Positions 1 to 64,000 of a stretch of 64,000 nt of DNA are shown piece after piece. The position numbers were made by a program, and so were the translations under genes. This DNA comes from Bacteroidota bacterium (GTDB taxonomy: Bacteria; Bacteroidota; Bacteroidia; AKYH767-A; 2013-40CM-41-45). Position 1 is the stretch's first letter. Every line of letters begins with the position of its first letter. The notes beneath the pieces are model-generated. The model was not told the origin of the DNA. It ran no database searches and saw only the letters and a list, made by a program, of their open reading frames with translations. The DNA is taken from positions 4,010 to 68,009 of the forward strand of contig JBDKJS010000083.1 of the NCBI GenBank assembly GCA_039806065.1. The letters run 5' to 3'.

Positions 1-1
1 A

Positions 2-718
2 AATGTAATTAATGCCAATGCATGGGGTTATGATGACATGGTTAGAAAATTTGGTCAACCGGTAGATAGAACTGAGTGGGGCATGTATCCACAAACTTAC
101 AATGCCTATTACAATCCATCGAACAATGAAATATGTGTTCCGGGTTGCAATATCTATGTACCAGGATTTGAACTAGCCGATGACGCTGTACTCTACGGCA
201 TCATTGGTGGTTCTACTTTTGGTCATGAAATAACGCACGGTTTTGATGACCAAGGTTCACAATACGATGAGAATGGAAACCTTAACAATTGGTGGACTGC
301 AGAAGATAAAAGGAAATTTGGAGAAAAAACTAAATTAATTGTACAACAATTTAACAATTACACGGTATTAGACAGCATTCATGTAAATGGCGATGCCACT
401 CAAGGAGAAAACATTGCCGATTTAGGCGGTGTGGTAATGGGATATGAAGCCTTTAAGAAGACACCACAATATAAAAACAATGAGATAATAGCCGGTCTCA
501 CACCCGATCAACGCTTCTTTTTAGGCTATGCCTATGCATGGATGGTAAACCGAAGACCAGAAGCCATGCAACGGATGATCTTGACAGATGTTCATGCACC
601 TGCACAATGGCGTATTAATGGTCCCCTGAGCAATATGCCAGAGTTTTATAAAACATTTGATGTGAAGGAAGGCGATAAAATGTATAGACCAGATAGCATG
701 CGAGTAAAGATTTGGTAG
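2..718 (+). CDS. M13 family zinc metallopeptidase (neprilysin/PepO-like), C-terminal part; 5' end lies outside the window
   Basis: Frame is open from nt 2. HEITHGFD zinc-binding HExxH motif. NGENIADLGG (ENxADxGG) and C-terminal RPDS..VKIW end are typical of the M13 family. Confidence 0.85.
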   Translation, partial: NVINANAWGYDDMVRKFGQPVDRTEWGMYPQTYNAYYNPSNNEICVPGCNIYVPGFELADDAVLYGIIGGSTFGHEITHGFDDQGSQYDENGNLNNWWTAEDKRKFGEKTKLIVQQFNNYTVLDSIHVNGDATQGENIADLGGVVMGYEAFKKTPQYKNNEIIAGLTPDQRFFLGYAYAWMVNRRPEAMQRMILTDVHAPAQWRINGPLSNMPEFYKTFDVKEGDKMYRPDSMRVKIW

Positions 719-743
719 CACATAATCTACACAATTATAAAAA

Positions 744-775
744 CTGCTTCAATATGATTGAGGCAGTTTTTTTTT
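744..775 (+). terminator. Rho-independent terminator after the M13 peptidase gene
   Basis: Hairpin CTGCTTCAAT/ATTGAGGCAG (one G-U pair) followed by a T9 run, starting 26 nt after the stop codon. Confidence 0.65.
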
Positions 776-876
776 ACACCACTTGACCATGCCTAGCCAC
801 TCTTGAAAGTGAAAAAGTTATTGCGCTCTAATTTATTGTGGCATGCCAATCAAATTTATACCTTTCCATTTTTCAA

Positions 877-2391
877 ATGAACCCAAGCAGCACTGAAATA
901 TTATTCTTTAATCCCAGAGCCTTAGAGCACAAGCCTCGCATTCCAAATAGTTTGCTTCAAGTAGCGGCCAGTATTGACCAGGATCACCGGTGGCATTTGG
1001 TAGATGGGAATTTAGAAACAGAACCTTTGACAGCCATAGCGGTCCTTCTTGAAAAATATCCGATCAAAATATTTGCCTGTACAGTAATGCCAGGGCCACA
1101 GCTTAGGCAAGCCATTCCCATATCCAAATGGATGAGGGAACACTACCCTGCTGTGATTGTGGTATGGGGAGGTTATTTTCCCAGCAACCATGCACAAGTA
1201 GTATTGGGTAGTGGCTATGTAGATTTCATCATCAACGGCATGGGCGATAAGGCTTTTCCGCTATTGGTAAAAAAAATACTCGCCAACGAAACCGACTACA
1301 ATACGGTACCAAATTTAATATTTATACAATCACATAAATTAGTAAAGACTCCGAAAGATGAAATTTATAACTTAGATGAGTTGCCGGCATTACCCTATGA
1401 AAAACTAAACTCCATATATTCATTAGAAAAATACCTGGGTAAAACCTACTTAGGAAAAAAAACAATAGCCTACCACAGTAGTTTTGGATGTCCTTTTACA
1501 TGTTCATTTTGTGCAGTGGTGCCCATTTACAATGCAAGATGGAAGGGCAAAGCAGCCACTTTAGTATATGAGGATATAATGCGACTGAAAACGCAACATG
1601 GAGCCGATGCCATCGAATTTCATGACAATAATTTTTTTGTTAGTGAAAAGCGCACGCAAGAATTTTCAACATTAATAGCACCACATAACATGGTATGGTG
1701 GGGTGAAGGGCGGATAGATACAATTGATCGCTATAGCGATCACACCTTACAAACAATGCGCCAAAGTGGGTGTAAGATGATATTTTTTGGGGCTGAAACT
1801 GGCAACGATGCGGTATTAAAAAAAATGGATAAAGGCGGAACTCAAAGTGGTGCACAAATACTTCGTTTTGCAAAGCGAATGTTAGAATTTGATATCATTC
1901 CTGAATATTCCTTTGTATTAGGAACGCCAGCAGAAAGTGAAGCAGCCTCCTGGCGGCAGATAAAAGAAGACATTGCATTTATTAGAAAGGTTAAAGACAT
2001 CAACCCATCAGCAGAAATAATTATTTACATCTACAGTCCAGTGCCCACAGAAGGGAGCACACTATTTAGTCAAGTAAAAGCTACAGGCTTTAATTTTCCA
2101 CAAACGCTTGAAGATTGGTTGACCCCAGCATGGGAAAATTTTGACTTAAGAAAAAATCCACTCACACCATGGCTTACTTCGGAAATGATTCAGCATATAA
2201 AAGATTTTGAAACAGTATTGAATGCCCGATTCCCAACCATATCAGACATCAGACTTAACCAGATGCAGCGCAGCACCTTGCAAAGGTTGGGCTATTTAAG
2301 GTACCATACGAAGATTTACCGAGCACCATATGAATTGAAGTTATTACAAAAAATTTGGAAATATCGACAACCAGAAACCGAAGGCTTCTAA
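877..2391 (+). CDS. B12-binding domain radical SAM protein (class B radical SAM), paralog 1
   Basis: N-terminal cobalamin-binding-type Rossmann region (ILFFNP..., VDFIINGMGDKAF). Radical SAM core with CxxxCxxC = CPFTCSFC. ATG at 877 chosen; the ORF-track longest start at 838 is GTG. Confidence 0.8.
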   Translation: MNPSSTEILFFNPRALEHKPRIPNSLLQVAASIDQDHRWHLVDGNLETEPLTAIAVLLEKYPIKIFACTVMPGPQLRQAIPISKWMREHYPAVIVVWGGYFPSNHAQVVLGSGYVDFIINGMGDKAFPLLVKKILANETDYNTVPNLIFIQSHKLVKTPKDEIYNLDELPALPYEKLNSIYSLEKYLGKTYLGKKTIAYHSSFGCPFTCSFCAVVPIYNARWKGKAATLVYEDIMRLKTQHGADAIEFHDNNFFVSEKRTQEFSTLIAPHNMVWWGEGRIDTIDRYSDHTLQTMRQSGCKMIFFGAETGNDAVLKKMDKGGTQSGAQILRFAKRMLEFDIIPEYSFVLGTPAESEAASWRQIKEDIAFIRKVKDINPSAEIIIYIYSPVPTEGSTLFSQVKATGFNFPQTLEDWLTPAWENFDLRKNPLTPWLTSEMIQHIKDFETVLNARFPTISDIRLNQMQRSTLQRLGYLRYHTKIYRAPYELKLLQKIWKYRQPETEGF

Positions 2392-2393
2392 CT

Positions 2394-3056
2394 ATGAATA
2401 AGGTATTTAAAAAAATATTGAATAATACGTACAAGCCACTGCTGCAGCAATATTTAAAAAAAGACCGCAGCTATACCTGGAAAAATATTAACTTAAGCAT
2501 ACCAGCTGGCATTTTTCATCCCAAATTTTTTTTTAGTACTCAATTGCTTTTGCGATTCCTCTCAGCGGTTGATTTAAATAATAAAAAGATCATTGAAATC
2601 GGTTGCGGTTCGGGACTAATTAGTATTTACTGTGCGCAACAACAGGGCATGGTAACGAGTGTAGATATTAATACAGCAGCCGTAAAATGTACAGCCTTAA
2701 ATGCATCAATAAATAATGTAGCCATCAATGCTTTAGAAAGTAATTTATTTGCTAATATTCCAAATCAAGAATTTGATATCCTCATCATTAATCCACCCTA
2801 TTATGCAGGCGCCATTCACCAACCAGCAGACCATGCATGGTACGCTGGTCCCAATTATGAATACTTTTATCAATTATTTGAGCAACTTCCCAATTATATG
2901 AATAGCAGCAGCCGGGTTTTCATCATCCTATCGGAAGAGGGACCCACGGACTTAATCAAAAAGCTGTGCTTACCTCATTTTACTATTTATAAAATTCATA
3001 CTTTTAACAAGTGGCTCGAAAAAAATCATATTTTTGAAATCACCCTTTCTCTATGA
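2394..3056 (+). CDS. MTS-type class I SAM-dependent methyltransferase with NPPY motif (amino-group N-methyltransferase signature)
   Basis: Motif I EIGCGSGLIS and motif IV ILIINPPYY, as in RsmC/RlmG/PrmC-type enzymes. ATG lies 2 nt after the upstream stop. Confidence 0.75.
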   Translation: MNKVFKKILNNTYKPLLQQYLKKDRSYTWKNINLSIPAGIFHPKFFFSTQLLLRFLSAVDLNNKKIIEIGCGSGLISIYCAQQQGMVTSVDINTAAVKCTALNASINNVAINALESNLFANIPNQEFDILIINPPYYAGAIHQPADHAWYAGPNYEYFYQLFEQLPNYMNSSSRVFIILSEEGPTDLIKKLCLPHFTIYKIHTFNKWLEKNHIFEITLSL

Positions 3057-4018
3057 ATAGTTTTGTTCCATCACTTGCGCCCGAAGAAATAATCCAACAG
3101 ACAGATGTGGGATTATCAATCCTTCATACCTTAGTTTACTTTGACTTATTCAAACATCCACTCACTGCTAATGAGATTGTAAAATACCAATTCAAAAGCA
3201 GTGCGACCGCATTACAAATAAGCGAAACATTGGATGAGTTGCTTCGATTGCGAATGATTAAAAACAGCAATGGTTATTTTTCACTTTATACTAGTGGTGA
3301 ATATTTAGAGCGAAGGCTTAATGGAGAAAGACAAAGTCGCAAGGCGATGGCCATTGCCAGACATAAAAGTAAAATTATAGCCTTATTTCCCTTTGTTCGA
3401 GGAGTTGCCATTTCAGGATCATTATCAAAAGGATATACTGATAAAGATGGCGATATTGATTACTTTATTATTACCTCCCCAAATAGGTTGTGGACATGCA
3501 AACTAATTTTAATGTTATATAAAAAAATATTTTTACTCAATAGCAGAAAACATTTTTGTTTAAACTACTTTATATCAAACGACCAACTTACCATTCCAGA
3601 TAAAAATATTTTTACCGCAATAGAAATTGCATTTTTGAAATGCACTTACAATCAATCACAAATAGATCAATTTAATAGAGCCAATAGCTGGATAGCTACA
3701 TTTTTACCCATTCACAGTTTTATATCAGGCGTTGGAACAAATCCTTATAGAGAAAGTAAAATAGAGTGGCTTTTCAAAGGCTGGGTAGGAAATATATTTG
3801 AAAAATTTTCTTATAAGATTTTAAAATTTCATAAAAGTGTAAAATTTAAACATTACCATCCTGCGCAAGTCAATATCAATTTACGGTCTACAAGTACTGC
3901 ATCAAAACACCATCCATTAGGTTACCAACAGCGGGTATTAAGTGCCTTTGCCGAAAGATGTGAAAAAATTAATTCCGAATATTTAGCATCCATGCATCGT
4001 GATATTACTCACTCATAG
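3053..4018 (+). CDS. Pol-beta-superfamily nucleotidyltransferase domain protein with N-terminal helical/winged-helix-like region
   Basis: ISGSLSKGYTDKDGDIDYFII matches the hG[GS]-x9-13-DhD nucleotidyltransferase signature. Start ATG overlaps the upstream stop (ATGA), indicating translational coupling. Confidence 0.7.
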   Translation: MNSFVPSLAPEEIIQQTDVGLSILHTLVYFDLFKHPLTANEIVKYQFKSSATALQISETLDELLRLRMIKNSNGYFSLYTSGEYLERRLNGERQSRKAMAIARHKSKIIALFPFVRGVAISGSLSKGYTDKDGDIDYFIITSPNRLWTCKLILMLYKKIFLLNSRKHFCLNYFISNDQLTIPDKNIFTAIEIAFLKCTYNQSQIDQFNRANSWIATFLPIHSFISGVGTNPYRESKIEWLFKGWVGNIFEKFSYKILKFHKSVKFKHYHPAQVNINLRSTSTASKHHPLGYQQRVLSAFAERCEKINSEYLASMHRDITHS

Positions 4019-5429
4019 TTACCATTTACATTTCGATCAAAAACAATTATTACTTGGCAAACCCTATCCCCCATTGGGGATGCTATATGCATCGGCAGTA
4101 CTTCAACAAGCAGGCATGGAAGTAGCCTGTCACGATCCAATGTTTAGTAAAACCTTGGCACCTTTTACCACAGCATTGCACCAGCATCAACCAAATTATA
4201 TGATCGTATATGATGATGGCTTTAATTATTTAAATAAAATGTGCCTAAGTAATATGCGCGATGCAAGTATTAGGATGGCAAAGGAAGCAAAGTTATTATA
4301 CAAGTGTATAACTATAATAGTGAGCAGCGATAGCAGTGATAGACCTCTTGATTACCTTCAAAACGGATTTGACTATGTAATAGCTGGTGAAGGAGAAATG
4401 GCCCTATTACAGCTAATCAATACTATAAATGGGGGAGGCAACGGGGCTGCGAGTCCAAGTGTGATCACCATGCTAAATGAAACCTTGGTTCAAAATACCA
4501 AATTGAAGGTGATGGATCAACTTGATATATTACCGCACCCGGCATGGGAACAAATAGATTTAGTGCCCTATAAAAAAACATGGCTGAAAAAGCATGGTTA
4601 TTTTTCACTTAACCTAAGTACTACCAGAGGTTGCCCTTTTAAATGCAATTGGTGTTCAAAACCTATTTATGGTAACAGGTACCATGCTCACAGTGTAGGC
4701 TATGTAATAGAAGAGATTCGCAAACTACAATCATTGGGAGCCACTCATCTTTGGATCACGGATGATATTTTTGGTTTAAAACCGGGTTGGGTAAAATTGT
4801 TTGCAGATACAATCAAGGCTGAGGGAATAAAGATTAGCTATAAAATTCAATCGCGTGTGGATTTATTACTTGAAGAAACACAGATAAAACACTTATCCAC
4901 CAGCGGTTGTGATGAGGTATGGGTAGGGGCCGAAAGTGGTTCGCAGCGAATACTTGATGCCATGGATAAAGGCACCAAGGTGGAACAAATAATGGAAGCC
5001 TGTTCATTGATGAAGTTGCATGGTATAAGACCGTGTTTATTCCTACAATTTGGCTACTTGGGCGAGCAAGCTGAAGATATAAAACAAACTATTGAAATGG
5101 TAAATTACATTAAACCATATGATATAGGTGTTTCGGTTTCTTATCCCTTGCCCGGAACTGAATTTTATGAATCAGTAAAATCGCAGCTGGTATCAAAAAC
5201 ACATTGGGTAGATAGTGATGAATTGGTAACACTTTACCAAGCCACCTACCCTACCGACTGTTATAAAAAACTACAACGCTATGTTCATGGAAAATTTAGA
5301 TGGGCACAATTTAAATCTAATCTCAGACAAGGGCGCTTGAATCATTGGCGGTACCTATTTACAGCCCCTTACCATGGGCTCCACAGTTTTTTGCTTAAGC
5401 ATCAATTGAAAACATATTTTAGGTTATAG
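3999..5429 (+). CDS. B12-binding domain radical SAM protein (class B radical SAM), paralog 2
   Basis: N-terminus ILLTHSY...PPLGMLYASAVLQQAGMEV is a canonical B12-domain start. CPFKCNWC is the CxxxCxxC cluster. GTG start overlaps the nucleotidyltransferase gene by about 20 nt. Confidence 0.75.
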   Translation: MILLTHSYHLHFDQKQLLLGKPYPPLGMLYASAVLQQAGMEVACHDPMFSKTLAPFTTALHQHQPNYMIVYDDGFNYLNKMCLSNMRDASIRMAKEAKLLYKCITIIVSSDSSDRPLDYLQNGFDYVIAGEGEMALLQLINTINGGGNGAASPSVITMLNETLVQNTKLKVMDQLDILPHPAWEQIDLVPYKKTWLKKHGYFSLNLSTTRGCPFKCNWCSKPIYGNRYHAHSVGYVIEEIRKLQSLGATHLWITDDIFGLKPGWVKLFADTIKAEGIKISYKIQSRVDLLLEETQIKHLSTSGCDEVWVGAESGSQRILDAMDKGTKVEQIMEACSLMKLHGIRPCLFLQFGYLGEQAEDIKQTIEMVNYIKPYDIGVSVSYPLPGTEFYESVKSQLVSKTHWVDSDELVTLYQATYPTDCYKKLQRYVHGKFRWAQFKSNLRQGRLNHWRYLFTAPYHGLHSFLLKHQLKTYFRL

Positions 5430-5515
5430 CACAACCCTTACAAAAAAGAAACCCCGCCCGGGGGAGAGCGAGGTTTACACACACTAAGCTATGAAAATAA
5501 AAAACGGTAGTTCGA

Positions 5516-7036
5516 TTAATCGGGGTTGTCGTGCAAAAAGCTATTATTGGTTCGCAGCTGCAATCCGTGATCTTGGTCACTATTGAGTGAGGTTCTTGAT
5601 AGGTGTTGTTGGCTACTATGTTGTGCTTCATCCAGTTTCATTTTCTGGCGTTCGAAAGCTGGAATATTTTCGAGTTCGGCCAACTTCTCTGGATTATTAT
5701 AGCTCATGGCTTTTAATCTTTTCAAGCGTTCTTGTGATCGTTCGAAAGCTGCTTGTTCCATAGCTGAATCATCATTCGCCATTTTTTTTTCAGCAAATGG
5801 ATTTACTGTTCTCCCTATCTGAGGCTTAACATTATCTGGCAATGGAGGATTTGGATTAATTTCAAATTCTACTGTATGATCGTTAGTATTGGTAGTCCCC
5901 AGGTCAAAATATTTAATTTCAGAATCGGCTGTATTGCCAGTAGTATTGACTTTGATTTGAGGATCTAAAGAATGTGCTTGAGCATTATATGGAGCTATTT
6001 CAGGGTTGGTTTTTGGCAGGGGTGTATTGTTTAAATCATGCTTGATAGGTACATTTTGAAGTTCTTTATCTAATTCCAATTTGGTTTTAAATCCTGTGGC
6101 AATAAGCGTTACACCTACCTTGCTGCCCATATTGGCATCATAACAATTTCCCCAAATAATTTCGGCACTCATACCGGCTGCCTCTTGAACATGATCTGTT
6201 ATTTGACCAATCTCATCCATGGTTATTTCTTCATCGCCATAACTGATATTTAAAAGTATATAGCGAGCACCCTTTATTTCATTATCATTGAGTAAAGGAG
6301 AGGCCAAAGCATTGGAGATGGCATCCATAGCTCTGTTAGATCCTTGCCCGAAACCAGTTCCCATAATAGCAGCACCTGAATCTTGAACAGCGGTTCTTAC
6401 ATCTTCAAAATCTACATTGATATAACCGGTAACAGTAATTATTTCTGCGATTCCTTTGGCTGCAGTGGTCAATACTTCATCAGCATGAGCGAATGCAGTA
6501 CTTATTTTTTGGTTTCCAAAGAGTTCTCTTAGTTTTTCATTTTTAATGATAATGATGGCATCTACATTTTTTTTAAGAGCCTCAATACCACTGTTTGCTG
6601 CTTCAAAACGTTTCTTGCCTTCAAATGGAAAAGGAGTAGTAACAATACCAACAGTGAGAATTCCTAATTCGCGTGCCTGTTGCGCTATGATGGGAGCTGC
6701 GCCAGTACCTGTGCCACCGCCCATACCAGCGGTAATAAAAACCATTTTGGTATTTTTATTCAGTACATCTCTAATTTCATCTAGACTTTCAACGGCAGCA
6801 TTACACCCCACTTCAGGTTTTGATCCAGCGCCATAGCCAGCGGTGAGTGTAGTGCCCAACTGAATTCTGGTAGGAATTGGACTCACCTCCAATGCTTGAG
6901 CATCGGTATTACACACTATAAATTCCACTCCCTTAATTCCCTGTCGGAACATGTGGTTAACGGCATTGCTTCCACCGCCACCAACGCCTATGACCTTGAT
7001 GATTGAAGAATCTGCACTGGGTATATCAAATTGCAT
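5516..7036 (-). CDS. ftsZ: Cell division protein FtsZ
   Basis: GVGGGGSNAV and GGGTGTGAAP tubulin-signature motifs. C-terminal NIPAFERQK peptide. Terminal gene of the dcw cluster. Confidence 0.95.
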   Translation of the reverse strand: MQFDIPSADSSIIKVIGVGGGGSNAVNHMFRQGIKGVEFIVCNTDAQALEVSPIPTRIQLGTTLTAGYGAGSKPEVGCNAAVESLDEIRDVLNKNTKMVFITAGMGGGTGTGAAPIIAQQARELGILTVGIVTTPFPFEGKKRFEAANSGIEALKKNVDAIIIIKNEKLRELFGNQKISTAFAHADEVLTTAAKGIAEIITVTGYINVDFEDVRTAVQDSGAAIMGTGFGQGSNRAMDAISNALASPLLNDNEIKGARYILLNISYGDEEITMDEIGQITDHVQEAAGMSAEIIWGNCYDANMGSKVGVTLIATGFKTKLELDKELQNVPIKHDLNNTPLPKTNPEIAPYNAQAHSLDPQIKVNTTGNTADSEIKYFDLGTTNTNDHTVEFEINPNPPLPDNVKPQIGRTVNPFAEKKMANDDSAMEQAAFERSQERLKRLKAMSYNNPEKLAELENIPAFERQKMKLDEAQHSSQQHLSRTSLNSDQDHGLQLRTNNSFLHDNPD

Positions 7037-7062
7037 ATATGTTAAGTTAAGTATTTGTTTAA

Positions 7063-8376
7063 TTATTTAATTTCTTTATCTTTTTCTTCTGCTGGGAAGA
7101 AAATATCAAGCAAGGTGCCTATTCCAAAAATGTCTGTTCTTGGATTTTTACCTTTTTCCACGACTTTATCACCGGGTGTGTTAGCAATTATTTCGTCTTT
7201 AAATCTATCCTCATTTTGAAAACCTTTCATTACCAAGCCCACCGATGTTGCATACATAGGGCTTTTGAGGTCATCAGTACCTTTAGCTATGTGTTCATTT
7301 GGATAACCTATTCTTGCTTGGAGTCCGGTCATCATTTCGGCACGGTGACGGATGTGACGCAGCTGTGCACCTCCACCGGTGAGTACCAAGCCGCAGCCTA
7401 ATTTTTTATCAAACTTAGAGGCCTTTATTTCATAATATACGCTATCCAATATCTCATCAACCCGGGCTTGAATGATTTGAGCCAATGTTTTCACTGAAAT
7501 TTCTTTAGGAGGGCGACCTCTTAGGCCAGGAATGGAAACAACTTCATTTTCAGCGTTGCTGGTGGCCAGGGCCGATCCAAATTTTATTTTTAATTGTTCG
7601 GCTTGCGATGTGATGATGCCACAACCCTCTTTGATATCACTGCTAATAATATTTCCTCCAAATGGAATTACTGCCGTATGCCGGATGATGTTGTTTTGAA
7701 AGATAGCAATATCAGTAGTGCCACCACCAATATCTACCAACACCACGCCAGCCTCTTTTTCTTCATCGGTTAATACTGCATCGCTACTTGCCAATGGTTC
7801 AAGAAAAAGACCTTTGCAAATTAAACCTGCCCGCTCTACACATTTTTTGATATCTCTAATTGCATTGATATGACCGGTAATTACATGACAGTCGGCCTCT
7901 ACTCTTGAGCCACTTCTGCCAATTGGGTTGATTACACCAGTTTCATTATCAATTTTAAATTCCTGTGGGATGATATGAATAATTTCTTCGCCACTAGGCA
8001 TGGCTATTTGTTCCAATGATTGAACAATTTTATCTATATCTACTTGTTCAATTTCATTATCATTATCTACTCCTCTAATTAAAGATCCGCGCTGTTGCAT
8101 ACTTTTTATATGCTGGCCAGCAATTCCCACGTATACTTCTTTAATAGTGATACCAGAATTTTCTTCGGCTTCCTTTACAGAAAGGATTATAGAATCTACG
8201 GTAGATTTAATGTTGGCAACTACGCCTCTCATCACACCCACTGATTCTGACTTACCCATACCGATGATATCAAGTTTGCCGTATTCATTTCTTTTGCCCA
8301 CGATAGTGGCAATTTTAGTAGTACCTATATCTAGGCCAACTACAATTTTTTCGCTTAGTGATTTGTTAGTATCCAC
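7063..8376 (-). CDS. ftsA: Cell division protein FtsA
   Basis: Actin-like ATPase with IVVGLDIGTTKI N-terminus. Position between ftsQ and ftsZ. GTG start. Confidence 0.9.
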   Translation of the reverse strand: MDTNKSLSEKIVVGLDIGTTKIATIVGKRNEYGKLDIIGMGKSESVGVMRGVVANIKSTVDSIILSVKEAEENSGITIKEVYVGIAGQHIKSMQQRGSLIRGVDNDNEIEQVDIDKIVQSLEQIAMPSGEEIIHIIPQEFKIDNETGVINPIGRSGSRVEADCHVITGHINAIRDIKKCVERAGLICKGLFLEPLASSDAVLTDEEKEAGVVLVDIGGGTTDIAIFQNNIIRHTAVIPFGGNIISSDIKEGCGIITSQAEQLKIKFGSALATSNAENEVVSIPGLRGRPPKEISVKTLAQIIQARVDEILDSVYYEIKASKFDKKLGCGLVLTGGGAQLRHIRHRAEMMTGLQARIGYPNEHIAKGTDDLKSPMYATSVGLVMKGFQNEDRFKDEIIANTPGDKVVEKGKNPRTDIFGIGTLLDIFFPAEEKDKEIK

Positions 8377-9166
8377 AGACTACCTGATCTTTAAATTTTA
8401 AATTAATTGTCTTATATTTTTCCCATCCGCACATATTAAAACCCTTTGTATAAATTACAAGGAGATTTTGCAATTTTGCTTCCATATCTAATCCATTTCC
8501 AAAGTAAATAATATGGTTTCCTACTCTTGGTACCAAAGTAAAATTTCCATCAGAATTGACATAGATTTGTTGGAGCTGAGCTTTGAGTAATTCATCTTTT
8601 TCAATTGCTTTCACCAAGTTAAACAGTGCTTCCACCGGAAGAGCCTGATTCATTTGATCATTTGTCAACACTCTAATTTTATGGTCGCTTAATTTACTTG
8701 TCAAATGCCCATTAGCTACAGGAACTAAAGGTGTGTATGAATCGCTTAGCGGCATAAAATAGCCTTCATTATCTATATAAAAACTTTCCCCCTTATGATT
8801 AAAAATACGTAGCACAGGAACTCTTTGCGATACGTAAATGTTTAGAACGCCATCAACGGTTGAAAATACTTCAGCATTGGCCACATGCGGGTTGTTTTCA
8901 ATTATACTTTCCAACACTGCTGTGTTAATTGCATTTAATTTGCTTTTTTTTATGTCACCAAATTTATAGGCTACAATATTTTTAATTTGCTGTACTGTTA
9001 CGAAGTTGACTCCTGCAGTATCATCAATATTAATTTGGAGTGATTTAAATTTTCTTTCGCTGTGTTGAAAGGAGGTGAAGCCAACAGAAATAAAAAATAG
9101 CAACATCACACCTAGCCAGGTGATGGCTTTGAGGATGCGCTGTTTATCTATTGCTTTTGGTGGCAT
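8366..9166 (-). CDS. ftsQ: Cell division protein FtsQ (POTRA-containing)
   Basis: N-terminal TM anchor. Size and position between murC and ftsA. Confidence 0.75.
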   Translation of the reverse strand: MPPKAIDKQRILKAITWLGVMLLFFISVGFTSFQHSERKFKSLQINIDDTAGVNFVTVQQIKNIVAYKFGDIKKSKLNAINTAVLESIIENNPHVANAEVFSTVDGVLNIYVSQRVPVLRIFNHKGESFYIDNEGYFMPLSDSYTPLVPVANGHLTSKLSDHKIRVLTNDQMNQALPVEALFNLVKAIEKDELLKAQLQQIYVNSDGNFTLVPRVGNHIIYFGNGLDMEAKLQNLLVIYTKGFNMCGWEKYKTINLKFKDQVVCGY

Positions 9167-9178
9167 GGGTAGAGGTAC

Positions 9179-10558
9179 TTAAGCTTGTGAGAAGTGTTGT
9201 GCAATAGGCACCACGAGGGTGTCTATATCGCCTGCTCCAAGGATGAGCAAAATTTCAACTTTTCTTTCTTTTATTTGATGAATGATGGATTCTTTTGTAC
9301 ACATGTGCTTGTTAGTGACGGTAATTTTATCATAAATTATTTTTGATGTTACCCCTTCGATTGGCATTTCACGAGCTGGATAAATATCCATGAGCCATAC
9401 CTCATCGAGCATGGAAAGGCTTTCGGCAAAACCATCTACAAAATCGCGTGTACGTGAGTATAGGTGCGGTTGAAAGATACCTGTTATTTTTTTTTGAGGG
9501 AATAGTTCTTTGGCTGCTGTTATGGCTGCAGTTAATTCTGTAGGGTGATGTGCATAATCATCTATGATGGTATTTATTTTATTATGAAGCACCAATTCAA
9601 ATCTTCTTTTTACTCCTTTATAATTTTGCAAAGCCATTTGAATTTGATCGAATGGTAAATTTCGGATTCTTGCAATGGCGATAGCTGCTATGGCATTTTC
9701 AATATTATGCCGCCCGGGTAAAAATAATTTAAAACCACTGTATTGTTCATTTACCCCCACATAATCAAAACAAAATGCGCCTTCGTGAACATGGATGTTA
9801 GTGGCATGGCACTGAGCTGTGCTTAGGAGTCCATAAGTGACCACATTGGCCTTGACCGGTGCCAGGCTCAATTGATGGTGCAGCAACAAAGTGCCCTCCT
9901 CATTCACCTGTTGGGCAAATTGCTGATAAGTTTGGTGCATGGATTTTTCATCGCCATAGATGTCAAGATGATCTGGATCCATGCTGGTAATAACAGCAAT
10001 GTGAGGATACAGTGTCAAGAATGATTTATCATACTCATCGGCTTCTACTACAATGGGATGATCGGCTGATGTGTGGAGTGGGAGCAGCAAATTACTTTTA
10101 TAATTATTAGCAATACCCCCCAAGAATGCAATGCACGTATCGTTGCAGTGGGTAAGTACATGTGCCACCATACTACTGGTAGTAGTTTTGCCATGAGTGC
10201 CTGCTACTGCAATGGTAAGTCGCTGTTTAGTGATCCAACCTAATAAAATACTACGCTTAACAATATTAAAGTTTTGGTCATTTAGCTTCTTATATATTTT
10301 TAAGTTTAGTGGCACTGCGGGTGTGCGCACCACTAGTGTTTCACTTTTAACAGCTGCCAATCTATCCACCACTGATTCATCATCCTCATAATGTACTTTT
10401 ATTCCCTCTGCTTCTAGTTCAAGGGTAAGGTTGGTTTGCGTTTTATCATAACCGCTCACCTTGCAACCCATTAAATTAAAATATCTTGCCAAGGCACTCA
10501 TGCCTATTCCTCCAATTCCAAGGAAATAAAGATGGGTAATCTGCTTCAAAGGATTCAT
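9179..10558 (-). CDS. murC: UDP-N-acetylmuramate--L-alanine ligase
   Basis: GIGGIGMSALA N-terminal motif. GTHGKTTT P-loop. Mur ligase architecture. Confidence 0.9.
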   Translation of the reverse strand: MNPLKQITHLYFLGIGGIGMSALARYFNLMGCKVSGYDKTQTNLTLELEAEGIKVHYEDDESVVDRLAAVKSETLVVRTPAVPLNLKIYKKLNDQNFNIVKRSILLGWITKQRLTIAVAGTHGKTTTSSMVAHVLTHCNDTCIAFLGGIANNYKSNLLLPLHTSADHPIVVEADEYDKSFLTLYPHIAVITSMDPDHLDIYGDEKSMHQTYQQFAQQVNEEGTLLLHHQLSLAPVKANVVTYGLLSTAQCHATNIHVHEGAFCFDYVGVNEQYSGFKLFLPGRHNIENAIAAIAIARIRNLPFDQIQMALQNYKGVKRRFELVLHNKINTIIDDYAHHPTELTAAITAAKELFPQKKITGIFQPHLYSRTRDFVDGFAESLSMLDEVWLMDIYPAREMPIEGVTSKIIYDKITVTNKHMCTKESIIHQIKERKVEILLILGAGDIDTLVVPIAQHFSQA

Positions 10559-11661
10559 GGGCGGGCAACTTTATAAATTTGATCCACTATATGAGCAGCT
10601 GCGTTGGGCAATGCTAAGTTTTTAATATTTTTTGCTAATGAAGCAGCATGTTCAGGATTGTTGATGAGTTGTGTAAGCAATGGTGCTAACTTAGTAGCGA
10701 GATCGTGATCGGGAATTATTTCAGCGGCACCGTCTTTAACCAAGGCCAAGGCATTTTTGGTTTGATGATCTTCAGCTACGTTTGGAGAAGGAACTAGTAC
10801 CGCAGGTTTGCCTACCATGCAAAGTTCACTAATGGTGCCCGCACCTGCCCTACTCACTATGATGTTTGCTGCGGCATAAGCGTCATTCATATTATTGATG
10901 AAAGGCGCAACAAAAACATTGCTATAATTTATGGCTGCATTACTTGCAGTGGAGGCATATAGTTTTCCGGTTTGCCAAATTAGTTGAATATTATGTTCTT
11001 TGAAAAACGGCAGTAATGCTGTTACCGCTAGGTTTATGCTTCTGGCACCTAAGCTTCCTCCTAATATTAAAATTGTTTTATACTGAGATAAAAGGTTAAA
11101 TTTAGCAATTGCATCACCTTGTTCACTTTGTAAATTTTTCACCAGGTCCCTAATGGGGTTACCTGTAACCACAATTTTAGCAGGCTCAAAAAATTTCTCC
11201 ATTCCATAATAGGCTACACATACGAGGCTGGCTCGTTTGGCTAAAATTTTATTGGTTATACCGGCATAGGAATTTTGTTCTTGAATAACCGTAGGAATAC
11301 GGAGTAATGAAGCTGCAAATAACAATGGGCCGCTTGCATAGCCGCCTACCCCAACAGCCACATGTGGTTTCAACCGCTTAAGAAGTGCTATGCTTTTAAC
11401 AATACTAAAAAATATTTTTAGCGGCAGTAATAAATTTTGGAAAGAAAGACTTCTTTGAAAGCCTGCTATATTTAGGCCTGTAATTTCATAGCCAGCTTCC
11501 GGTACTTTTTGCATTTCCATTTTACCGAGTGCTCCCACAAAGTGAATGGTTGTATGGTTGTTTACGAATTTAAGTTGATTGGCAATAGCAATAGCAGGAA
11601 AAATGTGCCCGCCTGTGCCACCGCCACTAATAATCACTTTTAATTTAGGAAACTGTTCCAT
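10555..11661 (-). CDS. murG: UDP-N-acetylglucosamine--N-acetylmuramyl-(pentapeptide) pyrophosphoryl-undecaprenol GlcNAc transferase
   Basis: GGTGGHIFPA motif. ATG at 11661 chosen, 1 nt after the ftsW stop; the ORF track extends to a TTG at 11709. Confidence 0.9.
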   Translation of the reverse strand: MEQFPKLKVIISGGGTGGHIFPAIAIANQLKFVNNHTTIHFVGALGKMEMQKVPEAGYEITGLNIAGFQRSLSFQNLLLPLKIFFSIVKSIALLKRLKPHVAVGVGGYASGPLLFAASLLRIPTVIQEQNSYAGITNKILAKRASLVCVAYYGMEKFFEPAKIVVTGNPIRDLVKNLQSEQGDAIAKFNLLSQYKTILILGGSLGARSINLAVTALLPFFKEHNIQLIWQTGKLYASTASNAAINYSNVFVAPFINNMNDAYAAANIIVSRAGAGTISELCMVGKPAVLVPSPNVAEDHQTKNALALVKDGAAEIIPDHDLATKLAPLLTQLINNPEHAASLAKNIKNLALPNAAAHIVDQIYKVARP

Positions 11662-11662
11662 A

Positions 11663-12826
11663 TTATGCTGCTTCGGTGTTTTCCAATGCCGATTTTTTTT
11701 CGAGCGCAATTTGATGGCTCACACTTAGTATAATTCCAAGCGCCAATCCATTAAAAATTATATTGGTACCACCCATGCTTACTAATGGAAGTGGTTGGCC
11801 TGTAACTGGAAAAAGATTAACAGCAACTGCCATGTTGATCATTGCCTGAAACACCAAAAGAAAGCTGTAGCCAAATGCTAGTAAGGTGCCCAATGCTTTA
11901 GGATTGTAATGCAAAAATTTGATGGTTCTAAAAAAAATGAGGAGGTAGCAAATAATTACTATTGACGAAAACAATATGCCATATTCTTCCACAATTATGG
12001 CAAAGATGAAGTCGGAATAAGGATGTGGCAAGTAGTTTCTCATATCACTATTCCCAGGTTTTTTTCCAGTAAGTCCACCGGTGGCAACAGCAATTTTTGC
12101 TTGAACAGCCTGATAGTTATCCTTATCATCTCCACTAGTAAAATTTTCGATTCGGGCCATCCAAGTAGCGGTTCGCCCATCATTTCCTAACAATTTCATT
12201 GTTCCGATAAACAATGAGCAACACACAAGCACTATACCCACTAAATACAAAAGGTACTTGAATTTAATATTGGCTACAAAGAGCATTACCAAACAAGTAA
12301 CAAATAACATAGCAGCTGTAGAAAGGTTAGCCGGTAAAATAAGCGCACACACCAGCAGAATAGGAATAAATACCGGCACTAGAAGTTCTTTAAAAGAAAG
12401 TTGCTGATCTATTTTTTTGCTTAAGGCTCCAGCCAGGTAAAGAATGATGGCCACCTTTGCTATATCAGAAGTTTGAATGGTATTACCAATGATAGGTATC
12501 GTTAACCAACGGCTTGCCGAATTCAAATTAGTTCCAAATACCAATGTAAATCCAAGCATAATGATAGACACCAACAATATCAATGGACCAAACCTTGTGA
12601 AGATGGTGTACTTCATTTTATTCACTAGATAAACTATAAATAAACCAAGGATTAAAGTGAAGGCATGCCTAAACAAATAAAATTCAGTATTCCCTTCTTG
12701 TTTTTTATAGGCAAGTGTACCGGTGCTGGTATAAACTGCCACAGCAGAAAACAATGTTAGAATAAAGATGGCAATCCAAATCCCCTTATCCCCACTAAGA
12801 TATTTATCAATCCATGTCCTATTCAT
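11663..12826 (-). CDS. ftsW: Peptidoglycan glycosyltransferase FtsW (SEDS family)
   Basis: Polytopic membrane protein between murD and murG. SEDS-like C-terminal PLPLVSMGGT-type segment. Confidence 0.85.
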   Translation of the reverse strand: MNRTWIDKYLSGDKGIWIAIFILTLFSAVAVYTSTGTLAYKKQEGNTEFYLFRHAFTLILGLFIVYLVNKMKYTIFTRFGPLILLVSIIMLGFTLVFGTNLNSASRWLTIPIIGNTIQTSDIAKVAIILYLAGALSKKIDQQLSFKELLVPVFIPILLVCALILPANLSTAAMLFVTCLVMLFVANIKFKYLLYLVGIVLVCCSLFIGTMKLLGNDGRTATWMARIENFTSGDDKDNYQAVQAKIAVATGGLTGKKPGNSDMRNYLPHPYSDFIFAIIVEEYGILFSSIVIICYLLIFFRTIKFLHYNPKALGTLLAFGYSFLLVFQAMINMAVAVNLFPVTGQPLPLVSMGGTNIIFNGLALGIILSVSHQIALEKKSALENTEAA

Positions 12827-12835
12827 TGTAATTTA

Positions 12836-14182
12836 TTATAGTGCCCTTACAGCATTTTTAAATTGGCGACCTCTGTCTTCATAGTTTTCAAACAAATCAA
12901 AACTTGCGCAGGCAGGTGAGAGCAATACTGCTTCACCTTTTTTTGCAATTGCATACGCTTTATTTACCGCCTCAGTAGCGGTGGTAGTTTCTACAATAGT
13001 AGGAACAATGCCATTAAAGGCAGCAAGAATTTTTTTATTATCAGTGCCAAGACATACAATTGCTTTTACCTTATCCTTCACTAGATCAGCCAACATAAGA
13101 TAATCATTACCCTTATCAACCCCACCCAAAATTAGCACGGTTGGTTTTACCATACTTTCAAGGGCATACCAAGTAGAATTGATATTAGTTGCCTTTGAAT
13201 CATTAATAAATTCAATGCCATTAACATTGGCTACCATCTCCAGTCTATGTTCAGCATTTTTAAAATCGTTCAGGCTTTCTCTTACGGTTTCACTTCTAAT
13301 GTCTAAAAGTTTTGCAGCAATGCCTGCCGCCATTGAATTATACTGATTGTGTTTACCTTGCAAGGCGAGTTCGTGAATTAACATAGTGAATGAGTTTTGG
13401 TTAGTATTGATTTGAATTTGATTGTTGATAATAGAAGCTCCAATAGGGAGTGGTTGGGTAATAGAAATAGGAAATTGGGCTGCCTTACCATTGATTCTGT
13501 TTATGTTTGCAATAGTAATAGGGTCATCGGCACAATAAATAAAGGCATCTTGATCAATTTGATTGCGCGTTATTCCAAATTTTGAAATAATATAATTATC
13601 TAAATTATAGTCGTACCGATCTAAATGATCTGGTGTAATGTTTGTGAGGATGGCAATATTGACTCTGAGGTCTTGGCACCCATCTAATTGAAAGCTACTA
13701 AGCTCAAGCACAAAGAAATCAAAGTCGGCATTAATTAATTGCATGGCCATACTCTTTCCAATATTTCCAGCCACAGCCACCTTCAAACCAGCCTTTTTTA
13801 AAATATGAAATACTAGGCCGGTGGTGGTAGTTTTACCATTAGTACCAGTGATGGCTATTATTTTAGCTTTGGTAAAACGAGCGGCAAATGCTATTTCGTC
13901 AATTATTTGAATGCCCTTAAGCTTGGCCGATTGAATGATTGGCACCTTATCAGGAATACCCGGACTTTTAATAATTATAGTTGCCGATAAAATTTTATCA
14001 GTATTATGGCCGCCCTCTTCAAAAGGAATGGCCTGTTCAATCAATAAGTCTTTATACAACTGCTTAATACTTCCACTGTCAGAAACAAATACAGCAAAGC
14101 CCTTGGCTTTTGCCAAAAGGGCTGCCCCAGTACCACTTTCACCGGCACCTAGGATGACTATATTTTGTTGAGATTGGGTCAT
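12836..14182 (-). CDS. murD: UDP-N-acetylmuramoylalanine--D-glutamate ligase
   Basis: N-terminal Rossmann [26 protein letters not shown]-loop. Position in the dcw cluster. Confidence 0.9.
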   Translation of the reverse strand: MTQSQQNIVILGAGESGTGAALLAKAKGFAVFVSDSGSIKQLYKDLLIEQAIPFEEGGHNTDKILSATIIIKSPGIPDKVPIIQSAKLKGIQIIDEIAFAARFTKAKIIAITGTNGKTTTTGLVFHILKKAGLKVAVAGNIGKSMAMQLINADFDFFVLELSSFQLDGCQDLRVNIAILTNITPDHLDRYDYNLDNYIISKFGITRNQIDQDAFIYCADDPITIANINRINGKAAQFPISITQPLPIGASIINNQIQINTNQNSFTMLIHELALQGKHNQYNSMAAGIAAKLLDIRSETVRESLNDFKNAEHRLEMVANVNGIEFINDSKATNINSTWYALESMVKPTVLILGGVDKGNDYLMLADLVKDKVKAIVCLGTDNKKILAAFNGIVPTIVETTTATEAVNKAYAIAKKGEAVLLSPACASFDLFENYEDRGRQFKNAVRAL

Positions 14183-14189
14183 CAGAATC

Positions 14190-15461
14190 CTATCTAAGTT
14201 TAAGTGTTATGATTGTTAGAATGGCTAGCATGATACCGATGATCCAAAATCGCGTTACAATTTTAGCTTCGGCATAACCTTCCTTTTGGTAGTGATGGTG
14301 CAATGGCGCCATTTTAAAAAGTCTATTGGCACGAGCATATTCAATGCCATGCTTTCTCTTTTGGTATTTAAAATACCAAACTTGTAAAATGACTGATAAA
14401 TTTTCTACTAGGAAGATGCCACATAATATGGGTATGAGCAATTCTTTTCTAATGCAAATAGCAAATACTGCAATAATTCCACCAATGGCTAATGAACCGG
14501 TATCGCCCATAAAAACCTGAGCTGGGTAACTGTTATACCATAGAAATCCTACACAAGCACCAACAAATGCTCCCATAAAAATAACCAATTCGCCACTATT
14601 GGGGATATACATTATATTTAAATAATTAGCAAATACTGTATTGCCGCTTACATATGCCAAGATCCCCAAGGTAGTTCCTATTATGGCTGAAGTGCCAGTG
14701 GCCAATCCATCAATGCCATCAGTGATGTTTGCTCCATTAGAAACAGCCGTTACAATAAAAATCACTATCGGAATAAAGATCAGCCAGGCATATTTATCAC
14801 TGTCTAAACCCATCCACGACACAATCGTTCCGTAGTCAAATTCATGATTTTTTACAAAAGGGATTGTAGTTTTTAAAGATTTTATGGATTCCTTTTTGAA
14901 TAGGAGTTCTTCGTTATTTCGGGCATCGTCAATCAATGATTTGGCGGTATGATTCAAGTTTACTTGTTCTGCCACTGCTTTTTCTTTGACTACTACATAT
15001 TGATTGAAGTAAAGTGTGAGGGCAATTACCAGTCCTAGTCCTACTTGTCCAATAACTTTAAATTTACCTGCTAGCCCAGCTTTATCTTTTCTAAAAACCT
15101 TAATATAATCATCTAAGAAACCAATGAACCCCAGCCACACCGTAGTAACTACCATGATAATTATATACACATTCAATACTCGAGCAAAGAGTAAAGTAGG
15201 AATAAGAATGGCGGTGAGCATGATAAGACCACCCATGGTAGGGGTACCTTGTTTTTTCTTTTCCCCTTCTAGACCAAGGTCTCGCACCAACTCTCCCACT
15301 TGCTTTTTATGTAAGTAGTTTATAATCTTTTTTCCAAGTACTAACGAAATAAGTAATGAAAGAATGATAGCGCAGGCAGCTCTAAAACTGATGTATTGAA
15401 ATACACCCGCTCCAACGAAATTAAATTCATGATCAAGATATCTGAATAGGTAGTAAAACAT
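14190..15461 (-). CDS. mraY: Phospho-N-acetylmuramoyl-pentapeptide transferase
   Basis: Polytopic membrane protein with NxxNxxDGIDGL motif ([15 protein letters not shown]). Position in the dcw cluster. Confidence 0.9.
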
Positions 15462-16924
15462 CAGGCTTTTATTTGATTAAGCATTTGGATTAGTATTTCT
15501 TTATCATTGAAGGGGTATTTTACACCATTTATTTCTTGATATTTTTCATGTCCTTTTCCTGCAATTAGAATGATGTCACCAGCATTGGCTAACATGCAAG
15601 CTGTTTTAATAGCTTCTTTTCTATCAACAATACTGAGTACTTTTTTCATTTTGCTTGGAGAGACTCCCAATTCCATTTGTTTTATTATTTCGAGTGGATC
15701 TTCATTGCGCGGATTATCAGCAGTAAAAATCACTTTAGAACTCTTCTCACATGCTATTGCTGCCATTAAGGGTCTTTTGGATGTATCTCTATTTCCACCA
15801 CACCCCACTACTGTAATTACATTTGTCTTCCCATTATTTATATCGTTGATGGTGTTTAGTACATTCTCCAATGCGTCAGGCGTGTGTGCATAATCAACAA
15901 TCCCCACTATATTGGTTTCTGATTTTACATAATCAAATCTACCCTCTACACTGGTGAGCGTACTTAGAATGGTAAGTGTGTCTAATTCATTTTGTCCGAG
16001 CAATACAGCTGTAGCATACACAGCCAACAAATTATAGGCATTAAAGGACCCCACTAACCGAAAGTGAACATCGTGCGATGCAATGTTTAACTGCAACCCA
16101 GAAAATTGATTTTCTATTATCCTTACTTTAAAATCGGCAAGAGACCTAAGGGCATATATTTTTTTTGTAGCCTTAGTGTTTTGCAGCATATAAGTTCCAT
16201 TCTTATCATCAGCATTGGTAAGTGCAAATGCATCGGCTGGCAAAATATCAAAAAAACCTTTTTTAGCATCTCTATAGGCTTCAAATGTTTTATGATAATC
16301 TAAATGATCGTGTGTAAGATTGGTAAACACACCGCCAGCAAATTTAATACCGGCTATTCTCTTTTGCACAACTGCGTGTGAGCTTACCTCCATAAAGCAA
16401 TAAGTACAGCCTGCACTTACCATGTTATCTAGCAATCGATTTAACTGAACTGGGTCAGGGGTAGTGTGGGTACTTGGTACCACGGCATCATCAACATGAT
16501 TTTGAACGGTACTAATCAATCCGGTTTTATGGCCAGCAGCTTTAAAAAATTTATATAGCATGGTGGCCGTAGTAGTTTTTCCATTGGTACCAGTAATTCC
16601 GATAAGTTTTATTTTTTCAGAAGGATTATCAAAATAGTTGGCAGCAATAATGGCAAGCGCAACTGCAGAATCTTTCACCTTAATATAAGTAATACCTTCA
16701 TGAATGATTGCTGGAAAATCTTGAACTACAACTGCCACCACACCCGAATCGAGCACTTGGTTGATGTACAAATGGCCATCAGCATTGCCGCCTTTAAGCG
16801 CAATAAAAAGTGATCCTTCAACTACCGCACGTGAGTCGAAACAAATTTCACTTATATTCAAATCTGTGTTCCCTTTAATTTCAATAAGGCTCACTTTATA
16901 AAGGATGTCGCGGAGTAGTTTCAT
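15461..16924 (-). CDS. murE: UDP-N-acetylmuramoyl-L-alanyl-D-glutamate--2,6-diaminopimelate ligase
   Basis: Mur ligase with [12 protein letters not shown] motif ([11 protein letters not shown]) is diagnostic of meso-DAP-adding MurE. 1-nt overlaps with both neighbours. Confidence 0.85.
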
Positions 16925-19050
16925 TAGCCAAGTACAAGTAATATGGTTCTGCCTTTTGATAGTTTGGTTCCAGGTTCAATAGACTGTTGTTGCACGGCAC
17001 CTTTTCCAGTAATGCTCACCTGAAGGCCGTTGTTTTCTAATAAAAAAATGGCATCACTTGCAGTCATTCCTCGCACATCCGGCATGGTACCTTTGGTGAC
17101 TGAAATTTTTTGAGCAATAGGTTTTCCATTTTTATCCACCACAGCTACAACATCAGCATCAGAGGCAGAAGTTTGCAGTGGCATGGCAATACTTTGATAT
17201 ACTTTCTTCAGTTCAGATTGGGTAGCTTTACGTGCACTTGGCCAAGTAACTGATTTATGATCTGCAAATTCTCCTTCAATATCGGGGTGCATTTCTAAAT
17301 GATTGGCATACACTTTATCTGATATTTCTTGAAATACAGGTGCAGCTATTACACCCGCTAAATACACCCCTTCTGAAGGGCCATTAATAATTACAGCACA
17401 GCTATACTTTGGGTCCTTTGCAGGAAAATATCCTACAAAGCTTGCTTGATAGCTCATGTGACTTTTATCATACCCGTAGCGAGGTTTGGCAATTTGTGCA
17501 GTACCCGTTTTACCTGCAATTTTATATTTAGAACTTTTCAATGTTCTGGCAGATCCATTTAGTACCACTGCTTCAAGGAGTAACTTTACAGAATCAATAG
17601 CGGCTTGCGAAGCTATACTGCTGTCCATTACTTCAGGGTTGAAGGATTTAACCAGTTGTCCATGATTTTTTATTTCTTTCACAAACATGGGCTTAACCAT
17701 TTTACCATTGTTAGCAATGGCATTATAGAAGGTAAGCATTTGAAGGGGTGTAATAGCCACTTCATACCCCACACTAATCCATGGCAAACTCACTATGTGG
17801 TGCCAATCTTTATCAGTAGTATTTTTAATTCTAGACTTGCCTGCTCCACTTATTTGTAACGTTAGAGGATGATTTAGCTTATAACTGTGCAACGCATCCA
17901 TAAACTGTTGAGCGTTTTTTCTGAAATAATTAGTTATGAGCGTAGATATTCCCACATTGCTAGAGTTTTCAAAAACTTCTCTGATGCTAAGTTTGGATCG
18001 TTTGGGCGCATGGACATCTCTCATTGTTTGGGTGCCAAATATTTTAGTCCCGTTGCCAACAAATACTGTATCATAAGTACTTACTTGATGTTTTTCAAAC
18101 AAGGCTAGCATAGATGCTGTTTTCATGGTGCTCCCTGGTTCAGCTGCTTCAGCAATGGCATAATTAAAATCTTCTTCATAAATTCCCTTAGCTGTTCTAC
18201 TTAAATTAGCTATGGCCTTTATTTGCCCTGTTGCTACCTCCATTAGTATGGCACATCCATGATCTGCGTCATGCAGTTGAAGTTGCTTCATTAAGGCGTT
18301 TTCGGCTACATCTTGAATATTTATATCAATGGTTGTATAAATATCATTTCCATCCTTGGGTTCAATTTGACTTTCTTGGTCAATGGGAATGTAAACATTC
18401 CCGGGCATTCGTTGCATGATGCGTTGGCCTCCCACCCCTTTCAGGTCATTGTTAAAAGCCGCTTCAATTCCAACTGGTTTTACGTTTCGCATAGTACCAA
18501 TGGTGCGCTGCGCAAGAAGTTTAAATGGCAATTCGCGCCTGTTGCGTTGCTCAATAATGAGCCCTCCTTTATAACGGCCTCTCTCAAAAATAGGAAATTT
18601 TCTTAGGCGTTTCATTTGAGCATAACTAGCTCCTTTAAATAATAGGCAATACCTATTTTGTTGAATACGGGCATCTCTAATTAATTTTTCATAGGCAACC
18701 GAAGTTTTATCATCGAACAGGCTGGACAATGAATCGGCAAGAGCACCTACGCTATCATTAAAAACACTTTTTTCTAAAGAAGCAATTCCTGGGTCCATAA
18801 AAATATCATAGATCGGAACAGAAGTAGATAATAATTCACCATTATCAGCAAGAATATTTCCTCTGCTGGCTTCAATTGTTTGAATAGTTGTTTTCACCTT
18901 CGCTAATTCTGCCCGCCATTTATCGCCTTCCACAGTTTGTAGGTATATTATTCTGCCAACAATGCACAGCGCAAAAGTGAGTATCATAAAAAATATAAAA
19001 TATATTTTTTTGAACACTAATTGCTTTTTATCATTTGTCTGGCTACCCAT
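16924..19050 (-). CDS. ftsI: Penicillin-binding protein FtsI (class B PBP transpeptidase) with C-terminal PASTA domain
   Basis: Transpeptidase motifs (STMK, SSN, KTGTA). C-terminal GTMPDVRGMTASDAIFLLENNGLQV PASTA-like module. ATG at 19050 chosen, just after the ftsL stop. Confidence 0.85.
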   Translation of the reverse strand: MGSQTNDKKQLVFKKIYFIFFMILTFALCIVGRIIYLQTVEGDKWRAELAKVKTTIQTIEASRGNILADNGELLSTSVPIYDIFMDPGIASLEKSVFNDSVGALADSLSSLFDDKTSVAYEKLIRDARIQQNRYCLLFKGASYAQMKRLRKFPIFERGRYKGGLIIEQRNRRELPFKLLAQRTIGTMRNVKPVGIEAAFNNDLKGVGGQRIMQRMPGNVYIPIDQESQIEPKDGNDIYTTIDINIQDVAENALMKQLQLHDADHGCAILMEVATGQIKAIANLSRTAKGIYEEDFNYAIAEAAEPGSTMKTASMLALFEKHQVSTYDTVFVGNGTKIFGTQTMRDVHAPKRSKLSIREVFENSSNVGISTLITNYFRKNAQQFMDALHSYKLNHPLTLQISGAGKSRIKNTTDKDWHHIVSLPWISVGYEVAITPLQMLTFYNAIANNGKMVKPMFVKEIKNHGQLVKSFNPEVMDSSIASQAAIDSVKLLLEAVVLNGSARTLKSSKYKIAGKTGTAQIAKPRYGYDKSHMSYQASFVGYFPAKDPKYSCAVIINGPSEGVYLAGVIAAPVFQEISDKVYANHLEMHPDIEGEFADHKSVTWPSARKATQSELKKVYQSIAMPLQTSASDADVVAVVDKNGKPIAQKISVTKGTMPDVRGMTASDAIFLLENNGLQVSITGKGAVQQQSIEPGTKLSKGRTILLVLG

Positions 19051-19051
19051 T

Positions 19052-19444
19052 TTATTGCTCTGTTGTGGTTTGGTGGAGGTGAATAATATGAGGTGCATCA
19101 TTTTTTGATTCTTTCAAATCAAACGGTGCGGTAAGTCGGGCTACTTCTGTTTGCTTACTTCTAAACATAAATTCAGAGCTCACACTGATGTATTCATTTC
19201 GTTTCTCTTTCAATTCTTTTTTTACTGCATCAATTTTTCTTAGTCGTGCTTCTGCTGCATAACCATTATAGATATAAAACATTGAAAGTGCCACTATCCA
19301 AAGGATAAAAGGGAACTGTCGAGCAAAGGTGTCTTTTTCTAAAAGGCCATTGAGGTTAAATATCTTGATCCAAGCACGAAGATTTTTTTGGTACTTGTTT
19401 TTAGATGATGCTAACTCATTGCTATTTTCTTGTTCTTCTGACAT
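19052..19444 (-). CDS. ftsL: Cell division protein FtsL-like (single-pass membrane protein with coiled coil)
   Basis: Small bitopic protein between rsmH and ftsI. Start overlaps the rsmH stop by 1 nt. Confidence 0.6.
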   Translation of the reverse strand: MSEEQENSNELASSKNKYQKNLRAWIKIFNLNGLLEKDTFARQFPFILWIVALSMFYIYNGYAAEARLRKIDAVKKELKEKRNEYISVSSEFMFRSKQTEVARLTAPFDLKESKNDAPHIIHLHQTTTEQ

Positions 19445-20355
19445 TAGATTTTGGTAGCTATTCTAAGGTGCGCGCTTCTGGAACGGGGATTTTTTTGTTG
19501 TTCATCAGCAGAGGGCACTATGGGTTTTTTATGGAGTAATTTAAATGAAGATGGCTCTACAGTTCCAAATAACATGGCAGCAGGATCATCTTCAATAGGT
19601 GAGCTTAAAGATCCTTTGGTCATAAATTTTTTAACCATTCTGTCTTCAAGTGAATGATAGGTAAGTACTACTAAACGTGCTCCGGCTTCCATCATTGATT
19701 CACAGTCAAGCAATAAATCTTGAAGCACGGCCAGCTCTTGGTTCACCTCAATTCTAATAGCTTGGAATACCTTAGACCAAAATCCACTTTCATCCCATGG
19801 TGGAGCCAGTGGGGATAAAATTTTTTTTAGGTCATTGATGCTATCTATTGGTTGATTTAACCTAGCGCTAACAATTACATTTACAATGGCTTTACTATTT
19901 TGCAATTCACCATATTCTTTAAAAATTCTAAGCAAATTATCTTCCGTGTATTGATTCAATAAATCCTTTGCATTGAGCTGTTGTGCTCTATTCATCCTCA
20001 TATCTAACAAGGCTTCAAATCGGAAGCTAAAGCCTCTTTCAGCTTCATCAAACTGATGGGAAGAAACGCCCAAGTCAAGCAGCAAGCCGTTAATGGGCAT
20101 TGCATCAAAATATCGAAGATGGTTTTTGATGTACTTAAAATTAGATCTGATTAGTGTAAGTTTTTCATGGGTGAATGCGTTGTCAATGGCATCTTGATCT
20201 TGATCAAAGGCAAATAATCTTCCACTGGCAAGTTGATCCACAATTTTTCTTGAATGGCCTCCGCCACCGAAAGTAGCATCAACAAAAACCCCACCTCTTT
20301 CAAGGTCTAGTGCGAGCACACTTTCATCTAACAAAACTGGTTCATGATAGCTCAT
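19444..20355 (-). CDS. rsmH: 16S rRNA (cytosine1402-N4)-methyltransferase RsmH
   Basis: Conserved N-terminus YHEPVLL...VDATFGGGGHS. Second gene of the dcw cluster. Confidence 0.9.
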   Translation of the reverse strand: MSYHEPVLLDESVLALDLERGGVFVDATFGGGGHSRKIVDQLASGRLFAFDQDQDAIDNAFTHEKLTLIRSNFKYIKNHLRYFDAMPINGLLLDLGVSSHQFDEAERGFSFRFEALLDMRMNRAQQLNAKDLLNQYTEDNLLRIFKEYGELQNSKAIVNVIVSARLNQPIDSINDLKKILSPLAPPWDESGFWSKVFQAIRIEVNQELAVLQDLLLDCESMMEAGARLVVLTYHSLEDRMVKKFMTKGSLSSPIEDDPAAMLFGTVEPSSFKLLHKKPIVPSADEQQKNPRSRSAHLRIATKI

Positions 20356-20809
20356 CTTCCTCCTCCTTTTTACCCATTACTGCCTCGGCCAGATCGGCCA
20401 TATCACTACTATCGGCATTGATAAAAGCATCATACGCCTTTTGCGACCAGAGCTCTATTCTATTGCCATAAGCAAATATGACCATGTCTTTTTCAATTCC
20501 TGCATAGTCCAGGAGCGATTTAGGCAGTAGTAATCTATTGCTAGCATCCAACTCAAGAGGTGTGGCTCCATTGTTAAACTTCCTTATGAAATCACGATTT
20601 TTTTTAATGAAAATATTTTTCGCATTCACTTTATCAGATATGGCCTCCCATTCCTTTTTAGTGAAGAGTACCAGGTGTTTTTCAAAACCACGGTTCACCA
20701 CAAAGTAGCGTTGCTCTTTAGCCGGGATTTGTTTTTTCAAACCCATCGGTAAGAGGAAACGACCTTTGTTATCAACCGTACATGGAAATTCGCCTATATA
20801 GCCTGCCAT
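20342..20809 (-). CDS. mraZ: Transcriptional regulator MraZ
   Basis: MAGYIGEFPCTVDNKGRFLLP start and duplicated MraZ/SpoVT-AbrB-like halves. ATG at 20809 chosen; the ORF track extends to a GTG at 20851. Confidence 0.85.
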   Translation of the reverse strand: MAGYIGEFPCTVDNKGRFLLPMGLKKQIPAKEQRYFVVNRGFEKHLVLFTKKEWEAISDKVNAKNIFIKKNRDFIRKFNNGATPLELDASNRLLLPKSLLDYAGIEKDMVIFAYGNRIELWSQKAYDAFINADSSDMADLAEAVMGKKEEEDELS

Positions 20810-20846
20810 ATTGAATAATATGAGGGGTAAATTTAAAACAAATATT

Positions 20847-20870
20847 TCCACTTTTCTCCACTTTTCTCCA
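20847..20870 (-). promoter_or_regulatory. Putative MraZ operator: three direct GTGGA-type boxes at 10-bp spacing upstream of mraZ
   Basis: Gene-strand sequence aaaaaTGGAGaaaaGTGGAGaaaaGTGGAAatat lies 38-61 nt upstream of the mraZ ATG. Same architecture as the GTGGG x3 MraZ boxes of other bacteria. Confidence 0.55.
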
Positions 20871-21155
20871 TTTTTGTTAATAAATATTTTTATGATTGAT
20901 ATTTAGCTAAAACATAAATTGCCATCAAAGCCAATTTTGACAGGGCTTTCAGCCGTTTCCTGATTACTTGGTTGGCTTGGGTAAAAAAAGTAATGGGAGC
21001 TTAATAAATAAATAGAGAATAGAAAACCCATACCTGCACGCCACAGATCAAAAGACATGGCATATCAGTCACTTAGCAATAAAAGCAAGGTAGGTTTTTC
21101 ACAGGCTTAAAATCTTTTGTACATTTAGAGCCTTAGCAAATACAAGCTTATATAT

Positions 21156-21914
21156 ATGGACTATACAATAAGGCAAGATGGAGAATTTAAGTACCTGGAA
21201 GAAGGCCAAGGGCCAACCTTGATATTGTTGCATGGGCTATTTGGGGCGCTGAGCAATTGGAAAGAGGTAATTGAGTATTTTAAACCTCATTACAAAGTAG
21301 TGATACCTATGCTACCAATTTTCGAATTGCCGATTCTAAGTACAGGCGTAAAAGAATTGATGAAATTTGTTCATCGGTTTGTGACACACAAGGGTTATGC
21401 TAATTTCGCATTGGTGGGTAACTCATTAGGGGGGCATGTGGCCTTAGTATATGTAAAGGAACACCCCGAAATGGTAAAAGCGCTAGTGCTTACTGGTAGC
21501 AGCGGACTATACGAAAATGCTTTTGGCGGAAGCACTCCTCGCAAAGGTGACAAGGAATATATTAGAAAAAAAATTGAAGTAACTTTTTACGACCCCAAAC
21601 ACGCCACAGACGAATTGGTGGAAGAGTGTTATGAAATATTGAATGATAGAAATAAACTGATTAGAATAGTGGCGATGGCTAAATCCGCCATAAGGCATAA
21701 CATGGCTGAAGATTTAGCCCATATCAAACAGCCCACTTGCCTTATATGGGGCAAGAATGATGTAATTACACCGCCTGAAGTAGCCGTTGACTTCAATAAA
21801 TTAATATCTAATAGTGATTTGTATTGGATAGATCATTGCGGGCATGCGGCAATGATGGAACATCCACAAGAGTTTAATTCATTGCTAAAAGCTTGGCTTG
21901 AACAAAAGTTTTAA
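21156..21914 (+). CDS. Alpha/beta-fold hydrolase
   Basis: GNSLGGHV nucleophile elbow (GxSxG). Conserved HGxxG-like N-terminal LLHGLFG. Confidence 0.75.
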   Translation: MDYTIRQDGEFKYLEEGQGPTLILLHGLFGALSNWKEVIEYFKPHYKVVIPMLPIFELPILSTGVKELMKFVHRFVTHKGYANFALVGNSLGGHVALVYVKEHPEMVKALVLTGSSGLYENAFGGSTPRKGDKEYIRKKIEVTFYDPKHATDELVEECYEILNDRNKLIRIVAMAKSAIRHNMAEDLAHIKQPTCLIWGKNDVITPPEVAVDFNKLISNSDLYWIDHCGHAAMMEHPQEFNSLLKAWLEQKF

Positions 21915-21941
21915 TAACTAATTTTTTTATTTTTAAAATTT

Positions 21942-22556
21942 ATGATTGAGCCAATTAAAGAAGCATCATTTGTCATTTCAAGTCCTGAATACACCAAGTG
22001 TCCAAAACCAGATCGGGCAGAATATGCCTTTATAGGCCGAAGCAATGTTGGTAAATCATCGCTCATCAACATGCTCACAGGGGTAAAAGGATTGGCAAAA
22101 ACATCGGCCATGCCAGGTAAAACGCAATTAATCAATCATTTTTTGATTAATAACAGTTGGTTTCTGGTAGATTTACCTGGATATGGATTTGCCAGGATAA
22201 GCAAGGCACAGCGTGAAGTGTTTGAAAGCATGATTAAAAATTATTTGCTCAAACGCAATAATCTCATCAACACTTTTATTCTGATAGATAGCCGCCATGC
22301 ACCACAAGCTATTGATTTGGCATTCATTGAATGGATGGGAACAGTTTCCTTACCGTTTAGTATTGTATTTACCAAGAGTGATAAACTAGGAAAAACCAAA
22401 TTGCAAGAACACACTACAGCTTATAAGAATCAACTCCTTGAAACTTGGGAAGAATTACCACCCATATTTATTACCTCTTCAGAGAAAAAGCTGGGGCGCG
22501 ATGAAATATTAAAATACATAGGCACACTTCATCCTTTATTTACAGCAGATCGCTAA
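21942..22556 (+). CDS. yihA: Ribosome biogenesis GTP-binding protein YihA/EngB
   Basis: [13 protein letters not shown]1 motif, DLPGYG G3 motif, TKSDK G4 motif. Confidence 0.85.
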
Positions 22557-23461
22557 CGGAGGAGCTGAATTTTTTTATTCACTATTGCATTTCCAAATTG
22601 CAGATGAAGGGTGTACCACCCATTTTCCAAGTCTGCTACATCAATTAAATCGGTAGGAGCATTCAATGTAAGGTGTTTTACCTGTCGTCCCAAAAGATCA
22701 GCTATACTGATTTCAGCATGATTAAAGGGAGTACGGATTCCGGTGAATTTAATCCAGTCTCTTGCTGGATTGGGCATTACCTGCACCTGATCAGAAAGGT
22801 TGATGGGAGCTTCACCAACCACACCTTCAAACTTTAAATCATCAAGACGAAGGATCGTTCCTATTTTAGGTGCATTAAACACAATAGGGCTGCTGGTAAT
22901 AAAAATTAATGACGAATCAGGATCCAAATTAGGATTAACATAAATCAGGTTAAGACTGAGTGTATCCCAACCGGTGCTGGTTTTCCCTATTTTTTGAAAT
23001 GCATAAGCCACGGTATCGCGCTTGCCAGTTCCGGCATTGCGCTTAAACAGTTTAATATCAACCCAAGCCGTATCAGTTCCTACAGGTGCATACTGATACA
23101 AGCATTTAAATGTATTCCATTTGGTTCCTGTAGGTTTTCCTCCTATCACCGAAAAGCTTATGCCATTTACAACGATATCGCCATTAGATATGGCAGCCGG
23201 AATAGGGATAGGCACAGTGATTGGGGGTACTATTTTACCAAAAGTAGTTAGTTTTGCTGCTGCCACACCGCTACCTACCGTTACAGTTTCCTTGGTTACT
23301 GATGTAGCATCAAGTGTATCAGTTGTTTTCCAAAATTCTGGCTCTTCATAAGCACCACCACCAGCAGGTATCCAATTTTCATAATCACCATTGGCTATGT
23401 TTTGTGCAGTAATTTGAAGCGATAGATAAAAAGAAAAAATGAGCAACAAATGTTTTTTCAT
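22553..23461 (-). CDS. Secreted protein of unknown function with T9SS C-terminal sorting domain
   Basis: Signal peptide [21 protein letters not shown]-terminal Por-secretion-tail-like module ([12 protein letters not shown]...LLGRQVKHL...). ATG at 23461 chosen. Confidence 0.65.
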
Positions 23462-23506
23462 ACGTAATTGATATTTATTCAAAGGTAAGAATTTATATGG
23501 TAAGGG

Positions 23507-24382
23507 TCAAACTCCTTGGATGAACCTACCAAATACGCCCAATGGCAATTGCAATCCTGATTGTGCTTGTAAATAAAGTTCACCTGTTTCTAACTTCTTT
23601 TGATTGCCAAATAAATTTTTAATGATAAGAGCACTAAAGCCAAGTGAATAAGTATTAAGTAGTAAAAAAGATGATGGTTCTAATAGTTGTATCACGGTTT
23701 CAACCATTTCATTGATCATATCTTCTAATTTCCATTTTTCACCTTTGGTACCATGCCCATAGGCCGGAGGATCAAGGATAATACCGTGGTATTTATTACC
23801 TCTTTTGGCTTCACGTTTTGCAAATACCAAAGCATCTTCAACTACCCATCTGATATCACTTAGGTGACTCAGCTGTCTGTTGTCGTTGGCCCATGAAACT
23901 ACTTGTTTAACGCTATCAAGGTGTGTCACATCTGCACCGGCAGCTTTAGCAGCCAAAGATGATCCACCGGTATAGGCAAATAAATTAAGCACTTTAGGAT
24001 GATTAACTTTTTTTTTCAATTGGAGAACGCTATTGGCAATATATTCCCAATTAACTGCTTGCTCAGGAAAAATACCTACATGTTTAAACGCGGTGAGTGC
24101 CAACCGTAAAGAAATTTTTTGATCAATTGCCTTTATGGTATAATCGATTTGCCATCGATCGGACACAGGCTTTATTTTTTGCCATTCGCCACTTGCGCTT
24201 GTCTTTGCTTTAAAAAATAAATGAGCTTTACTATTCCATTGCGAATCAGACCAAGCAGGTTTCCAAACTGCCTGTGGTTCTGGTCTAATAGTAATAATGG
24301 AGCCAAACTTTTCTAATTTATAAAAATTTCCACAATCGAGTAGTTCATACTGTTCGAAGTGAGTAGGATTGAGTAGTAGCAT
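23507..24382 (-). CDS. Class I SAM-dependent methyltransferase (RlmI/YccW-like rRNA methyltransferase C-terminal domain type)
   Basis: LNLFAYTGGSSLAAKAAGA motif I. DPPAYG motif IV. Confidence 0.65.
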   Translation of the reverse strand: MLLLNPTHFEQYELLDCGNFYKLEKFGSIITIRPEPQAVWKPAWSDSQWNSKAHLFFKAKTSASGEWQKIKPVSDRWQIDYTIKAIDQKISLRLALTAFKHVGIFPEQAVNWEYIANSVLQLKKKVNHPKVLNLFAYTGGSSLAAKAAGADVTHLDSVKQVVSWANDNRQLSHLSDIRWVVEDALVFAKREAKRGNKYHGIILDPPAYGHGTKGEKWKLEDMINEMVETVIQLLEPSSFLLLNTYSLGFSALIIKNLFGNQKKLETGELYLQAQSGLQLPLGVFGRFIQGV

Positions 24383-24488
24383 AGATCAAAAATATTCAAC
24401 GGCAAGATTGAAAAAAATTTTCAACAAAAACTTTTTTTCAATAATCATTTTAATACATTTATCGCATCAATTAATTTATTCAATCATC

Positions 24489-25208
24489 ATGTCAGAAATA
24501 GAAGCCTTATCAATTAAAAACGAGAAAATACAACATTTAAATAAAGAGCTTAGTAAAGAAAACGAAGAGTTGTTCCATCAGTACAATCATTTGATGATAA
24601 GAAATAATAAGTTTTTAAAACGAATAGAAGATCAACAGAAGTTAATTGAATCACTCTACGAGCGCATTTCAGAATTACAGCATATCAACAGTAAGCTTTT
24701 AAAACTTAACGATGGTTATCGAAATCATTTTTCTACCGCTATTGACAAGCGCAAGGCTAATGTGATTCCAAGCAACGATGCCATAGCCACGCTAGATCCT
24801 GATGATATCGAAGCACTATATGAAAGATGGAAGTTATTTCCAGGTCAGTTAGCTAGCAATGGTCCCAATTTAAGAAAGCAAATGGTGATGCTATTACACT
24901 TGAGCAACAACCCCATGATGAATGCGGCCGATTTATTTCAAATAACAGGTGTAGGAGGTGTAACCGGTGCACGGTATGTATCAGTTCTAAAAAAAGCTGG
25001 ATTGATTAAATATAGTGGAGCCCGCAAAAAGGGATATTATGAAATTACAGAAGAAGGCATAGCCTTTGTAGAAGGCAAGCTCAAGCTTCATTCACACGCC
25101 TCATTATCTGATGGCATGCCGGGTTTACAGCCAAAGGGAATTAAAATTGACGAGGTCATTCATGTGGCCAGCCATTCACACTTGGCTATTGATTCAATGG
25201 ATCTTTAG
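24489..25208 (+). CDS. Hypothetical protein: N-terminal coiled coil, C-terminal winged-helix-like segment
   Basis: Heptad-rich N-terminus (LSKENEELFHQYNHLMIRNNKFLKRIEDQQKLIESLYERISELQ). C-terminus ITGVGGVTGARYVSVLKKAGLIKYSG resembles a wHTH recognition region. First ATG chosen. Confidence 0.4.
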   Translation: MSEIEALSIKNEKIQHLNKELSKENEELFHQYNHLMIRNNKFLKRIEDQQKLIESLYERISELQHINSKLLKLNDGYRNHFSTAIDKRKANVIPSNDAIATLDPDDIEALYERWKLFPGQLASNGPNLRKQMVMLLHLSNNPMMNAADLFQITGVGGVTGARYVSVLKKAGLIKYSGARKKGYYEITEEGIAFVEGKLKLHSHASLSDGMPGLQPKGIKIDEVIHVASHSHLAIDSMDL

Positions 25209-25211
25209 TAA

Positions 25212-26150
25212 TTACGCTTTTGTTTTAACAGCAGCATTGTAATAAGGAACCGTGTGATAACCAATATAAATTACCAATACAGTGGCAAACACTGCCGCAC
25301 CACACGCAATCAATAGTATTTGCCAAAAGGTGAAGTTATAATATCCCAAATCAGGGACAGCTCCTTGAAGTGTAATGATAACTGGTACTTGACTAAACTT
25401 ACTAGCGGCTGTGAGCATGCTATATTGCCTGATGATATTTACTTCATCATCCAATGACTTTTCCATTTTAGCTATCAATCCGTTTAGTGCCATTCTCTCC
25501 AGGTTATTACTTTCATTACCGATTTCCAATTGCGCAATTAGTCCTTCTATTTGATTGCTTAAGGTGTGCAGCTCGTTTCTTAACTCCTTCTTTGATTGCA
25601 AGTAGATGGTATCAAATAGTGGCTTATTAAAATTTAGTTGTTCCAATCGCCATTTTCTATTCAATTCATTTGCAAACCGAGGAATTTCGTTGGCTATATG
25701 CGCGGCTACTGCTCCATCTTTTTTATCCTTCACTGTTAGTGTAGTTACCCCTTTGTCAGATTGGCTGAGTACAATGTTTTGCTGAAGTATTTTTTTTATA
25801 ATTCCTTGGTGAAATTCATTTTTAGAATCAAGTTGATAGTGATCAAAGAGTGAAAATGTTTTAATTAAGTGACCAAACATTTCGTCTGAAAAAATTAACC
25901 TATAAAATTTGTAATAATCATTATCAACTTCACCATTGTTAATTAGAAAACCTTTTTCTCCATTGAGTTTAAGCTCTACGGGATCTTGGTAGTCCAATAC
26001 GACAAAGGCCTTATAAACAAAATTAAAGCGCAATACCAAACCAGTAGCTATGAAAACAACTAAGAAAGCAGCAGCAAAAAAATTTCGATGTTGTTTAATA
26101 AACCCAACGAAGCTTTTAATATGTACGATTTCTTTTTCTGGTAATTGCAT
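25212..26150 (-). CDS. Hypothetical bitopic membrane protein
   Basis: Intact ORF with N- and C-terminal hydrophobic segments. No recognisable motif. Confidence 0.4.
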   Translation of the reverse strand: MQLPEKEIVHIKSFVGFIKQHRNFFAAAFLVVFIATGLVLRFNFVYKAFVVLDYQDPVELKLNGEKGFLINNGEVDNDYYKFYRLIFSDEMFGHLIKTFSLFDHYQLDSKNEFHQGIIKKILQQNIVLSQSDKGVTTLTVKDKKDGAVAAHIANEIPRFANELNRKWRLEQLNFNKPLFDTIYLQSKKELRNELHTLSNQIEGLIAQLEIGNESNNLERMALNGLIAKMEKSLDDEVNIIRQYSMLTAASKFSQVPVIITLQGAVPDLGYYNFTFWQILLIACGAAVFATVLVIYIGYHTVPYYNAAVKTKA

Positions 26151-26169
26151 TTAGTGGCAATTTATAAAA

Positions 26170-28173
26170 CTATTTCAATTTTAATAAAGTTAATTTGGCC
26201 ACTAGCAATGAATCAAAAGTGACATGGCTGTGGGCAGCTTCCAAATCTATGTTTCTATACCAAAATTTATCTTTAGCTCTGTGGTTATTAATGGCTATTA
26301 GCTGACTATCGTTGGTATTTTTTAGTATTTTAAATGCCTTAGCGGCTGCAATGATATCAAAATATTGGTAGTACAAAGCTTCCTTAAAGTTCATTAAGGT
26401 AATGGTGTTAAATGCTTCATCTACCATTCCGTTATTAAACAAAACTGCGGCTTTATTGGTAAGTGCAGTAATAGCACCGGGCATTATCTTCAAAGCTTTA
26501 TCATAATATGCGAGAGATGCGTCCACATTACCCATAAAACTGTAAAGTCCTGCTAAATCTGTAAGACACTGTAAGTGATAAGGGTTGATACTTTCGGCTA
26601 GTAAATAATTTTGAATAGCCAATTGCATATTACCCTGATAATAAATAGCATTAGCCATATACCAATTTAAAGGAGTGCCGGCATTATCTGTAATTTGACC
26701 TAAGGATAATGCCTTATCATATGATTGGTAGCTTCGCGCCCATTCTTGTCTTGATTTAAGTAAATGACCCTTAGCCAAAAGTGATTGAGCCCGATAGTGC
26801 ATTATTGAAATACCCAGAAACCCTATCAATGTAACTATTAATAATAAGTGTCCATACTTCCAATAAAAGGTTTGCGCATTATTGGTAAGAGTAAGGGCCA
26901 GGCAAAGTACCAATGAAAATAAAATGATGCTCAGCGGCCTATGAAATAAATATCCAAAACTAGCCATCACCACAATTGCCAACAACGTTCCTACTAAAAC
27001 TGAATTATAGCCATTTGGCTTTGCATTTATAATGCATTTAGCTATTATTATAAACAATAAAATATATAACAGTACTGGAGCGGTTATTCCTGCCTCTGTT
27101 GCAAGATTCAACCATTCATTGTGAGGATGTTCAAAATGGTGCAGGGCTTTGTTTATATAAAATGCACCACCCATGCCAGGTGCAGCATGGTAAATTGGCC
27201 AAGAAGCCATTCCATAGCCCATGAGTGGTTGTTTGTCAATGATCAGAATAGAATTCCGCCACATGAGCATTCGTTCAAAAATACTATTGGTGTTTTTAAA
27301 TTGATTTTCTTCTACCCCCAAAGGCTTATTAAGTGTTTTGTATGCAGTTTTCACAGCCAATAGGTTCACCTCGCCTTTAGCAATAATTTCAGCCCTATAC
27401 ACCAACACCACACTACTTACAACGATGATGAACCCAAGCCCGAGCAACCGATACTTACTTTTTCTCCACAGAGCATGCCTGATTATGTAAGAGAATATTA
27501 CATAACTCATACCAATAAAAAAAGCCAGTAATGCGGCAAGGGAGTGTAGGTAAAATACCAAGCCAATACTGATAGTTAAGCTTATAATACTTAACTTTTT
27601 AAAAAAACCTGTTGTGGTGCACCAGCCGGCTATTAATAAAAAAATATAAATGACTAACGATTCGGAAAAAAAATTTTTATTCCCCATAGTTGATCCTCTA
27701 TAGGTTAAGGGTGCTCCTGGATCACGAACCCACTGCAGTATCCAAAAAAATAAAAGAGGAAAAATCATCAAGGTAAGTGTATTAAAAAAAATGACTTGCT
27801 TTGATTTTGTATTGAGCAATGGATGAAATACAATGATACTCACCCAGGGAATAATGTAGCAACAAAAAGCTAGCCATGCCTCTATTTTTAATTGACTATT
27901 GATTGTAGCCCAAACCAACAAGGAGGAATATACCACCAGCAGCATTTTCATCGGCTGGTTCATTAAATTTGGGATTTGAATTTTCTGATCAGTAAGAAAA
28001 CTCACTACTACAGCGGCAATCAGCCAAAGCATGAAGCCCAGCAATTTAGCACTCACATCATAATCAGGTAGGGTGCTATTAAATAGTGAAGCTACCAAAA
28101 CTAGAAGTAGCCCCCAGAGTAAGTACAATGTTTTTTGGTGCAATGATTGAATTTGACTAGTTATCGCATTCAT
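26170..28173 (-). CDS. O-antigen ligase (Wzy_C) family membrane protein with C-terminal TPR repeats
   Basis: About 12 TM helices with a central Wzy_C-like loop region. C-terminal TPR-like repeats (AYYDKALKI, AIQNYLLAESINPYHLQ). Confidence 0.6.
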   Translation of the reverse strand: MNAITSQIQSLHQKTLYLLWGLLLVLVASLFNSTLPDYDVSAKLLGFMLWLIAAVVVSFLTDQKIQIPNLMNQPMKMLLVVYSSLLVWATINSQLKIEAWLAFCCYIIPWVSIIVFHPLLNTKSKQVIFFNTLTLMIFPLLFFWILQWVRDPGAPLTYRGSTMGNKNFFSESLVIYIFLLIAGWCTTTGFFKKLSIISLTISIGLVFYLHSLAALLAFFIGMSYVIFSYIIRHALWRKSKYRLLGLGFIIVVSSVVLVYRAEIIAKGEVNLLAVKTAYKTLNKPLGVEENQFKNTNSIFERMLMWRNSILIIDKQPLMGYGMASWPIYHAAPGMGGAFYINKALHHFEHPHNEWLNLATEAGITAPVLLYILLFIIIAKCIINAKPNGYNSVLVGTLLAIVVMASFGYLFHRPLSIILFSLVLCLALTLTNNAQTFYWKYGHLLLIVTLIGFLGISIMHYRAQSLLAKGHLLKSRQEWARSYQSYDKALSLGQITDNAGTPLNWYMANAIYYQGNMQLAIQNYLLAESINPYHLQCLTDLAGLYSFMGNVDASLAYYDKALKIMPGAITALTNKAAVLFNNGMVDEAFNTITLMNFKEALYYQYFDIIAAAKAFKILKNTNDSQLIAINNHRAKDKFWYRNIDLEAAHSHVTFDSLLVAKLTLLKLK

Positions 28174-28243
28174 AATTACCTACAATAAGGTAAAAAAAAA
28201 TTAACTCCACAAGATAAAAATCACTTTCCTATCTTTGCCAGCT

Positions 28244-29866
28244 ATGATTGATCACAAAAAAGTTCGAGTTCGATTTGCCCCTAGTCCAACTGGGCCCCTA
28301 CACATGGGAGGCGTAAGAACTGCGCTTTATAACTACCTATTTGCCAAGAAGCACCAAGGCGATTTTATTTTAAGGATTGAAGACACGGATCAGCAGCGCT
28401 TTGTGGCAGGCGCAGAGGAATATATAATAGCATCATTGAAATGGTGTGGTATACTTCCAAACGAAGGGGTAGGCTTTGCTGAAGGCCCTTTCTCGCCCTA
28501 TCGGCAGAGTGAGCGTAAAGATTTATATAAAACCTATGTTGAAACCTTGATAAGAAATGGTCATGCATATTACGCTTTTGACACAGCCTCGTCTCTGGAT
28601 CAATTAAGGAAAGAACGAGAACAGCAAGGGTCTTCTTTTGCCTATGGTCCGCAAAACAGACATCAATTGTTTAACTCCCTCAACATGACTGCTGCAGAAG
28701 TTTTGCAAAGACTCAATGAGGGTACACCCTATGTAGTAAGAATAAAAGTGCCCGAAAATGATTTGATAGTTGTACACGATTTAATTCGTGGAGAGGTAGA
28801 AATGCACACTTCACAAATGGATGACAAGGTACTCTTCAAAAGTGATGGGATGCCAACTTACCATTTGGCCAATGTGGTGGATGATCATTTAATGGAAATA
28901 ACGCATGTGATCAGAGGAGAAGAGTGGTTGCCTAGTGCACCCCTCCATGTGCTGCTGTATAAAAGCTTTGGATGGGAATCAACAATGCCAAAATTTGCAC
29001 ACCTTCCATTACTACTTAAGCCCGATGGCAATGGGAAATTAAGTAAGCGCGATGGTGACAGACTGGGCTTTCCGGTGTTTCCTTTAAATTGGACAGATCC
29101 TCTTACTGGCGAGCAATCGAAAGGATATAAAGAACAGGGATACATCCCTGAAGCTTTTGTAAATATGCTAGCCCATTTAGGATGGCACGCAGCTGATGAC
29201 CAAGAGATCTACAGCATGGAGGCACTCATAGAGGCTTTTTCGTTAGAACGAGTAAGTAAATCGGGGGCTAAATTTGATCCTGATAAAACCAAATGGTATA
29301 ACGAAGTTTATTTACGATCCAGCACCGATCAGCATCTAGCAATGCTGTTTTTACCGATCGTGCAAGAGCAATTAACCAAGAGTATTCCATCCCGTCATTT
29401 ATGCACCAGTGCCGGACATTTAATTGATGCCGAAAGCCTATTAGCCTATTGTAATAAGGCAGTGGCATTGGTAAAAGATAAGGCACAATTTATAAATGAA
29501 TTTTGGGATTTGTGCAATTATTTATTTGTAGCGCCAATTACCATAGACACCACCATACTTGCCAAAAAATGGAAACCGCCTTATGAAACATTTTTTATAA
29601 AATTTGCTGATGCCCTTAGCACACTAACATCAATGGAAGCTACACAAGCTGAAAAACTACATACGGCCATAGCCAACGATCTGGCACTCAAACCAGGCGA
29701 GGTAATGCAACTATTACGAATAATGGTGAGTGGACAAGGGAGTGGAGTCAATCTATTTGAAATGATAGCGCTACTAGGAGGAAAAGAATCTAGCACACGA
29801 ATTGAACAAAATTTAAAGAAATGGCTTCAAACCTTATCGACCGATGCAGCAGCTAGCCGTCAATAA
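28244..29866 (+). CDS. gltX: Glutamate--tRNA ligase
   Basis: HMGG (HIGH) and KLSKR (KMSKS) class I motifs. ATG at 28244 chosen. Confidence 0.9.
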   Translation: MIDHKKVRVRFAPSPTGPLHMGGVRTALYNYLFAKKHQGDFILRIEDTDQQRFVAGAEEYIIASLKWCGILPNEGVGFAEGPFSPYRQSERKDLYKTYVETLIRNGHAYYAFDTASSLDQLRKEREQQGSSFAYGPQNRHQLFNSLNMTAAEVLQRLNEGTPYVVRIKVPENDLIVVHDLIRGEVEMHTSQMDDKVLFKSDGMPTYHLANVVDDHLMEITHVIRGEEWLPSAPLHVLLYKSFGWESTMPKFAHLPLLLKPDGNGKLSKRDGDRLGFPVFPLNWTDPLTGEQSKGYKEQGYIPEAFVNMLAHLGWHAADDQEIYSMEALIEAFSLERVSKSGAKFDPDKTKWYNEVYLRSSTDQHLAMLFLPIVQEQLTKSIPSRHLCTSAGHLIDAESLLAYCNKAVALVKDKAQFINEFWDLCNYLFVAPITIDTTILAKKWKPPYETFFIKFADALSTLTSMEATQAEKLHTAIANDLALKPGEVMQLLRIMVSGQGSGVNLFEMIALLGGKESSTRIEQNLKKWLQTLSTDAAASRQ

Positions 29867-30224
29867 AATAAGGTGCTATTCACACCATGGATGTTTGCCT
29901 GAAGAAACGCAAATAGGCGGTTATTATGAAGTAGACCTTATACTAAATGCTGATTTTACTGAAGCCATGCACAGCGACCAACTCATACACACCATAGATT
30001 ACTGCCGAGTGTATGAAACAGTAAAAAAATGTATGGCCCAACCCAGTAAACTGATAGAACATGTTGCGGCCCGCATTGGATTACAACTGCTTGATAACGA
30101 ACCTTTATTACACAGTGCCACAGTAAGTGTTACCAAGATCAATCCACCCTTGAATGGCATATTAGATAGCGTAACTTTTAAGCATACGAGCTATCGAAGT
30201 GATGAATCTAAACTGAAAGATTAA
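29844..30224 (+). CDS. folB: Dihydroneopterin aldolase
   Basis: KIRCYSHHGCLPEE..YEVDL matches the FolB N-terminal signature (x[FY]x[YF]HGxxxEE). Overlaps the gltX 3' end. Confidence 0.7.
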   Translation: MQQLAVNKIRCYSHHGCLPEETQIGGYYEVDLILNADFTEAMHSDQLIHTIDYCRVYETVKKCMAQPSKLIEHVAARIGLQLLDNEPLLHSATVSVTKINPPLNGILDSVTFKHTSYRSDESKLKD

Positions 30225-30283
30225 ACATAAAATTGGTTGCAACCATGAGCATTTAATTTTGTATAATTGCAAACCAAAAAAAT

Positions 30284-30357
30284 GGTTCCGTGGCCGAGTG
30301 GCTAGGCAGAGGTCTGCAAAACCTTGTACAGCAGTTCGAATCTGCTCGGAACCTCCA
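30284..30357 (+). tRNA. tRNA-Cys (anticodon GCA)
   Basis: Folded by hand. Acceptor stem GGTTCCG/CGGAACC. Anticodon stem GAGGT/ACCTT with loop CTGCAAA. T-arm AGCAG-TTCGAAT-CTGCT. Discriminator T plus encoded CCA. 74 nt. Confidence 0.85.
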
Positions 30358-30365
30358 AAACGAAG

Positions 30366-30392
30366 GCTGCTTTGAAAAAGGCAGCTTTTTTT
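30366..30392. terminator. Bidirectional terminator hairpin between tRNA-Cys and the convergent lipoprotein gene
   Basis: GCTGC-N10-GCAGC followed by T7; A-run on the other side. Confidence 0.5.
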
Positions 30393-30394
30393 AA

Positions 30395-30754
30395 TTACCT
30401 AATGCTCACTGTTTCATAAACAGTCTCCCCCTCTTTGAGTCTAATAAACCCTTTGGCGGTATCACCACTTTTGATTGCTTCAATATTTAGGTAGGCCTCA
30501 AGTTGAAATACAAATTCAGTTTTTCCGAATTGATCGCTTGTTTTAGTTACACGTACATTGCTTTGGGTATAATACTGCTGATTAATACTTGTATCCTGCC
30601 ACAAGGTAACGGTAGCTCCCTTAATAAAATTACCAAGACTATCTCTTACCTCAACTACTGCTTTAGTATCTCCCTTTTTCTTGCAGCCTAAATTAAAAAA
30701 AACCAATACCATTGGTATTGTTGCTGCCAATAATATAATTCTTAAATTTCTCAT
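30395..30754 (-). CDS. Small lipoprotein of unknown function
   Basis: Signal peptide with lipobox (VFFNLGCKKK). Confidence 0.55.
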   Translation of the reverse strand: MRNLRIILLAATIPMVLVFFNLGCKKKGDTKAVVEVRDSLGNFIKGATVTLWQDTSINQQYYTQSNVRVTKTSDQFGKTEFVFQLEAYLNIEAIKSGDTAKGFIRLKEGETVYETVSIR

Positions 30755-30805
30755 TGGTTATTCACTTAATACTGTCTAAGTTTGTAGTTCAAAGATAAAA
30801 ATAAT

Positions 30806-31657
30806 ATGCGATATATTACTTATACGTTAGCATTATTGCTTACAGTTACATTGGTTAAGGCTGAAGATAAAAAGGGAACAGGCCCAATTGTTGAAATAAC
30901 CACAGATTATGGGGTTATGCACTTACAGCTATTTGATGCCACACCAAAACATCGAGACAATTTTTTGAAGCTGGCAGGCGAAGGTTTTTTTGATAGTTTG
31001 CTCTTCCACCGAGTAATTGAAAATTTTATGATCCAAGGTGGTGACCCTCAAAGTAAAAATGCTGCACCGGGCATTCCATTAGGCAATGGCGATGTAGGTT
31101 ATACTATTCCTGCAGAGTTTGTAGACAGCCTTTTTCATCAGAAGGGGGCACTGTGTGCTGCCCGCACTGAAAATCCAGAAAAGGCTAGTAGTGGCTGCCA
31201 ATTTTATATTGTACAGGGCAAGAAAGCTACTGATCAAGAGTTAGATAATATCGAACGCAACATCAATCAAGGCAGTAAGTCGCAACAGTTGTTTCAACAA
31301 ATCATTAACCGCCCTGAAAATTCAGCCTTAAAAGAAAAATTTGTTGGCTTTCAACAGGGCAATCAACGCGACAGTTTAAATGCGCTAATTACCAATGTAA
31401 TTCAACCAATGATTACTAGTGAATTGAAGCCATTCAAATATTCAGCAGCACAAAGAGAAATTTACAAAACAATAGGTGGCACTCCATTTCTAGATCAAAA
31501 CTATACAGTGTATGGCCAAGTGATAGATGGATTTGAAGTAATAGACAAAATAGCGGCTGTACAAAAAGGCCAAGCCGATAGACCTGTTACTGACACTAGG
31601 ATGAAAGTGAAGATTCTTGATAACAAAGAAGGGGCAAAGAAAAAAGAAAAAAAATAA
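30806..31657 (+). CDS. Cyclophilin-type peptidyl-prolyl cis-trans isomerase (periplasmic)
   Basis: FHRVIENFMIQGGDP cyclophilin signature. N-terminal signal peptide. Confidence 0.9.
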   Translation: MRYITYTLALLLTVTLVKAEDKKGTGPIVEITTDYGVMHLQLFDATPKHRDNFLKLAGEGFFDSLLFHRVIENFMIQGGDPQSKNAAPGIPLGNGDVGYTIPAEFVDSLFHQKGALCAARTENPEKASSGCQFYIVQGKKATDQELDNIERNINQGSKSQQLFQQIINRPENSALKEKFVGFQQGNQRDSLNALITNVIQPMITSELKPFKYSAAQREIYKTIGGTPFLDQNYTVYGQVIDGFEVIDKIAAVQKGQADRPVTDTRMKVKILDNKEGAKKKEKK

Positions 31658-31701
31658 CAAAACGTTATCATTAATACTATACACTTTTATACAAGACTAT
31701 T

Positions 31702-32730
31702 TTGCAAGACTTAGACAAAATATTATCCGACATTGATCAAGCTTCCTTCACGAGTGCCGAAGAATTAGAATTGTTTCGATTAAAATATTTGAGTAAAAAG
31801 GGGATACTTACCGACCTTTTTTCAAACCTCAAAGAGGTAGCACCAGAATTAAAAAAAGCTTATGGGCAGCAAGTAAATGCAATAAAACAAGCAGCAGAAG
31901 CCAAGTATGGATCGCTCAAAGACTCTTTTGAAAATTCTTCAAAGGTTACCGCAGCCCTAGATCTAAGTTTACCAGCCAGCCCCAGTCAATTAGGCAGTTT
32001 GCATCCGATTACTAAAGTTAAAAAACACTTACTCAGCATCTTTGAGGCCATTGGTTACCAAGTAGCAGAGGGCCCAGAAATAGAAGATGATTGGCATAAT
32101 TTTACTGCTTTAAATTTTCCAGAAAACCACCCTGCCCGTGATATGCAAGACACATTTTTTCTTGCTAATCAAAATGTGGATGGAGGTCCATTTGCACTGC
32201 GCACACATACCAGCAGTGTTCAAGTGCGAATAATGGAGACCCAACAACCGCCCATTCGCATATTGGCACCTGGACGTGTATATAGGAATGAAGCCATTAG
32301 TGCCAGAGCACATTGTTTTTTTCATCAAGTAGAAGGATTGTACATTGATAAAGGTGTTTCTTTTGCTGACTTAAAACAAACTTTACTTCATTTTGCTCGT
32401 GAAATGTTTGGCGAAAAAACAAAAATCAGATTGCGGCCTTCCTATTTTCCATTTACTGAACCAAGTGCCGAAATGGACATCAGCTGTTTCTTTTGTAATC
32501 AAGAAGGGTGCAATATATGCAAACACAGTGGATGGGTTGAAATATTAGGATGTGGTATGGTGGACCCTGAAGTTCTTAAAAATTGCAATATAGATCCTAA
32601 CATTTACACCGGTTTTGCATTTGGCATGGGCATCGAAAGGATAACCATGCTAAAATATCAAATTAACGACTTAAGAATTTTTTCAGAAAACGATATTCGT
32701 TTTTTGAAACAGTTTAAGTCCGTTCAATAG
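31702..32730 (+). CDS. pheS: Phenylalanine--tRNA ligase alpha subunit
   Basis: Class II motifs (FRPSYFPFTEPSAE, GFAFGMGIERI). Likely TTG start. Confidence 0.9.
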   Translation: MQDLDKILSDIDQASFTSAEELELFRLKYLSKKGILTDLFSNLKEVAPELKKAYGQQVNAIKQAAEAKYGSLKDSFENSSKVTAALDLSLPASPSQLGSLHPITKVKKHLLSIFEAIGYQVAEGPEIEDDWHNFTALNFPENHPARDMQDTFFLANQNVDGGPFALRTHTSSVQVRIMETQQPPIRILAPGRVYRNEAISARAHCFFHQVEGLYIDKGVSFADLKQTLLHFAREMFGEKTKIRLRPSYFPFTEPSAEMDISCFFCNQEGCNICKHSGWVEILGCGMVDPEVLKNCNIDPNIYTGFAFGMGIERITMLKYQINDLRIFSENDIRFLKQFKSVQ

Positions 32731-32918
32731 CAAAACGCAAGTGTTGCTAAAAAACTGCGCCAGCTTGTGCGTAATTTAGACCTATGCCACACTCAAAAAA
32801 ATATTTGATTATAACCTATACCAATTGCACTTGTTTGATTACTCCCAATGTTATTAGCACAATAGCACTACTCACTTAATAGGCATCAAATCGATATTTT
32901 ATAACCTCGCACAACCAC

Positions 32919-33266
32919 ATGGCTTACAATGAAATTTTAGCTGAAAAAATACGAAGACACCTTTGTCATTTACCAGATGTAATTGAAAAACCTATGATGG
33001 GAGGCCTCACCTTTATGGTTGAAGGGAAGATGTGCATAGGTGTAATTAAAAATGAAATGATGTGCAGGATCGCACCCGATGATCATGCAGCAGCAGTAGA
33101 AATGCCAGGTTGCCGGAGTATGGATTTTACAAAACGTCCTATGGCAGGGTTTGTGATGATAGATGAGCCCACCACGCTAAACGATAGCCAATTTCAATAT
33201 TGGATTTCTCAAGCGCTTAGTTATAATCCAATGGCCAAGTCAAGTATCAAGAAAAAAAAGAAATAA
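32919..33266 (+). CDS. TfoX/Sxy N-terminal-domain family protein
   Basis: MMGGLTFMVEGKMCIGV motif typical of the TfoX_N domain. Confidence 0.55.
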   Translation: MAYNEILAEKIRRHLCHLPDVIEKPMMGGLTFMVEGKMCIGVIKNEMMCRIAPDDHAAAVEMPGCRSMDFTKRPMAGFVMIDEPTTLNDSQFQYWISQALSYNPMAKSSIKKKKK

Positions 33267-33291
33267 AATGATACTGAGTAATATTCATTGA

Positions 33292-33948
33292 CTATCCCAC
33301 CTGTGCAATCACGGTTTTGCCACCAATTACTTTTTGATTTAATACCACATCGACAGGTGTGCCTAGCGGTAGAAAAATATCAACCCTGCTTCCAAATTTA
33401 ATGAAGCCCATTTCTTCGCCTTGCTTTACCATTAAACCTGCTTTGGCATACAGTACAATTCTACGGGCAAGTGCCCCCGCAATTTGACGAAACATAAACT
33501 GCTTTCCATTACCTGTTTCCATAACCATGGTAGTACGTTCATTTTCTGTACTACTCTTCGGATGCCAAGCCACTAAAAACTTGCCAGGATGATAGCGAGC
33601 AAAAATAATTTTACCACTCAGTGCGTATCGGTTTACATGGACATTGATTGGCGACATAAAAATGGAGACTTGTAATCTTTTATCTTTAAAAAATTCGGGT
33701 TCGTAGGTTTCTTCAATCACAACTACTTTACCATCGGCAGGTGCTATTAAATGATAATCACTTCTGGAGAGGTTGCGTTTGGGATTTCTAAAAAACTGAA
33801 GCACAGTGATCATTAAAAACACCGAAACTGCATAACTTAAATAATGTATCCAATTGATCGTATCGGTAAAATAATTGACTACCAGATTAAGCAATAGAAT
33901 AAAAACCAATGTAACTATAATAGTGGGGTAACCCTCTCTATGAATCAT
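33292..33948 (-). CDS. psd: Phosphatidylserine decarboxylase family protein (short Bacteroidetes type)
   Basis: N-terminal TM anchor. Conserved FGS(R/T)V self-cleavage-type motif (IKFGSRVDIFLP). Confidence 0.65.
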   Translation of the reverse strand: MIHREGYPTIIVTLVFILLLNLVVNYFTDTINWIHYLSYAVSVFLMITVLQFFRNPKRNLSRSDYHLIAPADGKVVVIEETYEPEFFKDKRLQVSIFMSPINVHVNRYALSGKIIFARYHPGKFLVAWHPKSSTENERTTMVMETGNGKQFMFRQIAGALARRIVLYAKAGLMVKQGEEMGFIKFGSRVDIFLPLGTPVDVVLNQKVIGGKTVIAQVG

Positions 33949-33970
33949 AACCGATATAAATTTTAAAAAA

Positions 33971-34288
33971 TTAAACTACTACTGCCGTGCCCGTGCATAT
34001 TACCATCAGCATACTACCACTTGCGCCTATTGTTTCGAAATCCAAATCAATTCCGATGATGGCATTTGCACCTAGTGCTATTGCTTTTTGTTGCAGTTCA
34101 CTCAAAGCTGTTTGACGAGCTTCTTCAAGCACCCTTTCATACGTGCCACTTCTCCCGCCAAAAAAATCGCGAAGGCCAGCAAAAATGTCTTTTACTACAT
34201 TGGCTCCAATAATTGTTTCTGCAGTTACAATTCCCAAATAACGTTGTACTGGTTTGCCATCAATGGCATTAGTGGTGGTAAGAATCAT
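33971..34288 (-). CDS. YbjQ/UPF0145 family protein
   Basis: Roughly 105 aa. Gly-rich pattern YLGIVTAETIIGANV...GANAIIGIDLDFE. Confidence 0.7.
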   Translation of the reverse strand: MILTTTNAIDGKPVQRYLGIVTAETIIGANVVKDIFAGLRDFFGGRSGTYERVLEEARQTALSELQQKAIALGANAIIGIDLDFETIGASGSMLMVICTGTAVVV

Positions 34289-34322
34289 GATAAATAATAT
34301 AATTACAAAAGATTATAAGCTA

Positions 34323-35624
34323 TTAATAATTGCCTCTGCTTTTTAATGCTTTACTTACTTTTTCCAATGCAAATATGTAGGCAGCTATTCTTAAGCTCAC
34401 TTTGTGCTTATGTGCTACTTGCCAAACATTTTCAAAAGCGCGACTCATACTATGATCAGCACGTTTATTAATTTCAGCCTCCGGATAATAGTAACCAAAT
34501 CTATTTTGGGTCCATTCAAAATAAGAAACGGTAACTCCGCCACCGTTTGCCAATATATCAGGTACCACATGAATCCCTTTTTTCATAAGAATCTCATCGG
34601 CACCGGCAGTAATGGGTCCATTAGCACCTTCTGCAATAAGCTGTGCCTTTATATCTTCAGCATTGGCACGGGTAATTACGTTTTCTAAAGCACAAGGAGC
34701 AAGAATATCCACATCAAGGGTAAGTAATTCTTCATTCCCAATTTCTTTACCTCCAGTAAATCCTTTGAGTACTCCGTTATTGTGATTTCTGTAAAGGATA
34801 GCATTATCTATACTGATGCCACGGGGGTTATAAAATGCTCCTGTGTGGTCGCTGATAGCAACAATCTTTATCCCAGCCTCATCCATATGTTTGGCAGTAA
34901 TAGAGCCTACATTACCAAACCCTTGTACTGCGGCAATTGCTTTTTTAGGATTCATCTTTATTTTTTTCATGGCCTCTAACGTGGCAGTGTTTACTCCACG
35001 GCCGGTAGCTTCCACCCTACCCTCACTACCGCCTAAATGTAATGGTTTACCGGTAACTACACCAGGTGTAAAGCCACCATTAAATTTTGAAAACTCATCA
35101 ACAATCCATGCCATTTCGCGCGGGCCGGTAGCCACATCGGGAGCCGGAATATCTTTATCAACGCCAAACACATCGCGCATGGCAGCAGTATAGGCCCTGG
35201 TCAAGCGTTCCAATTCGCCTTCGCTTAGCTTAGACGCATCCACGGTGATGCCTCCTTTGGCACCTCCATAGGGAATGTCGGCAATGGCGCACTTCCAAGT
35301 CATCCAAGCAGCCAATGCTTTAACTTCGTCCAAATTTACTTCGGGAGAATACCTAATGCCACCCTTGCTAGGACCGCGAGCTGTGCTGTGTACTATTCTA
35401 TAACCTTCAAATACTTTGGTCTTACCATTGTCCATTCTTACCGGAAGGCTAACTAAGTATTGGCGCTGTGGTGTTTTAAGAATATTATATAAATCTTGAT
35501 CTAGGTTAATGATTTGAGCTGCCACATCAAATCTTCTGATCATGCTTTCATAAGGATTGGTGGTATCTTTAGCTTGCATCGTGTTGGTTGATTTTTTTGC
35601 TTTTTCTTTTTCGGTAGAAATCAT
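34323..35624 (-). CDS. gdhA: Glu/Leu/Phe/Val family dehydrogenase (glutamate dehydrogenase)
   Basis: Catalytic K in PYGGAKGG. GFGNVG Rossmann motif. Confidence 0.9.
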   Translation of the reverse strand: MISTEKEKAKKSTNTMQAKDTTNPYESMIRRFDVAAQIINLDQDLYNILKTPQRQYLVSLPVRMDNGKTKVFEGYRIVHSTARGPSKGGIRYSPEVNLDEVKALAAWMTWKCAIADIPYGGAKGGITVDASKLSEGELERLTRAYTAAMRDVFGVDKDIPAPDVATGPREMAWIVDEFSKFNGGFTPGVVTGKPLHLGGSEGRVEATGRGVNTATLEAMKKIKMNPKKAIAAVQGFGNVGSITAKHMDEAGIKIVAISDHTGAFYNPRGISIDNAILYRNHNNGVLKGFTGGKEIGNEELLTLDVDILAPCALENVITRANAEDIKAQLIAEGANGPITAGADEILMKKGIHVVPDILANGGGVTVSYFEWTQNRFGYYYPEAEINKRADHSMSRAFENVWQVAHKHKVSLRIAAYIFALEKVSKALKSRGNY

Positions 35625-35881
35625 AACAGTACTGAATGTTAGGGAGGGCGAAGGTAATAATAGTTTTGTAATTTAGTTGAAAAAGGCGCTTGACCTACAA
35701 GGGCAAATGCATGGATTAACGCCCTTAAAATGAAACGATTGTAAAGAAATATAAGAATTATTAGCCTATCATAGATTAGCAAATTAATGACTACTTACCT
35801 TTGTAGCTTAAAGTCAATTAATTATAAAGAGAGGTATTCATTTTAATATGAAGTTTCATTTATATCACATCCATCAGTCAC

Positions 35882-36145
35882 ATGGCAAAAAGTAAAGACA
35901 ATTTGTTTTGGTACGCCATTGTATTGGTTTTGTTTATTATAATCTTTACTTCGTTTTTGCAAAGCGGTGGGTTCGTTGCTTCAAGCTCCACCTATGTGAG
36001 CCCAAGCATAGACTACCGTGGGAAGTATAGAAGTGGACATGTAAGAAAAGCAGTTAGTTCATCGCCCAACGCCATACAAAACCGTTTAAAAAACAAAGCA
36101 TACTATGAGAGGCGCGGAAAATACCTTCGAAAGCGAAAGAAATAA
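35882..36145 (+). CDS. Hypothetical small membrane protein with basic C-terminal tail
   Basis: ATG start, one TM helix (WYAIVLVLFIIIFTSFL), then KR-rich tail. Lies in the korA upstream region and may instead be non-coding leader. Confidence 0.3.
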   Translation: MAKSKDNLFWYAIVLVLFIIIFTSFLQSGGFVASSSTYVSPSIDYRGKYRSGHVRKAVSSSPNAIQNRLKNKAYYERRGKYLRKRKK

Positions 36146-36200
36146 TAAAACGGCAAGAAAAAATTTTAACTTTACACAATCTATTAATAGCAAAAAAAAT

Positions 36201-38039
36201 ATGCAGCAACAAAATACCGTACTTGAGCAAGTAATAATAAAATTTGCGGGTGATAGTGGTGATGGCATGCAGCTTACTGGTACCCAGTTTACCAACACGG
36301 CTGCCTTATTAGGCAATGACCTTAGTACATTTCCAGATTTTCCAGCCGAGATTCGTGCCCCACAAGGAACGCTGGCAGGGGTAAGTGGTTACCAATTGCA
36401 CTTCGGTAGTGTAGAAATATTTACTCCAGGCGATCATTGCGATGTATTGGTAGTGATGAATGCTGCAGCGCTAAAGGCCAATTTAAAACAACTAAGAAAA
36501 GGCGGAACAATCATTGCCAACACGGATGGATTTGATCCAAAAAATCTACGACTTGCCGGAGTAAGCGCTAGTGCACTAGAAGATGGTTCGCTTGATGGGT
36601 ATAAACTCATCACCATGGATGTAACCAAAATGACCCGCAATGCACTTCAAGAAAGTGGATTGGGAACGAAAGAAATTGATCGTTCTAAAAACATGTTTGT
36701 ATTAGGTTTTTTATATTGGATGTATAATAGAGACCTTAACCACACCTTACAGTTTCTTACTGAAAAATTTGGCAAGAAAAAAGAAATATTAGATGCTAAT
36801 ATAAAAGTACTACAAGCCGGGTTTAATTTTGGTGAAACAAGAGAGGAATCAGCCTCACGCTATATTGTAAATCCGGCCAAGATAACACCGGGCACTTACC
36901 GCAATATTATGGGAAACCAAGCCACTGCCCTGGGATTAATAGCAGCTGCCGAAAAATCTGGCTTAGAAATGTTCTATGGAACCTACCCTATAACGCCTGC
37001 CAGTGATATTTTGCACGAGCTATCCAAGCACAAAAATTTTGGTGTGAAAACATTTCAAGCTGAAGATGAGATAGCAGCTATATGTAGTGCAATAGGGGCA
37101 TCATTTGGAGGTTCGTTAGGCGTAACTGCAAGTAGTGGCCCTGGGATAGCGCTCAAAACGGAAGCAATGGGATTGGCATTAATGTTGGAGCTACCACTGG
37201 TAATCATTAACGTTCAACGGGGAGGGCCTAGCACCGGATTGCCAACCAAAACAGAACAAAGTGATTTGCTACAAGCATTGTATGGAAGAAATGGAGAAGC
37301 TCCCATTCCCGTTATAGCAGCAGCCACGCCAAGTGATTGCTTCTACATGGCATATGAAGCCTGTAGATTGGCCATCGAATTTATGACACCGGTAATATTA
37401 TTGAGCGATGGATATATTGCCAATGGGGCGGCACCATGGAGGTTTCCACAATCAAAAGATCTAACGCCAATAAAAGTAGAGTTCATTACAGAAAAAAACG
37501 GTGAGCTTAAATATTTACCTTACAAACGAAATGAAAAAAATTCTCGCCCTTGGGCCAAACCAGGCACACCTGGTTTAGAACATAGGATTGGTGGGTTAGA
37601 AAAACAGCACGAAACTGGTAACATAAGCTATGATGCAAACAATCATGAGTTTATGGTTCAATTACGAGAGAAAAAAGTTGAAGGCATTGCTGATTTTATT
37701 CCGGATCAAGAAATGGAAGTAGGTCCAACTACGGGGAAAGTGCTGGTACTAGGATGGGGCGGCACCCAAGGCGCAATAAAGAGTGCTGTGATTAAGGCAA
37801 GGGCTGAAGGTTATGAGGTGAGTCATGCTCACCTTCGGTATATCAAACCATTTCCAAAAAACCTTGGAGCATTACTATATGGTTTTGAAAAAGTAATCAT
37901 TCCCGAACTCAACAGTGGGCAGCTAGTAAAAGTGATACGTGACAAATACATGATACCAGCCATAGCATATAATAAAGTACAAGGTCTTCCCTTCAGTGCT
38001 GAAGAGCTTTACACAGCAATAAAAAATGTCATCCAATAA
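36201..38039 (+). CDS. korA: 2-oxoglutarate/2-oxoacid:ferredoxin oxidoreductase subunit alpha
   Basis: KFAGDSGDGMQLTG start typical of KorA. Internal ATG 36201 chosen. Confidence 0.85.
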   Translation: MQQQNTVLEQVIIKFAGDSGDGMQLTGTQFTNTAALLGNDLSTFPDFPAEIRAPQGTLAGVSGYQLHFGSVEIFTPGDHCDVLVVMNAAALKANLKQLRKGGTIIANTDGFDPKNLRLAGVSASALEDGSLDGYKLITMDVTKMTRNALQESGLGTKEIDRSKNMFVLGFLYWMYNRDLNHTLQFLTEKFGKKKEILDANIKVLQAGFNFGETREESASRYIVNPAKITPGTYRNIMGNQATALGLIAAAEKSGLEMFYGTYPITPASDILHELSKHKNFGVKTFQAEDEIAAICSAIGASFGGSLGVTASSGPGIALKTEAMGLALMLELPLVIINVQRGGPSTGLPTKTEQSDLLQALYGRNGEAPIPVIAAATPSDCFYMAYEACRLAIEFMTPVILLSDGYIANGAAPWRFPQSKDLTPIKVEFITEKNGELKYLPYKRNEKNSRPWAKPGTPGLEHRIGGLEKQHETGNISYDANNHEFMVQLREKKVEGIADFIPDQEMEVGPTTGKVLVLGWGGTQGAIKSAVIKARAEGYEVSHAHLRYIKPFPKNLGALLYGFEKVIIPELNSGQLVKVIRDKYMIPAIAYNKVQGLPFSAEELYTAIKNVIQ

Positions 38040-38078
38040 TTTCACTTATAAAACTGCCACAATATCAAATTAAAATAA

Positions 38079-39104
38079 ATGGAAGCAAGCCTAACACAAT
38101 ATACTTCAAAAGATTTAGCCACTGACCAAGATGTGAGGTGGTGCCCTGGTTGTGGCGATTATTCTATCTTAAAACAAGTTCAAACTGTAATACCAGATTT
38201 GGGAGTACCTCGTGAAAATATTGTTTTCATTAGTGGTATAGGCTGCAGCAGTCGTTTCCCCTATTATATGGAAACCTATGGGATGCACAGCATTCATGGC
38301 AGGGCCACAGCCATTGCAAGTGGCTTAAAGGCGGCTCGTCCAGAATTAAGTGTATGGCTGGTAACTGGCGATGGTGATGCCATGAGTATTGGTGGCAATC
38401 ATTTAATTCATCTATTAAGACGAAACTTTGATATAAACATATTAATGTTTAACAATCAAATATATGGTCTCACCAAGGGGCAATATTCACCCACTTCAGA
38501 GGAGGGTAAGGTTACAAAAAGTACACCCTATGGTTCACTAGATCATCCATTTAATCCATTGGCCCTTTGTATGGGTGCTGATGCAACTTTTGTAGCAAGG
38601 AGCATGGATCGCGATCCAAAGCATCTTCAGGCAATTCTTAAATTAGCCAATGCACATAAGGGAAGTAGCTTCGTAGAAATTTATCAGAACTGCAACGTAT
38701 TTAATGATGGTGCCTTTGAAATTTTCACTGAGAAGAGTAGCAAAAAACTTGAGACGCTTTTTATGGAAAGTGGAAAGCCATTACTATTTGGCGAACAACA
38801 AGAAAAGGGAATTAAGTTAGATGGATTCAAACCCGTAATAGTGGCAATGGATGAAGCAAACAGTGCCAATGATTGCTGGATACATGATGAAACCGATAGG
38901 GTTAAAGCAGGCATTTTAGCACGCTTCTTTGATGATCCAGCTACTGAGGGGCATTTGCCCCGACCATTTGGTGTATTTTACCAAGAGGCTCGTGCGACTT
39001 ATGAGCATAAATTAGCAGCACAAGTTACACAAACAACAGAAGCTAAAGGGAAAGGTGATTTAGACAAGTTGCTTCGGGGCCGTGAAACTTGGACCATTCA
39101 ATAA
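38079..39104 (+). CDS. korB: 2-oxoglutarate/2-oxoacid:ferredoxin oxidoreductase subunit beta (TPP-binding)
   Basis: WCPGCGD N-terminal Cys motif. TPP-binding GDGD...N region. Confidence 0.85.
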   Translation: MEASLTQYTSKDLATDQDVRWCPGCGDYSILKQVQTVIPDLGVPRENIVFISGIGCSSRFPYYMETYGMHSIHGRATAIASGLKAARPELSVWLVTGDGDAMSIGGNHLIHLLRRNFDINILMFNNQIYGLTKGQYSPTSEEGKVTKSTPYGSLDHPFNPLALCMGADATFVARSMDRDPKHLQAILKLANAHKGSSFVEIYQNCNVFNDGAFEIFTEKSSKKLETLFMESGKPLLFGEQQEKGIKLDGFKPVIVAMDEANSANDCWIHDETDRVKAGILARFFDDPATEGHLPRPFGVFYQEARATYEHKLAAQVTQTTEAKGKGDLDKLLRGRETWTIQ

Positions 39105-39349
39105 GATTACGCTCACTGAATAGATTCAGTAGTAACCATCAGATGTGAATGCAGCATGAGGCATGCCATCGCTGGCTTACCTGCAGCAGGATAGTATTAT
39201 CATTTGTTTTTATTGGAATAACTTCAATTACATAATTTATGTTAGAATTAACTGCGGGGTTGCTATGTTTTTATCATAAGAAAATTGTATACGTTTAGCA
39301 GATCAATTAAGTTTTTAATTTAGTGCGCTTATTTTAGTATCATTACGAC

Positions 39350-40798
39350 ATGCTATTCAGCTCATTAGTATTTCTATTTTTGTTTCTACCACTAACGCTG
39401 GCAGGCTACTATATAGTAAGCAAGCAAATAAAAAACTATTGGTTGCTACTAGCAAGTTTGGTATTTTTTGCTTGGGGTGGAATCAGCTTTACATTGATAC
39501 TGATAGGCTCTATTATTTTTAATTATACCATTGGTTTATTGATTCAAAAAAAGATTGAAAGTAGGGCTGGGTGTAATTGGTTGGTATTGGGTGTGGGCAT
39601 AAATTTATTGTGTTTGGCCATTTTTAAGTATTCCGATTTTTTAATTAGTAACTTGAATAAAGTAAATTCCTTTTTCTCACTTCCTCAGGCCAAACAGGCA
39701 AACATTGCGCTGCCAATTGGTATTTCGTTTTACACTTTCCATGCACTGTCTTACTTGGTAGATATTTACCGTAAGAAATCACTTGCGCAGCGTAATATTT
39801 TTGATTTAGCGCTATATATCAGCATGTTTTCTCAGTTAATAGCAGGCCCCATAGTTCGGTATAGCGATGTGTGGAACCAGCTCAGGGAAAGAATACACTC
39901 ATTAGCTAAATTTTCATCTGGAGTAGAGCGGTTTATAATTGGTTTAGGGAAAAAGGTACTCTTGGCAAATACATTTGGGCGAACTGCCGACTTGTTTTTC
40001 AGTAGCGATCTCTCAAATTTGGGTTATGTAAATGCATGGTTAGGAATTATATGTTACACCCTTCAAATTTATTACGACTTTGCTGGCTATTCTGATATGG
40101 CTATAGGATTAGGAAGAATGTTTGGATTTGAATTTTTAGAAAATTTTAATTTTCCATACGTGGCAAAATCGATTAAAGAGTTTTGGAGAAGGTGGCATAT
40201 TTCCTTGTCAACTTTTTTTAGAGATTATGTTTACATTCCTTTGGGTGGCAACCAAACTTCGACAAAAAAAACTTATTTGAATTTAATAATTGTTTTTTTT
40301 CTTACTGGTTTTTGGCACGGGGCTAGTTGGAATTTTATTCTTTGGGGAATGTTTCACGGTTTTTTTATGTTAATTGAAAAGATGGGATTAGAAAGGTTGC
40401 TACAAAAGACTTGGAGGCCAATTTCGATCTTTTATACTTGGTTGGTGGTGATGTTTGGTTGGGTGCTCTTTAGGGTTGACTATACCAAGCAAGCATGGCA
40501 ATATTGGAAAGAAATGTTTGATTTTAACTTTACCGATGAACAATACCTATTATTAATCAACCAACTGAACATTGAATTTTTTCTCGTCTTCAGTATAGGG
40601 TTATTGGGTTCATTGGGATTTTTTAAATATGTAGCTTCAGAAGTTCCAAAGTGGATAAAAATAGAATCGAAAAGTGGCAGGTGTTTGGTCTATACTTACC
40701 ACCTTACAGCGGTAATTATGTATGCTACCATTTTTATTTTATGTACGCTTTATTTAGTTGCGGGAACTTACAATCCATTTATTTACTATCGTTTTTGA
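39350..40798 (+). CDS. MBOAT family membrane-bound O-acyltransferase (AlgI/DltB/PatA-like)
   Basis: Polytopic membrane protein. Conserved catalytic His in FWRRWHISLSTFFRDYVY. Confidence 0.85.
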   Translation: MLFSSLVFLFLFLPLTLAGYYIVSKQIKNYWLLLASLVFFAWGGISFTLILIGSIIFNYTIGLLIQKKIESRAGCNWLVLGVGINLLCLAIFKYSDFLISNLNKVNSFFSLPQAKQANIALPIGISFYTFHALSYLVDIYRKKSLAQRNIFDLALYISMFSQLIAGPIVRYSDVWNQLRERIHSLAKFSSGVERFIIGLGKKVLLANTFGRTADLFFSSDLSNLGYVNAWLGIICYTLQIYYDFAGYSDMAIGLGRMFGFEFLENFNFPYVAKSIKEFWRRWHISLSTFFRDYVYIPLGGNQTSTKKTYLNLIIVFFLTGFWHGASWNFILWGMFHGFFMLIEKMGLERLLQKTWRPISIFYTWLVVMFGWVLFRVDYTKQAWQYWKEMFDFNFTDEQYLLLINQLNIEFFLVFSIGLLGSLGFFKYVASEVPKWIKIESKSGRCLVYTYHLTAVIMYATIFILCTLYLVAGTYNPFIYYRF

Positions 40799-40801
40799 TC
40801 C

Positions 40802-41977
40802 ATGAATTATAATTTTTTTAGGGCTATTCTAATGGTGAGTATATTTTTATTACTCATTTTATTTCCTTTGCTCAATGACACTTTTCACTTAATTAAAGAT
40901 TTTGAAAATACTGAGAATCGTAAGGTTGCTTCACTTCCGGCATTCAATATTGAATTATTAGATCCTTATCCAATTGAATTTAACAATTTCTATACTGATA
41001 ATTTCACTATAAGACATAGGCTGATTAAATATTACAATCATTTAAATTTAAAATACTATAAAAAATCGCCACTGCCCAATCAAGTATTAATTGGGAAAAA
41101 TAGTTGGTTGTATTTGGTAGGGAATGAAGTTAATTGCTTTAGAGGCAAACAGCCCTTTACTGAGGCGGAGTTAAAAACGCTTAAATCAGAGTTTGAATAT
41201 CGCCAGCAATATTTAGCCACTTTAAACTGTAAATTTTATTTATTAATTGCTCCTGTAAAGGCCAGTATTTATCCTGAAAATTTACCATTAGGTATGATTC
41301 GTTTAATGGGGCTATCATGGGGAGAGCAATTGAATAACTACTTAAGTAAAAATAGCACGGTAAAAACAATTGATTTATTTACTGCGCTTAGATCTAATAA
41401 ATCTGATGGGTTAAATTATTACATGTTAGATAACCATTGGAATCAAAAGGGGGGAATGATAGCTGCCCAAGAGGCGCTTCGCATGGTAAAGAAAGATTTG
41501 TTACCATTGGATACTATCAACCTAGCCGATTATGAATTAAAGGATTCCATGGTGAATAGTGGCAACTTGGCCATGATGCTTTCAAACACAAAGATATTTA
41601 ATGATAGCGTGTTTTATTACCATCCCGTTCATGGTTATCAATCGGTAGAAAAAGAAAAAGTGGGTTATCCTCCTGTGGATCAATTTGCCTATGCATCAGA
41701 ATATGAATATGTGCGTGAAACAAAGGGGGATAAAAAATTAAAGCTCTTAATGATTTCAGATTCTTTTGGTGCCAATATTTTCACCTTCCTTTCTGAGAGT
41801 TTTGGGCGGAGTGTAAAAATTTTTGATGCCTGGCAGTACAAGTTGAATGAAAACATTGTGGCAGCAGAAAAACCTGATGTAGTCATGGTGGTTGCTTTAG
41901 AATCGAACATAAAGAACTTGCTTCGTTATTTATCCAATAAAAATGTTGGTGATAGCATACAAGTGAATGCAAACTAA
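40802..41977 (+). CDS. DHHW-motif (AlgJ/AlgX-like, SGNH-fold) O-acyltransferase partner protein
   Basis: N-terminal TM anchor. LDNHWNQKG matches the D-x-H-W motif of AlgJ-family proteins. 3-nt gap to the MBOAT gene. Confidence 0.7.
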   Translation: MNYNFFRAILMVSIFLLLILFPLLNDTFHLIKDFENTENRKVASLPAFNIELLDPYPIEFNNFYTDNFTIRHRLIKYYNHLNLKYYKKSPLPNQVLIGKNSWLYLVGNEVNCFRGKQPFTEAELKTLKSEFEYRQQYLATLNCKFYLLIAPVKASIYPENLPLGMIRLMGLSWGEQLNNYLSKNSTVKTIDLFTALRSNKSDGLNYYMLDNHWNQKGGMIAAQEALRMVKKDLLPLDTINLADYELKDSMVNSGNLAMMLSNTKIFNDSVFYYHPVHGYQSVEKEKVGYPPVDQFAYASEYEYVRETKGDKKLKLLMISDSFGANIFTFLSESFGRSVKIFDAWQYKLNENIVAAEKPDVVMVVALESNIKNLLRYLSNKNVGDSIQVNAN

Positions 41978-42124
41978 CGGTGATGTAATATTTTAAGCCA
42001 TGTTGAACGGTGCTTTGACTGTGCTACTAGCCCCGATAGTAGCGGACTGCCCTTCAGCTAGCTGAAGGCAGGGAGCGAATAGCGGGAATGGTAGGTTGAA
42101 GAGGTGCGTTAGGGTGCTGCTCCA

Positions 42125-42153
42125 ACAAAAAAGCCGCTATGGTGTGTAGCGAC
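42125..42153 (-). terminator. Rho-independent terminator of the acyl-CoA dehydrogenase gene
   Basis: Minus-strand hairpin GUCGCUA-cacacca-UAGCGGC followed by U6, about 34 nt after the stop. Confidence 0.6.
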
Positions 42154-42186
42154 TTAATAATTGTATTATAATTTAATATTTATACT

Positions 42187-43326
42187 TTATGATAGTATTT
42201 GCCGGGCTATCACTATTTTTTGTACTTCGCTGGTGCCTTCATAGATCTGAGTGATTTTTGCATCGCGCATAAGTCGTTCAACATGAAATTCTTTTACATA
42301 GCCATAGCCTCCATGAATTTGAACGGCTTCTACAGTATGTTTCATGGCAATGGTGCTTGCGTATAGTTTGGCTTGTGCTGCTGCAGTGGTATAGTCAAGG
42401 TGATTGTCTTTCAACCAAGCTGCTTTAAGGCAAAGGAGGCGAGCTGCTTCAATATCAGTGGCCATGTCGGCTAATTTAAATTGAATGGCTTGATGTTGTG
42501 AAATGGTTTTGCCGAATGCTTTTCTTTCTTTGCTATAGGCAAGGGCTAATTCATAAGCCCCGCTGGCAATGCCAAGTGCTTGGGATGCAATGCCTATGCG
42601 ACCACCGGTAAGTGTTTTCATGGCAAATTTAAAACCGAAGCCGTCATCGCCTATTCTATTTGCTTTTGGTACTTTGACATCGGTAAACATGAGTGAATGG
42701 GTATCACTTCCTCTGATTCCCAATTTATTTTCTTTAGGTCCTACAGTAAATCCTGGCATGCCTTTTTCAACAATAAGGCAGTTGATCCCCTTATGGCCTT
42801 TGGCTACATCGGTTTGGGCCATTACAAGGTAATATTGGGCGCTACTTCCGTTGGTAATCCAATTTTTAGTTCCATTGAGTATGTAGTGATCACCCGCATC
42901 AATGGCGGTGGTAGCTTGCGAGGTAGCATCGCTGCCGGCTTCAGGTTCACTAAGGCAAAAGGCGCCTATCACTTTACCAGTGGCCATTGGGGTGAGGTAT
43001 TTTTGCTTTTGTTCTTCGGTTCCAAAGGTTTCGAGGCCCCAGCACACAAGTGAGTTGTTTACACTCATTATTACGGAGCAGCTTGCATCCACTTTGCTAA
43101 GTTCTTCCATAGCCAATACATAGCTTATGGTGTCCATCCCGCCTCCGCCATATTTAGGGCTCACCATCATACCAAGAAAGCCAAGCTCTCCCATTCGTTT
43201 TACTTGATCGGTCGGAAACTTTTGATGTTCATCGCGCTCAATAACACCTGGCTTCAATTCGTTTTGAGCAAAATCGCGAGCGGCTTGTTGAATCATTAAA
43301 TGTTCTTCAGAAAGTTGAAATAGCAT
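42187..43326 (-). CDS. Acyl-CoA dehydrogenase (short/branched-chain type)
   Basis: Full-length acyl-CoA dehydrogenase architecture. Catalytic-base region YEGTSEVQ near the C-terminus. Confidence 0.9.
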   Translation of the reverse strand: MLFQLSEEHLMIQQAARDFAQNELKPGVIERDEHQKFPTDQVKRMGELGFLGMMVSPKYGGGGMDTISYVLAMEELSKVDASCSVIMSVNNSLVCWGLETFGTEEQKQKYLTPMATGKVIGAFCLSEPEAGSDATSQATTAIDAGDHYILNGTKNWITNGSSAQYYLVMAQTDVAKGHKGINCLIVEKGMPGFTVGPKENKLGIRGSDTHSLMFTDVKVPKANRIGDDGFGFKFAMKTLTGGRIGIASQALGIASGAYELALAYSKERKAFGKTISQHQAIQFKLADMATDIEAARLLCLKAAWLKDNHLDYTTAAAQAKLYASTIAMKHTVEAVQIHGGYGYVKEFHVERLMRDAKITQIYEGTSEVQKIVIARQILS

Positions 43327-43467
43327 AAAAATATTTTGTTGAATGAATAGTATTAATTGATAAGTAATCGGCTCAACATGGAGAGCTATTACTTATGTAC
43401 AAACATAAAATATTTTTGGTGATTATGCAGCTACTACTGATGAATTTAACTACTTAAAACTGATGTA

Positions 43468-44379
43468 TTAAAATGCAAAGCCAGCATTAATTCCGGCCAC
43501 TGTACTTCGTGTGAGGCCATCAGGCCTTGCTTGCCTTACAGTCAATGGCGCAGCGATGAAGGCTTGAAGCCGGATTTTGTTTGAGGGCTGAAAGCCCAAT
43601 TGGATATTGGCATTGAGGGTGAGGCCTTTGCTACCATTTATTGTTTCTCGGTTTTTATCTAAGTTAAGATAAGTGTCATTGGCAATGTGGTAAATGGGCA
43701 ACAGTGAAGGTGTGATGCTCCATTTTGTAGTTAGTGATTGGCGCCATGCCATTCGGAGAAGTAAGTCTGCTGCTCGGTTAAATTGATTGGTACTGTTAAA
43801 CGCCACTATTTGGTTAAATTGAATTTGATTGATGGCAAGGTAGGAGTTTTTATTTTGTGTGAGTGGCTGCTGAAAGCCTAATGTTAATTCCAAATTACGA
43901 TAATTGTATATATAGCTTAATAATAAATCAAATGTTCCTAATGAAGACTGGTAATCCATTGGTAAGGGGGCATTCTGCCTGGTTCTATTTGCATTGTTAG
44001 CGGGGACTTTAATCCCTAAAATAAATTGATGCCGCTGGGAGGTGCGGTATTGGTAATTAAAAATAAGATCTGATAGGCCTGAAAGGGAAATATTGTTCCC
44101 GGTTTGATTAATGGCGCTAACCTTAGTAGCTATGGTATGGTATTGATTAATTTTATAGGCGTATTCCAGATGAATGGTTGTGGCAGTAATATTATTATCA
44201 GCCTGGCCAATAACAGCGCCTATACTAAGCAGGTGGGCATGCTGCACAGTGTCTTCATGATGTGATTGGGTGCCGGGCATGGTACAAAGGCCAGCATCGC
44301 TGCAGCCTTGTGCCTTTGCAGTATGGAATGCGAGCAGGCTAAGGCAAGTAAAACATGTGATTAGGGTAAGTAATTTCAT
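43468..44379 (-). CDS. Putative outer-membrane beta-barrel protein with Cys/His-rich N-terminal segment
   Basis: Signal peptide. Mature N-terminus QGCSDAGLCTMPGTQSHHEDTVQHAH. Alternating amphipathic strands. C-terminal aromatic residue (..GFAF). Confidence 0.5.
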   Translation of the reverse strand: MKLLTLITCFTCLSLLAFHTAKAQGCSDAGLCTMPGTQSHHEDTVQHAHLLSIGAVIGQADNNITATTIHLEYAYKINQYHTIATKVSAINQTGNNISLSGLSDLIFNYQYRTSQRHQFILGIKVPANNANRTRQNAPLPMDYQSSLGTFDLLLSYIYNYRNLELTLGFQQPLTQNKNSYLAINQIQFNQIVAFNSTNQFNRAADLLLRMAWRQSLTTKWSITPSLLPIYHIANDTYLNLDKNRETINGSKGLTLNANIQLGFQPSNKIRLQAFIAAPLTVRQARPDGLTRSTVAGINAGFAF

Positions 44380-44383
44380 AGAG

Positions 44384-44419
44384 ATAAAAAAAGAGCAGCT
44401 TGTATTAGCTGCTCTTTTA
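44384..44419 (-). terminator. Rho-independent terminator after the lysyl-oxidase-like gene
   Basis: Perfect 12-bp stem AAAAGAGCAGCT/AGCTGCTCTTTT with a 6-nt loop, followed on the minus strand by T7. Confidence 0.65.
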
Positions 44420-44435
44420 ACGTAATTATTAGAAA

Positions 44436-46781
44436 TTAATTTTTAGCGAATTTAGCTGTGCCTATTTTATTTCCATCATTCAAGAGGATGTAATAAATTC
44501 CTTGTGAAAGATTGCTAACATCAGCAGTGTACCAATTATTAGCACCAGGAACTATGGCTACACTAATGGCGCGGCCTGCTGCATCATACACATTTAGGCT
44601 TGTGAGCTTTTTATCAAGATTGCCAAGATTAATTTTAATCTGATCTTTAGCCGGATTAGGCTGAATGGCTATGGTTATTTGTTTTACATAATTAGGCAAT
44701 GCAGTGGGTACAACATTTAGGCAGCCTCCGGTTACTTGATGTAAGGTTTGCTCGCTATTGTGATTGATGACATCAGTAATACTGCTAATACAAACGGTGC
44801 TATCTATGATTGCATTGTAGTAAACGCGAACCAGCGGTTGCATATTAGGCGATCTATTAAGTGCACTATCGGGTATTGAAAGACCAAATATTTGATTGGT
44901 TCCATTGATATTAAAAGTACTAACTGGATAATCATTAACATCAGCAAGGCTAACTACTCCAGAAATGGTGATCCCACTCATGGTAAATTGGTATGCTTTA
45001 ATATCGGCAGAAGGGGAAGTAATACCAATATCAACATAACCAGCACTTGTATTTATTCCCATGATGCTCAGGCTCACGGTATCGTATGGGTTGGTGATGT
45101 TGCGAGGGAAATTGCAATAGTTAGCAATGACTACCCCAGGGAAATTGGTGTGATTTTGGGCGCGGCACCAGTTAGCTAGCTGTGCGTCATAAACAGTGAG
45201 CGATCCATCGCCATTTAAATCATTGCAAGATGCAGGGGTAGTAGCATTGGCTTCAATTAAACTACCGTAAGTTGCTACATCCGTTTCATCAAGAGATTGG
45301 TCTACATACACATCGCCATATTTAGCAGCGCCATTACATACGCCATTACAATCTACTTGAGCTAGGCCGCCCGGAATTCCCGCACAATCCACGTAAGGAG
45401 TACAACCCGGAAGGAAGGAGAAACTAGGAACGCCATTAGCATTTCTTAAAATTCTGATACAAATCTGGAGGGCATTATTGGCAAAGTTCATTTCCATTCT
45501 ACCGAGAGCATCAGGCAGATTATATTGGTTTACTGCAACTGCCATTCTATAATCACCATCGGGGACATCCGTTACATCAAGCCACTGACATTGTGTGCCG
45601 GCACCATACACATCGTAACAACCTGAAGAGATTCCCATGTTTCCACAAGTATATTGCCCGCTACCACAAAGATCCATCACGCAAAAACCATTTTTATGAC
45701 CGGCTGGAATTAAATTTCCATCCATATCGTATAATCTATAATCACCATAGCCTGAGTAGTGGGTGTGATTGTGGCAATTCACCGTATTAAACATTCCGGG
45801 ATTTGCATTAGGATTTCCGATATAATAATCTTGGGTGCCTACATTATCAATTTTAGAAGAGAATCGCAATACATAGCGTTGCCCATATCCTGTAACACAG
45901 CCTTCATTTACATCGCAGCCACTAGTGGTGTGTGTAGTTATGCTCATACTTTGTACCAAAGCCAGTGAATCAAATTTTAAGTCTGGACCACTGCAAATAG
46001 GGTTTGGTGGATAGGCGCAGCTACCATCATCTATTACAGCAAGCGGATTGTAGTTACATGCGGTTACGTCCATACAACCTTGAATGGGCCCTGTATAGGA
46101 TAAATTAAAGTTGATGGCCCCAGCGCAATCATTGTTAAAATCGCCAATACGAATATAGTAAGTGGTGCCAGCAGCGAGGGCTACATTTAACACTGCTTGT
46201 GTGCCACAGGCGCCATCATCATTGAAAGCATAAGTACCTGGAGGACCATCTACATAAGGGGGGGGAGGACAGTTGGAATAAACATAAACTGAAGTATTGC
46301 AAGAGTTGGTGCCACAAGTAGAAATATTAAAGTTACCGGTAGTATCAGCAGTAAAAACATACCAAGTTTCATCTAGGTTAGTAGTGGAGCTGCCATAGTT
46401 TAATGGGATTGGGTTGGTACAATAAGTTCCTGCTGGACAATTCAGCGGCACAGTCATACTGGCTCCAAAAGCATTTCCCGAACCAATTACAGCGCCATCA
46501 AGATAAACCCAAAAACCACCCGGGGCATATATGCCATCGCCAAACTGATCATAGATAGTAAATGTTACACAGTCATTTTCTGGAATACAAATAGTATCAC
46601 CAATTTCATTCCCATTGGCAATTACAGTACCATTAAAATCATTTAGTGACCATGTGGTTTCATAGGCCCAAGCATCAGGTACTATTTGAATAATAACCTC
46701 TTTTGTACCGGCACCACACTGCGCCTGCAGTTGTACAAAAGCCATGCATAAGCAGCAAAATAAAAATAGATGTTTTTTCAT
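44436..46781 (-). CDS. Secreted Cys-rich lysyl oxidase (LOX/LTQ copper amine oxidase) domain protein with dockerin-like Ca-binding loop and T9SS C-terminal sorting domain
   Basis: Signal peptide. LOX catalytic-domain motifs RYVLRFSSKIDNVGTQDY, CHNHTHY (His-x-His-x-His copper site), GHKNGFCVMD (LTQ lysine) and GCYDVYGAGTQCQWLDVTDV. DLNGDGSLTVYD EF-hand/dockerin-like loop. C-terminal Por secretion tail. Confidence 0.8.
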   Translation of the reverse strand: MKKHLFLFCCLCMAFVQLQAQCGAGTKEVIIQIVPDAWAYETTWSLNDFNGTVIANGNEIGDTICIPENDCVTFTIYDQFGDGIYAPGGFWVYLDGAVIGSGNAFGASMTVPLNCPAGTYCTNPIPLNYGSSTTNLDETWYVFTADTTGNFNISTCGTNSCNTSVYVYSNCPPPPYVDGPPGTYAFNDDGACGTQAVLNVALAAGTTYYIRIGDFNNDCAGAINFNLSYTGPIQGCMDVTACNYNPLAVIDDGSCAYPPNPICSGPDLKFDSLALVQSMSITTHTTSGCDVNEGCVTGYGQRYVLRFSSKIDNVGTQDYYIGNPNANPGMFNTVNCHNHTHYSGYGDYRLYDMDGNLIPAGHKNGFCVMDLCGSGQYTCGNMGISSGCYDVYGAGTQCQWLDVTDVPDGDYRMAVAVNQYNLPDALGRMEMNFANNALQICIRILRNANGVPSFSFLPGCTPYVDCAGIPGGLAQVDCNGVCNGAAKYGDVYVDQSLDETDVATYGSLIEANATTPASCNDLNGDGSLTVYDAQLANWCRAQNHTNFPGVVIANYCNFPRNITNPYDTVSLSIMGINTSAGYVDIGITSPSADIKAYQFTMSGITISGVVSLADVNDYPVSTFNINGTNQIFGLSIPDSALNRSPNMQPLVRVYYNAIIDSTVCISSITDVINHNSEQTLHQVTGGCLNVVPTALPNYVKQITIAIQPNPAKDQIKINLGNLDKKLTSLNVYDAAGRAISVAIVPGANNWYTADVSNLSQGIYYILLNDGNKIGTAKFAKN

Positions 46782-46990
46782 TGATAGATTAGATTAACAA
46801 TTCTTAGATAAAAAGCTGAAGGCAAATGCCATCAATTCACAATCGATAAAACTACACAAAGTTTTGAACCTGAGCAATAATTTCACTAAAAGATTAGAAT
46901 ATTTCAGTAAAAAAATAGTTTTAAACATCGCTAACTCGATCTCTTTGCCACCGTTCAAAGGCATTTAAAGTATTACTTAGTCATATAAAC

Positions 46991-49495
46991 TTGAAATTAC
47001 TGTTTAAAGTATTAAAATGGACATCACTTGCTTTTGGGGTAGGCATTGTACTGCTAATATTGGCTAGTTGGTTGTTTGAATCGAGCATTAATAAATTAGT
47101 GATTAACCAGGTGAATAAAACATTAGCTGTACCCATAGCAGTGGATCAGGTATCGCTATCGCTATGGCGCCATTTCCCTTATGCTGCTGTGCAACTAACA
47201 GATGTGAGCATGGAAGGGACTCTAGGCCAAAAGGATAAGCCGTTATTGAAGGCGGGCAGCGTGTCATTGCTTTTTGACCTTAGTGCACTTTGGAATAATT
47301 CGATAAATTTTAAAAAAATTATTTTGAGGGATGGGATGGTGAATATTTGCTTTGATCAACAAGGGAAGGACAACTATCACTTTTGGAAAACAGATACTAC
47401 GGCCAATAGCAGTACTAACTTATCGCTTCAGGAAGTGATATTAGAACAAATGCAAATTGGCTATGACCACCCCAAGCTTGTTCAATCGGTTTTGGTTTTC
47501 ACTGATAGACTAAAGCTCAAAGGGAGTTTGGCGAATGAGGTTTTTAACATGGAGGCAGTTGGGGCATTGGTAGTAAAAAAGTTAAACGTAGCATCCCAAC
47601 ATTTTTTGAAGGAGCAGCAATTAGAGATAGAACTGAACATAAAAAATGATAATCAAAAGCATGTTTTTGAGTTTAAAAAATCAGTTGTCAGTATCAAAGA
47701 TTTATCCTTAATACTTAGTGGAAAGATAAAGTATGAACCGGTGATTAGTTATGAGTTAGCAATAAATAGTGCCGAAGCATCGCTTGGAGCATTATTAGCA
47801 TTACTTCCCGGGGTTGATGTTTCTTTCTTGCAAAAAATAAATGCTACAGGTCAAATTAAATCCAACAGCACCATTACCAGTAACCATCAGAGTCAAGGCC
47901 TCCTGATAAACACCCTATTTGAGGTTAGTGATGGAGCCATAGCGCCACCAGAAAGTAAGGAGTCCTTAACTGCAATTAATGGAAGCGGAAAATTTATTTG
48001 GAATATTGAAACTGGAGGATCATTGCATATAAACAAGCTAAAGGCACAAGCAGGATCAAATCCACTGGAGGCATCTTTGAGTATCCAAAATTTTAAAAAT
48101 CCCATTTTAAAACTTTATTTACGAACGGCTATAGAACTATCACTACTCAAACCTTGGCTTCGCAATCAAAGCATCAGCGATCTTTCAGGAAAACTCATAG
48201 CCGATATTAATTACAATGGCCCAATAGCCAATATTAAGCAACAGCTAGCCGACCATAGTTACACCAACCATGCATCAGGGACCATCCAACTAAGGGATGT
48301 TTCTATTTCCATTGCAAATAACCATTTGGCGTACAATAGAATCAACGGGCACTTTAAGCTTAACAACCACAATCTAGAAATAGTGCAGTTAAGTGGATAT
48401 GCTGGCAGTACGGATGTGATGATTACTGGTGAAATGAAAAATTTTTTAGCTTATTTGCTATTGCCCAATCAGCACATTGAATGTGATGGGAGTATCAATA
48501 GCCAACACCTGTTTTTGGATGAGTGGTTAACTAATTATGGGGCCAGTTCCAATAACGAAACTGCCTATAAATTAAAAATTAGTGATAGAATAAAAGCCAA
48601 CCTAGCCATCAGCATAGGTAAGCTTACCTTTAGAAAATTTGAAGCTGCACGCATCAGCGGTCAACTTTCTCTTACCAACCAAATAATCAGAGGGCAACAA
48701 TTAAAATTTGCGGCCATGCAGGGTTTAATTGGTATGGATGCAGTAATAAGTGCAGAAAGCGAAGATGATATTATAACAAAATGCGATGCTGCCATCACTA
48801 ATTTAGACATAACCCAATTATTTTACCAATTAGAAAATTTTGATCAACAAACACTCACAGATAAAAATTTAAAAGGAAAGGTTGATGCTGCTGTTAGTTT
48901 TAGCAGCCATTGGACACCAGCACTTGACAATATGCCTGCAAGTACCCAAGCAGGGATATCACTCACCATTCGAAATGGTGAGCTAAATAATTTTGCTCCA
49001 ATACAAGCTATGAGCAAGTACTTAAAATTAGCTGACTTAAAAAACATCAGGTTCAACACCTTGAAAAATAATATATCAATAAGCAATAGAAAAGTATACA
49101 TTCCGCAAATGGAAATAGCCAGCAGTGCAATCAACATTACAGCTAGCGGGGTACATGATTTTGACAATAATGTAGATTATAGCATTAAATTATTACTTAG
49201 TGATGTGTTGGGGAAAAAAGCCAAATCTTCCATAACCGAATTTGGGGCCATTCAAGATGATGGACTAGGCAGATCTCAGTTATTTTTAAGCATGAAAGGC
49301 AAAGTGGATGATCCAAAGTTTAGCTACGATAGAAAAGCAGTAGCCGAAAAAATAAAAGTGGACGTGGCCAAAGATGCCACCAATATTAAGAATGCATTAA
49401 AAGAAGATTTTAATCTTTTGAAAGGGAAACAAAATAAAACAACCAACCCCCCATCAAAAAAGGAAGAGCTAGAATTAGACTTAGAAGAGGAGTAG
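46991..49495 (+). CDS. AsmA-family protein (N-terminal membrane anchor, large periplasmic beta-rich domain)
   Basis: N-terminal TM helix, about 830 aa, acidic C-terminal tail. TTG start. Confidence 0.5.
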   Translation: MKLLFKVLKWTSLAFGVGIVLLILASWLFESSINKLVINQVNKTLAVPIAVDQVSLSLWRHFPYAAVQLTDVSMEGTLGQKDKPLLKAGSVSLLFDLSALWNNSINFKKIILRDGMVNICFDQQGKDNYHFWKTDTTANSSTNLSLQEVILEQMQIGYDHPKLVQSVLVFTDRLKLKGSLANEVFNMEAVGALVVKKLNVASQHFLKEQQLEIELNIKNDNQKHVFEFKKSVVSIKDLSLILSGKIKYEPVISYELAINSAEASLGALLALLPGVDVSFLQKINATGQIKSNSTITSNHQSQGLLINTLFEVSDGAIAPPESKESLTAINGSGKFIWNIETGGSLHINKLKAQAGSNPLEASLSIQNFKNPILKLYLRTAIELSLLKPWLRNQSISDLSGKLIADINYNGPIANIKQQLADHSYTNHASGTIQLRDVSISIANNHLAYNRINGHFKLNNHNLEIVQLSGYAGSTDVMITGEMKNFLAYLLLPNQHIECDGSINSQHLFLDEWLTNYGASSNNETAYKLKISDRIKANLAISIGKLTFRKFEAARISGQLSLTNQIIRGQQLKFAAMQGLIGMDAVISAESEDDIITKCDAAITNLDITQLFYQLENFDQQTLTDKNLKGKVDAAVSFSSHWTPALDNMPASTQAGISLTIRNGELNNFAPIQAMSKYLKLADLKNIRFNTLKNNISISNRKVYIPQMEIASSAINITASGVHDFDNNVDYSIKLLLSDVLGKKAKSSITEFGAIQDDGLGRSQLFLSMKGKVDDPKFSYDRKAVAEKIKVDVAKDATNIKNALKEDFNLLKGKQNKTTNPPSKKEELELDLEEE

Positions 49496-49578
49496 CCTAC
49501 CAACAATATCAATCATTGAGGCTAACCAACTTAATGTTATACAATGAAACTGATTGGAAGATCGTTAAAAGGAATTAA

Positions 49579-50709
49579 TTGATAAAAAATAAAAATATAC
49601 TTTCATTATACTCCTTGATCATAAGCCACATGATGGCCATACACTGTTTGGCTTCCACCACTCAATCTTTGAGCCAAATAGAACATAAAGTTAATACCAA
49701 ACTTATCAATTTAAAATTTGATAGCATCACCATAAAAGTGAATGGTTCCTTTGCAGGTGACACTTTACTCAGCAGCACCTACACCCTACTACTGGATCAT
49801 GAACATATAAACTCAGATAGCGTTTACTATTTTAAATGCGGGGTCACCACAGCTGATGGATTGATCTATGCCGGGGATAGTATCAGTTTTTTTGACGATA
49901 GCAGTGCTTCCATTGTTAGTATTGACCAATCCCTTTCACAGTATGTTTATCTCAATCCTCCACTCCATTTCCTATATTTAAATCTCCAGGGAGCGAATGA
50001 TGCTCCATTTAAATTTTTTGGCAATGGCATTACAGTGGTGGATACGGTAGCAACTGATTGCAGGGTGCGGGTAAAGTATGGAAATGAAAAAGGACACTTA
50101 ATATATGAGTATAAAATAGGATTGGCGGATAGTGTAATGCACTACTACAGTACACGAACAGAAGTATCGGGCATGGGGGTTCAGCTTTATGAATGGGATT
50201 TTCAATATCATACATCAACTACAAAGCCAAACATCGATAGCTTACAATCCTTTTATAAAAAGCACTACACCCCGCCCCGTAGTAAAATAGAAGCCCCTAG
50301 GGCAAACGAATTAAGCATTGAACATATTAGGCAATTATTCAATCAATTAAATATTCAAATATCAGACTCCAATTCCTGGCATATGCTCGATTTTTATTAT
50401 GATACTTGCTTGCCATGCATCCAGTTAAAACAGGAGGTGGATAATCATCTAAGCCTTTTAACTGATACTATGAGTTTAAAAATATTCGCCATCAACATAG
50501 CCCCTACCAGTAAAAGTCGAAATAAAAAGTTTAATGAAAGAATAAAATTGGCATTTGACGATAATAGATTTTTACAGTCAACTAAGTTAATTTCTGGTTT
50601 TCCTCACCTCGTTGTGTTTCATCCTAAATTTGATTACATCATCTACCAACAATCTGGATTTGATAAAAATTTTATTACCCTACTCAAAAAGAAATTTTAT
50701 TACCAATAA
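49579..50709 (+). CDS. Hypothetical secreted protein with C-terminal thioredoxin-fold domain
   Basis: CLPC CxxC motif with downstream GFPHLVVF cis-Pro region. Alt start uncertain. Confidence 0.45.
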   Translation: MIKNKNILSLYSLIISHMMAIHCLASTTQSLSQIEHKVNTKLINLKFDSITIKVNGSFAGDTLLSSTYTLLLDHEHINSDSVYYFKCGVTTADGLIYAGDSISFFDDSSASIVSIDQSLSQYVYLNPPLHFLYLNLQGANDAPFKFFGNGITVVDTVATDCRVRVKYGNEKGHLIYEYKIGLADSVMHYYSTRTEVSGMGVQLYEWDFQYHTSTTKPNIDSLQSFYKKHYTPPRSKIEAPRANELSIEHIRQLFNQLNIQISDSNSWHMLDFYYDTCLPCIQLKQEVDNHLSLLTDTMSLKIFAINIAPTSKSRNKKFNERIKLAFDDNRFLQSTKLISGFPHLVVFHPKFDYIIYQQSGFDKNFITLLKKKFYYQ

Positions 50710-50732
50710 GTACAGTTGAAGCAGAGCAATAA

Positions 50733-50772
50733 AAAACCCAACAGTACTAGTGTGCTATTGGGTTTTGGATTG
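50733..50772. terminator. Bidirectional terminator hairpin between convergent genes
   Basis: AAAACCCAA/TTGGGTTTT 9-bp stem with T-rich flanks on both strands. Confidence 0.45.
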
Positions 50773-50801
50773 ATTTAGCGGCAACAATTTTTTTTACATA
50801 G

Positions 50802-51116
50802 CTAGCTATTGCTTAACAAGCTATTTCTTTCTGCAAGAAGTTCCATAATTATTTTATAGTCAGCTAATGAAATTGGTCTAATGCTATTAATTTCCTCAGG
50901 GCGTATTTCTATGGAAAGATCAGCACATCGTTTTTTATCATAAGCATCAAAAGCAGCCTTGTATGCATTCATTTTATGATGCTCCACAAAAAAATAAGCT
51001 ATGGTGGCAGCTGCGGTATTGTACTTATTGATAATGATACCTGATTCCTTGGATCCTGTCTTAAAAGACACCAGGCTATAAACGTGGATGTAGTCTTGAA
51101 GTTCGAGTGGGGTCAT
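50802..51116 (-). CDS. Hypothetical protein
   Basis: Intact 104-aa ORF with ATG start. No recognisable motif. Confidence 0.4.
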   Translation of the reverse strand: MTPLELQDYIHVYSLVSFKTGSKESGIIINKYNTAAATIAYFFVEHHKMNAYKAAFDAYDKKRCADLSIEIRPEEINSIRPISLADYKIIMELLAERNSLLSNS

Positions 51117-51249
51117 TGGTTAAATAGCATTTATTCATCAAAAATAATGGGTGAATAATTGAAAAAACAAAACACTTTGGTAGAAGCAAGTAAAAATGGG
51201 GCGAATATTTAAAAACTGAGTTGTTTTGATAATAGATTAAATTTGCAGC

Positions 51250-51747
51250 ATGAAGACGCTTTATTGCTGCCGCCATGCTAAATCATCATGGTCCATGCAT
51301 CACTTACCAGATATTGATAGACCGCTTAATGAAAGGGGCTATGGCGATGCGCATCAAATGGCACAGCAGTTTACTCTGGGGCAGCCGAATCCAACGCTTT
51401 TAATTAGTAGTACTGCCACAAGAGCATTATCAACTGCAATGATCTTTGCACGTCATCTTCAATATAACACTGCTCAAATACAATTGGCACCGAACCTTTA
51501 TGAAAGTAGTGTAGCTCACTATCTAGACCTTATAGCATGCATAGATGATGCGCATGAGGTAGTAATGCTATTTGGACACAACAATGTAATAAGTGATATG
51601 GTGATGACCCTTACCGGATTTCCAATAAGCTTGGCAACAGCAGGATTGGTTAAAATAACATTTGACTTAAGCAATTGGACGGAACTTTACAGTAGCAAGG
51701 GAGATTTAGTTTATTATAAATACCCCAAGCAGGGAACATTAAGCTAA
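51250..51747 (+). CDS. sixA: Histidine phosphatase family protein (SixA-like phosphohistidine phosphatase)
   Basis: LYCCRHAKS RHG-type catalytic motif. Confidence 0.75.
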   Translation: MKTLYCCRHAKSSWSMHHLPDIDRPLNERGYGDAHQMAQQFTLGQPNPTLLISSTATRALSTAMIFARHLQYNTAQIQLAPNLYESSVAHYLDLIACIDDAHEVVMLFGHNNVISDMVMTLTGFPISLATAGLVKITFDLSNWTELYSSKGDLVYYKYPKQGTLS

Positions 51748-51813
51748 TGTTAAATTAAACTGAGGGGTGGTTAAAAACTTTCACAATAGCGTTGCCTTTA
51801 ACACCTTTGTAAG

Positions 51814-52041
51814 ATGGATAAAGAAAAACAAGACCAACTAGCCACTACCATATCTTCAATCTTACAAAAAGAGTTGAGTAAATTTCCACGATTTAAAAAA
51901 CGGAAAGTAAGCGAAATGATTGCGCGTTTCTCATCAAAACTGGCGAAAAAACTATTGAAGCCTGTGGTAAAAGAAAACACAAAAAGTAAAAAGAGTGGTA
52001 TCAGAAAACCGGCTATTACCAACAAGAAAGGTAAAAAGTAA
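51814..52041 (+). CDS. Small lysine-rich basic protein of unknown function
   Basis: 75-aa ORF with ATG start, about one third Lys/Arg. Stop lies 3 nt before the ppk1 ATG. Confidence 0.45.
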   Translation: MDKEKQDQLATTISSILQKELSKFPRFKKRKVSEMIARFSSKLAKKLLKPVVKENTKSKKSGIRKPAITNKKGKK

Positions 52042-52044
52042 GCT

Positions 52045-54108
52045 ATGACCAAACAATTGATGACCTTCACCAATCGTGATATTAGCTGGCTATCATTTAA
52101 TGAAAGAGTATTACAAGAAGCGGCCAATGAAACAGTACCACTATTAGAAAGACTTCGTTTTTTAGGAATTTATTCAAGTAACAGGGATGAGTTTTTCAGG
52201 GTGCGAATAGCTACCCTACAGCGCACCTTAAAACTAGGAATCAAAGGCCATAAAATAATGGGAGAGCCGCCAGAGCAATTGCTCGAACGATTGGAGCAAA
52301 TAATGTTAACTCAACAGCAAAATTTTAATAAAATATATAAAGAATTAATTGCAACGCTTGCTAGTCATAAAATTGTTTTGATTGATGAAAAAAAGTTGGA
52401 TGCCAAGCAAGACCTTTTTGTAAGAAATTACTTTCATGAAACGGTGTATCCAAGGCTGGTGCCAATTATGCTCAGTGGGTTGAATAAATTTCCATACCTA
52501 CGCGACAAATCCATTTACTTCTTCATCAATCTTGTTGGATTGTCGGCTACTGAAAAGCCAAATTATGCATTGGTAGAAATTCCCAGTAGTGTAGTGCCAC
52601 GTTTTTTGATAATCCCTGGAAATGAAAGTCATTCATCACTCATCTTTCTAGACGATGTAATACGACATTGCCTAAAAGATATTTTTTCCATTTTTAAATT
52701 CAAGCGAATTGAAGCCTTTAGCTTTAAGATAACGCGCGATGCCGAACTCGATTTTGAGACTGATGTAAGTAAAAGTTTAGTAGAAAAAATTTCGCGTAGC
52801 ATTAAAAAAAGGAAAACAGGCGAACCGGTGAGGTTAGCATATGATGTGGCCATGCCTAAAGAAATGTTGGTTTACTTAAAACGTCATTTAAAAGGAGCAA
52901 AGCAATATTCCCTCATGCCAGAAGGCCGATATCTAAATATGAAAGACCTGCTCACCTTTCCATCAGAAATTGGTGAGCGGCTGCGCTATCAAAAGTTAAG
53001 GCCAACACAGCATCCAGCTTTAAATAATAGCAACAGTAAATTGCGTGCAATCGAGCTGCAAGATGTGCTATTGTGCTATCCCTATCAAAGTTATAATCAC
53101 ATCTTGGACATACTGCGTGAAGCAAGCATAGCGCCCTCTGTTAAAAGTATCAAAATAACACTCTATCGGGTAGCCCCAGTTTCAAGTATTGTGCACACAC
53201 TCATCAATGCTGTAAAGAATGGGAAGCAAGTAACAGCAGTAGTAGAATTGCAAGCCAGGTTTGATGAAGAAGCTAATATTTATTGGGCCAACAAACTTAA
53301 AGAAGAGGGTGCCAATGTGATCTATGGGGTGCCAGGTCTCAAGGTACATAGCAAGCTTTTTATTATTACCGCAAAAGAAAAAGGTAAGACAATCCTTTAC
53401 TCACATATTGGCACCGGCAATTTTAATGAAGACACGGCCAAAGTTTATGTTGACCATGCCTTACTAACCAGCAATAAAACCATCGGACAAGAGGTAAACC
53501 TTCTATTTGATTTTTATCAGAACAATTTCAAAACTGGTAAGTATGAAAAGCTTTTGGTGGCACCCTTTAGCATGCGCACCAATTTATTACAATTTATAAA
53601 AAGGGAAACCAAGCATGCCCTTTCTGGAAAAAAGGCACACATCATCTTAAAAATGAATAGCCTCAGTGATCCCGAAATGATGCAAGCCTTAAGCAAAGCA
53701 TCAGCATCAGGTGTAAAGGTTCAGTTGATCATCCGTGGAATATGTTGCCTAGGTTCAGAAAAGGCTTCCCGTTCAAATATAAGCAGCATCAGCATAGTTG
53801 ATAAATATTTAGAACATAGTCGAATTTTTTATTTTTTCAATGACGGCAAGCCACGTTACTACCTATCGTCAGCTGATTTAATGGGCCGCAACCTCGATTT
53901 CAGAAGTGAAGTGGCAGTGCCTATCGAAGATGATGCTATTAGAAAGCAACTAATGGACTATTTACATTATCAACTTCGTGATAATGTAAAAGCAAGGCTG
54001 CTGAATGGTAACAATGAATTTGTACCCCCACTGCCACTGAGCAAGCGGTTCAGAAGCCAAGATGAACTCTATTTATATTTTAAACAACGGGAACGAATAA
54101 AAAAATAA
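52045..54108 (+). CDS. ppk: Polyphosphate kinase 1
   Basis: N-terminal RDISWLSFNERVLQEA. Two PLD-like HKD-type regions (VHSKLFII, HIGTGNFN). Confidence 0.9.
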   Translation: MTKQLMTFTNRDISWLSFNERVLQEAANETVPLLERLRFLGIYSSNRDEFFRVRIATLQRTLKLGIKGHKIMGEPPEQLLERLEQIMLTQQQNFNKIYKELIATLASHKIVLIDEKKLDAKQDLFVRNYFHETVYPRLVPIMLSGLNKFPYLRDKSIYFFINLVGLSATEKPNYALVEIPSSVVPRFLIIPGNESHSSLIFLDDVIRHCLKDIFSIFKFKRIEAFSFKITRDAELDFETDVSKSLVEKISRSIKKRKTGEPVRLAYDVAMPKEMLVYLKRHLKGAKQYSLMPEGRYLNMKDLLTFPSEIGERLRYQKLRPTQHPALNNSNSKLRAIELQDVLLCYPYQSYNHILDILREASIAPSVKSIKITLYRVAPVSSIVHTLINAVKNGKQVTAVVELQARFDEEANIYWANKLKEEGANVIYGVPGLKVHSKLFIITAKEKGKTILYSHIGTGNFNEDTAKVYVDHALLTSNKTIGQEVNLLFDFYQNNFKTGKYEKLLVAPFSMRTNLLQFIKRETKHALSGKKAHIILKMNSLSDPEMMQALSKASASGVKVQLIIRGICCLGSEKASRSNISSISIVDKYLEHSRIFYFFNDGKPRYYLSSADLMGRNLDFRSEVAVPIEDDAIRKQLMDYLHYQLRDNVKARLLNGNNEFVPPLPLSKRFRSQDELYLYFKQRERIKK

Positions 54109-54162
54109 TTTAGGTGACCACAATTTTTCGAAAGAGGTTATATTAGTGGAAAATTTTTTAAA

Positions 54163-55068
54163 TTGAAATTTGCAGCCATTGATATAGGATCCAATGCCGT
54201 TCGACTGTTATTTGGTTATGTGATAGAAACCAACCATGGTCCTGAATTTACAAAAGCAGAGCTGATCAGAATCCCTTTGCGACTAGGCGAAGATGCGTTC
54301 ATTCACCACAGGATAGGTCCAATGCTAGAAGAAAAGTTTATCAATGTAATGCAGGCATTTAAATTACTAATTGATGCTTACGGAGCCATTAGCTACCGTG
54401 CATGTGCCACCAGTGCCATGCGTGAAGCTGAAAATGCGCCAGCCATTATCCAAAAAGTAGCAGATCGTTGTGGTCTAAAGATAGAAATTATCAGCGGTCG
54501 AATAGAAGCTGAAACAATTTATGCCAACCATGTAGCAGAGCATTTAGATCCTGCCAATGCCTACCTTTATATTGATGTGGGCGGTGGCAGCACTGAGCTC
54601 ACCTTATTTCATCAAAACCAAACAATAGCTTCCAAATCATTTGATGTGGGCACCATTAGGTGGTTGCACCAAATGGTGAGTAAGGAATATTGGGCAGCAG
54701 TAAAATCATGGGTAAGAACGGTAACAGCTGAACATGCCCCCCTGGTAGCCATAGGTTCAGGTGGCAACATTAATAAAATATTTAAAATGTTGGGGCGTAA
54801 AGAAAATAAGCCACTCACTTACACAAAATTACGAGAGTTGTATGATTATTTAAAAGCCTTTACTGTTGAGGATCGAATACGCCTGCTCGGACTTCGGCCT
54901 GATAGAGCCGATGTGATAGTACCGGCTGCAAAAATCTTTTTAAGCATTATGAAGCACGCACAAATAGAAAAAATAATAGTACCGCAGATAGGCTTAAGCG
55001 ATGGATTAATTCACCAGCAATATGAAGCCTATAAAATAAGTAGAGCTGCCAATCCACACCCACTATAA
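54163..55068 (+). CDS. ppx: Exopolyphosphatase / guanosine pentaphosphate phosphohydrolase (Ppx/GppA family)
   Basis: FAAIDIGSNAVRLL ASKHA start. DVGGGSTEL motif. TTG start. Confidence 0.85.
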   Translation: MKFAAIDIGSNAVRLLFGYVIETNHGPEFTKAELIRIPLRLGEDAFIHHRIGPMLEEKFINVMQAFKLLIDAYGAISYRACATSAMREAENAPAIIQKVADRCGLKIEIISGRIEAETIYANHVAEHLDPANAYLYIDVGGGSTELTLFHQNQTIASKSFDVGTIRWLHQMVSKEYWAAVKSWVRTVTAEHAPLVAIGSGGNINKIFKMLGRKENKPLTYTKLRELYDYLKAFTVEDRIRLLGLRPDRADVIVPAAKIFLSIMKHAQIEKIIVPQIGLSDGLIHQQYEAYKISRAANPHPL

Positions 55069-55074
55069 AATACA

Positions 55075-55103
55075 AAGTCCGGTACCTGCGTAATACCGGA
55101 CTT
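55075..55103 (+). terminator. Strong hairpin immediately after ppx (terminator-like, no U-tract)
   Basis: Perfect 10-bp stem AAGTCCGGTA/TACCGGACTT with a 9-nt loop, 7 nt after the stop. Confidence 0.35.
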
Positions 55104-55264
55104 AAGAAAAATGCTGATTCTGTGTGAGAAAAAAGCTTTACAAATGTTCAATCTTGCAACTATATTACCAATACCTAAAATTAAGTAATTTACATACCTA
55201 TTAGTGGGTATAAATCATTAAAATAGCGTCAAAAGCACAATACACGTTACAACACATAATTAAG

Positions 55265-55693
55265 ATGCCTGTCCACATCAATTTTTTTAAGGAAGCTATC
55301 AAACTGCGCCTGCTCCATAAACAACACCTTACTTTGTGGCTTATCAAATGTCTGAAAGATTTTGGTTATACCAATGGCGAAGTAAATATCATTCTATGTA
55401 GTGATCGCTATTTGTTGAAAATGAATCAAGCTTATTTAAACCATCATTATTATACTGACATTATAACTTTTGACAATGGCAGTACAAAGCCCTTGGTGAT
55501 GGCAGATTTATTTATTTCAATAAACTCGGTTCAAAAAAATGCCAAGACGCTCCAAATTAAATTTGATGACGAACTACACAGGGTAATGGTACATGGCGTG
55601 CTACACCTCTGTGGTCATGGCGACAAAACCAAGGCTCAAAGTATGCTGATGCGAAAAGCAGAAGACCATTACCTTTCGCTGCGTAAGTTTTAA
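55265..55693 (+). CDS. ybeY: rRNA maturation RNase YbeY
   Basis: HGVLHLCGH zinc-binding H3 motif. Confidence 0.85.
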   Translation: MPVHINFFKEAIKLRLLHKQHLTLWLIKCLKDFGYTNGEVNIILCSDRYLLKMNQAYLNHHYYTDIITFDNGSTKPLVMADLFISINSVQKNAKTLQIKFDDELHRVMVHGVLHLCGHGDKTKAQSMLMRKAEDHYLSLRKF

Positions 55694-56676
55694 TAGGTAG
55701 TAATTTTTAGGTAGATTGTAAAAACTAAAAGCATCAATACCAATAGCTCTTTAATCCAAAGTCGTTTATGGCCTGAAAGAAAATAGTAAGCCCAAAACAA
55801 ACTCACAGGAGTAGCCATTACCAACCATTGAAACCAATTAATGGTATCCACCAAAAGAAGGCTACCTGCCATGGTGATGATATACAGTGTGAGTAATTGC
55901 TGACACAATCTTGTTTTTATGGCATTCTTATAATAATTGAGGCGCATTTTAATAGCAGCAGCTAAAGTTATTATAGCCATTAACAATCCATAAAGTTGAA
56001 TCGCCTTAGTGACTTCAAAATTATAGAACAACTTTTTATTGATTTCCATTGAAGTGAAATACGACAAGAAAGTAGGAAAACTATCCATACAATAATAGCC
56101 AACTCCAGTAAGGAATATAGGAATTCCGATGGCAGTAGTGGCTATGAGCATTTCTTTCCATTTAAATGATCGAATAATAATAATAGCCCCTATATAAAAA
56201 ACAACCGCACTCATCAAGGGGGCATACAGCAATACTACAATCCCTATTAGAAGCCCTCCATCAAATAATTGCGCAGTAGCGTCTTGCTCTTTAAAGGCAC
56301 TCATCATTTTATTAAAAACGGCTATTAATAAAAAATTGGCTACTAGCAGCGGCTGCGGCCCCAGAACGCTGTTGCTAAATCCACTTATTACCAAATAGAA
56401 GAATGCTGGTAAGTAACTTTGTTTGTAAAGGATCTCATGTTTATTACTCACATGATTGAGGTAAAGTGCAGTACCTATTTGCAATGCAGCAGCCAAGAAC
56501 CAATTGAGCCACATAGGGAGATGGCTATAGGCATTATTAAAAATTTGGATGAACAAGGATTTGAAGGGAGTAAAATCAGCAGCGCACTTCCACCACCAAG
56601 GCAATGCGAGCAATAAACCCAAAAGGACTATACCCAACAGGTTAACAGGATAGATGGACCTAAAAAATTTTAACAT
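55690..56676 (-). CDS. Hypothetical polytopic membrane protein
   Basis: About 9 predicted TM helices. ATG at 56676 chosen; the ORF track extends to a GTG at 56757. Confidence 0.45.
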   Translation of the reverse strand: MLKFFRSIYPVNLLGIVLLGLLLALPWWWKCAADFTPFKSLFIQIFNNAYSHLPMWLNWFLAAALQIGTALYLNHVSNKHEILYKQSYLPAFFYLVISGFSNSVLGPQPLLVANFLLIAVFNKMMSAFKEQDATAQLFDGGLLIGIVVLLYAPLMSAVVFYIGAIIIIRSFKWKEMLIATTAIGIPIFLTGVGYYCMDSFPTFLSYFTSMEINKKLFYNFEVTKAIQLYGLLMAIITLAAAIKMRLNYYKNAIKTRLCQQLLTLYIITMAGSLLLVDTINWFQWLVMATPVSLFWAYYFLSGHKRLWIKELLVLMLLVFTIYLKITTY

Positions 56677-56837
56677 CTTATTCGCCCAAATGTAGAATTT
56701 GAAAAGCAACAAATGCGGTAGAAGAAATAAATATTTATAAGCAATATGATTAACCACAGACCTTATTACCTAGCCATTAAACAAGCCTTTGATAAATATA
56801 AAACTCTTCCTACCTTTGAGGCGTTAAAAAAAGAACG

Positions 56838-56999
56838 ATGAATAAATTTTTCTACCTCCTTGGCAATTTATACGAAACAGTATTTACCGTGATGAAAAGC
56901 ATTGGCCCAGTGATGAACGTACTCATTATGCTTAGTTTGGCAACCGCTTTTTGCTATTGGTTAGGCCAAATGACCAAGCATAAGGAGCCCAAATTTTAA
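56838..56999 (+). CDS. Unannotated small membrane protein (53 aa)
   Basis: ATG-initiated ORF MNKFFYLLGNLYETVFTVMKSIGPVMNVLIMLSLATAFCYWLGQMTKHKEPKF with one TM helix. Below the ORF-track size cutoff. Confidence 0.35.
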   Translation: MNKFFYLLGNLYETVFTVMKSIGPVMNVLIMLSLATAFCYWLGQMTKHKEPKF

Positions 57000-57078
57000 G
57001 CGCAAGCGTTTGTTTATTTAGTAAAATGTAAGCCAAAGGCCAAGTTTTACAATTTTTGAGGAACCTTTTATTCCCAAA

Positions 57079-57096
57079 TTGGTAAAATATTACCAA
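57079..57096 (+). promoter_or_regulatory. Perfect inverted repeat TTGGTAA-aata-TTACCAA, 12 nt upstream of the response-regulator start codon
   Basis: 7-bp arms with a 4-bp spacer, seen directly in sequence. Confidence 0.4.
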
Positions 57097-57107
57097 ACTG
57101 GAATAGT

Positions 57108-58481
57108 ATGCAGTCAAAATCCTCACCCATAAAGATCTTCATCTTAGAAGACAACGATTTCTACCGCGAGCTTATTAAATACAACTTAAGTCTAATACCT
57201 GATTATGAGGTGCACACTTTTGGCACTGGCCGTGAATTGTTAGACAACCTACATAAGAATCCGCACATCGTTACGCTTGATTTTGTACTACCAGATTATA
57301 CGGGTGATGAGCTTATTCAAAAAATCAAAAACTACAATAACAATATCCATGTTATTGTTATTTCGGAGCAGCGCGACATACGGACCGCTGTAGAGATGCT
57401 ACGCAAAGGAGCATTTGAATACATTACCAAAGACGAAGAAACGCGCGACCATTTACTGCATGCCATCAATAAAATAGTTGACAAACTAGTATTACAAAGT
57501 GAGGTAGCCTTGCTGCGAAAGGAGTTGGATAAAAAGTATGAATTTGAAAACATAGTCCAAGGCCGCAGTGAGTCTATAAAGAAGGTTTATGATTTAATGA
57601 CCAAGGCCGTTAACTCAAATATCAATGTATCCATAAGCGGAGAATCCGGAACCGGAAAAGAGGTAGTAGCCAAGGCCATACACTATCATTCTACCAAAAA
57701 GAACAAACCATTTGTAGCGGTGAATGTGGCGGCCATCCCTAAAGACTTATTAGAAAGTGAGTTGTTTGGACATGAAAAAGGATCATTTACCGGTGCCACA
57801 GCTACCAGAATTGGAAAATTTGAAGAAGCGGATGGCGGCACCCTCTTTTTAGATGAGATCGGAGAATTAGACATTTCACTACAGGCCAAACTACTACGTG
57901 TGCTACAAGAAAAAGAAATTACCAGAATAGGTTCTAATAAGGTAATTAAAATAAATTGTCGAATCATTATCGCCACTCATAAAAATTTACTAGAAGAAGT
58001 AAAGAAAAATAATTTCAGAGAGGATTTATATTATCGTCTTATGGGTCTTCCCATACACATGCCTTCCCTTCGAGACCGAAGCAGCGATATACTCATCATT
58101 GCCAAAACCCTACTCGATTCATTCTGCAGGGAAAATATGGGGACTACTAAATTGTCATTTACTCCTGATGCACAAGAAAAACTATTGAAACATTATTACC
58201 CTGGAAACATTAGAGAGCTCAAGGCTGTGATAGAATTAGCAGCAGTATTGTGCAATGGTCATCTAATAGAACCACATGACATTCGTTTTGAGAGTGCAGC
58301 CAGCATTAATGCACTTACCTATGAAGAAACCACACTTGAGGAATATACCATGAAAATAATTAAATATTTTCTAGAAAAATACAATGACAATGTGGTAACG
58401 GTGGCCAAAAAACTAGATGTAGGCAAATCAACGATATACAGATATATTAAAGAAAAGAAATTAAACATTGCCAAGGTTTAA
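57108..58481 (+). CDS. Sigma-54-dependent Fis-family response regulator (NtrC-like)
   Basis: Receiver domain (ILEDNDFY...D in LDFVLPD). AAA+ sigma54-interaction domain with GESGTGKE Walker A and GSFTGA (GAFTGA variant). C-terminal HTH. Confidence 0.85.
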   Translation: MQSKSSPIKIFILEDNDFYRELIKYNLSLIPDYEVHTFGTGRELLDNLHKNPHIVTLDFVLPDYTGDELIQKIKNYNNNIHVIVISEQRDIRTAVEMLRKGAFEYITKDEETRDHLLHAINKIVDKLVLQSEVALLRKELDKKYEFENIVQGRSESIKKVYDLMTKAVNSNINVSISGESGTGKEVVAKAIHYHSTKKNKPFVAVNVAAIPKDLLESELFGHEKGSFTGATATRIGKFEEADGGTLFLDEIGELDISLQAKLLRVLQEKEITRIGSNKVIKINCRIIIATHKNLLEEVKKNNFREDLYYRLMGLPIHMPSLRDRSSDILIIAKTLLDSFCRENMGTTKLSFTPDAQEKLLKHYYPGNIRELKAVIELAAVLCNGHLIEPHDIRFESAASINALTYEETTLEEYTMKIIKYFLEKYNDNVVTVAKKLDVGKSTIYRYIKEKKLNIAKV

Positions 58482-58496
58482 TTGCATTGTGAAGCT

Positions 58497-61400
58497 ATGG
58501 AAAAACAATTATTAGATTTTTTAATAGAAGCGCGTCATAAAGAACCGCACAAGGCTTATAGTTTGCCTAATGCCATGACTTGCTATTTTGAAGAAAAAGC
58601 CAAGCAAGATCCAGCCGCACTGGCCCAAGAAATAGCTGGACTTTTGAGTCTTACCAGCAGTAGAATTGAAGATTATAAAGCCAACATACAACAACAAAAT
58701 AAAATACTTGAACAAAATGCAGCAGAACTTACCAAGGCCAACCAGCAATTAGAACAAGATTTAAATTTACAGCGCAAAACGCTTCGCAACCTCCGAAATA
58801 CAGCGGTGATGCTTGCCCGTTATAGCAATGTAGAGTTGAGCATTGAAGAAAACAACATCGAAATATTGAGCCAGCTGGTGCAAGAATTGATAGCCAACCG
58901 TGAACAAGACAGATTGGCATTGGTGGAAAGTAAAATTAAATACAGCAATTTAGTAGAAGAGATTAATTCTATAGTGATGCAAATAAATGCTGATGGAGAA
59001 TTTACATTTTTAAATAAAGCCTGGTATGATATTACGGGCCATCCTATTGAACATGCCCTGCACCACTCCATTTATCAATTTATAAATGATGAGCAAGCAA
59101 GCCTTCAGCTAAAAGAGGCCATTAACCATATGGTGCAACACAATGTGCTCACCTATCAAACCAACTTAAGCATAAGTACACATGCTAAAAAAACAGTATA
59201 CGTAGAGTTGGCCTTAAAATTAAGCTTTAATATAACTGGCGAAATAAACGGTATAACAGGTATCATGACAGATATCACTGAGATTTTAGAGAAAAATAAA
59301 AAAATTAACACACTCAAAGATTTTTACGAAAACATTCTCAACAAACTACCCATTGATATAGCCATCTTTGACCAAAACCACAAATACCTTTACTTAAATG
59401 CTTCGGCTATTAAAGATGAAGAATTAAGAAAGTGGTTAATAGGAAAAGATGATTTTGACTATGCCGCTTTTAGAGGCAAATCAATGGACATAGCCACTGA
59501 AAGAAGAGAAGCATTTGAGCAAGTAATAGCTACCGGTGAAGCCATTGAGTGGGAAGAGCATTTGCCACAAGGTGAGGGGAAAGGGCAAAACTATATCAGG
59601 TGGTTTAAACCCATTAGCGATGAGAACCAACAAGGAAGTTATGTAATAGGATACGGATTTGATATTACAGAACGTAAATCAATAGAAAGTGCGCTCAAGG
59701 TGAGCGAGGCCCAATTCAAGGCCATCAATACCATAGTACCGGTGGGCATATTTATAGAGAACCAAAACAGAGAATGTATTTTTGTGAATGAGGCCTTTAC
59801 TAATATTACAGGCCTCACCAGTGAACAAACCTTGGTGAGTAGCTGGCGCGAAAGCATGCATGCTGAAGATAAGAAGGAGGCAACCAAACTACTGGAAGAG
59901 GCTTATAAGAAAAACAAAACCAGTATTAAACTCAACACCCGCTATGTTCATCACAACGGATCTACACATTGGACCAATATAAACATAACCGAGATCAGAG
60001 AAAATGAAAAACTGATTGGCTATATAGGCGTGGTACTAGACATTACTGAGAATGTGATGCAAGAACAAGAGCTGCTTCGAGCCAAGGAAATAGCCCTAGA
60101 TTCCCTTCGCACGAAGGAACAATTTTTGGCCAACATGAGTCATGAAATACGTACTCCAATGAATGCTGTAATTGGGATGAGCGATTTACTTTTAAAAACC
60201 ACCCTCTCCGAAAAACAGCTTCAATATATGGAAGCAATCAATCACAGTGGAAAAAATCTTTTGGTAATCATTAACGACATACTCGACTTTTCAAAAATTG
60301 AAGCCGGCAAACTTGAGTTGGAACACACGGGGTTTCAGTTACACAAGCTGGTTAGCAACACAATCGATCAATTTCAATATTCAGCAGCTGAAAAATCGAT
60401 ACAGTTAAATTTTGAATTTAGAAATTTTACTGGATCTGAGATTTTCTTAGGCGATCCAACTCGCATAACCCAAGTGCTCAATAATTTAATTTCGAATGGT
60501 ATAAAATTTACAGAGCAAGGTGGTGTTAACGTGAGTATTGTTAAAACAGCTGAAGACCATGAACTAACCTCACTTGAATTTAAAATTACAGATACGGGAA
60601 TAGGTATAGCTCCTGATAAAATAGAACAAGTTTTTGAGAGTTTTACCCAAGCGCACACCGGAGTGGCGCGTAAATATGGCGGCACCGGTTTAGGATTGGC
60701 CATTACTAAAAATCTTGTTGAAATGATGGGCGGTAAGGTGCGACTACAATCTAAGATTAACCTTGGATCCACCTTTACTTTTACCTTAAAACTCTTCCGT
60801 GGAACCATCCATGACTTACAAGATGAACTGATCAATAACAGTATTGAAATAATTAATTACAAGCTAAATATACTCCTTGCTGAAGATCATAAATACAACC
60901 AGATGTATGCCCAATCGTTATTAGGCGAATGGGGAATAAAGGTAGATATAGCCGAGAACGGAAAGGTGGCCATTAATAAATTACAAGAGCAACACTATGA
61001 TTTGGTTTTAATGGATTTACAAATGCCTGTTTGCGGAGGATTGGAAGCCACCCATTATATAAGAACCAAGCTCACAGGCCCCGCAAGACAAATACCTATT
61101 ATAGCCCTTACGGCCAATGCCATGAAGGCTGATATAGAAAAATGCTACGAAGCAGGAATGAATGATTACATCACCAAGCCCTTTGATCCACAAGTGCTGT
61201 TGAAGAAAATTAAAAAATATACCAAGGCTTCGGAGAGTGATGAAACCTTACAGCAATTAAAAAATGCTGACCTAAGAAGTGCCATGCTAGCCGAAGGTGA
61301 AAAATTAGTTGACTTAGGTTTTTTAAAAAAAATGTCGAGGGGCAATAAAACATTTGTTTTAAATATGATCAATATGTTTTATGAAACCAGCAACCCACTC

Positions 61401-61649
61401 ATATACCAAATAAAGAAACTCCAGGAGGAGAAGGAATATACCAAGGTTAAAAAAGCGATTCACAAATTAAAACCTAGCATTGATAGCATGGGCATGAAAA
61501 CCCTAAAATCATTGTTGATAGCCATTGAGGATAAAATTGAGTCAAATCAGCTAATGGGGATAGCTGATGAACTAAATGCGGCCATGCACCTCTACACACA
61601 ATGTGAAGATGCCCTTAAACTAGAGCAACACGCACTACTACAAGAGTAA
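58497..61649 (+). CDS. Soluble hybrid sensor histidine kinase/response regulator with PAS domains and C-terminal HPt domain
   Basis: Coiled-coil N-terminus, no TM segment, two or more PAS-like segments. HisKA H-box MSHEIRTPMNAVIGM. HATPase_c GGTGLGLAI. Receiver DLVLMDLQMP. HPt HKLKPSIDSMG. ATG at 58497 chosen. Confidence 0.85.
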   Translation: MEKQLLDFLIEARHKEPHKAYSLPNAMTCYFEEKAKQDPAALAQEIAGLLSLTSSRIEDYKANIQQQNKILEQNAAELTKANQQLEQDLNLQRKTLRNLRNTAVMLARYSNVELSIEENNIEILSQLVQELIANREQDRLALVESKIKYSNLVEEINSIVMQINADGEFTFLNKAWYDITGHPIEHALHHSIYQFINDEQASLQLKEAINHMVQHNVLTYQTNLSISTHAKKTVYVELALKLSFNITGEINGITGIMTDITEILEKNKKINTLKDFYENILNKLPIDIAIFDQNHKYLYLNASAIKDEELRKWLIGKDDFDYAAFRGKSMDIATERREAFEQVIATGEAIEWEEHLPQGEGKGQNYIRWFKPISDENQQGSYVIGYGFDITERKSIESALKVSEAQFKAINTIVPVGIFIENQNRECIFVNEAFTNITGLTSEQTLVSSWRESMHAEDKKEATKLLEEAYKKNKTSIKLNTRYVHHNGSTHWTNINITEIRENEKLIGYIGVVLDITENVMQEQELLRAKEIALDSLRTKEQFLANMSHEIRTPMNAVIGMSDLLLKTTLSEKQLQYMEAINHSGKNLLVIINDILDFSKIEAGKLELEHTGFQLHKLVSNTIDQFQYSAAEKSIQLNFEFRNFTGSEIFLGDPTRITQVLNNLISNGIKFTEQGGVNVSIVKTAEDHELTSLEFKITDTGIGIAPDKIEQVFESFTQAHTGVARKYGGTGLGLAITKNLVEMMGGKVRLQSKINLGSTFTFTLKLFRGTIHDLQDELINNSIEIINYKLNILLAEDHKYNQMYAQSLLGEWGIKVDIAENGKVAINKLQEQHYDLVLMDLQMPVCGGLEATHYIRTKLTGPARQIPIIALTANAMKADIEKCYEAGMNDYITKPFDPQVLLKKIKKYTKASESDETLQQLKNADLRSAMLAEGEKLVDLGFLKKMSRGNKTFVLNMINMFYETSNPLIYQIKKLQEEKEYTKVKKAIHKLKPSIDSMGMKTLKSLLIAIEDKIESNQLMGIADELNAAMHLYTQCEDALKLEQHALLQE

Positions 61650-61674
61650 GGTAAATGAACATAATCTGTTAATT

Positions 61675-61709
61675 AAAATCTCGGTTCGTGGGTCGAGGTT
61701 TTAATTTTA
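61675..61709 (+). terminator. Terminator-like hairpin after the hybrid kinase gene
   Basis: AAAAUCUCG/CGAGGUUUU stem (one G-U pair) followed by AAUUUUAU. Confidence 0.4.
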
Positions 61710-61739
61710 TACATACCTTACCACAAATAAAAAGGACTC

Positions 61740-62315
61740 ATGAAAATTTTATTTCCTGCTAGTAAGCAGTTATTCATCTTGTGTGCATTGGTTACAATGC
61801 TCAGTTCCTGTACAATGAATAAAAGATTGTACAATGGTGGTTATCATATAGAATGGGGTAGCATAAAAAAGCAAGATTTACAAAAAAGACCTTACACCGA
61901 TCAGATATCTTTCAAAGATTTGAATAAAGAACCGGAGCGAGTCTTGCGTATGCCTGAAGTTTCATTGGCGCCCAAGCCCATGGCTTCGGCAAAAAATAAA
62001 GGGAGCGTTTTTACTAGCCGAGTAAGGAGTCAAGGAGCAGCATTGGCTCAAAAAGGAAAAGCGGCCTTGGCAAGTGCCATCATTAAAAATAAATTATCCA
62101 AAGCACAAGAGCGATTTGAAGAAGTGATGGCCGTTCCACCGCCCAGTGGAGGTTATGACCCTGTTTTATTAGTCATTCTGGCAGTATTGATCCCTCCGTT
62201 GGCCATGTATTTATTTCAAGGTAGTTGGAACAATCAATGCTGGATATCACTCCTTTTGAGTTTACTGTTTTTCATACCAGGGGTAATTTATACGTTGATA
62301 GTAATACTTGATTAA
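61740..62315 (+). CDS. Lipoprotein-like N-terminal region fused to a C-terminal Pmp3/YqaE (UPF0057) proteolipid domain
   Basis: Lipobox LSSC signal. C-terminus VLLVILAVLIPPLAMYLFQG...IPGVIYTLIVIL matches Pmp3-family two-helix proteolipids. Confidence 0.55.
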   Translation: MKILFPASKQLFILCALVTMLSSCTMNKRLYNGGYHIEWGSIKKQDLQKRPYTDQISFKDLNKEPERVLRMPEVSLAPKPMASAKNKGSVFTSRVRSQGAALAQKGKAALASAIIKNKLSKAQERFEEVMAVPPPSGGYDPVLLVILAVLIPPLAMYLFQGSWNNQCWISLLLSLLFFIPGVIYTLIVILD

Positions 62316-62405
62316 CCGAACGACCCATCAAAAACAAAGGGCGCTATCATTGCTATGATGGCGCCCTTTGCTTTATAAAAATATTTAGTTAAGCATCCCT
62401 TGCCC

Positions 62406-63029
62406 TTATTTTACTATTTTAAATACTACGCCTGCATTCATCAGTGGGCCTCCGCCAATACCAAGTTCAAAATTAATTCCTACAACTTCGTTTATAAAAT
62501 AATTGCCTCCTACATCTAATCTAAATGCCACTGGTAGCAGGTTGATGCTGGTATTACCAGTATAGTTAGGATCGTTGCTAATAAATTTAAGTTTTCCTTG
62601 AGCAGGGCCACCTGCCACACCAAAGTAAGCATCAAATTTTTCGCTATTGCCAAAATGGAAACCAAAGCGTGGCATGAACCTAATCCTAGGAAAATCCAAT
62701 TCATAATTATAACGAGTAATTTGACCATTAGAGTTAGTAACATCGTTTTTATAGACCACATTGGTATTGCTATAATTTACCTTTAAACCAAGGCCTATTT
62801 TATCGGTAACCATAAATTCAAACTGACCACCAATAGGGCCAATGCTTTTCACTTGAAGATCGATATTAAAGTCATCATCAGAATAATTATTTTTGATGAG
62901 GGTCCCCCATAGATTAGGGAAACCGTATTGAGCGGTGAACATGATATCTCCTTCTTTGATAACAGCAGCAGCAGCATCTAAAGTGAAGAAAAAGGAACAG
63001 CATACAATGATGGCAACTAATTTTTTCAT
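62406..63029 (-). CDS. Outer-membrane beta-barrel (OmpW/porin-family-like) protein
   Basis: Signal peptide and alternating amphipathic beta-strand pattern, about 200 aa. Confidence 0.55.
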   Translation of the reverse strand: MKKLVAIIVCCSFFFTLDAAAAVIKEGDIMFTAQYGFPNLWGTLIKNNYSDDDFNIDLQVKSIGPIGGQFEFMVTDKIGLGLKVNYSNTNVVYKNDVTNSNGQITRYNYELDFPRIRFMPRFGFHFGNSEKFDAYFGVAGGPAQGKLKFISNDPNYTGNTSINLLPVAFRLDVGGNYFINEVVGINFELGIGGGPLMNAGVVFKIVK

Positions 63030-63095
63030 ATTACGATTATTTGATTGGTTTCAAAGATAAGTAAAAAGATATTTAGTGAAGCGAGCTATGTTGCC

Positions 63096-63581
63096 TCACT
63101 GCTGCGAAGCCTTTTCAATTCTTAGACCCACATCCATTATTTGTGGCAGGGGGTTCACGCGCATGGCTTGCTGTAGCTTAAAAGTATAAGTGCCGGCCTC
63201 AGGAAAAACGAAGTTTCTTTTGAAAAGTGTTCTATTATCCCATATATCGCCCGAACCATCACCTAGCCATTTGCCTGTTTCATCGGCAAGGGTAATTTCT
63301 AGAGTGTCTAATCCTGTTTTACCAGATGGAGCGGTAGTTTCAAGAAACAAGAATAAATTGCTGAATGCATAACCTGAAGCATTGCGCACATTGATAAAAA
63401 TATGATAGGGCATCAAAGAATCTTCGATGGTGGGTGTAATAACTACTTGATAAGAAGTATCCCATCTATAATCTGGGATTTCTACATTGTCTTCAAAGAT
63501 TACCCCTTGATGGCATGCGCTTTGAGTAATTAATAATAATGCAAATATTAAATAGTTAACAAATGTTTTTAACCTCATCAT
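63096..63581 (-). CDS. gldH: Gliding motility lipoprotein GldH
   Basis: Lipobox (ITQSAC). Conserved GldH-like block HIFINVRNASGYAFSNLFLFL. About 160 aa. ATG at 63581 chosen; the ORF track extends to 63773. Confidence 0.65.
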   Translation of the reverse strand: MMRLKTFVNYLIFALLLITQSACHQGVIFEDNVEIPDYRWDTSYQVVITPTIEDSLMPYHIFINVRNASGYAFSNLFLFLETTAPSGKTGLDTLEITLADETGKWLGDGSGDIWDNRTLFKRNFVFPEAGTYTFKLQQAMRVNPLPQIMDVGLRIEKASQQ

Positions 63582-63582
63582 A

Positions 63583-64000
63583 TTATGCAGGCTGATCATT
63601 GTTGGGTGCTTGTGGTCGCTGGCGAGGTGGCCTGTTGTGCGATCTATTGGGGTCGTTGGGTTTCCCCTGTGGAGCGGGTTTAGGCACAATGGTATTTTGA
63701 GGTGACCTGCGCTCGTTGTTACTTTTGTCACGAGGCGGATGTTGCCTTTGTGGTGGCGAAGGTTTTGAATCATTGCTAGGTGTGGGTGCGGAGGTATTAG
63801 CCGTAAGTCCTGGTTTTTTTTTCTTCTTTTTCTTCTTTTTCTTTTTGTCTAGCCTATCAATCCTATCTTGGCCCACTACATTTTCATAATCTGGTTCTTC
63901 CACTTCCAATTCATCATGATCATCGCCACGGAGGTCAGTTGGCTTTACCTGTTGCGCATTAAGGTTCATTATTTCTTTGACCCTGTTTACATGCAGCGGC
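63583..64000 (-). CDS. 3' end of a gene encoding a protein with a low-complexity poly-Lys / Pro-Gln-Asn-rich C-terminal tail (5' end outside the window)
   Basis: Open frame to the window edge. K11 run followed by a PxxP-rich disordered tail. Stop 1 nt before the gldH start. Confidence 0.4.
   Translation of the reverse strand, partial: PLHVNRVKEIMNLNAQQVKPTDLRGDDHDELEVEEPDYENVVGQDRIDRLDKKKKKKKKKKKPGLTANTSAPTPSNDSKPSPPQRQHPPRDKSNNERRSPQNTIVPKPAPQGKPNDPNRSHNRPPRQRPQAPNNDQPA

Follow-up and report, generated by a model that had tools for sequence, protein, structure and literature searches.

Among the closest known systems, the aminoglycoside tailoring set comprises the class B radical SAM C-methylases GenK and GenD1, the N-methyltransferase GenN, the dehydratase AprD4, which acts on an aminoglycoside sugar, the GT4 glycosyltransferases GenM1 and GenM2, and nucleotidyltransferases of the ANT type. 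In fosfomycin biosynthesis, the cytidylyltransferase Fom1 is paired with the class B radical SAM methylase Fom3. Head groups of hopanoids (HpnI/HpnK/HpnJ) and of archaeal lipids (calditol synthase) are remodelled once glycosyl transfer is complete: a B12-type radical SAM enzyme works on the sugar that a glycosyltransferase, in some cases together with a deacetylase, has supplied. In proteusin clusters, the paired class B radical SAM enzymes PoyB and PoyC occur with the amide-type N-methyltransferase PoyE. Glutamine residues are modified by the class B radical SAM enzyme MgmA/QCMT (2-methyl-Gln in MCR) and HemK2/MTQ2 (N5-methyl-Gln).

The locus described here lies in a 64-kb window, meaning the whole stretch of DNA analyzed, and has an M13 peptidase gene on one side and the dcw cluster on the other. 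Four co-directional open reading frames, overlapping or abutting, were confirmed at positions 877 to 5429. The features of the cassette and its boundaries are as follows.

739 to 779, plus strand: hairpin terminator with a 15-bp stem and a 3-nt loop, then U9, from the fold of the sequence
877 to 2391, plus strand: rSAM-A, 504 aa, class B-type radical SAM protein with an N-terminal B12-binding-type domain
2394 to 3056, plus strand: NPPY methyltransferase, 220 aa, class I MTS-type
3053 to 4018, plus strand: nucleotidyltransferase (NTase), 321 aa, winged helix plus Pol-beta nucleotidyltransferase
3999 to 5429, plus strand: rSAM-B, 476 aa, class B radical SAM protein
5449 to 5476, minus strand: GC-rich hairpin and T-run, terminator of the convergent ftsZ
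5516 to 7036, minus strand: ftsZ, convergent on the cassette

The translational coupling of the four genes, claimed in an earlier sequence-only reading from a 2-nt gap, an ATGA overlap and a 20-nt overlap, was upheld at every junction. The rSAM-A stop codon TAA (2389-2391) is followed by CT and the methyltransferase ATG at 2394, the NTase start overlaps the methyltransferase stop within ATGA at 3053-3056, and the rSAM-B GTG at 3999 precedes the NTase stop at 4016-4018. Orthologue alignments, which begin at nt 880 and nt 4002, back the starts at 877 and 3999. The proposed bounds, a 5' terminator and the convergent ftsZ 3' end, were confirmed by the hairpin fold and the ftsZ terminator. The upstream hairpin, at about 739-771 (-16.7 kcal/mol, z = -7.6), was equalled in stability by 0 of 200 shuffles and was absent from the list of a consensus terminator scanner. 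It ends the M13 peptidase gene (stop at 718) and forms the 5' boundary of the cassette; the minus-strand terminator is the 3' boundary.

Both radical SAM proteins scored over the threshold of Pfam Radical_SAM, rSAM-A with 33.6 bits and the motif CPFTCSFC at aa 205 (nt 1489-1512), and rSAM-B with 71.2 bits and CPFKCNWC at aa 212 (nt 4632-4655). For B12-binding they stayed at about 25 bits (24.8 for rSAM-A), below the gathering score of 32.1. No NCBIfam model reached its cut-off with the cassette proteins, and rSAM-A aligned over nearly its full length with the BchE, HpnJ and PhpK-like models at scores far under the cut-offs. The best PDB sequence match of rSAM-A was the B12 domain of TokK; those of rSAM-B were MgmA/QCMT (9ccb, 67 bits) and AprD4 (55 bits). 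The entry 9ccb is an MCR glutamine C-methyltransferase (PMC12931638, PMC11796369). The AF2 model of rSAM-B (pLDDT 82.4) matched TsrM, MgmA, OxsB, AprD4, TokK and CysS with E values from 1e-19 to 1e-13, and on this model rSAM-B probably has a cobalamin-type class B radical SAM fold with predicted B12 binding.

The methyltransferase, with NPPY at aa 133 (nt 2790-2801), scored 67.8 bits against Pfam MTS and was closest to the HemK2/MTQ2/N6AMT1 family, reaching 84 bits with the NCBIfam HemK2/MTQ2 model (cut-off 87). MJ0882, N6AMT1 and RsmC were its best PDB sequence matches. Across 38 orthologues NPP was kept at 90% or more, followed by an AWyG motif. Against a sugar substrate, the best homologues of the individual proteins point elsewhere, HemK2/MTQ2 being a protein-glutamine N-methylase and MgmA a protein-glutamine C-methylase.

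The NTase consists of a winged helix (aa ~18-80), a long helix, a Pol-beta-type core with GS-x10-DID at aa 122 (nt 3416-3460), and a C-terminal helical domain with an invariant KHHP..Q motif. The GS/DxD/E catalytic set is intact. The window protein scored 17.9 bits against Pfam NTP_transf_2, below the threshold of 21; the nucleotidyltransferase call survived, as 18 of the 18 family members tested matched this profile. The earlier domain assignments thus hold, clearly for Radical_SAM and MTS, whereas B12-binding and NTP_transf_2 are sub-threshold in the window proteins and were rescued by the family or the model. The fold is nearest to the sugar-hydroxyl nucleotidyltransferases ANT(4'), AadA and LinB, and the protein AMPylators MNT and DrrA were among the weak Foldseek matches. 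The N-terminal domain has the topology of a canonical winged helix, unlike the RRE/PqqD arrangement, which begins with the beta-sheet. This Pol-beta/ANT-type protein is not Fom1-like; Fom1 has a different fold, that of a Fom1/IspD-type cytidylyltransferase.

Dozens of other genomes share this gene order (rSAM-A, methyltransferase, NTase, rSAM-B) with proteins 40-66% identical, which is more than expected by chance. The NTase family forms about 1,680 clusters at 50% identity (E < 1e-30) and is present in more than 541 species genomes, mostly of Bacteroidota and Ignavibacteriota. NTase followed by rSAM-B, of the orthologue group rSAM484, is the near-invariant core (82 of 84 loci), and rSAM-A, of the group rSAM503 with orthologues 58-66% identical, followed by a methyltransferase is a second module. 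In most genomes the cluster also includes genes for a GT4 glycosyltransferase, a UbiE-like methyltransferase and one more class B radical SAM protein. The four genes were earlier taken for a closed unit; they are instead a smaller form of a modular cluster that can number up to 8-10 genes. Its description as an undescribed tailoring module stands, for it is widespread but uncharacterized, matching no curated family, and no paper describing it was found in literature searches.

Genes for glycan assembly accompany the cluster in other genomes. Of 88 loci, 26 carry an orthologous GT4 within the operon, for instance with rSAM461 on one side and rSAM-A on the other. In the complete genomes of Runella sp. 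and Mucilaginibacter sp. McL0603, orthologues of rSAM-A (58% identity), rSAM-B (53%) and NTase (33-35%) sit inside Wzx/Wzy polysaccharide loci with Polysacc_synt, Wzy_C, GT2, several GT4, a DUF1972 glycosyltransferase, Polysacc_deac_1 and an acetyltransferase. There the NTase closes the Wzx...Wzy_C operon as its last gene, and rSAM-A adjoins a non-NPPY methyltransferase instead of the NPPY one. Such clear embedding is seen in a minority of loci, which are phylogenetically non-independent, and literature searches returned no biochemically studied case of a class B radical SAM enzyme from a Wzx/Wzy locus. NTase genes are also fused to Bac_transf (phosphoglycosyl transferase, PGT) and to GT4, both in glycan loci, the GT4::NTase fusion standing directly 5' of an rSAM-B orthologue (50% identity). 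The 123 genes directly flanking the core block included Wzy_C (7), Bac_transf (4), GT87 (4), GT2 (3) and PMT_2 (3). In a control set of 76 genes, all 5 kb or more distant, Wzy_C, Bac_transf, GT87 and PMT_2 each appeared no more than once; the contrast is of modest size, and sugar epimerases and glycosyltransferases abound in the control set too. Against a glycan role, the cassette stands by itself in the 64-kb window, which has no GT4, PGT or Wzx; its sole Wzy_C protein is 21 kb from the cassette and 21-24% identical to cluster-associated Wzy_C.

With moderate confidence, we read the cassette as a pared-down copy of a modular cluster, conserved in Bacteroidota and Ignavibacteriota, for cytoplasmic sugar tailoring of an envelope glycoconjugate; polysaccharides, lipid-linked oligosaccharides and glycolipid head groups are the candidates. 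The kinship of the NTase fold with sugar-hydroxyl nucleotidyltransferases and the place of AprD4 among the best rSAM-B matches also speak for this reading. The earlier statement that the substrate cannot be inferred was too pessimistic, as the Wzx/Wzy loci, the GT4 and PGT fusions and the Wzy_C, Bac_transf and GT-C neighbours point to a glycoconjugate.

Post-translational modification of a protein or peptide, with the target or RiPP precursor encoded elsewhere, is unlikely. The NPPY methyltransferase would N-methylate Gln/Asn amides, the class B radical SAM enzymes would C-methylate side chains as do MgmA, Mmp10 and PoyB/C, the NTase would AMPylate or tag the target, and GT4 would O-glycosylate it. 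The paired radical SAM enzymes and amide-type methyltransferase resemble PoyB/PoyC plus PoyE, and MgmA and HemK2/MTQ2 are the nearest characterized relatives of rSAM-B and the methyltransferase, the latter having the NPPY and AWxG motifs and falling just under the cut-off. One cluster GT4 scored best against the protein O-glycosyltransferases SdgA/SdgB, and the AMPylator matches of the NTase also agree with a protein target. The proteusin analogy, proposed earlier, was not upheld, since none of 82 non-redundant loci has a conserved small ORF or a gene of precursor size beside the cluster; epimerase, dehydratase and protease are likewise lacking, RiPP radical SAM models score far under cut-off, as do all these family homologies, and the winged helix is no RRE/PqqD domain. 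The host, unlike that of MgmA, is not a methanogen and is without MCR, and the genomic context of the family is glycan-related, unlike that of the glutamine-modifying enzymes. The Bac_transf fusion and Wzx/Wzy context fit poorly unless the target is a glycoprotein glycan, in which case this explanation merges with the glycoconjugate one. Rather improbable is also the tailoring of membrane lipids, in which the radical SAM enzymes would methylate or cyclize chains or polycyclic isoprenoids (HpnP/HpnR, GrsA/B) or remodel a glycolipid head group (HpnJ, calditol synthase), with the methyltransferases and NTase modifying the head group. The better NCBIfam alignments include those to HpnJ (92-143 bits, cut-off 577), HpnR and the 'lipid biosynthesis B12-binding/radical SAM' family, but these scores are 4-7 fold under the cut-offs and lack specificity, because BchE, PhpK and RiPP-type models score equally well. 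Neighbours are occasionally YceI-like, MMPL/sterol-sensing, GDSL or PMT_2 (ArnT-like), and some loci hold a GT4 and Polysacc_deac_1 pair resembling the HpnI/HpnK/HpnJ logic. Against this, the neighbourhoods showed no squalene, hopene or isoprenoid synthase genes and, unlike the lipid systems, no hopanoid or archaeal-lipid genes, none of the core proteins has predicted membrane segments, the NTase fusion partners are PGT and GT4 and not lipid enzymes, and the cluster has 2-4 paralogous radical SAM proteins with methyltransferases and NTase where hopanoid or calditol remodelling uses one enzyme.

Quite improbable is a soluble secondary-metabolite or cofactor pathway in which a nucleotidylated small molecule is C-methylated, giving an aminoglycoside-like or phosphonate-like product or a cobamide lower ligand (BzaC/D/E logic). 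The cassette shares with aminoglycoside tailoring the B12-type radical SAM proteins, class I N-methyltransferases, GT4 and the KNTase/ANT-like fold; the nearest solved relatives include GenN, AprD4 and ANT-type proteins, at only 12-19% identity, and PhpK, the Sden_1168 P-methyltransferase model and BzaD align over most of the length. No locus examined showed 2-deoxy-scyllo-inosose synthase, an aminotransferase, ThiC-like BzaA/B or CobT, nor 2-deoxystreptamine or aminocyclitol core genes; the family context is instead Wzx/Wzy/PGT envelope-glycan assembly, and the NTase, unlike ANT resistance enzymes, is a conserved biosynthetic partner with an extra winged helix. From the Fom1/Fom3 analogy made earlier, the pairing logic stands, in that an NTase accompanies a class B radical SAM protein that could act on a nucleotidylated intermediate; the NTase fold differs, PhpK-type models score far under cut-off, and no PEP mutase or phosphonate genes were found in the loci examined. 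The spread over so many species with variable flanks suits an envelope trait better than a specialized antibiotic. Modification of nucleic acids is very improbable: the winged helix would bind RNA or DNA, the NTase add nucleotides, the methyltransferase make m6A or m2G, and bases be C-methylated by the radical SAM enzymes, but the context is glycan-related and not RNA, DNA or defence-related, PADLOC gave nothing for the three proteins other than the NTase, and nucleic acids are not known as substrates of class B radical SAM enzymes.

For sugar tailoring of an envelope glycoconjugate, the substrate, reaction order and chemistry that we infer are as follows. The winged-helix NTase would transfer a nucleotide from an NTP to a sugar intermediate, at a hydroxyl or phosphate, leaving a nucleotide handle or activated group on the sugar, as suggested by its intact catalytic set and ANT-like fold. 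Its coupled partner rSAM-B, given the class B fold, would then carry out cobalamin-type radical chemistry at an unactivated carbon, most likely C-methylation and alternatively dehydration or rearrangement. A second radical reaction may follow by rSAM-A, and the coupled NPPY methyltransferase would methylate a planar amide or amine nitrogen. Glycosyl transfer, flipping, polymerization or ligation would fall to the GT4, PGT and Wzy_C-type proteins, whose genes other genomes carry within the cluster and this genome carries elsewhere.

The cassette consists of four plus-strand genes, in which two genes for class B-type radical SAM enzymes, here called rSAM-A and rSAM-B, enclose those of an NPPY methyltransferase and of a nucleotidyltransferase (NTase). 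The genes and their boundaries, in coordinates counted within the window, were located as follows.

approximately 739-779, plus strand, upstream 15-bp hairpin followed by U9 (folding, -16.7 kcal/mol, z = -7.6)
877-2391, plus strand, rSAM-A, 504 aa
2394-3056, plus strand, methyltransferase, 220 aa
3053-4018, plus strand, NTase, 321 aa
3999-5429, plus strand, rSAM-B, 476 aa, GTG start
5476-5449, minus strand, ftsZ terminator, on the downstream side of the cassette
5516-7036, minus strand, ftsZ, convergent with the cassette, with the dcw cluster beyond

The junctions by which the four genes had been proposed to be coupled (a 2-nt gap, an ATGA overlap, and a 20-nt overlap) were all read in the sequence, as were the motifs NPPY and GS-x10-DID and the CxxxCxxC motifs of radical SAM membership, CPFTCSFC in rSAM-A and CPFKCNWC in rSAM-B. 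The start codons chosen are supported by orthologue alignments, whose first aligned positions are nt 880 and nt 4002. The 5' terminator claimed by the sequence-only reading was backed by folding and was absent from the output of a simple consensus terminator scan; the hairpin is preceded by an A-run and followed by a U-run and could, judged by this arrangement, be a terminator for both transcription directions. The convergence onto ftsZ, which has a terminator of its own, was likewise confirmed. The GC content was 36 to 37% in the middle of the cassette (2001-3500) and 29.6% in the 3' half of the NTase gene (3501-4000), compared with about 38 to 43% in the flanks. This low GC may reflect horizontal acquisition, which is common among glycan loci.

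The radical SAM domain expected in both enzymes exceeded the Pfam threshold (PF04055, 33.6 bits for rSAM-A and 71.2 bits for rSAM-B; threshold, 29.5), and the CxxxCxxC cysteines were invariant across 26 rSAM-B homologues. The claim of N-terminal B12-type domains held, although by other evidence than the Pfam scores of the cassette itself. The Pfam B12-binding model reached about 25 bits in the window's own proteins, under the gathering score (for rSAM-A, PF02310 at 24.8 bits against 32.1); precomputed PF02310 matches were found on orthologues, and the domains were supported by the structural model of rSAM-B and by sequence matches of rSAM-A. The AF2 model of rSAM-B (pLDDT 82.4) matched TsrM, MgmA, OxsB, TokK, CysS, and AprD4 with E values of 1e-19 to 1e-13, and the alignments with the first five spanned about 400 to 550 columns. 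AprD4, which has the class B fold without cobalamin, scored about equal to the true cobalamin enzymes. On the basis of this model, rSAM-B is predicted to have a class B-type fold with an N-terminal B12-type domain before the radical SAM core, and its use of cobalamin is putative. From its sequence, rSAM-A is likewise a probable class B-type radical SAM protein with putative cobalamin use, and the nearest solved protein was the TokK B12 domain (35 bits). For rSAM-B, the nearest solved proteins by sequence were AprD4 and MgmA/QCMT, the latter represented by structure 9ccb (PMC12931638, PMC11796369).

The assignment of the third gene product as a Pol-beta nucleotidyltransferase was upheld. The window NTase scored 17.9 bits with NTP_transf_2, under the gathering score; all 18 family members tested matched PF01909, and the protein has the hG[GS]-x9-13-Dx[DE] pattern on the NTase beta-sheet and the third carboxylate that characterise Pol-beta-type enzymes (PF01909 / PF18765). 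In the family alignment, G122, S123, D134, D136, D183, and E191, among them the catalytic residues, were invariant, as was a C-terminal KHHP..Q motif. In the AlphaFold model (pLDDT 82.5), a winged helix of canonical form (aa ~18-80) precedes a long helix, after which come the NTase core and a C-terminal domain made of helices. The methyltransferase was of the MTS type as claimed (Pfam MTS, 67.8 bits), and the NPP residues of its NPPY motif were kept in 38 orthologues. It resembles MJ0882, N6AMT1/HemK2, RsmC, PrmA, and GenN, and its gene is flanked by radical SAM genes, not translation genes. Its score of 84.0 bits with the HemK2/MTQ2 model (TIGR00537; cut-off, 87) was the closest approach of the cassette to any NCBIfam model, and PRK14968.1-3 gave 102.8 bits (cut-off, 162).

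A "Bacteroidota bacterium" MAG at NCBI contains the same NTase sequence, annotated as a hypothetical protein (RIQ89_846). A word index yielded 1,528 NTase homologues, 1.84 billion representative proteins searched with a profile gave about 1,680 NTase clusters at E < 1e-30, and a scan of one genome per species confirmed more than 541 loci. The matches listed belonged mainly to Flavobacteriales, including Kordia periserrulae DSM 25731, K. jejudonensis, Aquimarina, Dokdonia, and Winogradskyella, and to Chitinophagales and Ignavibacteriales/Kapaibacteria; Runella and Mucilaginibacter also hold rSAM-B orthologues. The cluster is conserved over Flavobacteriales, Chitinophagales, Cytophagales, Sphingobacteriales, and Ignavibacteriales. 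Five loci (L018, L033, L043, L073, and L076) came from MAGs labelled Bifidobacterium, Methylacidiphilales, Thermoanaerobaculia, Holophagae, or Chromatiales, and represent either mis-binned contigs or transfer of the cluster beyond Bacteroidota/Ignavibacteriota.

The organization of the cluster was compared in 86 loci. The NTase gene was followed by that of rSAM-B in 82 of 84 loci, and downstream of this pair lay a UbiE-like methyltransferase gene in about 65, in most cases followed by one more class B radical SAM gene, rSAM461. rSAM-A followed by the NPPY methyltransferase was found in about 42 loci; this module may lie immediately upstream, as it does in the window, or it may be inverted or sit at another place. 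An orthologous GT4 gene occurred in 23 to 26 loci, often within the operon. The window has the four core genes only; when its 64 kb were searched by tblastn for the other cluster proteins (GT4, the UbiE-like methyltransferase, and radical SAM proteins three and four), no additional copy turned up. The same minimal set was present in some Crocinitomicaceae loci (L035, L074, and L085), and other loci hold extra genes. It follows that the cassette is a reduced form of a modular cluster and not the closed unit for which it had been taken. In Runella and Mucilaginibacter, rSAM-A is followed by a non-NPPY class I methyltransferase of 245 to 264 aa (L087:8146-8940, L088:8153-8890), a family found in about 21 further loci. 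The type of methyltransferase was thus swapped while its pairing with the radical SAM enzyme was kept, and the proposed N-methylation step is not universal.

The orthologues found in Runella sp. and Mucilaginibacter sp. McL0603 (58% identity to the window protein for rSAM-A, 53% for rSAM-B, and 33 to 35% for the NTase) are embedded in Wzx/Wzy polysaccharide loci. These carry genes for Polysacc_synt, Wzy_C, GT2, several GT4 and a DUF1972 glycosyltransferase, along with Polysacc_deac_1, amidohydrolase, and acetyltransferase genes, and the Wzx...Wzy_C operon ends with the NTase gene. Features of Wzx/Wzy loci (flippase, Wzy_C, PGT, and glycosyltransferases) were found there and at two further loci, L089 and L090. 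Three fusions of the NTase were detected (coordinates given jointly, L089:5236-6837 and L090:10001-12046).

P0263, 533 aa, Bac_transf phosphoglycosyl transferase fused to NTase
P0289, 681 aa, GT4 fused to NTase
P0293, 509 aa, class I methyltransferase fused to NTase

The first two fusions sit in glycan loci with genes for Wzy_C, a DUF1972 glycosyltransferase, an epimerase, WbaP-like and RgpF proteins, and a carbamoyltransferase, and the GT4 fusion is directly followed by an rSAM-B orthologue (50% identity). Among 123 genes directly flanking the core block, the commonest non-radical-SAM types were Wzy_C (7), Bac_transf (4), GT87 (4), GT2 (3), and PMT_2 (3), compared with at most one each for Wzy_C, Bac_transf, GT87, and PMT_2 in a control set of 76 genes lying at a distance of 5 kb or more. 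This contrast is modest, and the loci are phylogenetically non-independent; sugar epimerases/dehydratases and glycosyltransferases are also abundant among the distal controls. Other recurrent neighbours were SGNH/GDSL proteins, a SPASM radical SAM enzyme, and further class I methyltransferases. Together, the Wzx/Wzy embedding, the fusions, the flank census, and the recurrent neighbours point to a glycoconjugate as the target. Beside the GT4 fusion and rSAM-B in L090, the region 14472-16235 contains a NodU/CmcH-type carbamoyltransferase gene, a B12-type radical SAM gene, and IS21/Mu-type transposase genes, which suggests additional sugar O-carbamoylation and a mobile locus.

We propose, with about even confidence, that the cluster is a glycoconjugate-tailoring module. 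No membrane segment was predicted in any core protein, so the chemistry should be cytoplasmic. The NTase would nucleotidylate a sugar intermediate, on which the coupled rSAM-B would then perform cobalamin-type radical chemistry, most likely C-methylation; rSAM-A would carry out a second radical step, the NPPY methyltransferase would add a methyl group to an amide or amine nitrogen, and the GT4, PGT, and Wzy_C proteins present in the cluster in other genomes would incorporate and export the product. A wider and more doubtful reading is that the cluster represents an unrecognised, widespread envelope-glycan chemistry of Bacteroidota/Ignavibacteriota, in which the winged-helix NTase would place a nucleotide handle on a lipid-linked or otherwise activated sugar and two to four cobalamin-type radical SAM paralogues would then generate C-methylated, branched, or rearranged sugars, to be N- or O-methylated and exported via the Wzx/Wzy_C machinery.

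Several other functions were weighed against glycoconjugate tailoring. NCBIfam contained no model at or above its cut-off for any core or accessory protein, and the BchE, HpnJ, PhpK, MJ_1487, and ladderane-type models, with similar scores 3- to 7-fold under cut-off, were discarded as indicators of function. Modification of a lipid chain or of protein glutamine is possible, as HpnJ/HpnR and MgmA/HemK2 are among the nearest characterised relatives; these similarities are all remote and the model scores fail to discriminate between families. The analogy drawn earlier with Fom1/Fom3 had come with the remark that PEP mutase was lacking, and neither PEP mutase nor phosphonate genes were seen in any neighbourhood examined; a phosphonate pathway itself was rejected, since the PhpK subfamily model gave 81 to 94 bits against a cut-off of 600 and the NTase fold differs from Fom1. 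Membership of the NTase in the ANT class, which the sequence-only reading had left to a structural search, fared no better. Foldseek returned no PDB match under E = 1e-3, and resemblance to the resistance enzymes ANT/AadA/LinB was limited to a TM score of ~0.2 and 12 to 17% identity at E > 1e-3. The additional winged helix and the conserved operon partnership with a radical SAM enzyme also spoke against a resistance enzyme.

The comparison with polytheonamide-type proteusin tailoring had noted that a precursor gene was missing, and this was borne out: when 1,261 small intergenic ORFs were compared all against all, none was conserved in more than 3 of 82 loci, the few shared ones were cold-shock-like or lipoprotein genes, and no recurrent 90- to 160-aa family of precursor size was found. 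The RiPP reading was set aside on this ground and because the winged helix of the NTase is canonical and not an RRE, the arrangement of which differs from canonical winged-helix topology. An anti-phage defence system was dismissed after a PADLOC run in which rSAM-A and the NTase drew no match and the sole results were a generic one to a methyltransferase domain (mad2, 56.7 bits) and a weak one to a radical SAM model.

The view of the cassette as an undescribed module agreed with the NCBIfam result and with full-text literature searches, in which no paper on the cluster was found. Each component is of a known kind and the conserved combination appears undescribed, the chief novelty apparently being the invariant pair of a winged-helix NTase and a class B radical SAM enzyme and its tie to envelope-glycan loci. 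To our knowledge, nearly all known class B radical SAM enzymes belong to antibiotic, cofactor, lipid, or RiPP pathways; if the wider reading is correct, these would be the first in primary cell-surface polysaccharide biosynthesis. Action on envelope glycans would mean new sugar chemistry in abundant environmental bacteria, would explain some of the numerous B12-dependent radical SAM genes of Bacteroidota that lack an assignment, and would link surface structure to the supply of vitamin B12 (cobalamin). With a substrate other than a glycan, the invariant NTase/radical SAM pair would still be a new enzyme partnership. The proposal is directly testable in the culturable carriers K. periserrulae DSM 25731, K. 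jejudonensis, and Mucilaginibacter sp. McL0603.

Outside the cassette, the following features of the window were recorded.

24369-25208, plus strand, ORF without Pfam match (E <= 1e-5), 279 aa
25212-26150, minus strand, ORF without Pfam match (E <= 1e-5), 312 aa
26170-28173, minus strand, Wzy_C (O-antigen ligase/polymerase) protein with C-terminal TPR repeats, 667 aa
36105-39104, plus strand, two-gene 2-oxoacid:ferredoxin oxidoreductase (POR/POR_N and TPP_enzyme_C)
39350-41977, plus strand, MBOAT O-acyltransferase gene, then AlgX-like SGNH gene
43468-44379, minus strand, ORF without Pfam match (E <= 1e-5), 303 aa
44436-46781, minus strand, Lysyl_oxidase protein (PF01186, 91.9 bits) with type IX secretion C-terminal sorting domain, 781 aa
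46991-49495, plus strand, ORF without Pfam match (E <= 1e-5), 834 aa

No GT4, PGT, or Wzx was found within the 64 kb, and the 667-aa protein is the sole Wzy_C in the window, distant from the cassette. The absent glycosyltransferase and PGT and the distant Wzy_C count against the glycan model for this window. The Wzy_C and TPR architecture flanks the cluster elsewhere (L051, L054, L058, L083, and L090); the window protein shares 21 to 24% identity with those proteins and was rejected as a partner, as no link can be claimed at this level. The MBOAT and AlgX-like SGNH genes form a pair typical of polysaccharide or peptidoglycan O-acetylation, and a secreted lysyl-oxidase-like enzyme is unusual for bacteria. 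The 2-oxoacid:ferredoxin oxidoreductase hints that the metabolism is anaerobic or microaerophilic, a setting that would be favourable for radical SAM enzymes, given their sensitivity to oxygen.

Follow-up and report, generated by a model that had tools for sequence, protein, structure and literature searches.

What is the role of a nucleotidyltransferase whose gene overlaps a methyltransferase gene at one end and a radical SAM gene at the other, and on which class of substrate does it act? The question is raised by a gene, here called WH-NTase, in a window of 64,000 nucleotides (the whole stretch of DNA that was analyzed) from a Bacteroidota contig.

The gene and its operon

The open reading frame described in an earlier note on this DNA is present with the limits given there, and its 321-residue product is identical to MAG protein P0001 ('hypothetical protein RIQ89_846', Bacteroidota). 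Both overlaps described in that note were also found, i.e. the shared ATGA with the upstream methyltransferase gene and the GTG at which rSAM_C, the radical SAM gene downstream, begins 20 nt inside the NTase gene (Table 1). The GTG start is supported by the orthologs of rSAM_C, in which a conserved N-terminus ('ILFTHSYF...') lies 2-4 residues past the start codon. The end of the operon is marked by a hairpin and T-run on the minus strand. In a sigma-70 promoter scan, which does not cover Bacteroidota promoters, sites were no commoner than expected by chance.

Table 1. Features of the WH-NTase operon, with nucleotide positions in the window.
Feature	Positions	Strand	Remarks
rSAM_B, B12-binding-type radical SAM enzyme	838..2391	+	First operon gene; probable true start ATG 877; CPFTCSFC at nt 1489-1512
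MTS/HemK-like N-methyltransferase	2355..3056	+	Probable true start ATG 2394; NPPY motif at nt 2790-2801
WH-NTase gene	3053..4018	+	321 aa plus stop; ORF call; unnamed Bacteroidota family
ATGA start/stop overlap	3053..3056	+	ATG of NTase at 3053, TGA of upstream methyltransferase
N-terminal winged helix, residues 20-81 (H1, b1, H2, H3, b2, b3)	3110..3295	+	Predicted structure
Long linker helix, residues 82-110	3296..3382	+	Predicted structure; corresponds to NTase-core helix alpha-1
Pol-beta NTase core, residues 111-200	3383..3652	+	
Signature ISGSLSKGYTDKDGDIDYFII, residues 120-140	3410..3472	+	hG[GS] (G122, S123) and [DE]h[DE]h (D134-I-D136-Y)
C169-L-N171 on core strand beta-3	3557..3565	+	Expected place of third carboxylate h[DE]h; placement inferred from topology
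D183...E191 (IPDKNIFTAIE)	3599..3625	+	Conserved acids after beta-3, in loop and helix; E191 in 262/262; position 183 D in 205, E in 50
Helical C-terminal domain, residues 201-321	3653..4015	+	Helices 244-264, 270-276, 291-320; no Pfam match
Conserved S284-K-H-H-P288 motif	3902..3916	+	K285 in 250/262, H286 in 207/262, H287 in 255/262
NTase 3' end and rSAM_C GTG start, 20-nt overlap	3999..4018	+	ORF calls and ortholog N-termini
rSAM_C, class-B-like radical SAM enzyme	3999..5429	+	CPFKCNWC at nt 4632-4655; sub-threshold B12-like N-terminal domain
GC-rich hairpin, then T-run	5449..5476	-	11-bp stem, 6 GC pairs; between convergent rSAM_C and ftsZ

Fold, domains and family

The structure predicted with AlphaFold2 (pLDDT 90, pTM 0.86) contains an N-terminal winged helix and a Pol-beta NTase fold, the latter as proposed earlier and in agreement with the superfamily definition of Kuchta et al. 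2009 (PMC2794190). A wHTH-like N-terminal segment of about 110 residues had also been proposed; a winged helix does exist at approximately residues 20-81, but residues 82-110 form one long linker helix. The NTase core is the most conserved segment of the family proteins.

Within the winged helix, Y29, F33, P36 and E41 are conserved. The domain is acidic, with a mean net charge of -3.1 (range -7 to +1), and H3, the 'recognition' helix, is poorly conserved (mean charge -2.3, conservation 0.39, lower values of 0.29 each being seen only in the N-terminal tail and in the 46-52 loop). The winged-helix fold of DNA-binding wHTH domains is thus present, while a conserved basic recognition helix or wing is not. 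Since it is acidic and its 'recognition' helix is poorly conserved, the domain appears unlikely to bind DNA. The system as a whole does not resemble one for gene regulation.

The family comprises 1,812 representatives at E<=1e-30 (50% identity clusters), and at least 554 species genomes, almost all from Bacteroidota, carry a member. Among the cultured carriers is Kordia periserrulae DSM 25731 (locus L055). No Pfam or NCBIfam model matches it above threshold. The window protein scores 17.9 bits against Pfam PF01909 (NTP_transf_2), below the cutoff of 21 and over residues 104-145 only; weak matches to the same model were obtained for all 37 aligned family members (E<=0.1, best E-value 6e-6), and for a few homologs a PF01909 label had been precomputed. 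When the PDB was searched by sequence, either with this protein alone or with the family profile, only noise was obtained, with no NTase and no solved relative, and Foldseek against the PDB gave nothing at E<=0.001 and no full-length match. Nothing relevant was found in the literature on the combination of WH-NTase with a radical SAM gene.

The putative active site

Conservation was assessed in 262 family members, 30-46% identical to the window protein. The segment ISGSLSKGYTDKDGDIDYFII fits the minimal Pol-beta NTase signature, as the earlier note had it, and its GS and DxD residues are retained throughout the homologs (G122, D134 and D136 in all 262 sequences each, with S or T at position 123 in 259). 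The hG[GS] element, S121-G122-S123, is situated at the start of the second core helix, and the [DE]h[DE]h element, D134-I-D136-Y, at the start of the second core strand (136-141). Among the 47 non-overlapping window ORFs of 150 aa or more, the strict pattern hG[GS]-x9-13-[DE]h[DE]h was found in none and the looser G[GS]-x9-13-D-x-[DE] in three; when the NTase sequence was shuffled, the two patterns arose in 0.4% and 2.1% of cases, respectively. When the family profile was aligned by hhalign with sequences of KNTase and AadA, G122, D134 and D136 fell on the GS/DxE block of the former and the GS/DxD block of the latter. Only this block of 29-32 residues was aligned, so the third catalytic residue could not be placed by this route.

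In the superfamily, the third carboxylate is defined as an h[DE]h motif on the third core strand (PMC2794190). The corresponding strand of WH-NTase, residues 169-175, reads C-L-N-Y-F-I-S and has no conserved acid, while C169 is found in 262 and N171 in 261 of the 262 sequences. The canonical third carboxylate thus appears to be replaced by Asn171, and as a consequence the reaction may depart from classical NMP transfer, or the domain may be nucleotide-binding only. The earlier note had placed a candidate for the third acid in NYFISNDQLTIPD; within this stretch D177 shows no conservation and position 183 holds an acidic residue in 255 of the 262 sequences, while the strictly invariant acid, E191, lies 8 residues beyond D183. 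Judging from conservation, E191 is the best candidate for a catalytic base or third metal ligand, and the S284-K-H-H-P288 motif is a candidate phosphate- or substrate-binding site.

Partner genes

An ortholog of rSAM_C is located directly downstream of the NTase gene in 72 out of 75 loci, and likewise in the fusion loci described below, making it a fixed, near-obligate partner. The three loci without it are L068, L083 and L084, of which the last two have housekeeping neighbors. The gaps between the two genes peak at -4, -8 and 0 nt, and 47 of the 72 are negative, i.e. overlapping, a count biased towards overlap since gene starts were taken as the longest ORF. The methyltransferase gene is directly upstream of the NTase gene in only 45 out of 69 loci, and the gap can be as wide as 293 nt. 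Of the coupling on both sides claimed in the earlier note, the radical SAM side consequently holds across the family and the methyltransferase side does not. Inspection for NTase-rSAM_C fusions covered the best 150 of 6,433 representatives.

Among solved structures, the best sequence relative of rSAM_C is a protein identified in PMC12931638 as the MCR glutamine C-methyltransferase, and the aminoglycoside-sugar enzyme AprD4 is among the nearest. Both radical SAM enzymes of the window have sub-threshold matches to the NCBIfam phosphonate P- and C-methylase families, and rSAM_B occurs within 9 kb of the NTase in 25 of the 42 fully flanked loci. [ND]PP[YFW] is kept in 48 of 50 orthologs of the methyltransferase. 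Its matches are to N-methyltransferases, with the gentamicin N-methyltransferase among them and the HemK2/Mtq2 glutamine N-methyltransferases the closest.

Surface-glycan context

The NTase was also found in natural fusions, namely with GT1 in two independent assemblies, with a Bac_transf phosphoglycosyl transferase (PGT) on a single contig, and with a class-I methyltransferase in two clusters (P0180 and P0267), one of which was read on six contigs, including one of 3.58 Mb. The fused methyltransferase was considered as a counterpart of the NPPY methyltransferase of the window and rejected, as it is not its ortholog; this fusion hence does not tie the window methyltransferase to the NTase. Among the genes of the fusion loci (L089-L093) are Wzz, Wzy_C, a WbaP-like PGT, GT4, RgpF, an epimerase and a carbamoyltransferase.

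In 33 out of 42 fully flanked species-genome loci, one or more GT, GT-C, Wzy or Wzz genes lie within 10 kb, mostly 2-6 kb upstream and abutting the module. In the remaining nine no glycan gene was found within this distance, and the background estimate for such genes is crude. Linkage to PGT, GT, Wzy/WaaL-type and Wzz genes, as in a Wzy-type polysaccharide locus, is thus seen in the family, namely in the fusion loci and in these 33. In the window itself, the operon has a peptidase gene on one side and the cell-division (dcw) cluster on the other, with no adjacent glycosyltransferase. A Wzy_C gene (Pfam) and an adjacent, weakly Wzz-like ORF (phmmer E 4e-6, no Pfam match) are about 21 kb away, so for this copy the glycan linkage is weak.

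The natural fusions, together with the Wzz, Wzy_C and GT neighbors, argue for a role in surface-polysaccharide tailoring and, for the substrate class left open in the earlier note, point to a surface-glycan pathway and away from proteins and the ends of nucleic acids. A lipid pathway was considered as well, in view of hopanoid-like HpnJ/HpnR/BchE matches and an MMPL transporter in one lineage. It was dropped because the NCBIfam scores were far below their cutoffs, MMPL occurs in one of the 42 loci, and the fusions point to glycans.

Proposed function

The explanation we favor, to which we give about an even chance, is that WH-NTase is catalytically competent and forms with rSAM_C a tailoring module of a Wzy-type surface polysaccharide (O-antigen-like or EPS), the NTase representing a previously undescribed and uncharacterized, Bacteroidota-wide family. 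In this proposal, an NTP with Mg2+ would be bound by G122/S123 and D134/D136, in an active site that may be completed by E191, perhaps together with D183 and with C169/N171, an unusual pair on beta-3. The acceptor of the NMP would be a hydroxyl or phosphate, either on a sugar building block or on a lipid-linked glycan intermediate, by analogy with the structurally nearest enzymes, ANT(4'), LinB and AadA, which act on sugar hydroxyls. The nucleotide could subsequently serve rSAM_C as a recognition handle and/or leaving group, as in the precedent of the CMP tag that Fom1 provides for Fom3. The accompanying methyltransferases and further B12-radical SAM enzymes might add N-, O- or C-methyl groups, and the acidic, variable winged helix would be a protein-contact or structural module and not a DNA reader. 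A more specific version, which we regard as tentative and rather doubtful, is that an O-nucleotidylated sugar provides the handle or leaving group for deoxygenation, rearrangement or C-methylation by the radical SAM enzyme, yielding an undescribed branched, deoxy or methylated surface sugar, with Cys169 and Asn171 forming a mechanistically distinct site.

Several other explanations were weighed. NTase-fold LicD/FKRP activities are established in glycan decoration, and WH-NTase could be such a phosphotransferase, moving a phospho-substituent from a CDP- or NDP-activated alcohol (e.g. a modified polyol or amino alcohol that the radical SAM enzymes and methyltransferases would supply) onto a glycan with release of NMP. 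This is unlikely, albeit the best placed of the rivals: the glycan-locus context with its GT and PGT fusions agrees with it, the non-canonical third residue N171 would suit altered chemistry, and fukutin and FKRP have been treated as NTase-fold proteins (PMC2794190). Next, and with a small probability, comes a protein AMPylator or regulator in the manner of DrrA, GlnE or MNT, which would nucleotidylate rSAM_C, a GT or a Wzy/Wzz component as a pathway switch, the winged helix docking the target.

The domain could also be a non-catalytic adaptor, which would bind a nucleotide or nucleotide-sugar, or act as a scaffold for the enzymes, and deliver substrate to rSAM_C. The invariant Asn171 at the canonical h[DE]h position and the sub-threshold Pfam score would fit, and NTase-fold families with incomplete carboxylate sets have been predicted inactive (PMC2794190). 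Against this stands the invariance of G122, D134, D136 and E191 throughout the 262 sequences, in the most conserved part of the protein, which is typical of retained catalysis. MMP37/Tam41, predicted inactive in 2009, was moreover later shown to be an active CDP-diacylglycerol synthase, and we consider an adaptor improbable.

A role in RiPP or other protein modification, in which the winged helix would present a precursor peptide for proteusin-like C- and N-methylation and the NTase would modify the peptide, is very improbable. Several B12-radical SAM enzymes together with an N-methyltransferase do recall polytheonamide-type clusters, and the closest relatives of rSAM_C and of the MTS methyltransferase both modify glutamine. 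Nevertheless, neither a conserved precursor peptide nearby nor RRE-type structural matches were found, and a search of 81 loci, up to 3 kb from the clusters, gave no recurrent small ORFs (25-140 aa). Finally, a defense, toxin-antitoxin or signaling NTase (CD-NTase/CBASS, MNT-HEPN) or a resistance ANT has next to no probability, as the shared minimal GS...DxD signature and the presence of MNT and ANT among the structural neighbors are outweighed by a gene context that effectively refutes it, with a negative PADLOC defense-system search and no cGAS/DncV-like fold, defense model or effector/Cap genes.

If the more specific version above is right, an undescribed sugar would decorate the surface polysaccharides of hundreds of Bacteroidota species from the environment. 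The pairing of WH-NTase with rSAM_C in surface-glycan loci offers a testable function for a set of orphan B12-type radical SAM enzymes, as well as a testable hypothesis of a putative Bacteroidota surface modification, which would bear on recognition by phages and predators and on the part that aquatic and soil Bacteroidota play in carbon cycling. If nucleotidylation gates the radical step, the 'nucleotide handle' logic of fosfomycin biosynthesis would extend to glycan tailoring, and the Pol-beta NTase superfamily would gain one more active-site variant. If not, WH-NTase would simply be one of the ordinary accessory enzymes found in variable polysaccharide loci.

Comparison with known systems

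The two-domain O-nucleotidyltransferases ANT(4') (kanamycin NTase, 6nlt), LinB (3jyy) and AAD(9)/AadA (6sxj, 7uy4) resemble WH-NTase at the fold level, and its C-terminal helical domain is similar in architecture to theirs. However, identity is 12-15%, with sequence likeness confined to the GS...DxD block; the three lack an N-terminal winged helix, and the strand of the third acid bears Cys and Asn in WH-NTase. While they are stand-alone resistance genes, WH-NTase is found in a biosynthetic operon with radical SAM genes, and it matches none of the NCBIfam resistance models (ANT, Lnu).

The AMPylators DrrA/SidM (6yx5, 3nku) and GlnE (3k7d, 1v4a) occur in other domain contexts and target Rab1 and glutamine synthetase, respectively, whereas the WH-NTase loci have no counterpart of such a target or regulatory partner. 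MNT antitoxins (7ae9, 8xeh, 5yep, 1no5) are about 100-150 aa long and paired with a HEPN toxin gene; WH-NTase, in contrast, has 321 aa, three extra structural elements and a radical SAM partner, and a HEPN neighbor was seen in none of the loci inspected. The 'MNT toxins' of the earlier note should read antitoxins, as in HEPN-MNT pairs MNT is the antitoxin according to the PDB entry titles.

Tam41/MMP37, the mitochondrial CDP-diacylglycerol synthase, consists of an NTase domain plus a winged-helix domain. WH-NTase is like it in this combination of NTase fold and winged helix and, apparently, in having a non-canonical carboxylate set, a single active-site carboxylate being listed for MMP37 (PMC2794190). 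With LicD, fukutin and FKRP it shares the DxD motif and the position of an NTase-fold enzyme within glycan biosynthesis (PMC2794190).

The likeness of Fom1/Fom3 to WH-NTase/rSAM_C lies in the logic of the pathway, and the WH-NTase loci contain no PEP mutase or other phosphonate genes. The cytidylyltransferase of Fom1 has a different fold from that of the Pol-beta NTase family protein, so this precedent is one of pathway logic and not of homology. In fosfomycin biosynthesis, Fom1 installs a transient nucleotide (CMP) handle that Fom3, a class-B radical SAM enzyme, needs, with FomD also taking part (PMC8158854). Unlike in the Fom system, the substrate of WH-NTase is probably a sugar or a glycan intermediate.

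Operon structure and gene boundaries

The nucleotidyltransferase gene (NTase) was found as the earlier note had described it, i.e. as a 321-aa ORF at 3053-4018 (plus strand) whose ATG shares the ATGA at 3053-3056 with the TGA of the upstream MTS-type methyltransferase, and which is followed by a radical SAM gene, rSAM_C, with a GTG start at 3999, 20 nt inside the NTase gene. Because the conserved N-terminus of rSAM_C orthologs (M-x-ILFTHSYFLRFDPKQ...) begins 2-4 residues past the start codon, this GTG, from which the window protein reads V-ILLTHSYHLHFDQKQ, is the only start that retains it. The two genes before the NTase, the radical SAM gene rSAM_B and the MTS methyltransferase, probably begin at ATG 877 and ATG 2394, respectively; the latter is 2 nt past the preceding stop, so that the four genes would be packed end to end. 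A hairpin with a T-run behind it follows the peptidase gene that precedes the operon, and a stronger such element separates rSAM_C from the convergent ftsZ gene; these two elements, one at each end, delimit the four-gene operon. The operon abuts what we take, from the translations, to be the dcw cluster of cell-division and cell-wall genes, an adjacency that looks incidental, since the module sits elsewhere in other genomes. Two ORFs of 96 and 84 aa, antisense within ftsZ and ftsA, respectively, translate to low-complexity sequence rich in Pro, Ser and Ile, and most likely are not real genes.

Coordinates of the features discussed (window positions, unless NTase residues are indicated)
Feature	Position	Strand	Remark
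rSAM_B, radical SAM	838-2391	plus	first gene of the operon
MTS methyltransferase	2355-3056	plus	
NTase	3053-4018	plus	
Canonical winged helix	residues ~20-81		AlphaFold2 model
One long helix	residues 82-110		AlphaFold2 model
Alpha/beta core	residues 111-200		AlphaFold2 model
Helical C-terminal domain	residues 201-321		AlphaFold2 model
rSAM_C, radical SAM	3999-5429	plus	
Hairpin and T-run	5449-5476	minus	
Presumed dcw cluster	5516-12826	minus	ftsZ, ftsA, ftsQ, murC, murG, ftsW
96-aa ORF	6546-6836	plus	
84-aa ORF	8147-8401	plus	
T9SS C-terminal-sorting-domain protein	22553-23482	minus	four-gene run, 22553-28173
Class-I SAM methyltransferase	23507-24382	minus	same run
Wzz-like ORF	25212-26150	minus	same run; phmmer E 4e-6, no Pfam match
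Wzy_C+TPR protein	26170-28173	minus	same run; Pfam 58 bits

Family, fold and conserved residues

The NTase motif ISGSLSKGYTDKDGDIDYFII (residues 120-140) is by itself suggestive and not decisive: among 47 non-overlapping window ORFs of at least 150 aa, a looser motif pattern occurred in three and the strict superfamily pattern in none, with 2.1% and 0.4% of NTase shuffles, respectively, matching. The Pfam NTP_transf_2 match at residues 104-145 stays below threshold (17.9 bits, cutoff 21), and searches of NCBIfam, PADLOC and PDB sequences gave no match. This weak NTP_transf_2 signal recurs in all 37 aligned family members, 29 of which also match the Polbeta model. Relatives are numerous, with 1,528 matches from Bacteroidota in a 90%-clustered database, mostly unnamed or annotated as "nucleotidyltransferase domain-containing protein", and 6,433 representatives (E<=1e-3) at 50% identity clustering, 1,812 of these at E<=1e-30. 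They occur in at least 554 species genomes, nearly all Bacteroidota, and span Flavobacteriales, Chitinophagales and Saprospiraceae, among them Kordia periserrulae DSM 25731, which is in culture, and database entries under the name Dokdonia sp. Two MAGs labelled "Bifidobacterium sp." (locus L034) and "Candidatus Methylacidiphilales" (L059) each contain the whole cluster, with proteins 49-88% identical to those of reference cluster L004, which resembles Bacteroidota clusters; a contaminated bin or a wrong label is a likelier explanation here than genuine occurrence beyond the Bacteroidota.

An AlphaFold2 model built from the 37-sequence alignment was confident (pLDDT 90, pTM 0.86) and bore out both fold predictions of the earlier note, namely an N-terminal winged helix and a Pol-beta NTase. 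The protein is only distantly related to any solved structure. Conserved residues of the winged helix (Y29, F33, P36, E41) are located in H1, beta-1 and H2. H3, where a recognition helix would be expected, shows little conservation (0.39) and is acidic (charge -2.3), and the mean net charge of the domain is -3.1 versus +11 for the whole protein; judged from these sequence properties, the domain is unlikely to read DNA and more probably makes protein contacts or has a structural function.

Conservation was counted over 262 family members, 30-46% identical to the window NTase. Strictly invariant are P113, G122, D134, D136, C169 and E191, followed by N171 (261), K126 (260), Ser/Thr at residue 123 (259) and Asp/Glu at residue 183 (255), while in the C-terminal domain H287 is kept in 255, K285 in 250 and H286 in 207. 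The Pol-beta NTase superfamily, as defined by Kuchta et al. (2009; PMC2794190), has hG[GS] before core helix 2, [DE]h[DE]h in strand 2 and h[DE]h, which supplies the third carboxylate, in strand 3; the window NTase shares the first two of these. Strand 3 (169-175) reads C-L-N-Y-F-I-S, and in the model the canonical third-carboxylate position appears to be held by Asn171, beside the invariant Cys. In the stretch NYFISNDQLTIPD, previously proposed to supply the third acid, D183 is mostly conserved, but D177 is not; the strictly invariant acid, E191, lies outside it in the next helix, and N171, D183 and E191 are all candidates for a place at the metal site. Alignment by hhalign to KNTase and AadA was confined to the GS...DxD block.

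Gene neighborhood

In 80 fetched species-genome loci, ORFs were called and classified against reference proteins, and all neighboring ORFs were also clustered without bias. An rSAM_C ortholog (51-59% identical) lies immediately 3' of the NTase in 72 of the 75 loci with enough sequence, with computed gaps clustering at -4, -8 and 0 nt, values biased towards overlap by taking the longest ORF as start. The MTS-type methyltransferase, in contrast, adjoins the NTase upstream in just 45 of 69 loci, where the two genes can be as much as 293 nt apart. The tight coupling on both sides claimed earlier is thus conserved on the rSAM_C side only, and the invariant unit is NTase plus rSAM_C. Within 9 kb in the 42 fully flanked loci, rSAM_C was found in 41, a UbiE-like methyltransferase in 39, the MTS methyltransferase and the radical SAM paralog rSAM_D in 32 each, rSAM_B in 25 and GT1 in 12. 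Unbiased clustering added GT87 (19 loci), GT1/GT4 (22 loci), an EpsG/PMT_2-like membrane protein and a further methyltransferase. The window holds a minimal version of the cluster, its four-gene operon, with no UbiE-like methyltransferase, rSAM_D or GT1 in the 64 kb.

An adjacent rSAM_C is missing from three loci that extend 1.5 kb or more downstream, i.e. L083 and L084 (Saprospiraceae MAGs) and L068; their rSAM_C may be elsewhere in the genome, or these NTase copies may work alone. In L083 the gene adjoins those for gyrB and kynureninase.

An MMPL/Patched/sterol-sensing-domain transporter is encoded directly 5' of the MTS methyltransferase and NTase in one lineage (L008, 6933-9200; L016, 6936-9203). 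It had first suggested a lipid pathway, which was rejected, the transporter being found in 1 of the 42 fully flanked loci; the glycan model leaves it unexplained.

Domain fusions and polysaccharide loci

Among the best 150 of the 6,433 representatives, four exceed the typical 290-350 aa by N-terminal extensions, with the NTase C-terminal, and three of these are clear domain fusions: to a Bac_transf polyprenyl-phosphate phosphoglycosyl transferase (PGT; P0136, E 1e-57), to a GT1/GT4 glycosyltransferase (P0163) and to a class-I SAM methyltransferase (P0180). The fourth, P0173 (387 aa), is truncated and belongs to the same methyltransferase-fusion cluster as full-length P0267 (567 aa). A single contig supports the PGT fusion and two independent assemblies the GT1 fusion, while the methyltransferase fusion forms two clusters, with P0267 on six contigs read, one of 3.58 Mb.

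The fusion loci are Wzy-type polysaccharide loci. Their gene orders are GT1, GT4, Wzy_C, PGT-NTase, epimerase (L089); WbaP-like PGT, GT, Wzy_C, RgpF, Wzy_C, GT1-NTase, radical SAM, carbamoyltransferase, B12-radical SAM (L090); and Wzz, Wzy_C, methyltransferase-NTase, rSAM_C, methyltransferase, rSAM_D (L091-L093). With fusion-locus genes as references, 33 of the 42 fully flanked loci had one or more genes of the GT, GT-C, Wzy, Wzz or PGT type within 10 kb, against a crudely estimated background; such genes cluster 2-6 kb upstream, right next to the module. In the window, the Wzy_C+TPR gene and its weakly Wzz-matching neighbor lie ~21 kb away. Since Wzz and Wzy_C directly precede the module in L091-L093, the four-gene run in the window may belong to this pathway as a portion that became separated.

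Genes for T9SS cargo proteins with a C-terminal Por_Secre_tail or CHU_C domain occur within 10 kb of the module in six of eight distinct contexts (L001-L008, L091-L093), in L092 and L093 directly 5' of Wzz. Such genes are very abundant in Bacteroidota, so the proximity could be due to chance; alternatively, it may point to a connection with the glycan that anchors T9SS cargo.

Partner enzymes and proposed function

The MTS methyltransferase retains NPPY, a hallmark of amino or amide N-methyltransferases, in 48 of 50 orthologs, and its solved relatives are MJ0882, HemK2/N6AMT1, RsmC, PrmA and gentamicin N-methyltransferase. Neither rSAM_B nor rSAM_C matched an NCBIfam model at cutoff. The latter has a CxxxCxxC cluster motif and a B12-like domain below threshold (24.5 bits in the window, cutoff 32.1); its orthologs (e.g. 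L001, 9245-10699) have no Pfam B12-binding match on record, while the paralogs rSAM_B and rSAM_D do score. AprD4 has a degenerate, cobalamin-free Rossmann-like domain; that of rSAM_C may be of the same kind and could bind a nucleotide handle instead of cobalamin. The nearest solved relatives of rSAM_C, all distant, are aminoglycoside-sugar dehydratase AprD4, OxsB and the MCR glutamine C-methyltransferase (9CCB; PMC12931638).

Fold, conservation, adjacency, fusions and context combined point to an active NTase paired with rSAM_C as a surface-polysaccharide tailoring module, a general model to which we give about even confidence. The protein might otherwise be a LicD/FKRP-like phospho-substituent transferase, which we regard as unlikely, or a protein AMPylator, which is less likely again; least probable of these three is a non-catalytic nucleotide-binding adaptor. 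A RiPP pathway is strongly disfavored, as no small ORF (25-140 aa) recurs within 3 kb of the clusters in 81 loci. A defense, toxin-antitoxin or resistance NTase is effectively excluded by the gene context and the lack of PADLOC and NCBIfam matches.

The fold and general reaction type are already known. New are the family, which has no passing model or structure, its domain architecture, the Cys/Asn-bearing third strand of the core, and the fact that in glycan loci it is almost always paired with a single radical SAM lineage; our literature search found nothing relevant on the family or this gene combination.

Enzymes structurally nearest to the NTase add NMP to sugar hydroxyls. For this reason, and given the Fom1/Fom3 precedent, we propose for the tailoring module that the NTase would nucleotidylate a sugar or glycan intermediate, the nucleotide then giving rSAM_C a handle, a leaving group or both. 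The precedent comes from the fosfomycin pathway, in which CMP is attached by Fom1 and taken off again by FomD once Fom3 has methylated the tagged molecule (PMC8158854). Fom3 is thus a documented case of a class-B radical SAM enzyme needing a nucleotide-tagged substrate, whereas for NTase and rSAM_C the counterpart is proposed.

Follow-up and report, generated by a model that had tools for sequence, protein, structure and literature searches.

In animals, lysyl oxidases (LOX) play a central part in the biology of the extracellular matrix, and they serve as drug targets. A LOX-like gene in an uncultured Bacteroidota bacterium raises the questions of whether its product is a working copper amine oxidase, how it would reach the outside of the cell, and which amines it would oxidize there. 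The gene was analyzed within a 64-kb stretch of DNA, designated here as the window. An earlier note on this DNA had read the ORF at 44436-46781 on the minus strand as a T9SS-sorted lysyl oxidase homolog; the ORF lies exactly there, and all strings quoted in the note are present in its translation. A 100% identical protein, with the same neighbors, is encoded on a Logan contig from SRR27422815 (cluster representative P0001). The sequence evidence supports the view that the gene product belongs to the lysyl oxidase family of copper amine oxidases and is secreted, and the human catalytic residues are all present in it. The features are listed in Table 1.

Table 1. Features of the LOX gene and its product, in window coordinates.
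Feature	Position	Strand	Residues and evidence
ORF of the T9SS-sorted lysyl-oxidase-family precursor	44436..46781	(-)	781 aa + stop, ATG start; ORF list and Pfam/NCBIfam matches
Sec signal peptide MKKHLFLFCCLCMAFVQLQAQ	46719..46781	(-)	aa 1-21; read from sequence: basic N-terminus, hydrophobic core, A-x-A-like end
D1, N-terminal beta-sandwich	46437..46718	(-)	aa 22-115; motif D-x-[FY]-G-D-G-I; AF2 sub-model pLDDT 91.3
D2, beta-sandwich of PPC / collagenase collagen-binding-domain (CBD) fold	46077..46436	(-)	aa 116-235; contains CPPPPY (171-176)
Cys motif 1 (CMDVTACNYNPLAVIDDGSC..., aa 236-255 as given)	45996..46076	(-)	aa 236-262; mean pairwise identity 67%
Lysyl oxidase catalytic domain	45402..45995	(-)	aa 263-460
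D267/L268, rest of predicted Ca2+ site	45978-45983	(-)	LOXL2 Asp549/Leu550
Predicted copper-binding His triad H337-N-H339-T-H341	45759..45773	(-)	LOXL2 His626/628/630 in phmmer and profile alignments
K363, predicted LTQ lysine (Lys in G-H-K)	45693..45695	(-)	LOXL2 Lys653 in phmmer and profile alignments; invariant in 32 homologs
Y392, predicted LTQ tyrosine (Tyr in C-x-D-x-Y)	45606..45608	(-)	LOXL2 Tyr689 in phmmer and profile alignments; invariant in 32 homologs
Predicted Ca2+-site segment E430-M-N432-F-A-N435-N436	45474..45494	(-)	LOXL2 Glu722, Asp724, Asn727, Asn728
Cys motif 2 (DCAGIPGGLAQVDCNGVCNG)	45330..45401	(-)	aa 461-484; mean pairwise identity 66%
Dockerin-like two-helix Ca2+-loop module	45156..45329	(-)	aa 485-542; one canonical and one degenerate loop
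Cohesin-fold beta-sandwich	44712..45116	(-)	aa 556-690
T9SS type-A C-terminal sorting domain (CTD)	44439..44669	(-)	aa 705-781, extreme C-terminus
Intrinsic-terminator-like hairpin	44389..44418	(-)	terminator scan: 12-bp stem then T-run, 18 nt past LOX stop codon

The central part of the protein scores 91.9 bits with the Pfam family PF01186, for which the gathering cut-off is 20.4 bits; the match (E = 5.6e-26) spans positions 47-191 of the 204-position profile. This family was matched by 32/32 homologs. The human LOXL2 chain 5ze3_A, although only 24-28% identical, is matched at E = 1.4e-18 when the single sequence is the query and at E = 1.1e-28 when the family profile is used. These matches are far beyond chance and bear out the proposed lysyl oxidase homology. 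The strings RYVLRFSSKIDNVGTQDY, CHNHTHY, GHKNGFCVMD, and GCYDVYGAGTQCQWLDVTDV are located at aa 302-319, 336-342, 361-370, and 387-406, respectively. The roles of the active-site and metal-site residues of LOXL2 were defined by its crystal structure (PMC5899467). The earlier note would have abandoned its reading if PF01186 had given no significant match, or if the His triad and the LTQ Lys/Tyr positions had failed to line up in a profile alignment; the PF01186 match is highly significant, and all of these residues align exactly with LOXL2. The His triad is invariant in 32/32 homologs, and the pattern CHxHxH is present in 149/149 diverse LOX representatives. At the predicted Ca2+ site, 5/6 residues are identical to those of LOXL2, and Asp724 is substituted with Asn (N432); E430, N435, N436, D267, and L268 are invariant among the 32 homologs.

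The cysteine framework of LOXL2 is also recognizable. In the profile alignment, C289, C295, C336, C367, C379, C388, and C398 match LOXL2 disulfide cysteines exactly, C372 is one residue off Cys663, and C441 and C460 are just beyond the alignment end with similar spacing. The cysteines would probably pair as in LOXL2, where the disulfides are 573-625, 579-695, 657-673, 663-685, and 732-746. The LOX core is the best conserved part of the protein, with a mean pairwise identity of 71%, which fits the expectation for an enzyme under selection. Structure prediction gives it the LOX catalytic-domain fold; the AF2 confidence in this core is only moderate and falls below 50 in the loop 367-379.

The N-terminal part includes the proposed signal peptide, which is recognizable by inspection as a hydrophobic stretch. 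Its position is conserved while its sequence is not (27% pairwise identity), and equivalent hydrophobic N-termini are present in all homologs. A lipoprotein reading was rejected by inspection. The residues ahead of the invariant C22 differ among homologs (QAQ, YAV, QTT, and NAT), and thus a lipobox is unlikely. D1 has no match among Pfam families and was found in 68/80 related loci; in the relative P0117, D1 and D2 are duplicated together. D2 is predicted to adopt the PPC/CBD beta-sandwich fold. The corresponding family PF04151 scores 11.9 bits on the window protein, under the gathering score of 25.9, with a weak match in just 1/32 members, and the identity of D2 to PPC/CBD structures is only 10-16%. 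The Cys-rich elements of the earlier note, CPPPPY and Cys motif 1, were both confirmed. Among the 149 diverse LOX representatives, 108 have Cys motif 1 ~100 aa ahead of the His motif, and 117 have Cys motif 2 ~130 aa after it. The AF2 confidence for Cys motif 1 is low, and no Pfam family matched it. These flanking motifs are unrelated to the Cys-rich repeats described in the HGT papers by Daugavet et al., which are eukaryotic beta-defensin-like repeats.

Downstream of the catalytic domain, the dockerin/EF-hand-like loop claimed earlier is present as a sequence, DLNGDGSLTVYD at aa 521-532 (D521-L-N-G-D-G-S-L-T-V-Y-D532), accompanied by a degenerate loop around D489-D500 and by helices predicted by AF2 at 499-511 and 530-541. 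The assignment to the dockerin family did not hold to the same extent, as Dockerin_1 (PF00404) scores 14.4 bits, below the cut-off of 22.9. Sub-threshold dockerin matches are seen in 10/32 members (best E = 0.0017), and the family profile matches the dockerin structures 2vn6_B, 1daq, and 2mte weakly (E 0.14-0.76). A cohesin beta-sandwich fold is predicted for aa 556-690. Pfam cohesin families match 0/32 members at E <= 1, and aa 556-700 have no sequence match in the PDB. Membership in the cohesin or PPC families is thus unsupported at the sequence level, and only the folds match. For PPC, cohesin, and dockerin alike, the assignment is at the fold level or sub-threshold, and the folds are generic beta-sandwiches.

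The sorting domain is an Ig-like domain of ~75 aa with the CTD fold, and it exceeds both curated cut-offs, with 46.9 bits against 27 for PF18962 (E = 3.3e-12) and 39.1 bits against 23 for TIGR04183; the Por-secretion C-terminal domain noticed earlier is therefore upheld. Another CTD-bearing ORF is located at 22553-23482. No T9SS machinery genes were identified within the 64-kb window. The second CTD-bearing ORF and a Flavo-1 RNA speak for a host within the Bacteroidota, the phylum to which the metagenome-assembled genomes (MAGs) of all relatives belong.

The LOX gene is monocistronic and lies in the chromosomal backbone without a conserved partner gene. The terminator-like hairpin stands between the LOX gene and the next ORF, which starts at 44379. 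This 303-aa ORF (43468-44379), which carries a signal peptide, was considered as an outer-membrane partner and was rejected: it has no Pfam/NCBIfam match, the terminator separates it from the LOX gene, and it is missing in 80/80 related loci. No other flanking gene family was found in more than 17/80 related loci. Gly-X-Y runs of at least 8 repeats are absent from all frames of the window and of 81 loci. With neither a collagen-like ORF nor a conserved partner near the LOX gene in the window or in 80 related loci, a candidate substrate is not encoded alongside it.

At least 247 Bacteroidota genomes, counted at species level, encode full-length orthologs with 47-57% identity; outside the window protein's own cluster, the identity to the closest relative is 57%. 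The family occurs mainly in uncultured Bacteroidota MAGs from freshwater, rivers, glacier streams, and activated sludge, and no cultured organism is among the 80 best genomes. D2, the dockerin-like module, and the cohesin-fold module are retained across the family at 43-52% identity. Some larger relatives are giant adhesin-like proteins, which contain PKD, HYR, MAM, and galactose-binding-like adhesin modules as well as metal-binding-motif modules.

It is likely that the protein is a T9SS-exported Cu/LTQ amine oxidase of the LOX family that prefers amines on macromolecules. This preference is suggested by the position of the catalytic core amid binding modules, and by the adhesin modules in the larger relatives. 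The Sec signal peptide would direct the precursor to the periplasm, where 32 conserved cysteines could form up to 16 disulfides, D267/L268/E430/N432/N435/N436 would bind Ca2+, and H337/H339/H341 would bind Cu(II). Y392 would then be oxidized by copper and O2 and cross-linked to K363, which would generate the LTQ cofactor in the manner of animal LOX. The T9SS translocon would recognize the type-A CTD (705-781), which would be cut off at the surface, and the enzyme would be set free or stay anchored to the outer membrane. Outside the cell, it would convert primary amines and O2 to aldehydes, ammonia, and H2O2. The preferred substrates may be peptidyl lysines in proteins that belong to the surface or matrix or have been captured, and the product aldehydes could condense into cross-links. 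Through the dockerin/cohesin pair, the protein might self-associate or dock to a partner in a Ca2+-dependent manner.

A more specific version of this model, in which the protein self-assembles at the surface via its dockerin-like and cohesin-fold modules, is targeted to protein polymers by the collagen-binding fold, and converts peptidyl lysine to allysine for cross-linking, is doubtful. If true, a bacterial matrix or sheath would be covalently hardened, or captured prey or particle proteins would be immobilized, and animal extracellular-matrix cross-linking would have a prokaryotic counterpart, and possibly its evolutionary source, in this enzyme.

It is possible, if somewhat improbable, that the same enzyme is exported in the same way and acts on small soluble amines, with no role in cross-linking. 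Free lysine, polyamines, amino sugars, and cationic peptide or aminoglycoside antibiotics would be candidate substrates, and the pay-off would be ammonium for nitrogen scavenging, H2O2 against competitors, or antibiotic inactivation. Such roles are played by cell-surface amine oxidases of phytoplankton and, in Marinomonas, by the quinoprotein oxidases LodA/GoxA, which are not homologous to LOX. The LOX of H. turkmenica (HTU-LOX), the sole prokaryotic LOX characterized in the literature searched, is an active amine oxidase that depends on Cu, is sensitive to BAPN, and takes polypeptides containing lysine; its specificity is relaxed, small amines are oxidized too, and taurine, glycine, GABA, aminoglycosides, and polymyxin are among its substrates (PMC6452851). 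Thus, the catalytic domain alone does not imply a macromolecular substrate. The authors of that study proposed that the enzyme acts on antibiotics or scavenges nitrogen from atypical amines (PMC6452851). The habitats of the family are those where dissolved organic nitrogen matters, and the lack of a substrate protein gene in the window and related loci also agrees with small amines. However, a scavenger of free amines would not obviously need a conserved multi-module architecture of 780 aa, with the PPC/CBD-fold, dockerin-like, and cohesin-fold modules retained at 43-52% identity, nor the adhesin-type modules of the relatives. Neither an ammonium/amine transporter nor an aldehyde dehydrogenase is consistently linked to the LOX gene among the 80 related loci.

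The many binding-type folds, the giant adhesin-like relatives, and the just moderate AF2 confidence of the LOX core would also agree with a pseudoenzyme, that is, a LOX domain that is a non-catalytic module in a T9SS adhesin working only through its binding domains. Pseudoenzymes typically lose catalytic and metal-binding residues. Here, the catalytic, metal-site, and disulfide residues of LOXL2 are conserved over 32 homologs (with Asn for Asp724), the His motif is complete in every diverse representative, and conservation peaks in the LOX core, which makes a pseudoenzyme very unlikely. Recent horizontal gain from an animal or another eukaryote, or eukaryotic contamination of the assembly, is barely credible. 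LOX is best known from animals, inter-domain LOX transfers have been proposed (PMC4448552), and the GC content of the gene (0.413) is slightly over the window mean (0.381). Nevertheless, the GC content of the adjoining 2-kb windows is similar (0.41-0.42), and the gene product has a Sec signal peptide and a T9SS CTD of bacterial type. Ordinary bacterial genes flank the LOX gene, the window includes a full dcw cluster, a tRNA, the Flavo-1 RNA, and housekeeping genes, and the Bacteroidota orthologs are far more similar to the window protein than LOXL2 is. The dcw cluster, the housekeeping genes, and the absence of a compositional break in the window likewise led to the rejection of a mobile-element or foreign origin. 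The preferred reading is still the exported Cu/LTQ amine oxidase acting on macromolecular amines.

The presence of LOX in bacteria is not new. Grau-Bove et al. reported it in 2015 and listed Bacteroidetes among the LOX-bearing phyla (PMC4448552). The statement in the earlier note that these domains are rare in bacteria is right in terms of numbers, as LOX was found in 2,448 of 1.84 billion cluster representatives. The novelty was overstated as well, because relatives with the same architecture already bear the NCBI name "lysyl oxidase family protein" and the JGI name "Lysyl oxidase/Secretion system C-terminal sorting domain". LOX in Bacteroidota has been known since 2015 and is correctly labeled by annotation pipelines, and the current understanding is not overturned. 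No published biochemistry on a Bacteroidota or T9SS LOX was found in the literature searched, in agreement with the earlier note.

Prokaryotic LOX proteins are almost unstudied, with one archaeal enzyme in the literature searched. The family described here is abundant: hundreds of uncultured Bacteroidota from freshwater and wastewater carry full-length, strongly conserved members. With this abundance and the LOXL2-type framework of active site, Ca2+ site, and disulfides, it could serve as a tractable bacterial model for LTQ biogenesis, as a source of secretable protein-cross-linking or amine-oxidizing biocatalysts, and as a data point on the bacterial versus eukaryotic origin of LOX. LTQ biogenesis is still unsettled because the sole LOX crystal structure, to our knowledge, is that of a Zn-bound precursor. 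An exported enzyme freeing NH3 and H2O2 from amines could also matter for dissolved-organic-nitrogen turnover or microbial antagonism.

Compared with animal LOX and LOXL1-4 (reference human LOXL2, PDB 5ZE3, PMC5899467), the window protein lacks SRCR domains and a propeptide, and instead has the PPC/CBD-fold, dockerin-like, and cohesin-fold modules, two flanking Cys motifs, and the T9SS CTD. The gene is bacterial, and a collagen or elastin substrate is not in evidence. HTU-LOX is likewise prokaryotic, belongs to PF01186, and has a signal peptide. By its description, however, it is archaeal and consists of the signal peptide, a short autoinhibitory N-terminal stretch, and the LOX domain, without the T9SS CTD and accessory folds of the window protein. 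The closest counterparts are auto-annotated Bacteroidota homologs such as MDQ3051818.1 (lysyl oxidase family protein [Bacteroidota bacterium]) and MCC6252210.1 (T9SS type A sorting domain-containing protein [Bacteroidia bacterium]), which are full-length proteins of ~780 aa with 50-55% identity and share the domain order and the invariant residues. The CTD is of the same type and fold as those of T9SS type-A cargo proteins, such as Tannerella forsythia mirolase and the solved CTDs 8qb1, 8glk, 8glj, and 5jvk, while the cargo here is an oxidase rather than a protease, glycosidase, nuclease, or adhesin. The reference structures for the fold of D2 are ColG s3a-s3b (5IKU, 1NQD), ColH (3JQW), and a Bacillus anthracis protein (5SV5). 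Those for cohesin-dockerin systems are the Clostridium perfringens GH33 cohesin (2VO8), Archaeoglobus fulgidus (2XDH), and Clostridium thermocellum (1OHZ); unlike in these systems, both putative modules are in one polypeptide here, without a scaffoldin context. The cohesin-fold and PPC/collagen-binding-fold modules had been overlooked by the earlier note.

The ORF described in the earlier note as a lysyl oxidase (LOX) homolog with a type IX secretion system (T9SS) sorting domain was recovered at exactly the same position, and all peptide strings quoted for it were found in the translation. Residues 297-441 match Pfam Lysyl_oxidase (PF01186) with 91.9 bits (gathering score 20.4, E = 5.6e-26). 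The sorting domain is supported by two models above their cut-offs, Por_Secre_tail (PF18962; residues 708-777, 46.9 bits, gathering score 27) and the NCBIfam T9SS type-A sorting domain TIGR04183 (39.1 bits against 23).

Features of the window and residues of the LOX-family protein aligned with human LOXL2
Feature	Position	Strand	Remarks
dcw cell-division/cell-wall cluster	5516-20355	-	Core-chromosome confirmation for the window
Second T9SS type-A C-terminal domain cargo gene	22553-23482	-	309 aa; PF18962 34.8 bits, TIGR04183 24.8 bits
Two adjacent ORFs, POR/POR_N/PFOR_II and TPP_enzyme_C domains	36105-39104	+	
Adjacent MBOAT (AlgI-like) and AlgX-like SGNH genes	39350-41977	+	
Flavo-1 RNA	42025-42093	+	Rfam RF01705, 53.2 bits (gathering score 42)
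303-aa ORF directly downstream of LOX	43468-44379	-	Signal peptide
LOX-family ORF	44436-46781	-	ATG start, 781 aa
834-aa ORF divergent from LOX	46991-49495	+	N-terminal transmembrane segment
Polyphosphate kinase (PPK1, four domains), then Ppx/GppA phosphatase	52045-55068	+	Polyphosphate metabolism pair
Cu/Zn ligands	H337, H339, H341		LOXL2 His626, His628, His630
LTQ lysine	K363		LOXL2 Lys653
LTQ tyrosine	Y392		LOXL2 Tyr689
Ca2+ ligands	D267, L268, E430, N432, N435, N436		LOXL2 Asp549, Leu550, Glu722, Asp724, Asn727, Asn728
Disulfide cysteines	C289, C295, C336, C367, C379, C388, C398		LOXL2 Cys573, 579, 625, 657, 673, 685, 695

Human LOXL2 (5ze3_A) was the only PDB protein matched by the window protein with phmmer (E = 1.4e-18), and a family profile of 32 sequences (the window protein and 31 homologs) matched its residues 541-730 with E = 1.1e-28. 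The residue roles follow the structure paper of 5ZE3 (PMC5899467), whose construct begins at residue 318. In the profile alignment, the His triad and the Lys and Tyr of the LTQ cofactor are all aligned with their LOXL2 counterparts, and together with the PF01186 match this upholds the interpretation as a lysyl oxidase homolog. C372 is offset by one residue from LOXL2 Cys663, and the spacing of C441 and C460, just beyond the alignment end, resembles that of LOXL2 Cys732/Cys746. All 32 sequences share the catalytic residues and nearly all residues of the Ca2+ site and the disulfides; N432 and C372 are kept in at least 90%. CHxHxH is present in all 149 cluster representatives nearest to the LOX domain. 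Judged from its sequence, the domain possesses every feature that LOX catalysis is known to require, which speaks strongly against a pseudoenzyme.

The LOX core (residues 263-460) is bordered by two short Cys motifs, CxDxxACNYNPLAxxDDGSC and DCxGIPGGxAxxDCNGxCNG. Their mean pairwise identity is 66-67%, compared with 71% for the core, and they accompany it in 108 and 117 of the 149 representatives, respectively, in architectures from 479 to 2,284 aa. Motif-LOX-motif is treated here as the conserved unit. The mature protein contains 32 cysteines, all invariant or near-invariant, consistent with an extracellular, oxidising location.

The AlphaFold2 model based on the 32-sequence alignment shows discrete domains (mean pLDDT 76.7), and a focused model of residues 22-235 reached pLDDT 91.3. 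The PPC/collagen-binding-domain (CBD)-fold and cohesin-fold modules are assigned at the level of predicted fold only, because sequence profiles give no support for cohesin or PPC membership. Within residues 485-542, two helices are predicted and a single Ca2+ loop of canonical dockerin type, D521-x-N-x-D-G-x5-D532, is present. This region, the site of the dockerin-like loop proposed earlier, scores 14.4 bits with Dockerin_1, under the threshold of 22.9; sub-threshold Dockerin_1 matches recur in 10 of 32 homologs, and the family also matches three dockerin structures below threshold. Among other architectures, the homolog P0117 (1,036 aa) has a tandem duplication of the module composed of the two N-terminal beta-sandwiches and a Cys motif. 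In about 12 of the 80 related loci compared, most of which bear the label Flavobacteriales, the match begins only at residue 106-118, and the first sandwich is lacking; loci L071-L080 are architectural variants of the 780-aa family.

A hairpin with a 12-bp stem and a T-run lies 18 nt past the LOX stop codon, and the upstream neighbour is divergent; thus, the LOX gene is monocistronic. Its immediate neighbours, the 303-aa ORF, an acyl-CoA dehydrogenase and the 834-aa ORF, do not adjoin LOX in any of the 80 loci, and unbiased clustering of flanking ORFs revealed no family shared by more than 17 of them. No collagen-like ORF was found in the window or the related loci. The 303-aa ORF, also found on an identical Logan contig, has no Pfam or NCBIfam match; it has an N-terminal-proximal Cys pair (GCSDAGLC) and a C-terminal Phe as in outer-membrane beta-barrels. 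The 834-aa ORF has no Pfam match, its sole match being a weak, sub-threshold GspN-type model (25.7 bits against 50); it is possibly an AsmA-like protein of the envelope.

Homology, conserved catalytic, metal-site and disulfide residues, predicted folds, sorting signals and the standalone gene are established directly, and the mechanism proposed here draws on established LOX and T9SS biology. The precursor would be exported by Sec, and in the periplasm disulfides would form and Cu and Ca be loaded. Y392 and K363 would be self-processed to LTQ in a Cu/O2-dependent manner. The C-terminal domain would direct T9SS export and then be removed, and outside the cell primary amines would be oxidised to aldehydes, with release of NH3 and H2O2. 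Macromolecule-bound amines (peptidyl lysine) are the favoured substrates, because binding-type modules surround the LOX core in every case. The main alternative is that soluble amines are oxidised in order to scavenge nitrogen, produce H2O2 or inactivate antibiotics; it is nearly as plausible, since the archaeal Haloterrigena turkmenica enzyme (HTU-LOX) is promiscuous and no substrate is co-encoded. The presence of both a dockerin-like and a cohesin-fold module in the same chain hints, speculatively, at Ca2+-dependent self-association or docking.

A search of 5.8 billion clusters yielded 909 matches to the window protein. The best 120 are nearly all about 770-810 aa, with 42-57% identity and 81-100% query coverage; all contain PF01186 and nearly all PF18962 as well. 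Relatives are encoded in at least 247 GTDB species-representative genomes; the best 80 of these are without exception MAGs of uncultured Bacteroidota, originating from lakes, rivers, glacier-fed streams and activated sludge. The LOX domain alone gave 2,448 matches at E<=1e-3 among 1.84 billion 50%-identity representatives, of which 265 reach E<=1e-30. The description of LOX as rare in bacteria fits these low numbers, but the clade is well populated. Larger relatives carry the same core inside T9SS proteins with PKD, HYR, MAM and GBD_T9SS_assoc domains; in some of them the Pfam "Cu-binding_MopE" motif occurs as many as 15 times.

LOX was reported from Bacteroidetes and four further bacterial phyla, mostly in simple architectures (Grau-Bove et al. 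2015, PMC4448552). HTU-LOX, the sole characterised prokaryotic LOX in the literature searched, is active, Cu-dependent, sensitive to beta-aminopropionitrile and broad in specificity (PMC6452851). No functional study of a LOX with type IX secretion or in Bacteroidetes was found in that literature, in agreement with the earlier note. Its claim of novelty does not stand: the family is already catalogued and automatically annotated (MDQ3051818.1, "lysyl oxidase family protein [Bacteroidota bacterium]", at NCBI; "Lysyl oxidase/Secretion system C-terminal sorting domain" at JGI), and the window protein is a new sequence member of it. The present analysis contributes the confirmation, residue by residue, of the framework of Cu, LTQ, Ca2+ and disulfide positions, the modules with PPC/CBD and cohesin folds, the affiliation of the Cys motifs with the core unit, the standalone chromosomal setting, and the concentration of the family in uncultured freshwater and wastewater Bacteroidota. 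Its function has some biotechnological and evolutionary appeal; the finding would not surprise a specialist.

The LOX gene is located in the chromosomal backbone of a Bacteroidota genome, as indicated by the complete dcw cluster, a tRNA, gltX, ppk/ppx and the Flavo-1 RNA in the window and by the absence of any compositional break across it. The dcw members are RsmH/MraW, an FtsI-type PBP with a PASTA domain, a MurE-like ligase, MraY, MurD, FtsW, MurG, a MurC-like ligase, FtsA and FtsZ. The N-terminal 230 residues of the second T9SS cargo matched no family. The POR-domain ORFs look like two subunits of a 2-oxoacid:ferredoxin oxidoreductase, and the MBOAT/AlgX-like pair suggests a polysaccharide O-acetylation module. 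The Flavo-1 RNA, usable as a marker of Bacteroidota/Flavobacteria, is intergenic, flanked by the AlgX-like and acyl-CoA dehydrogenase genes.
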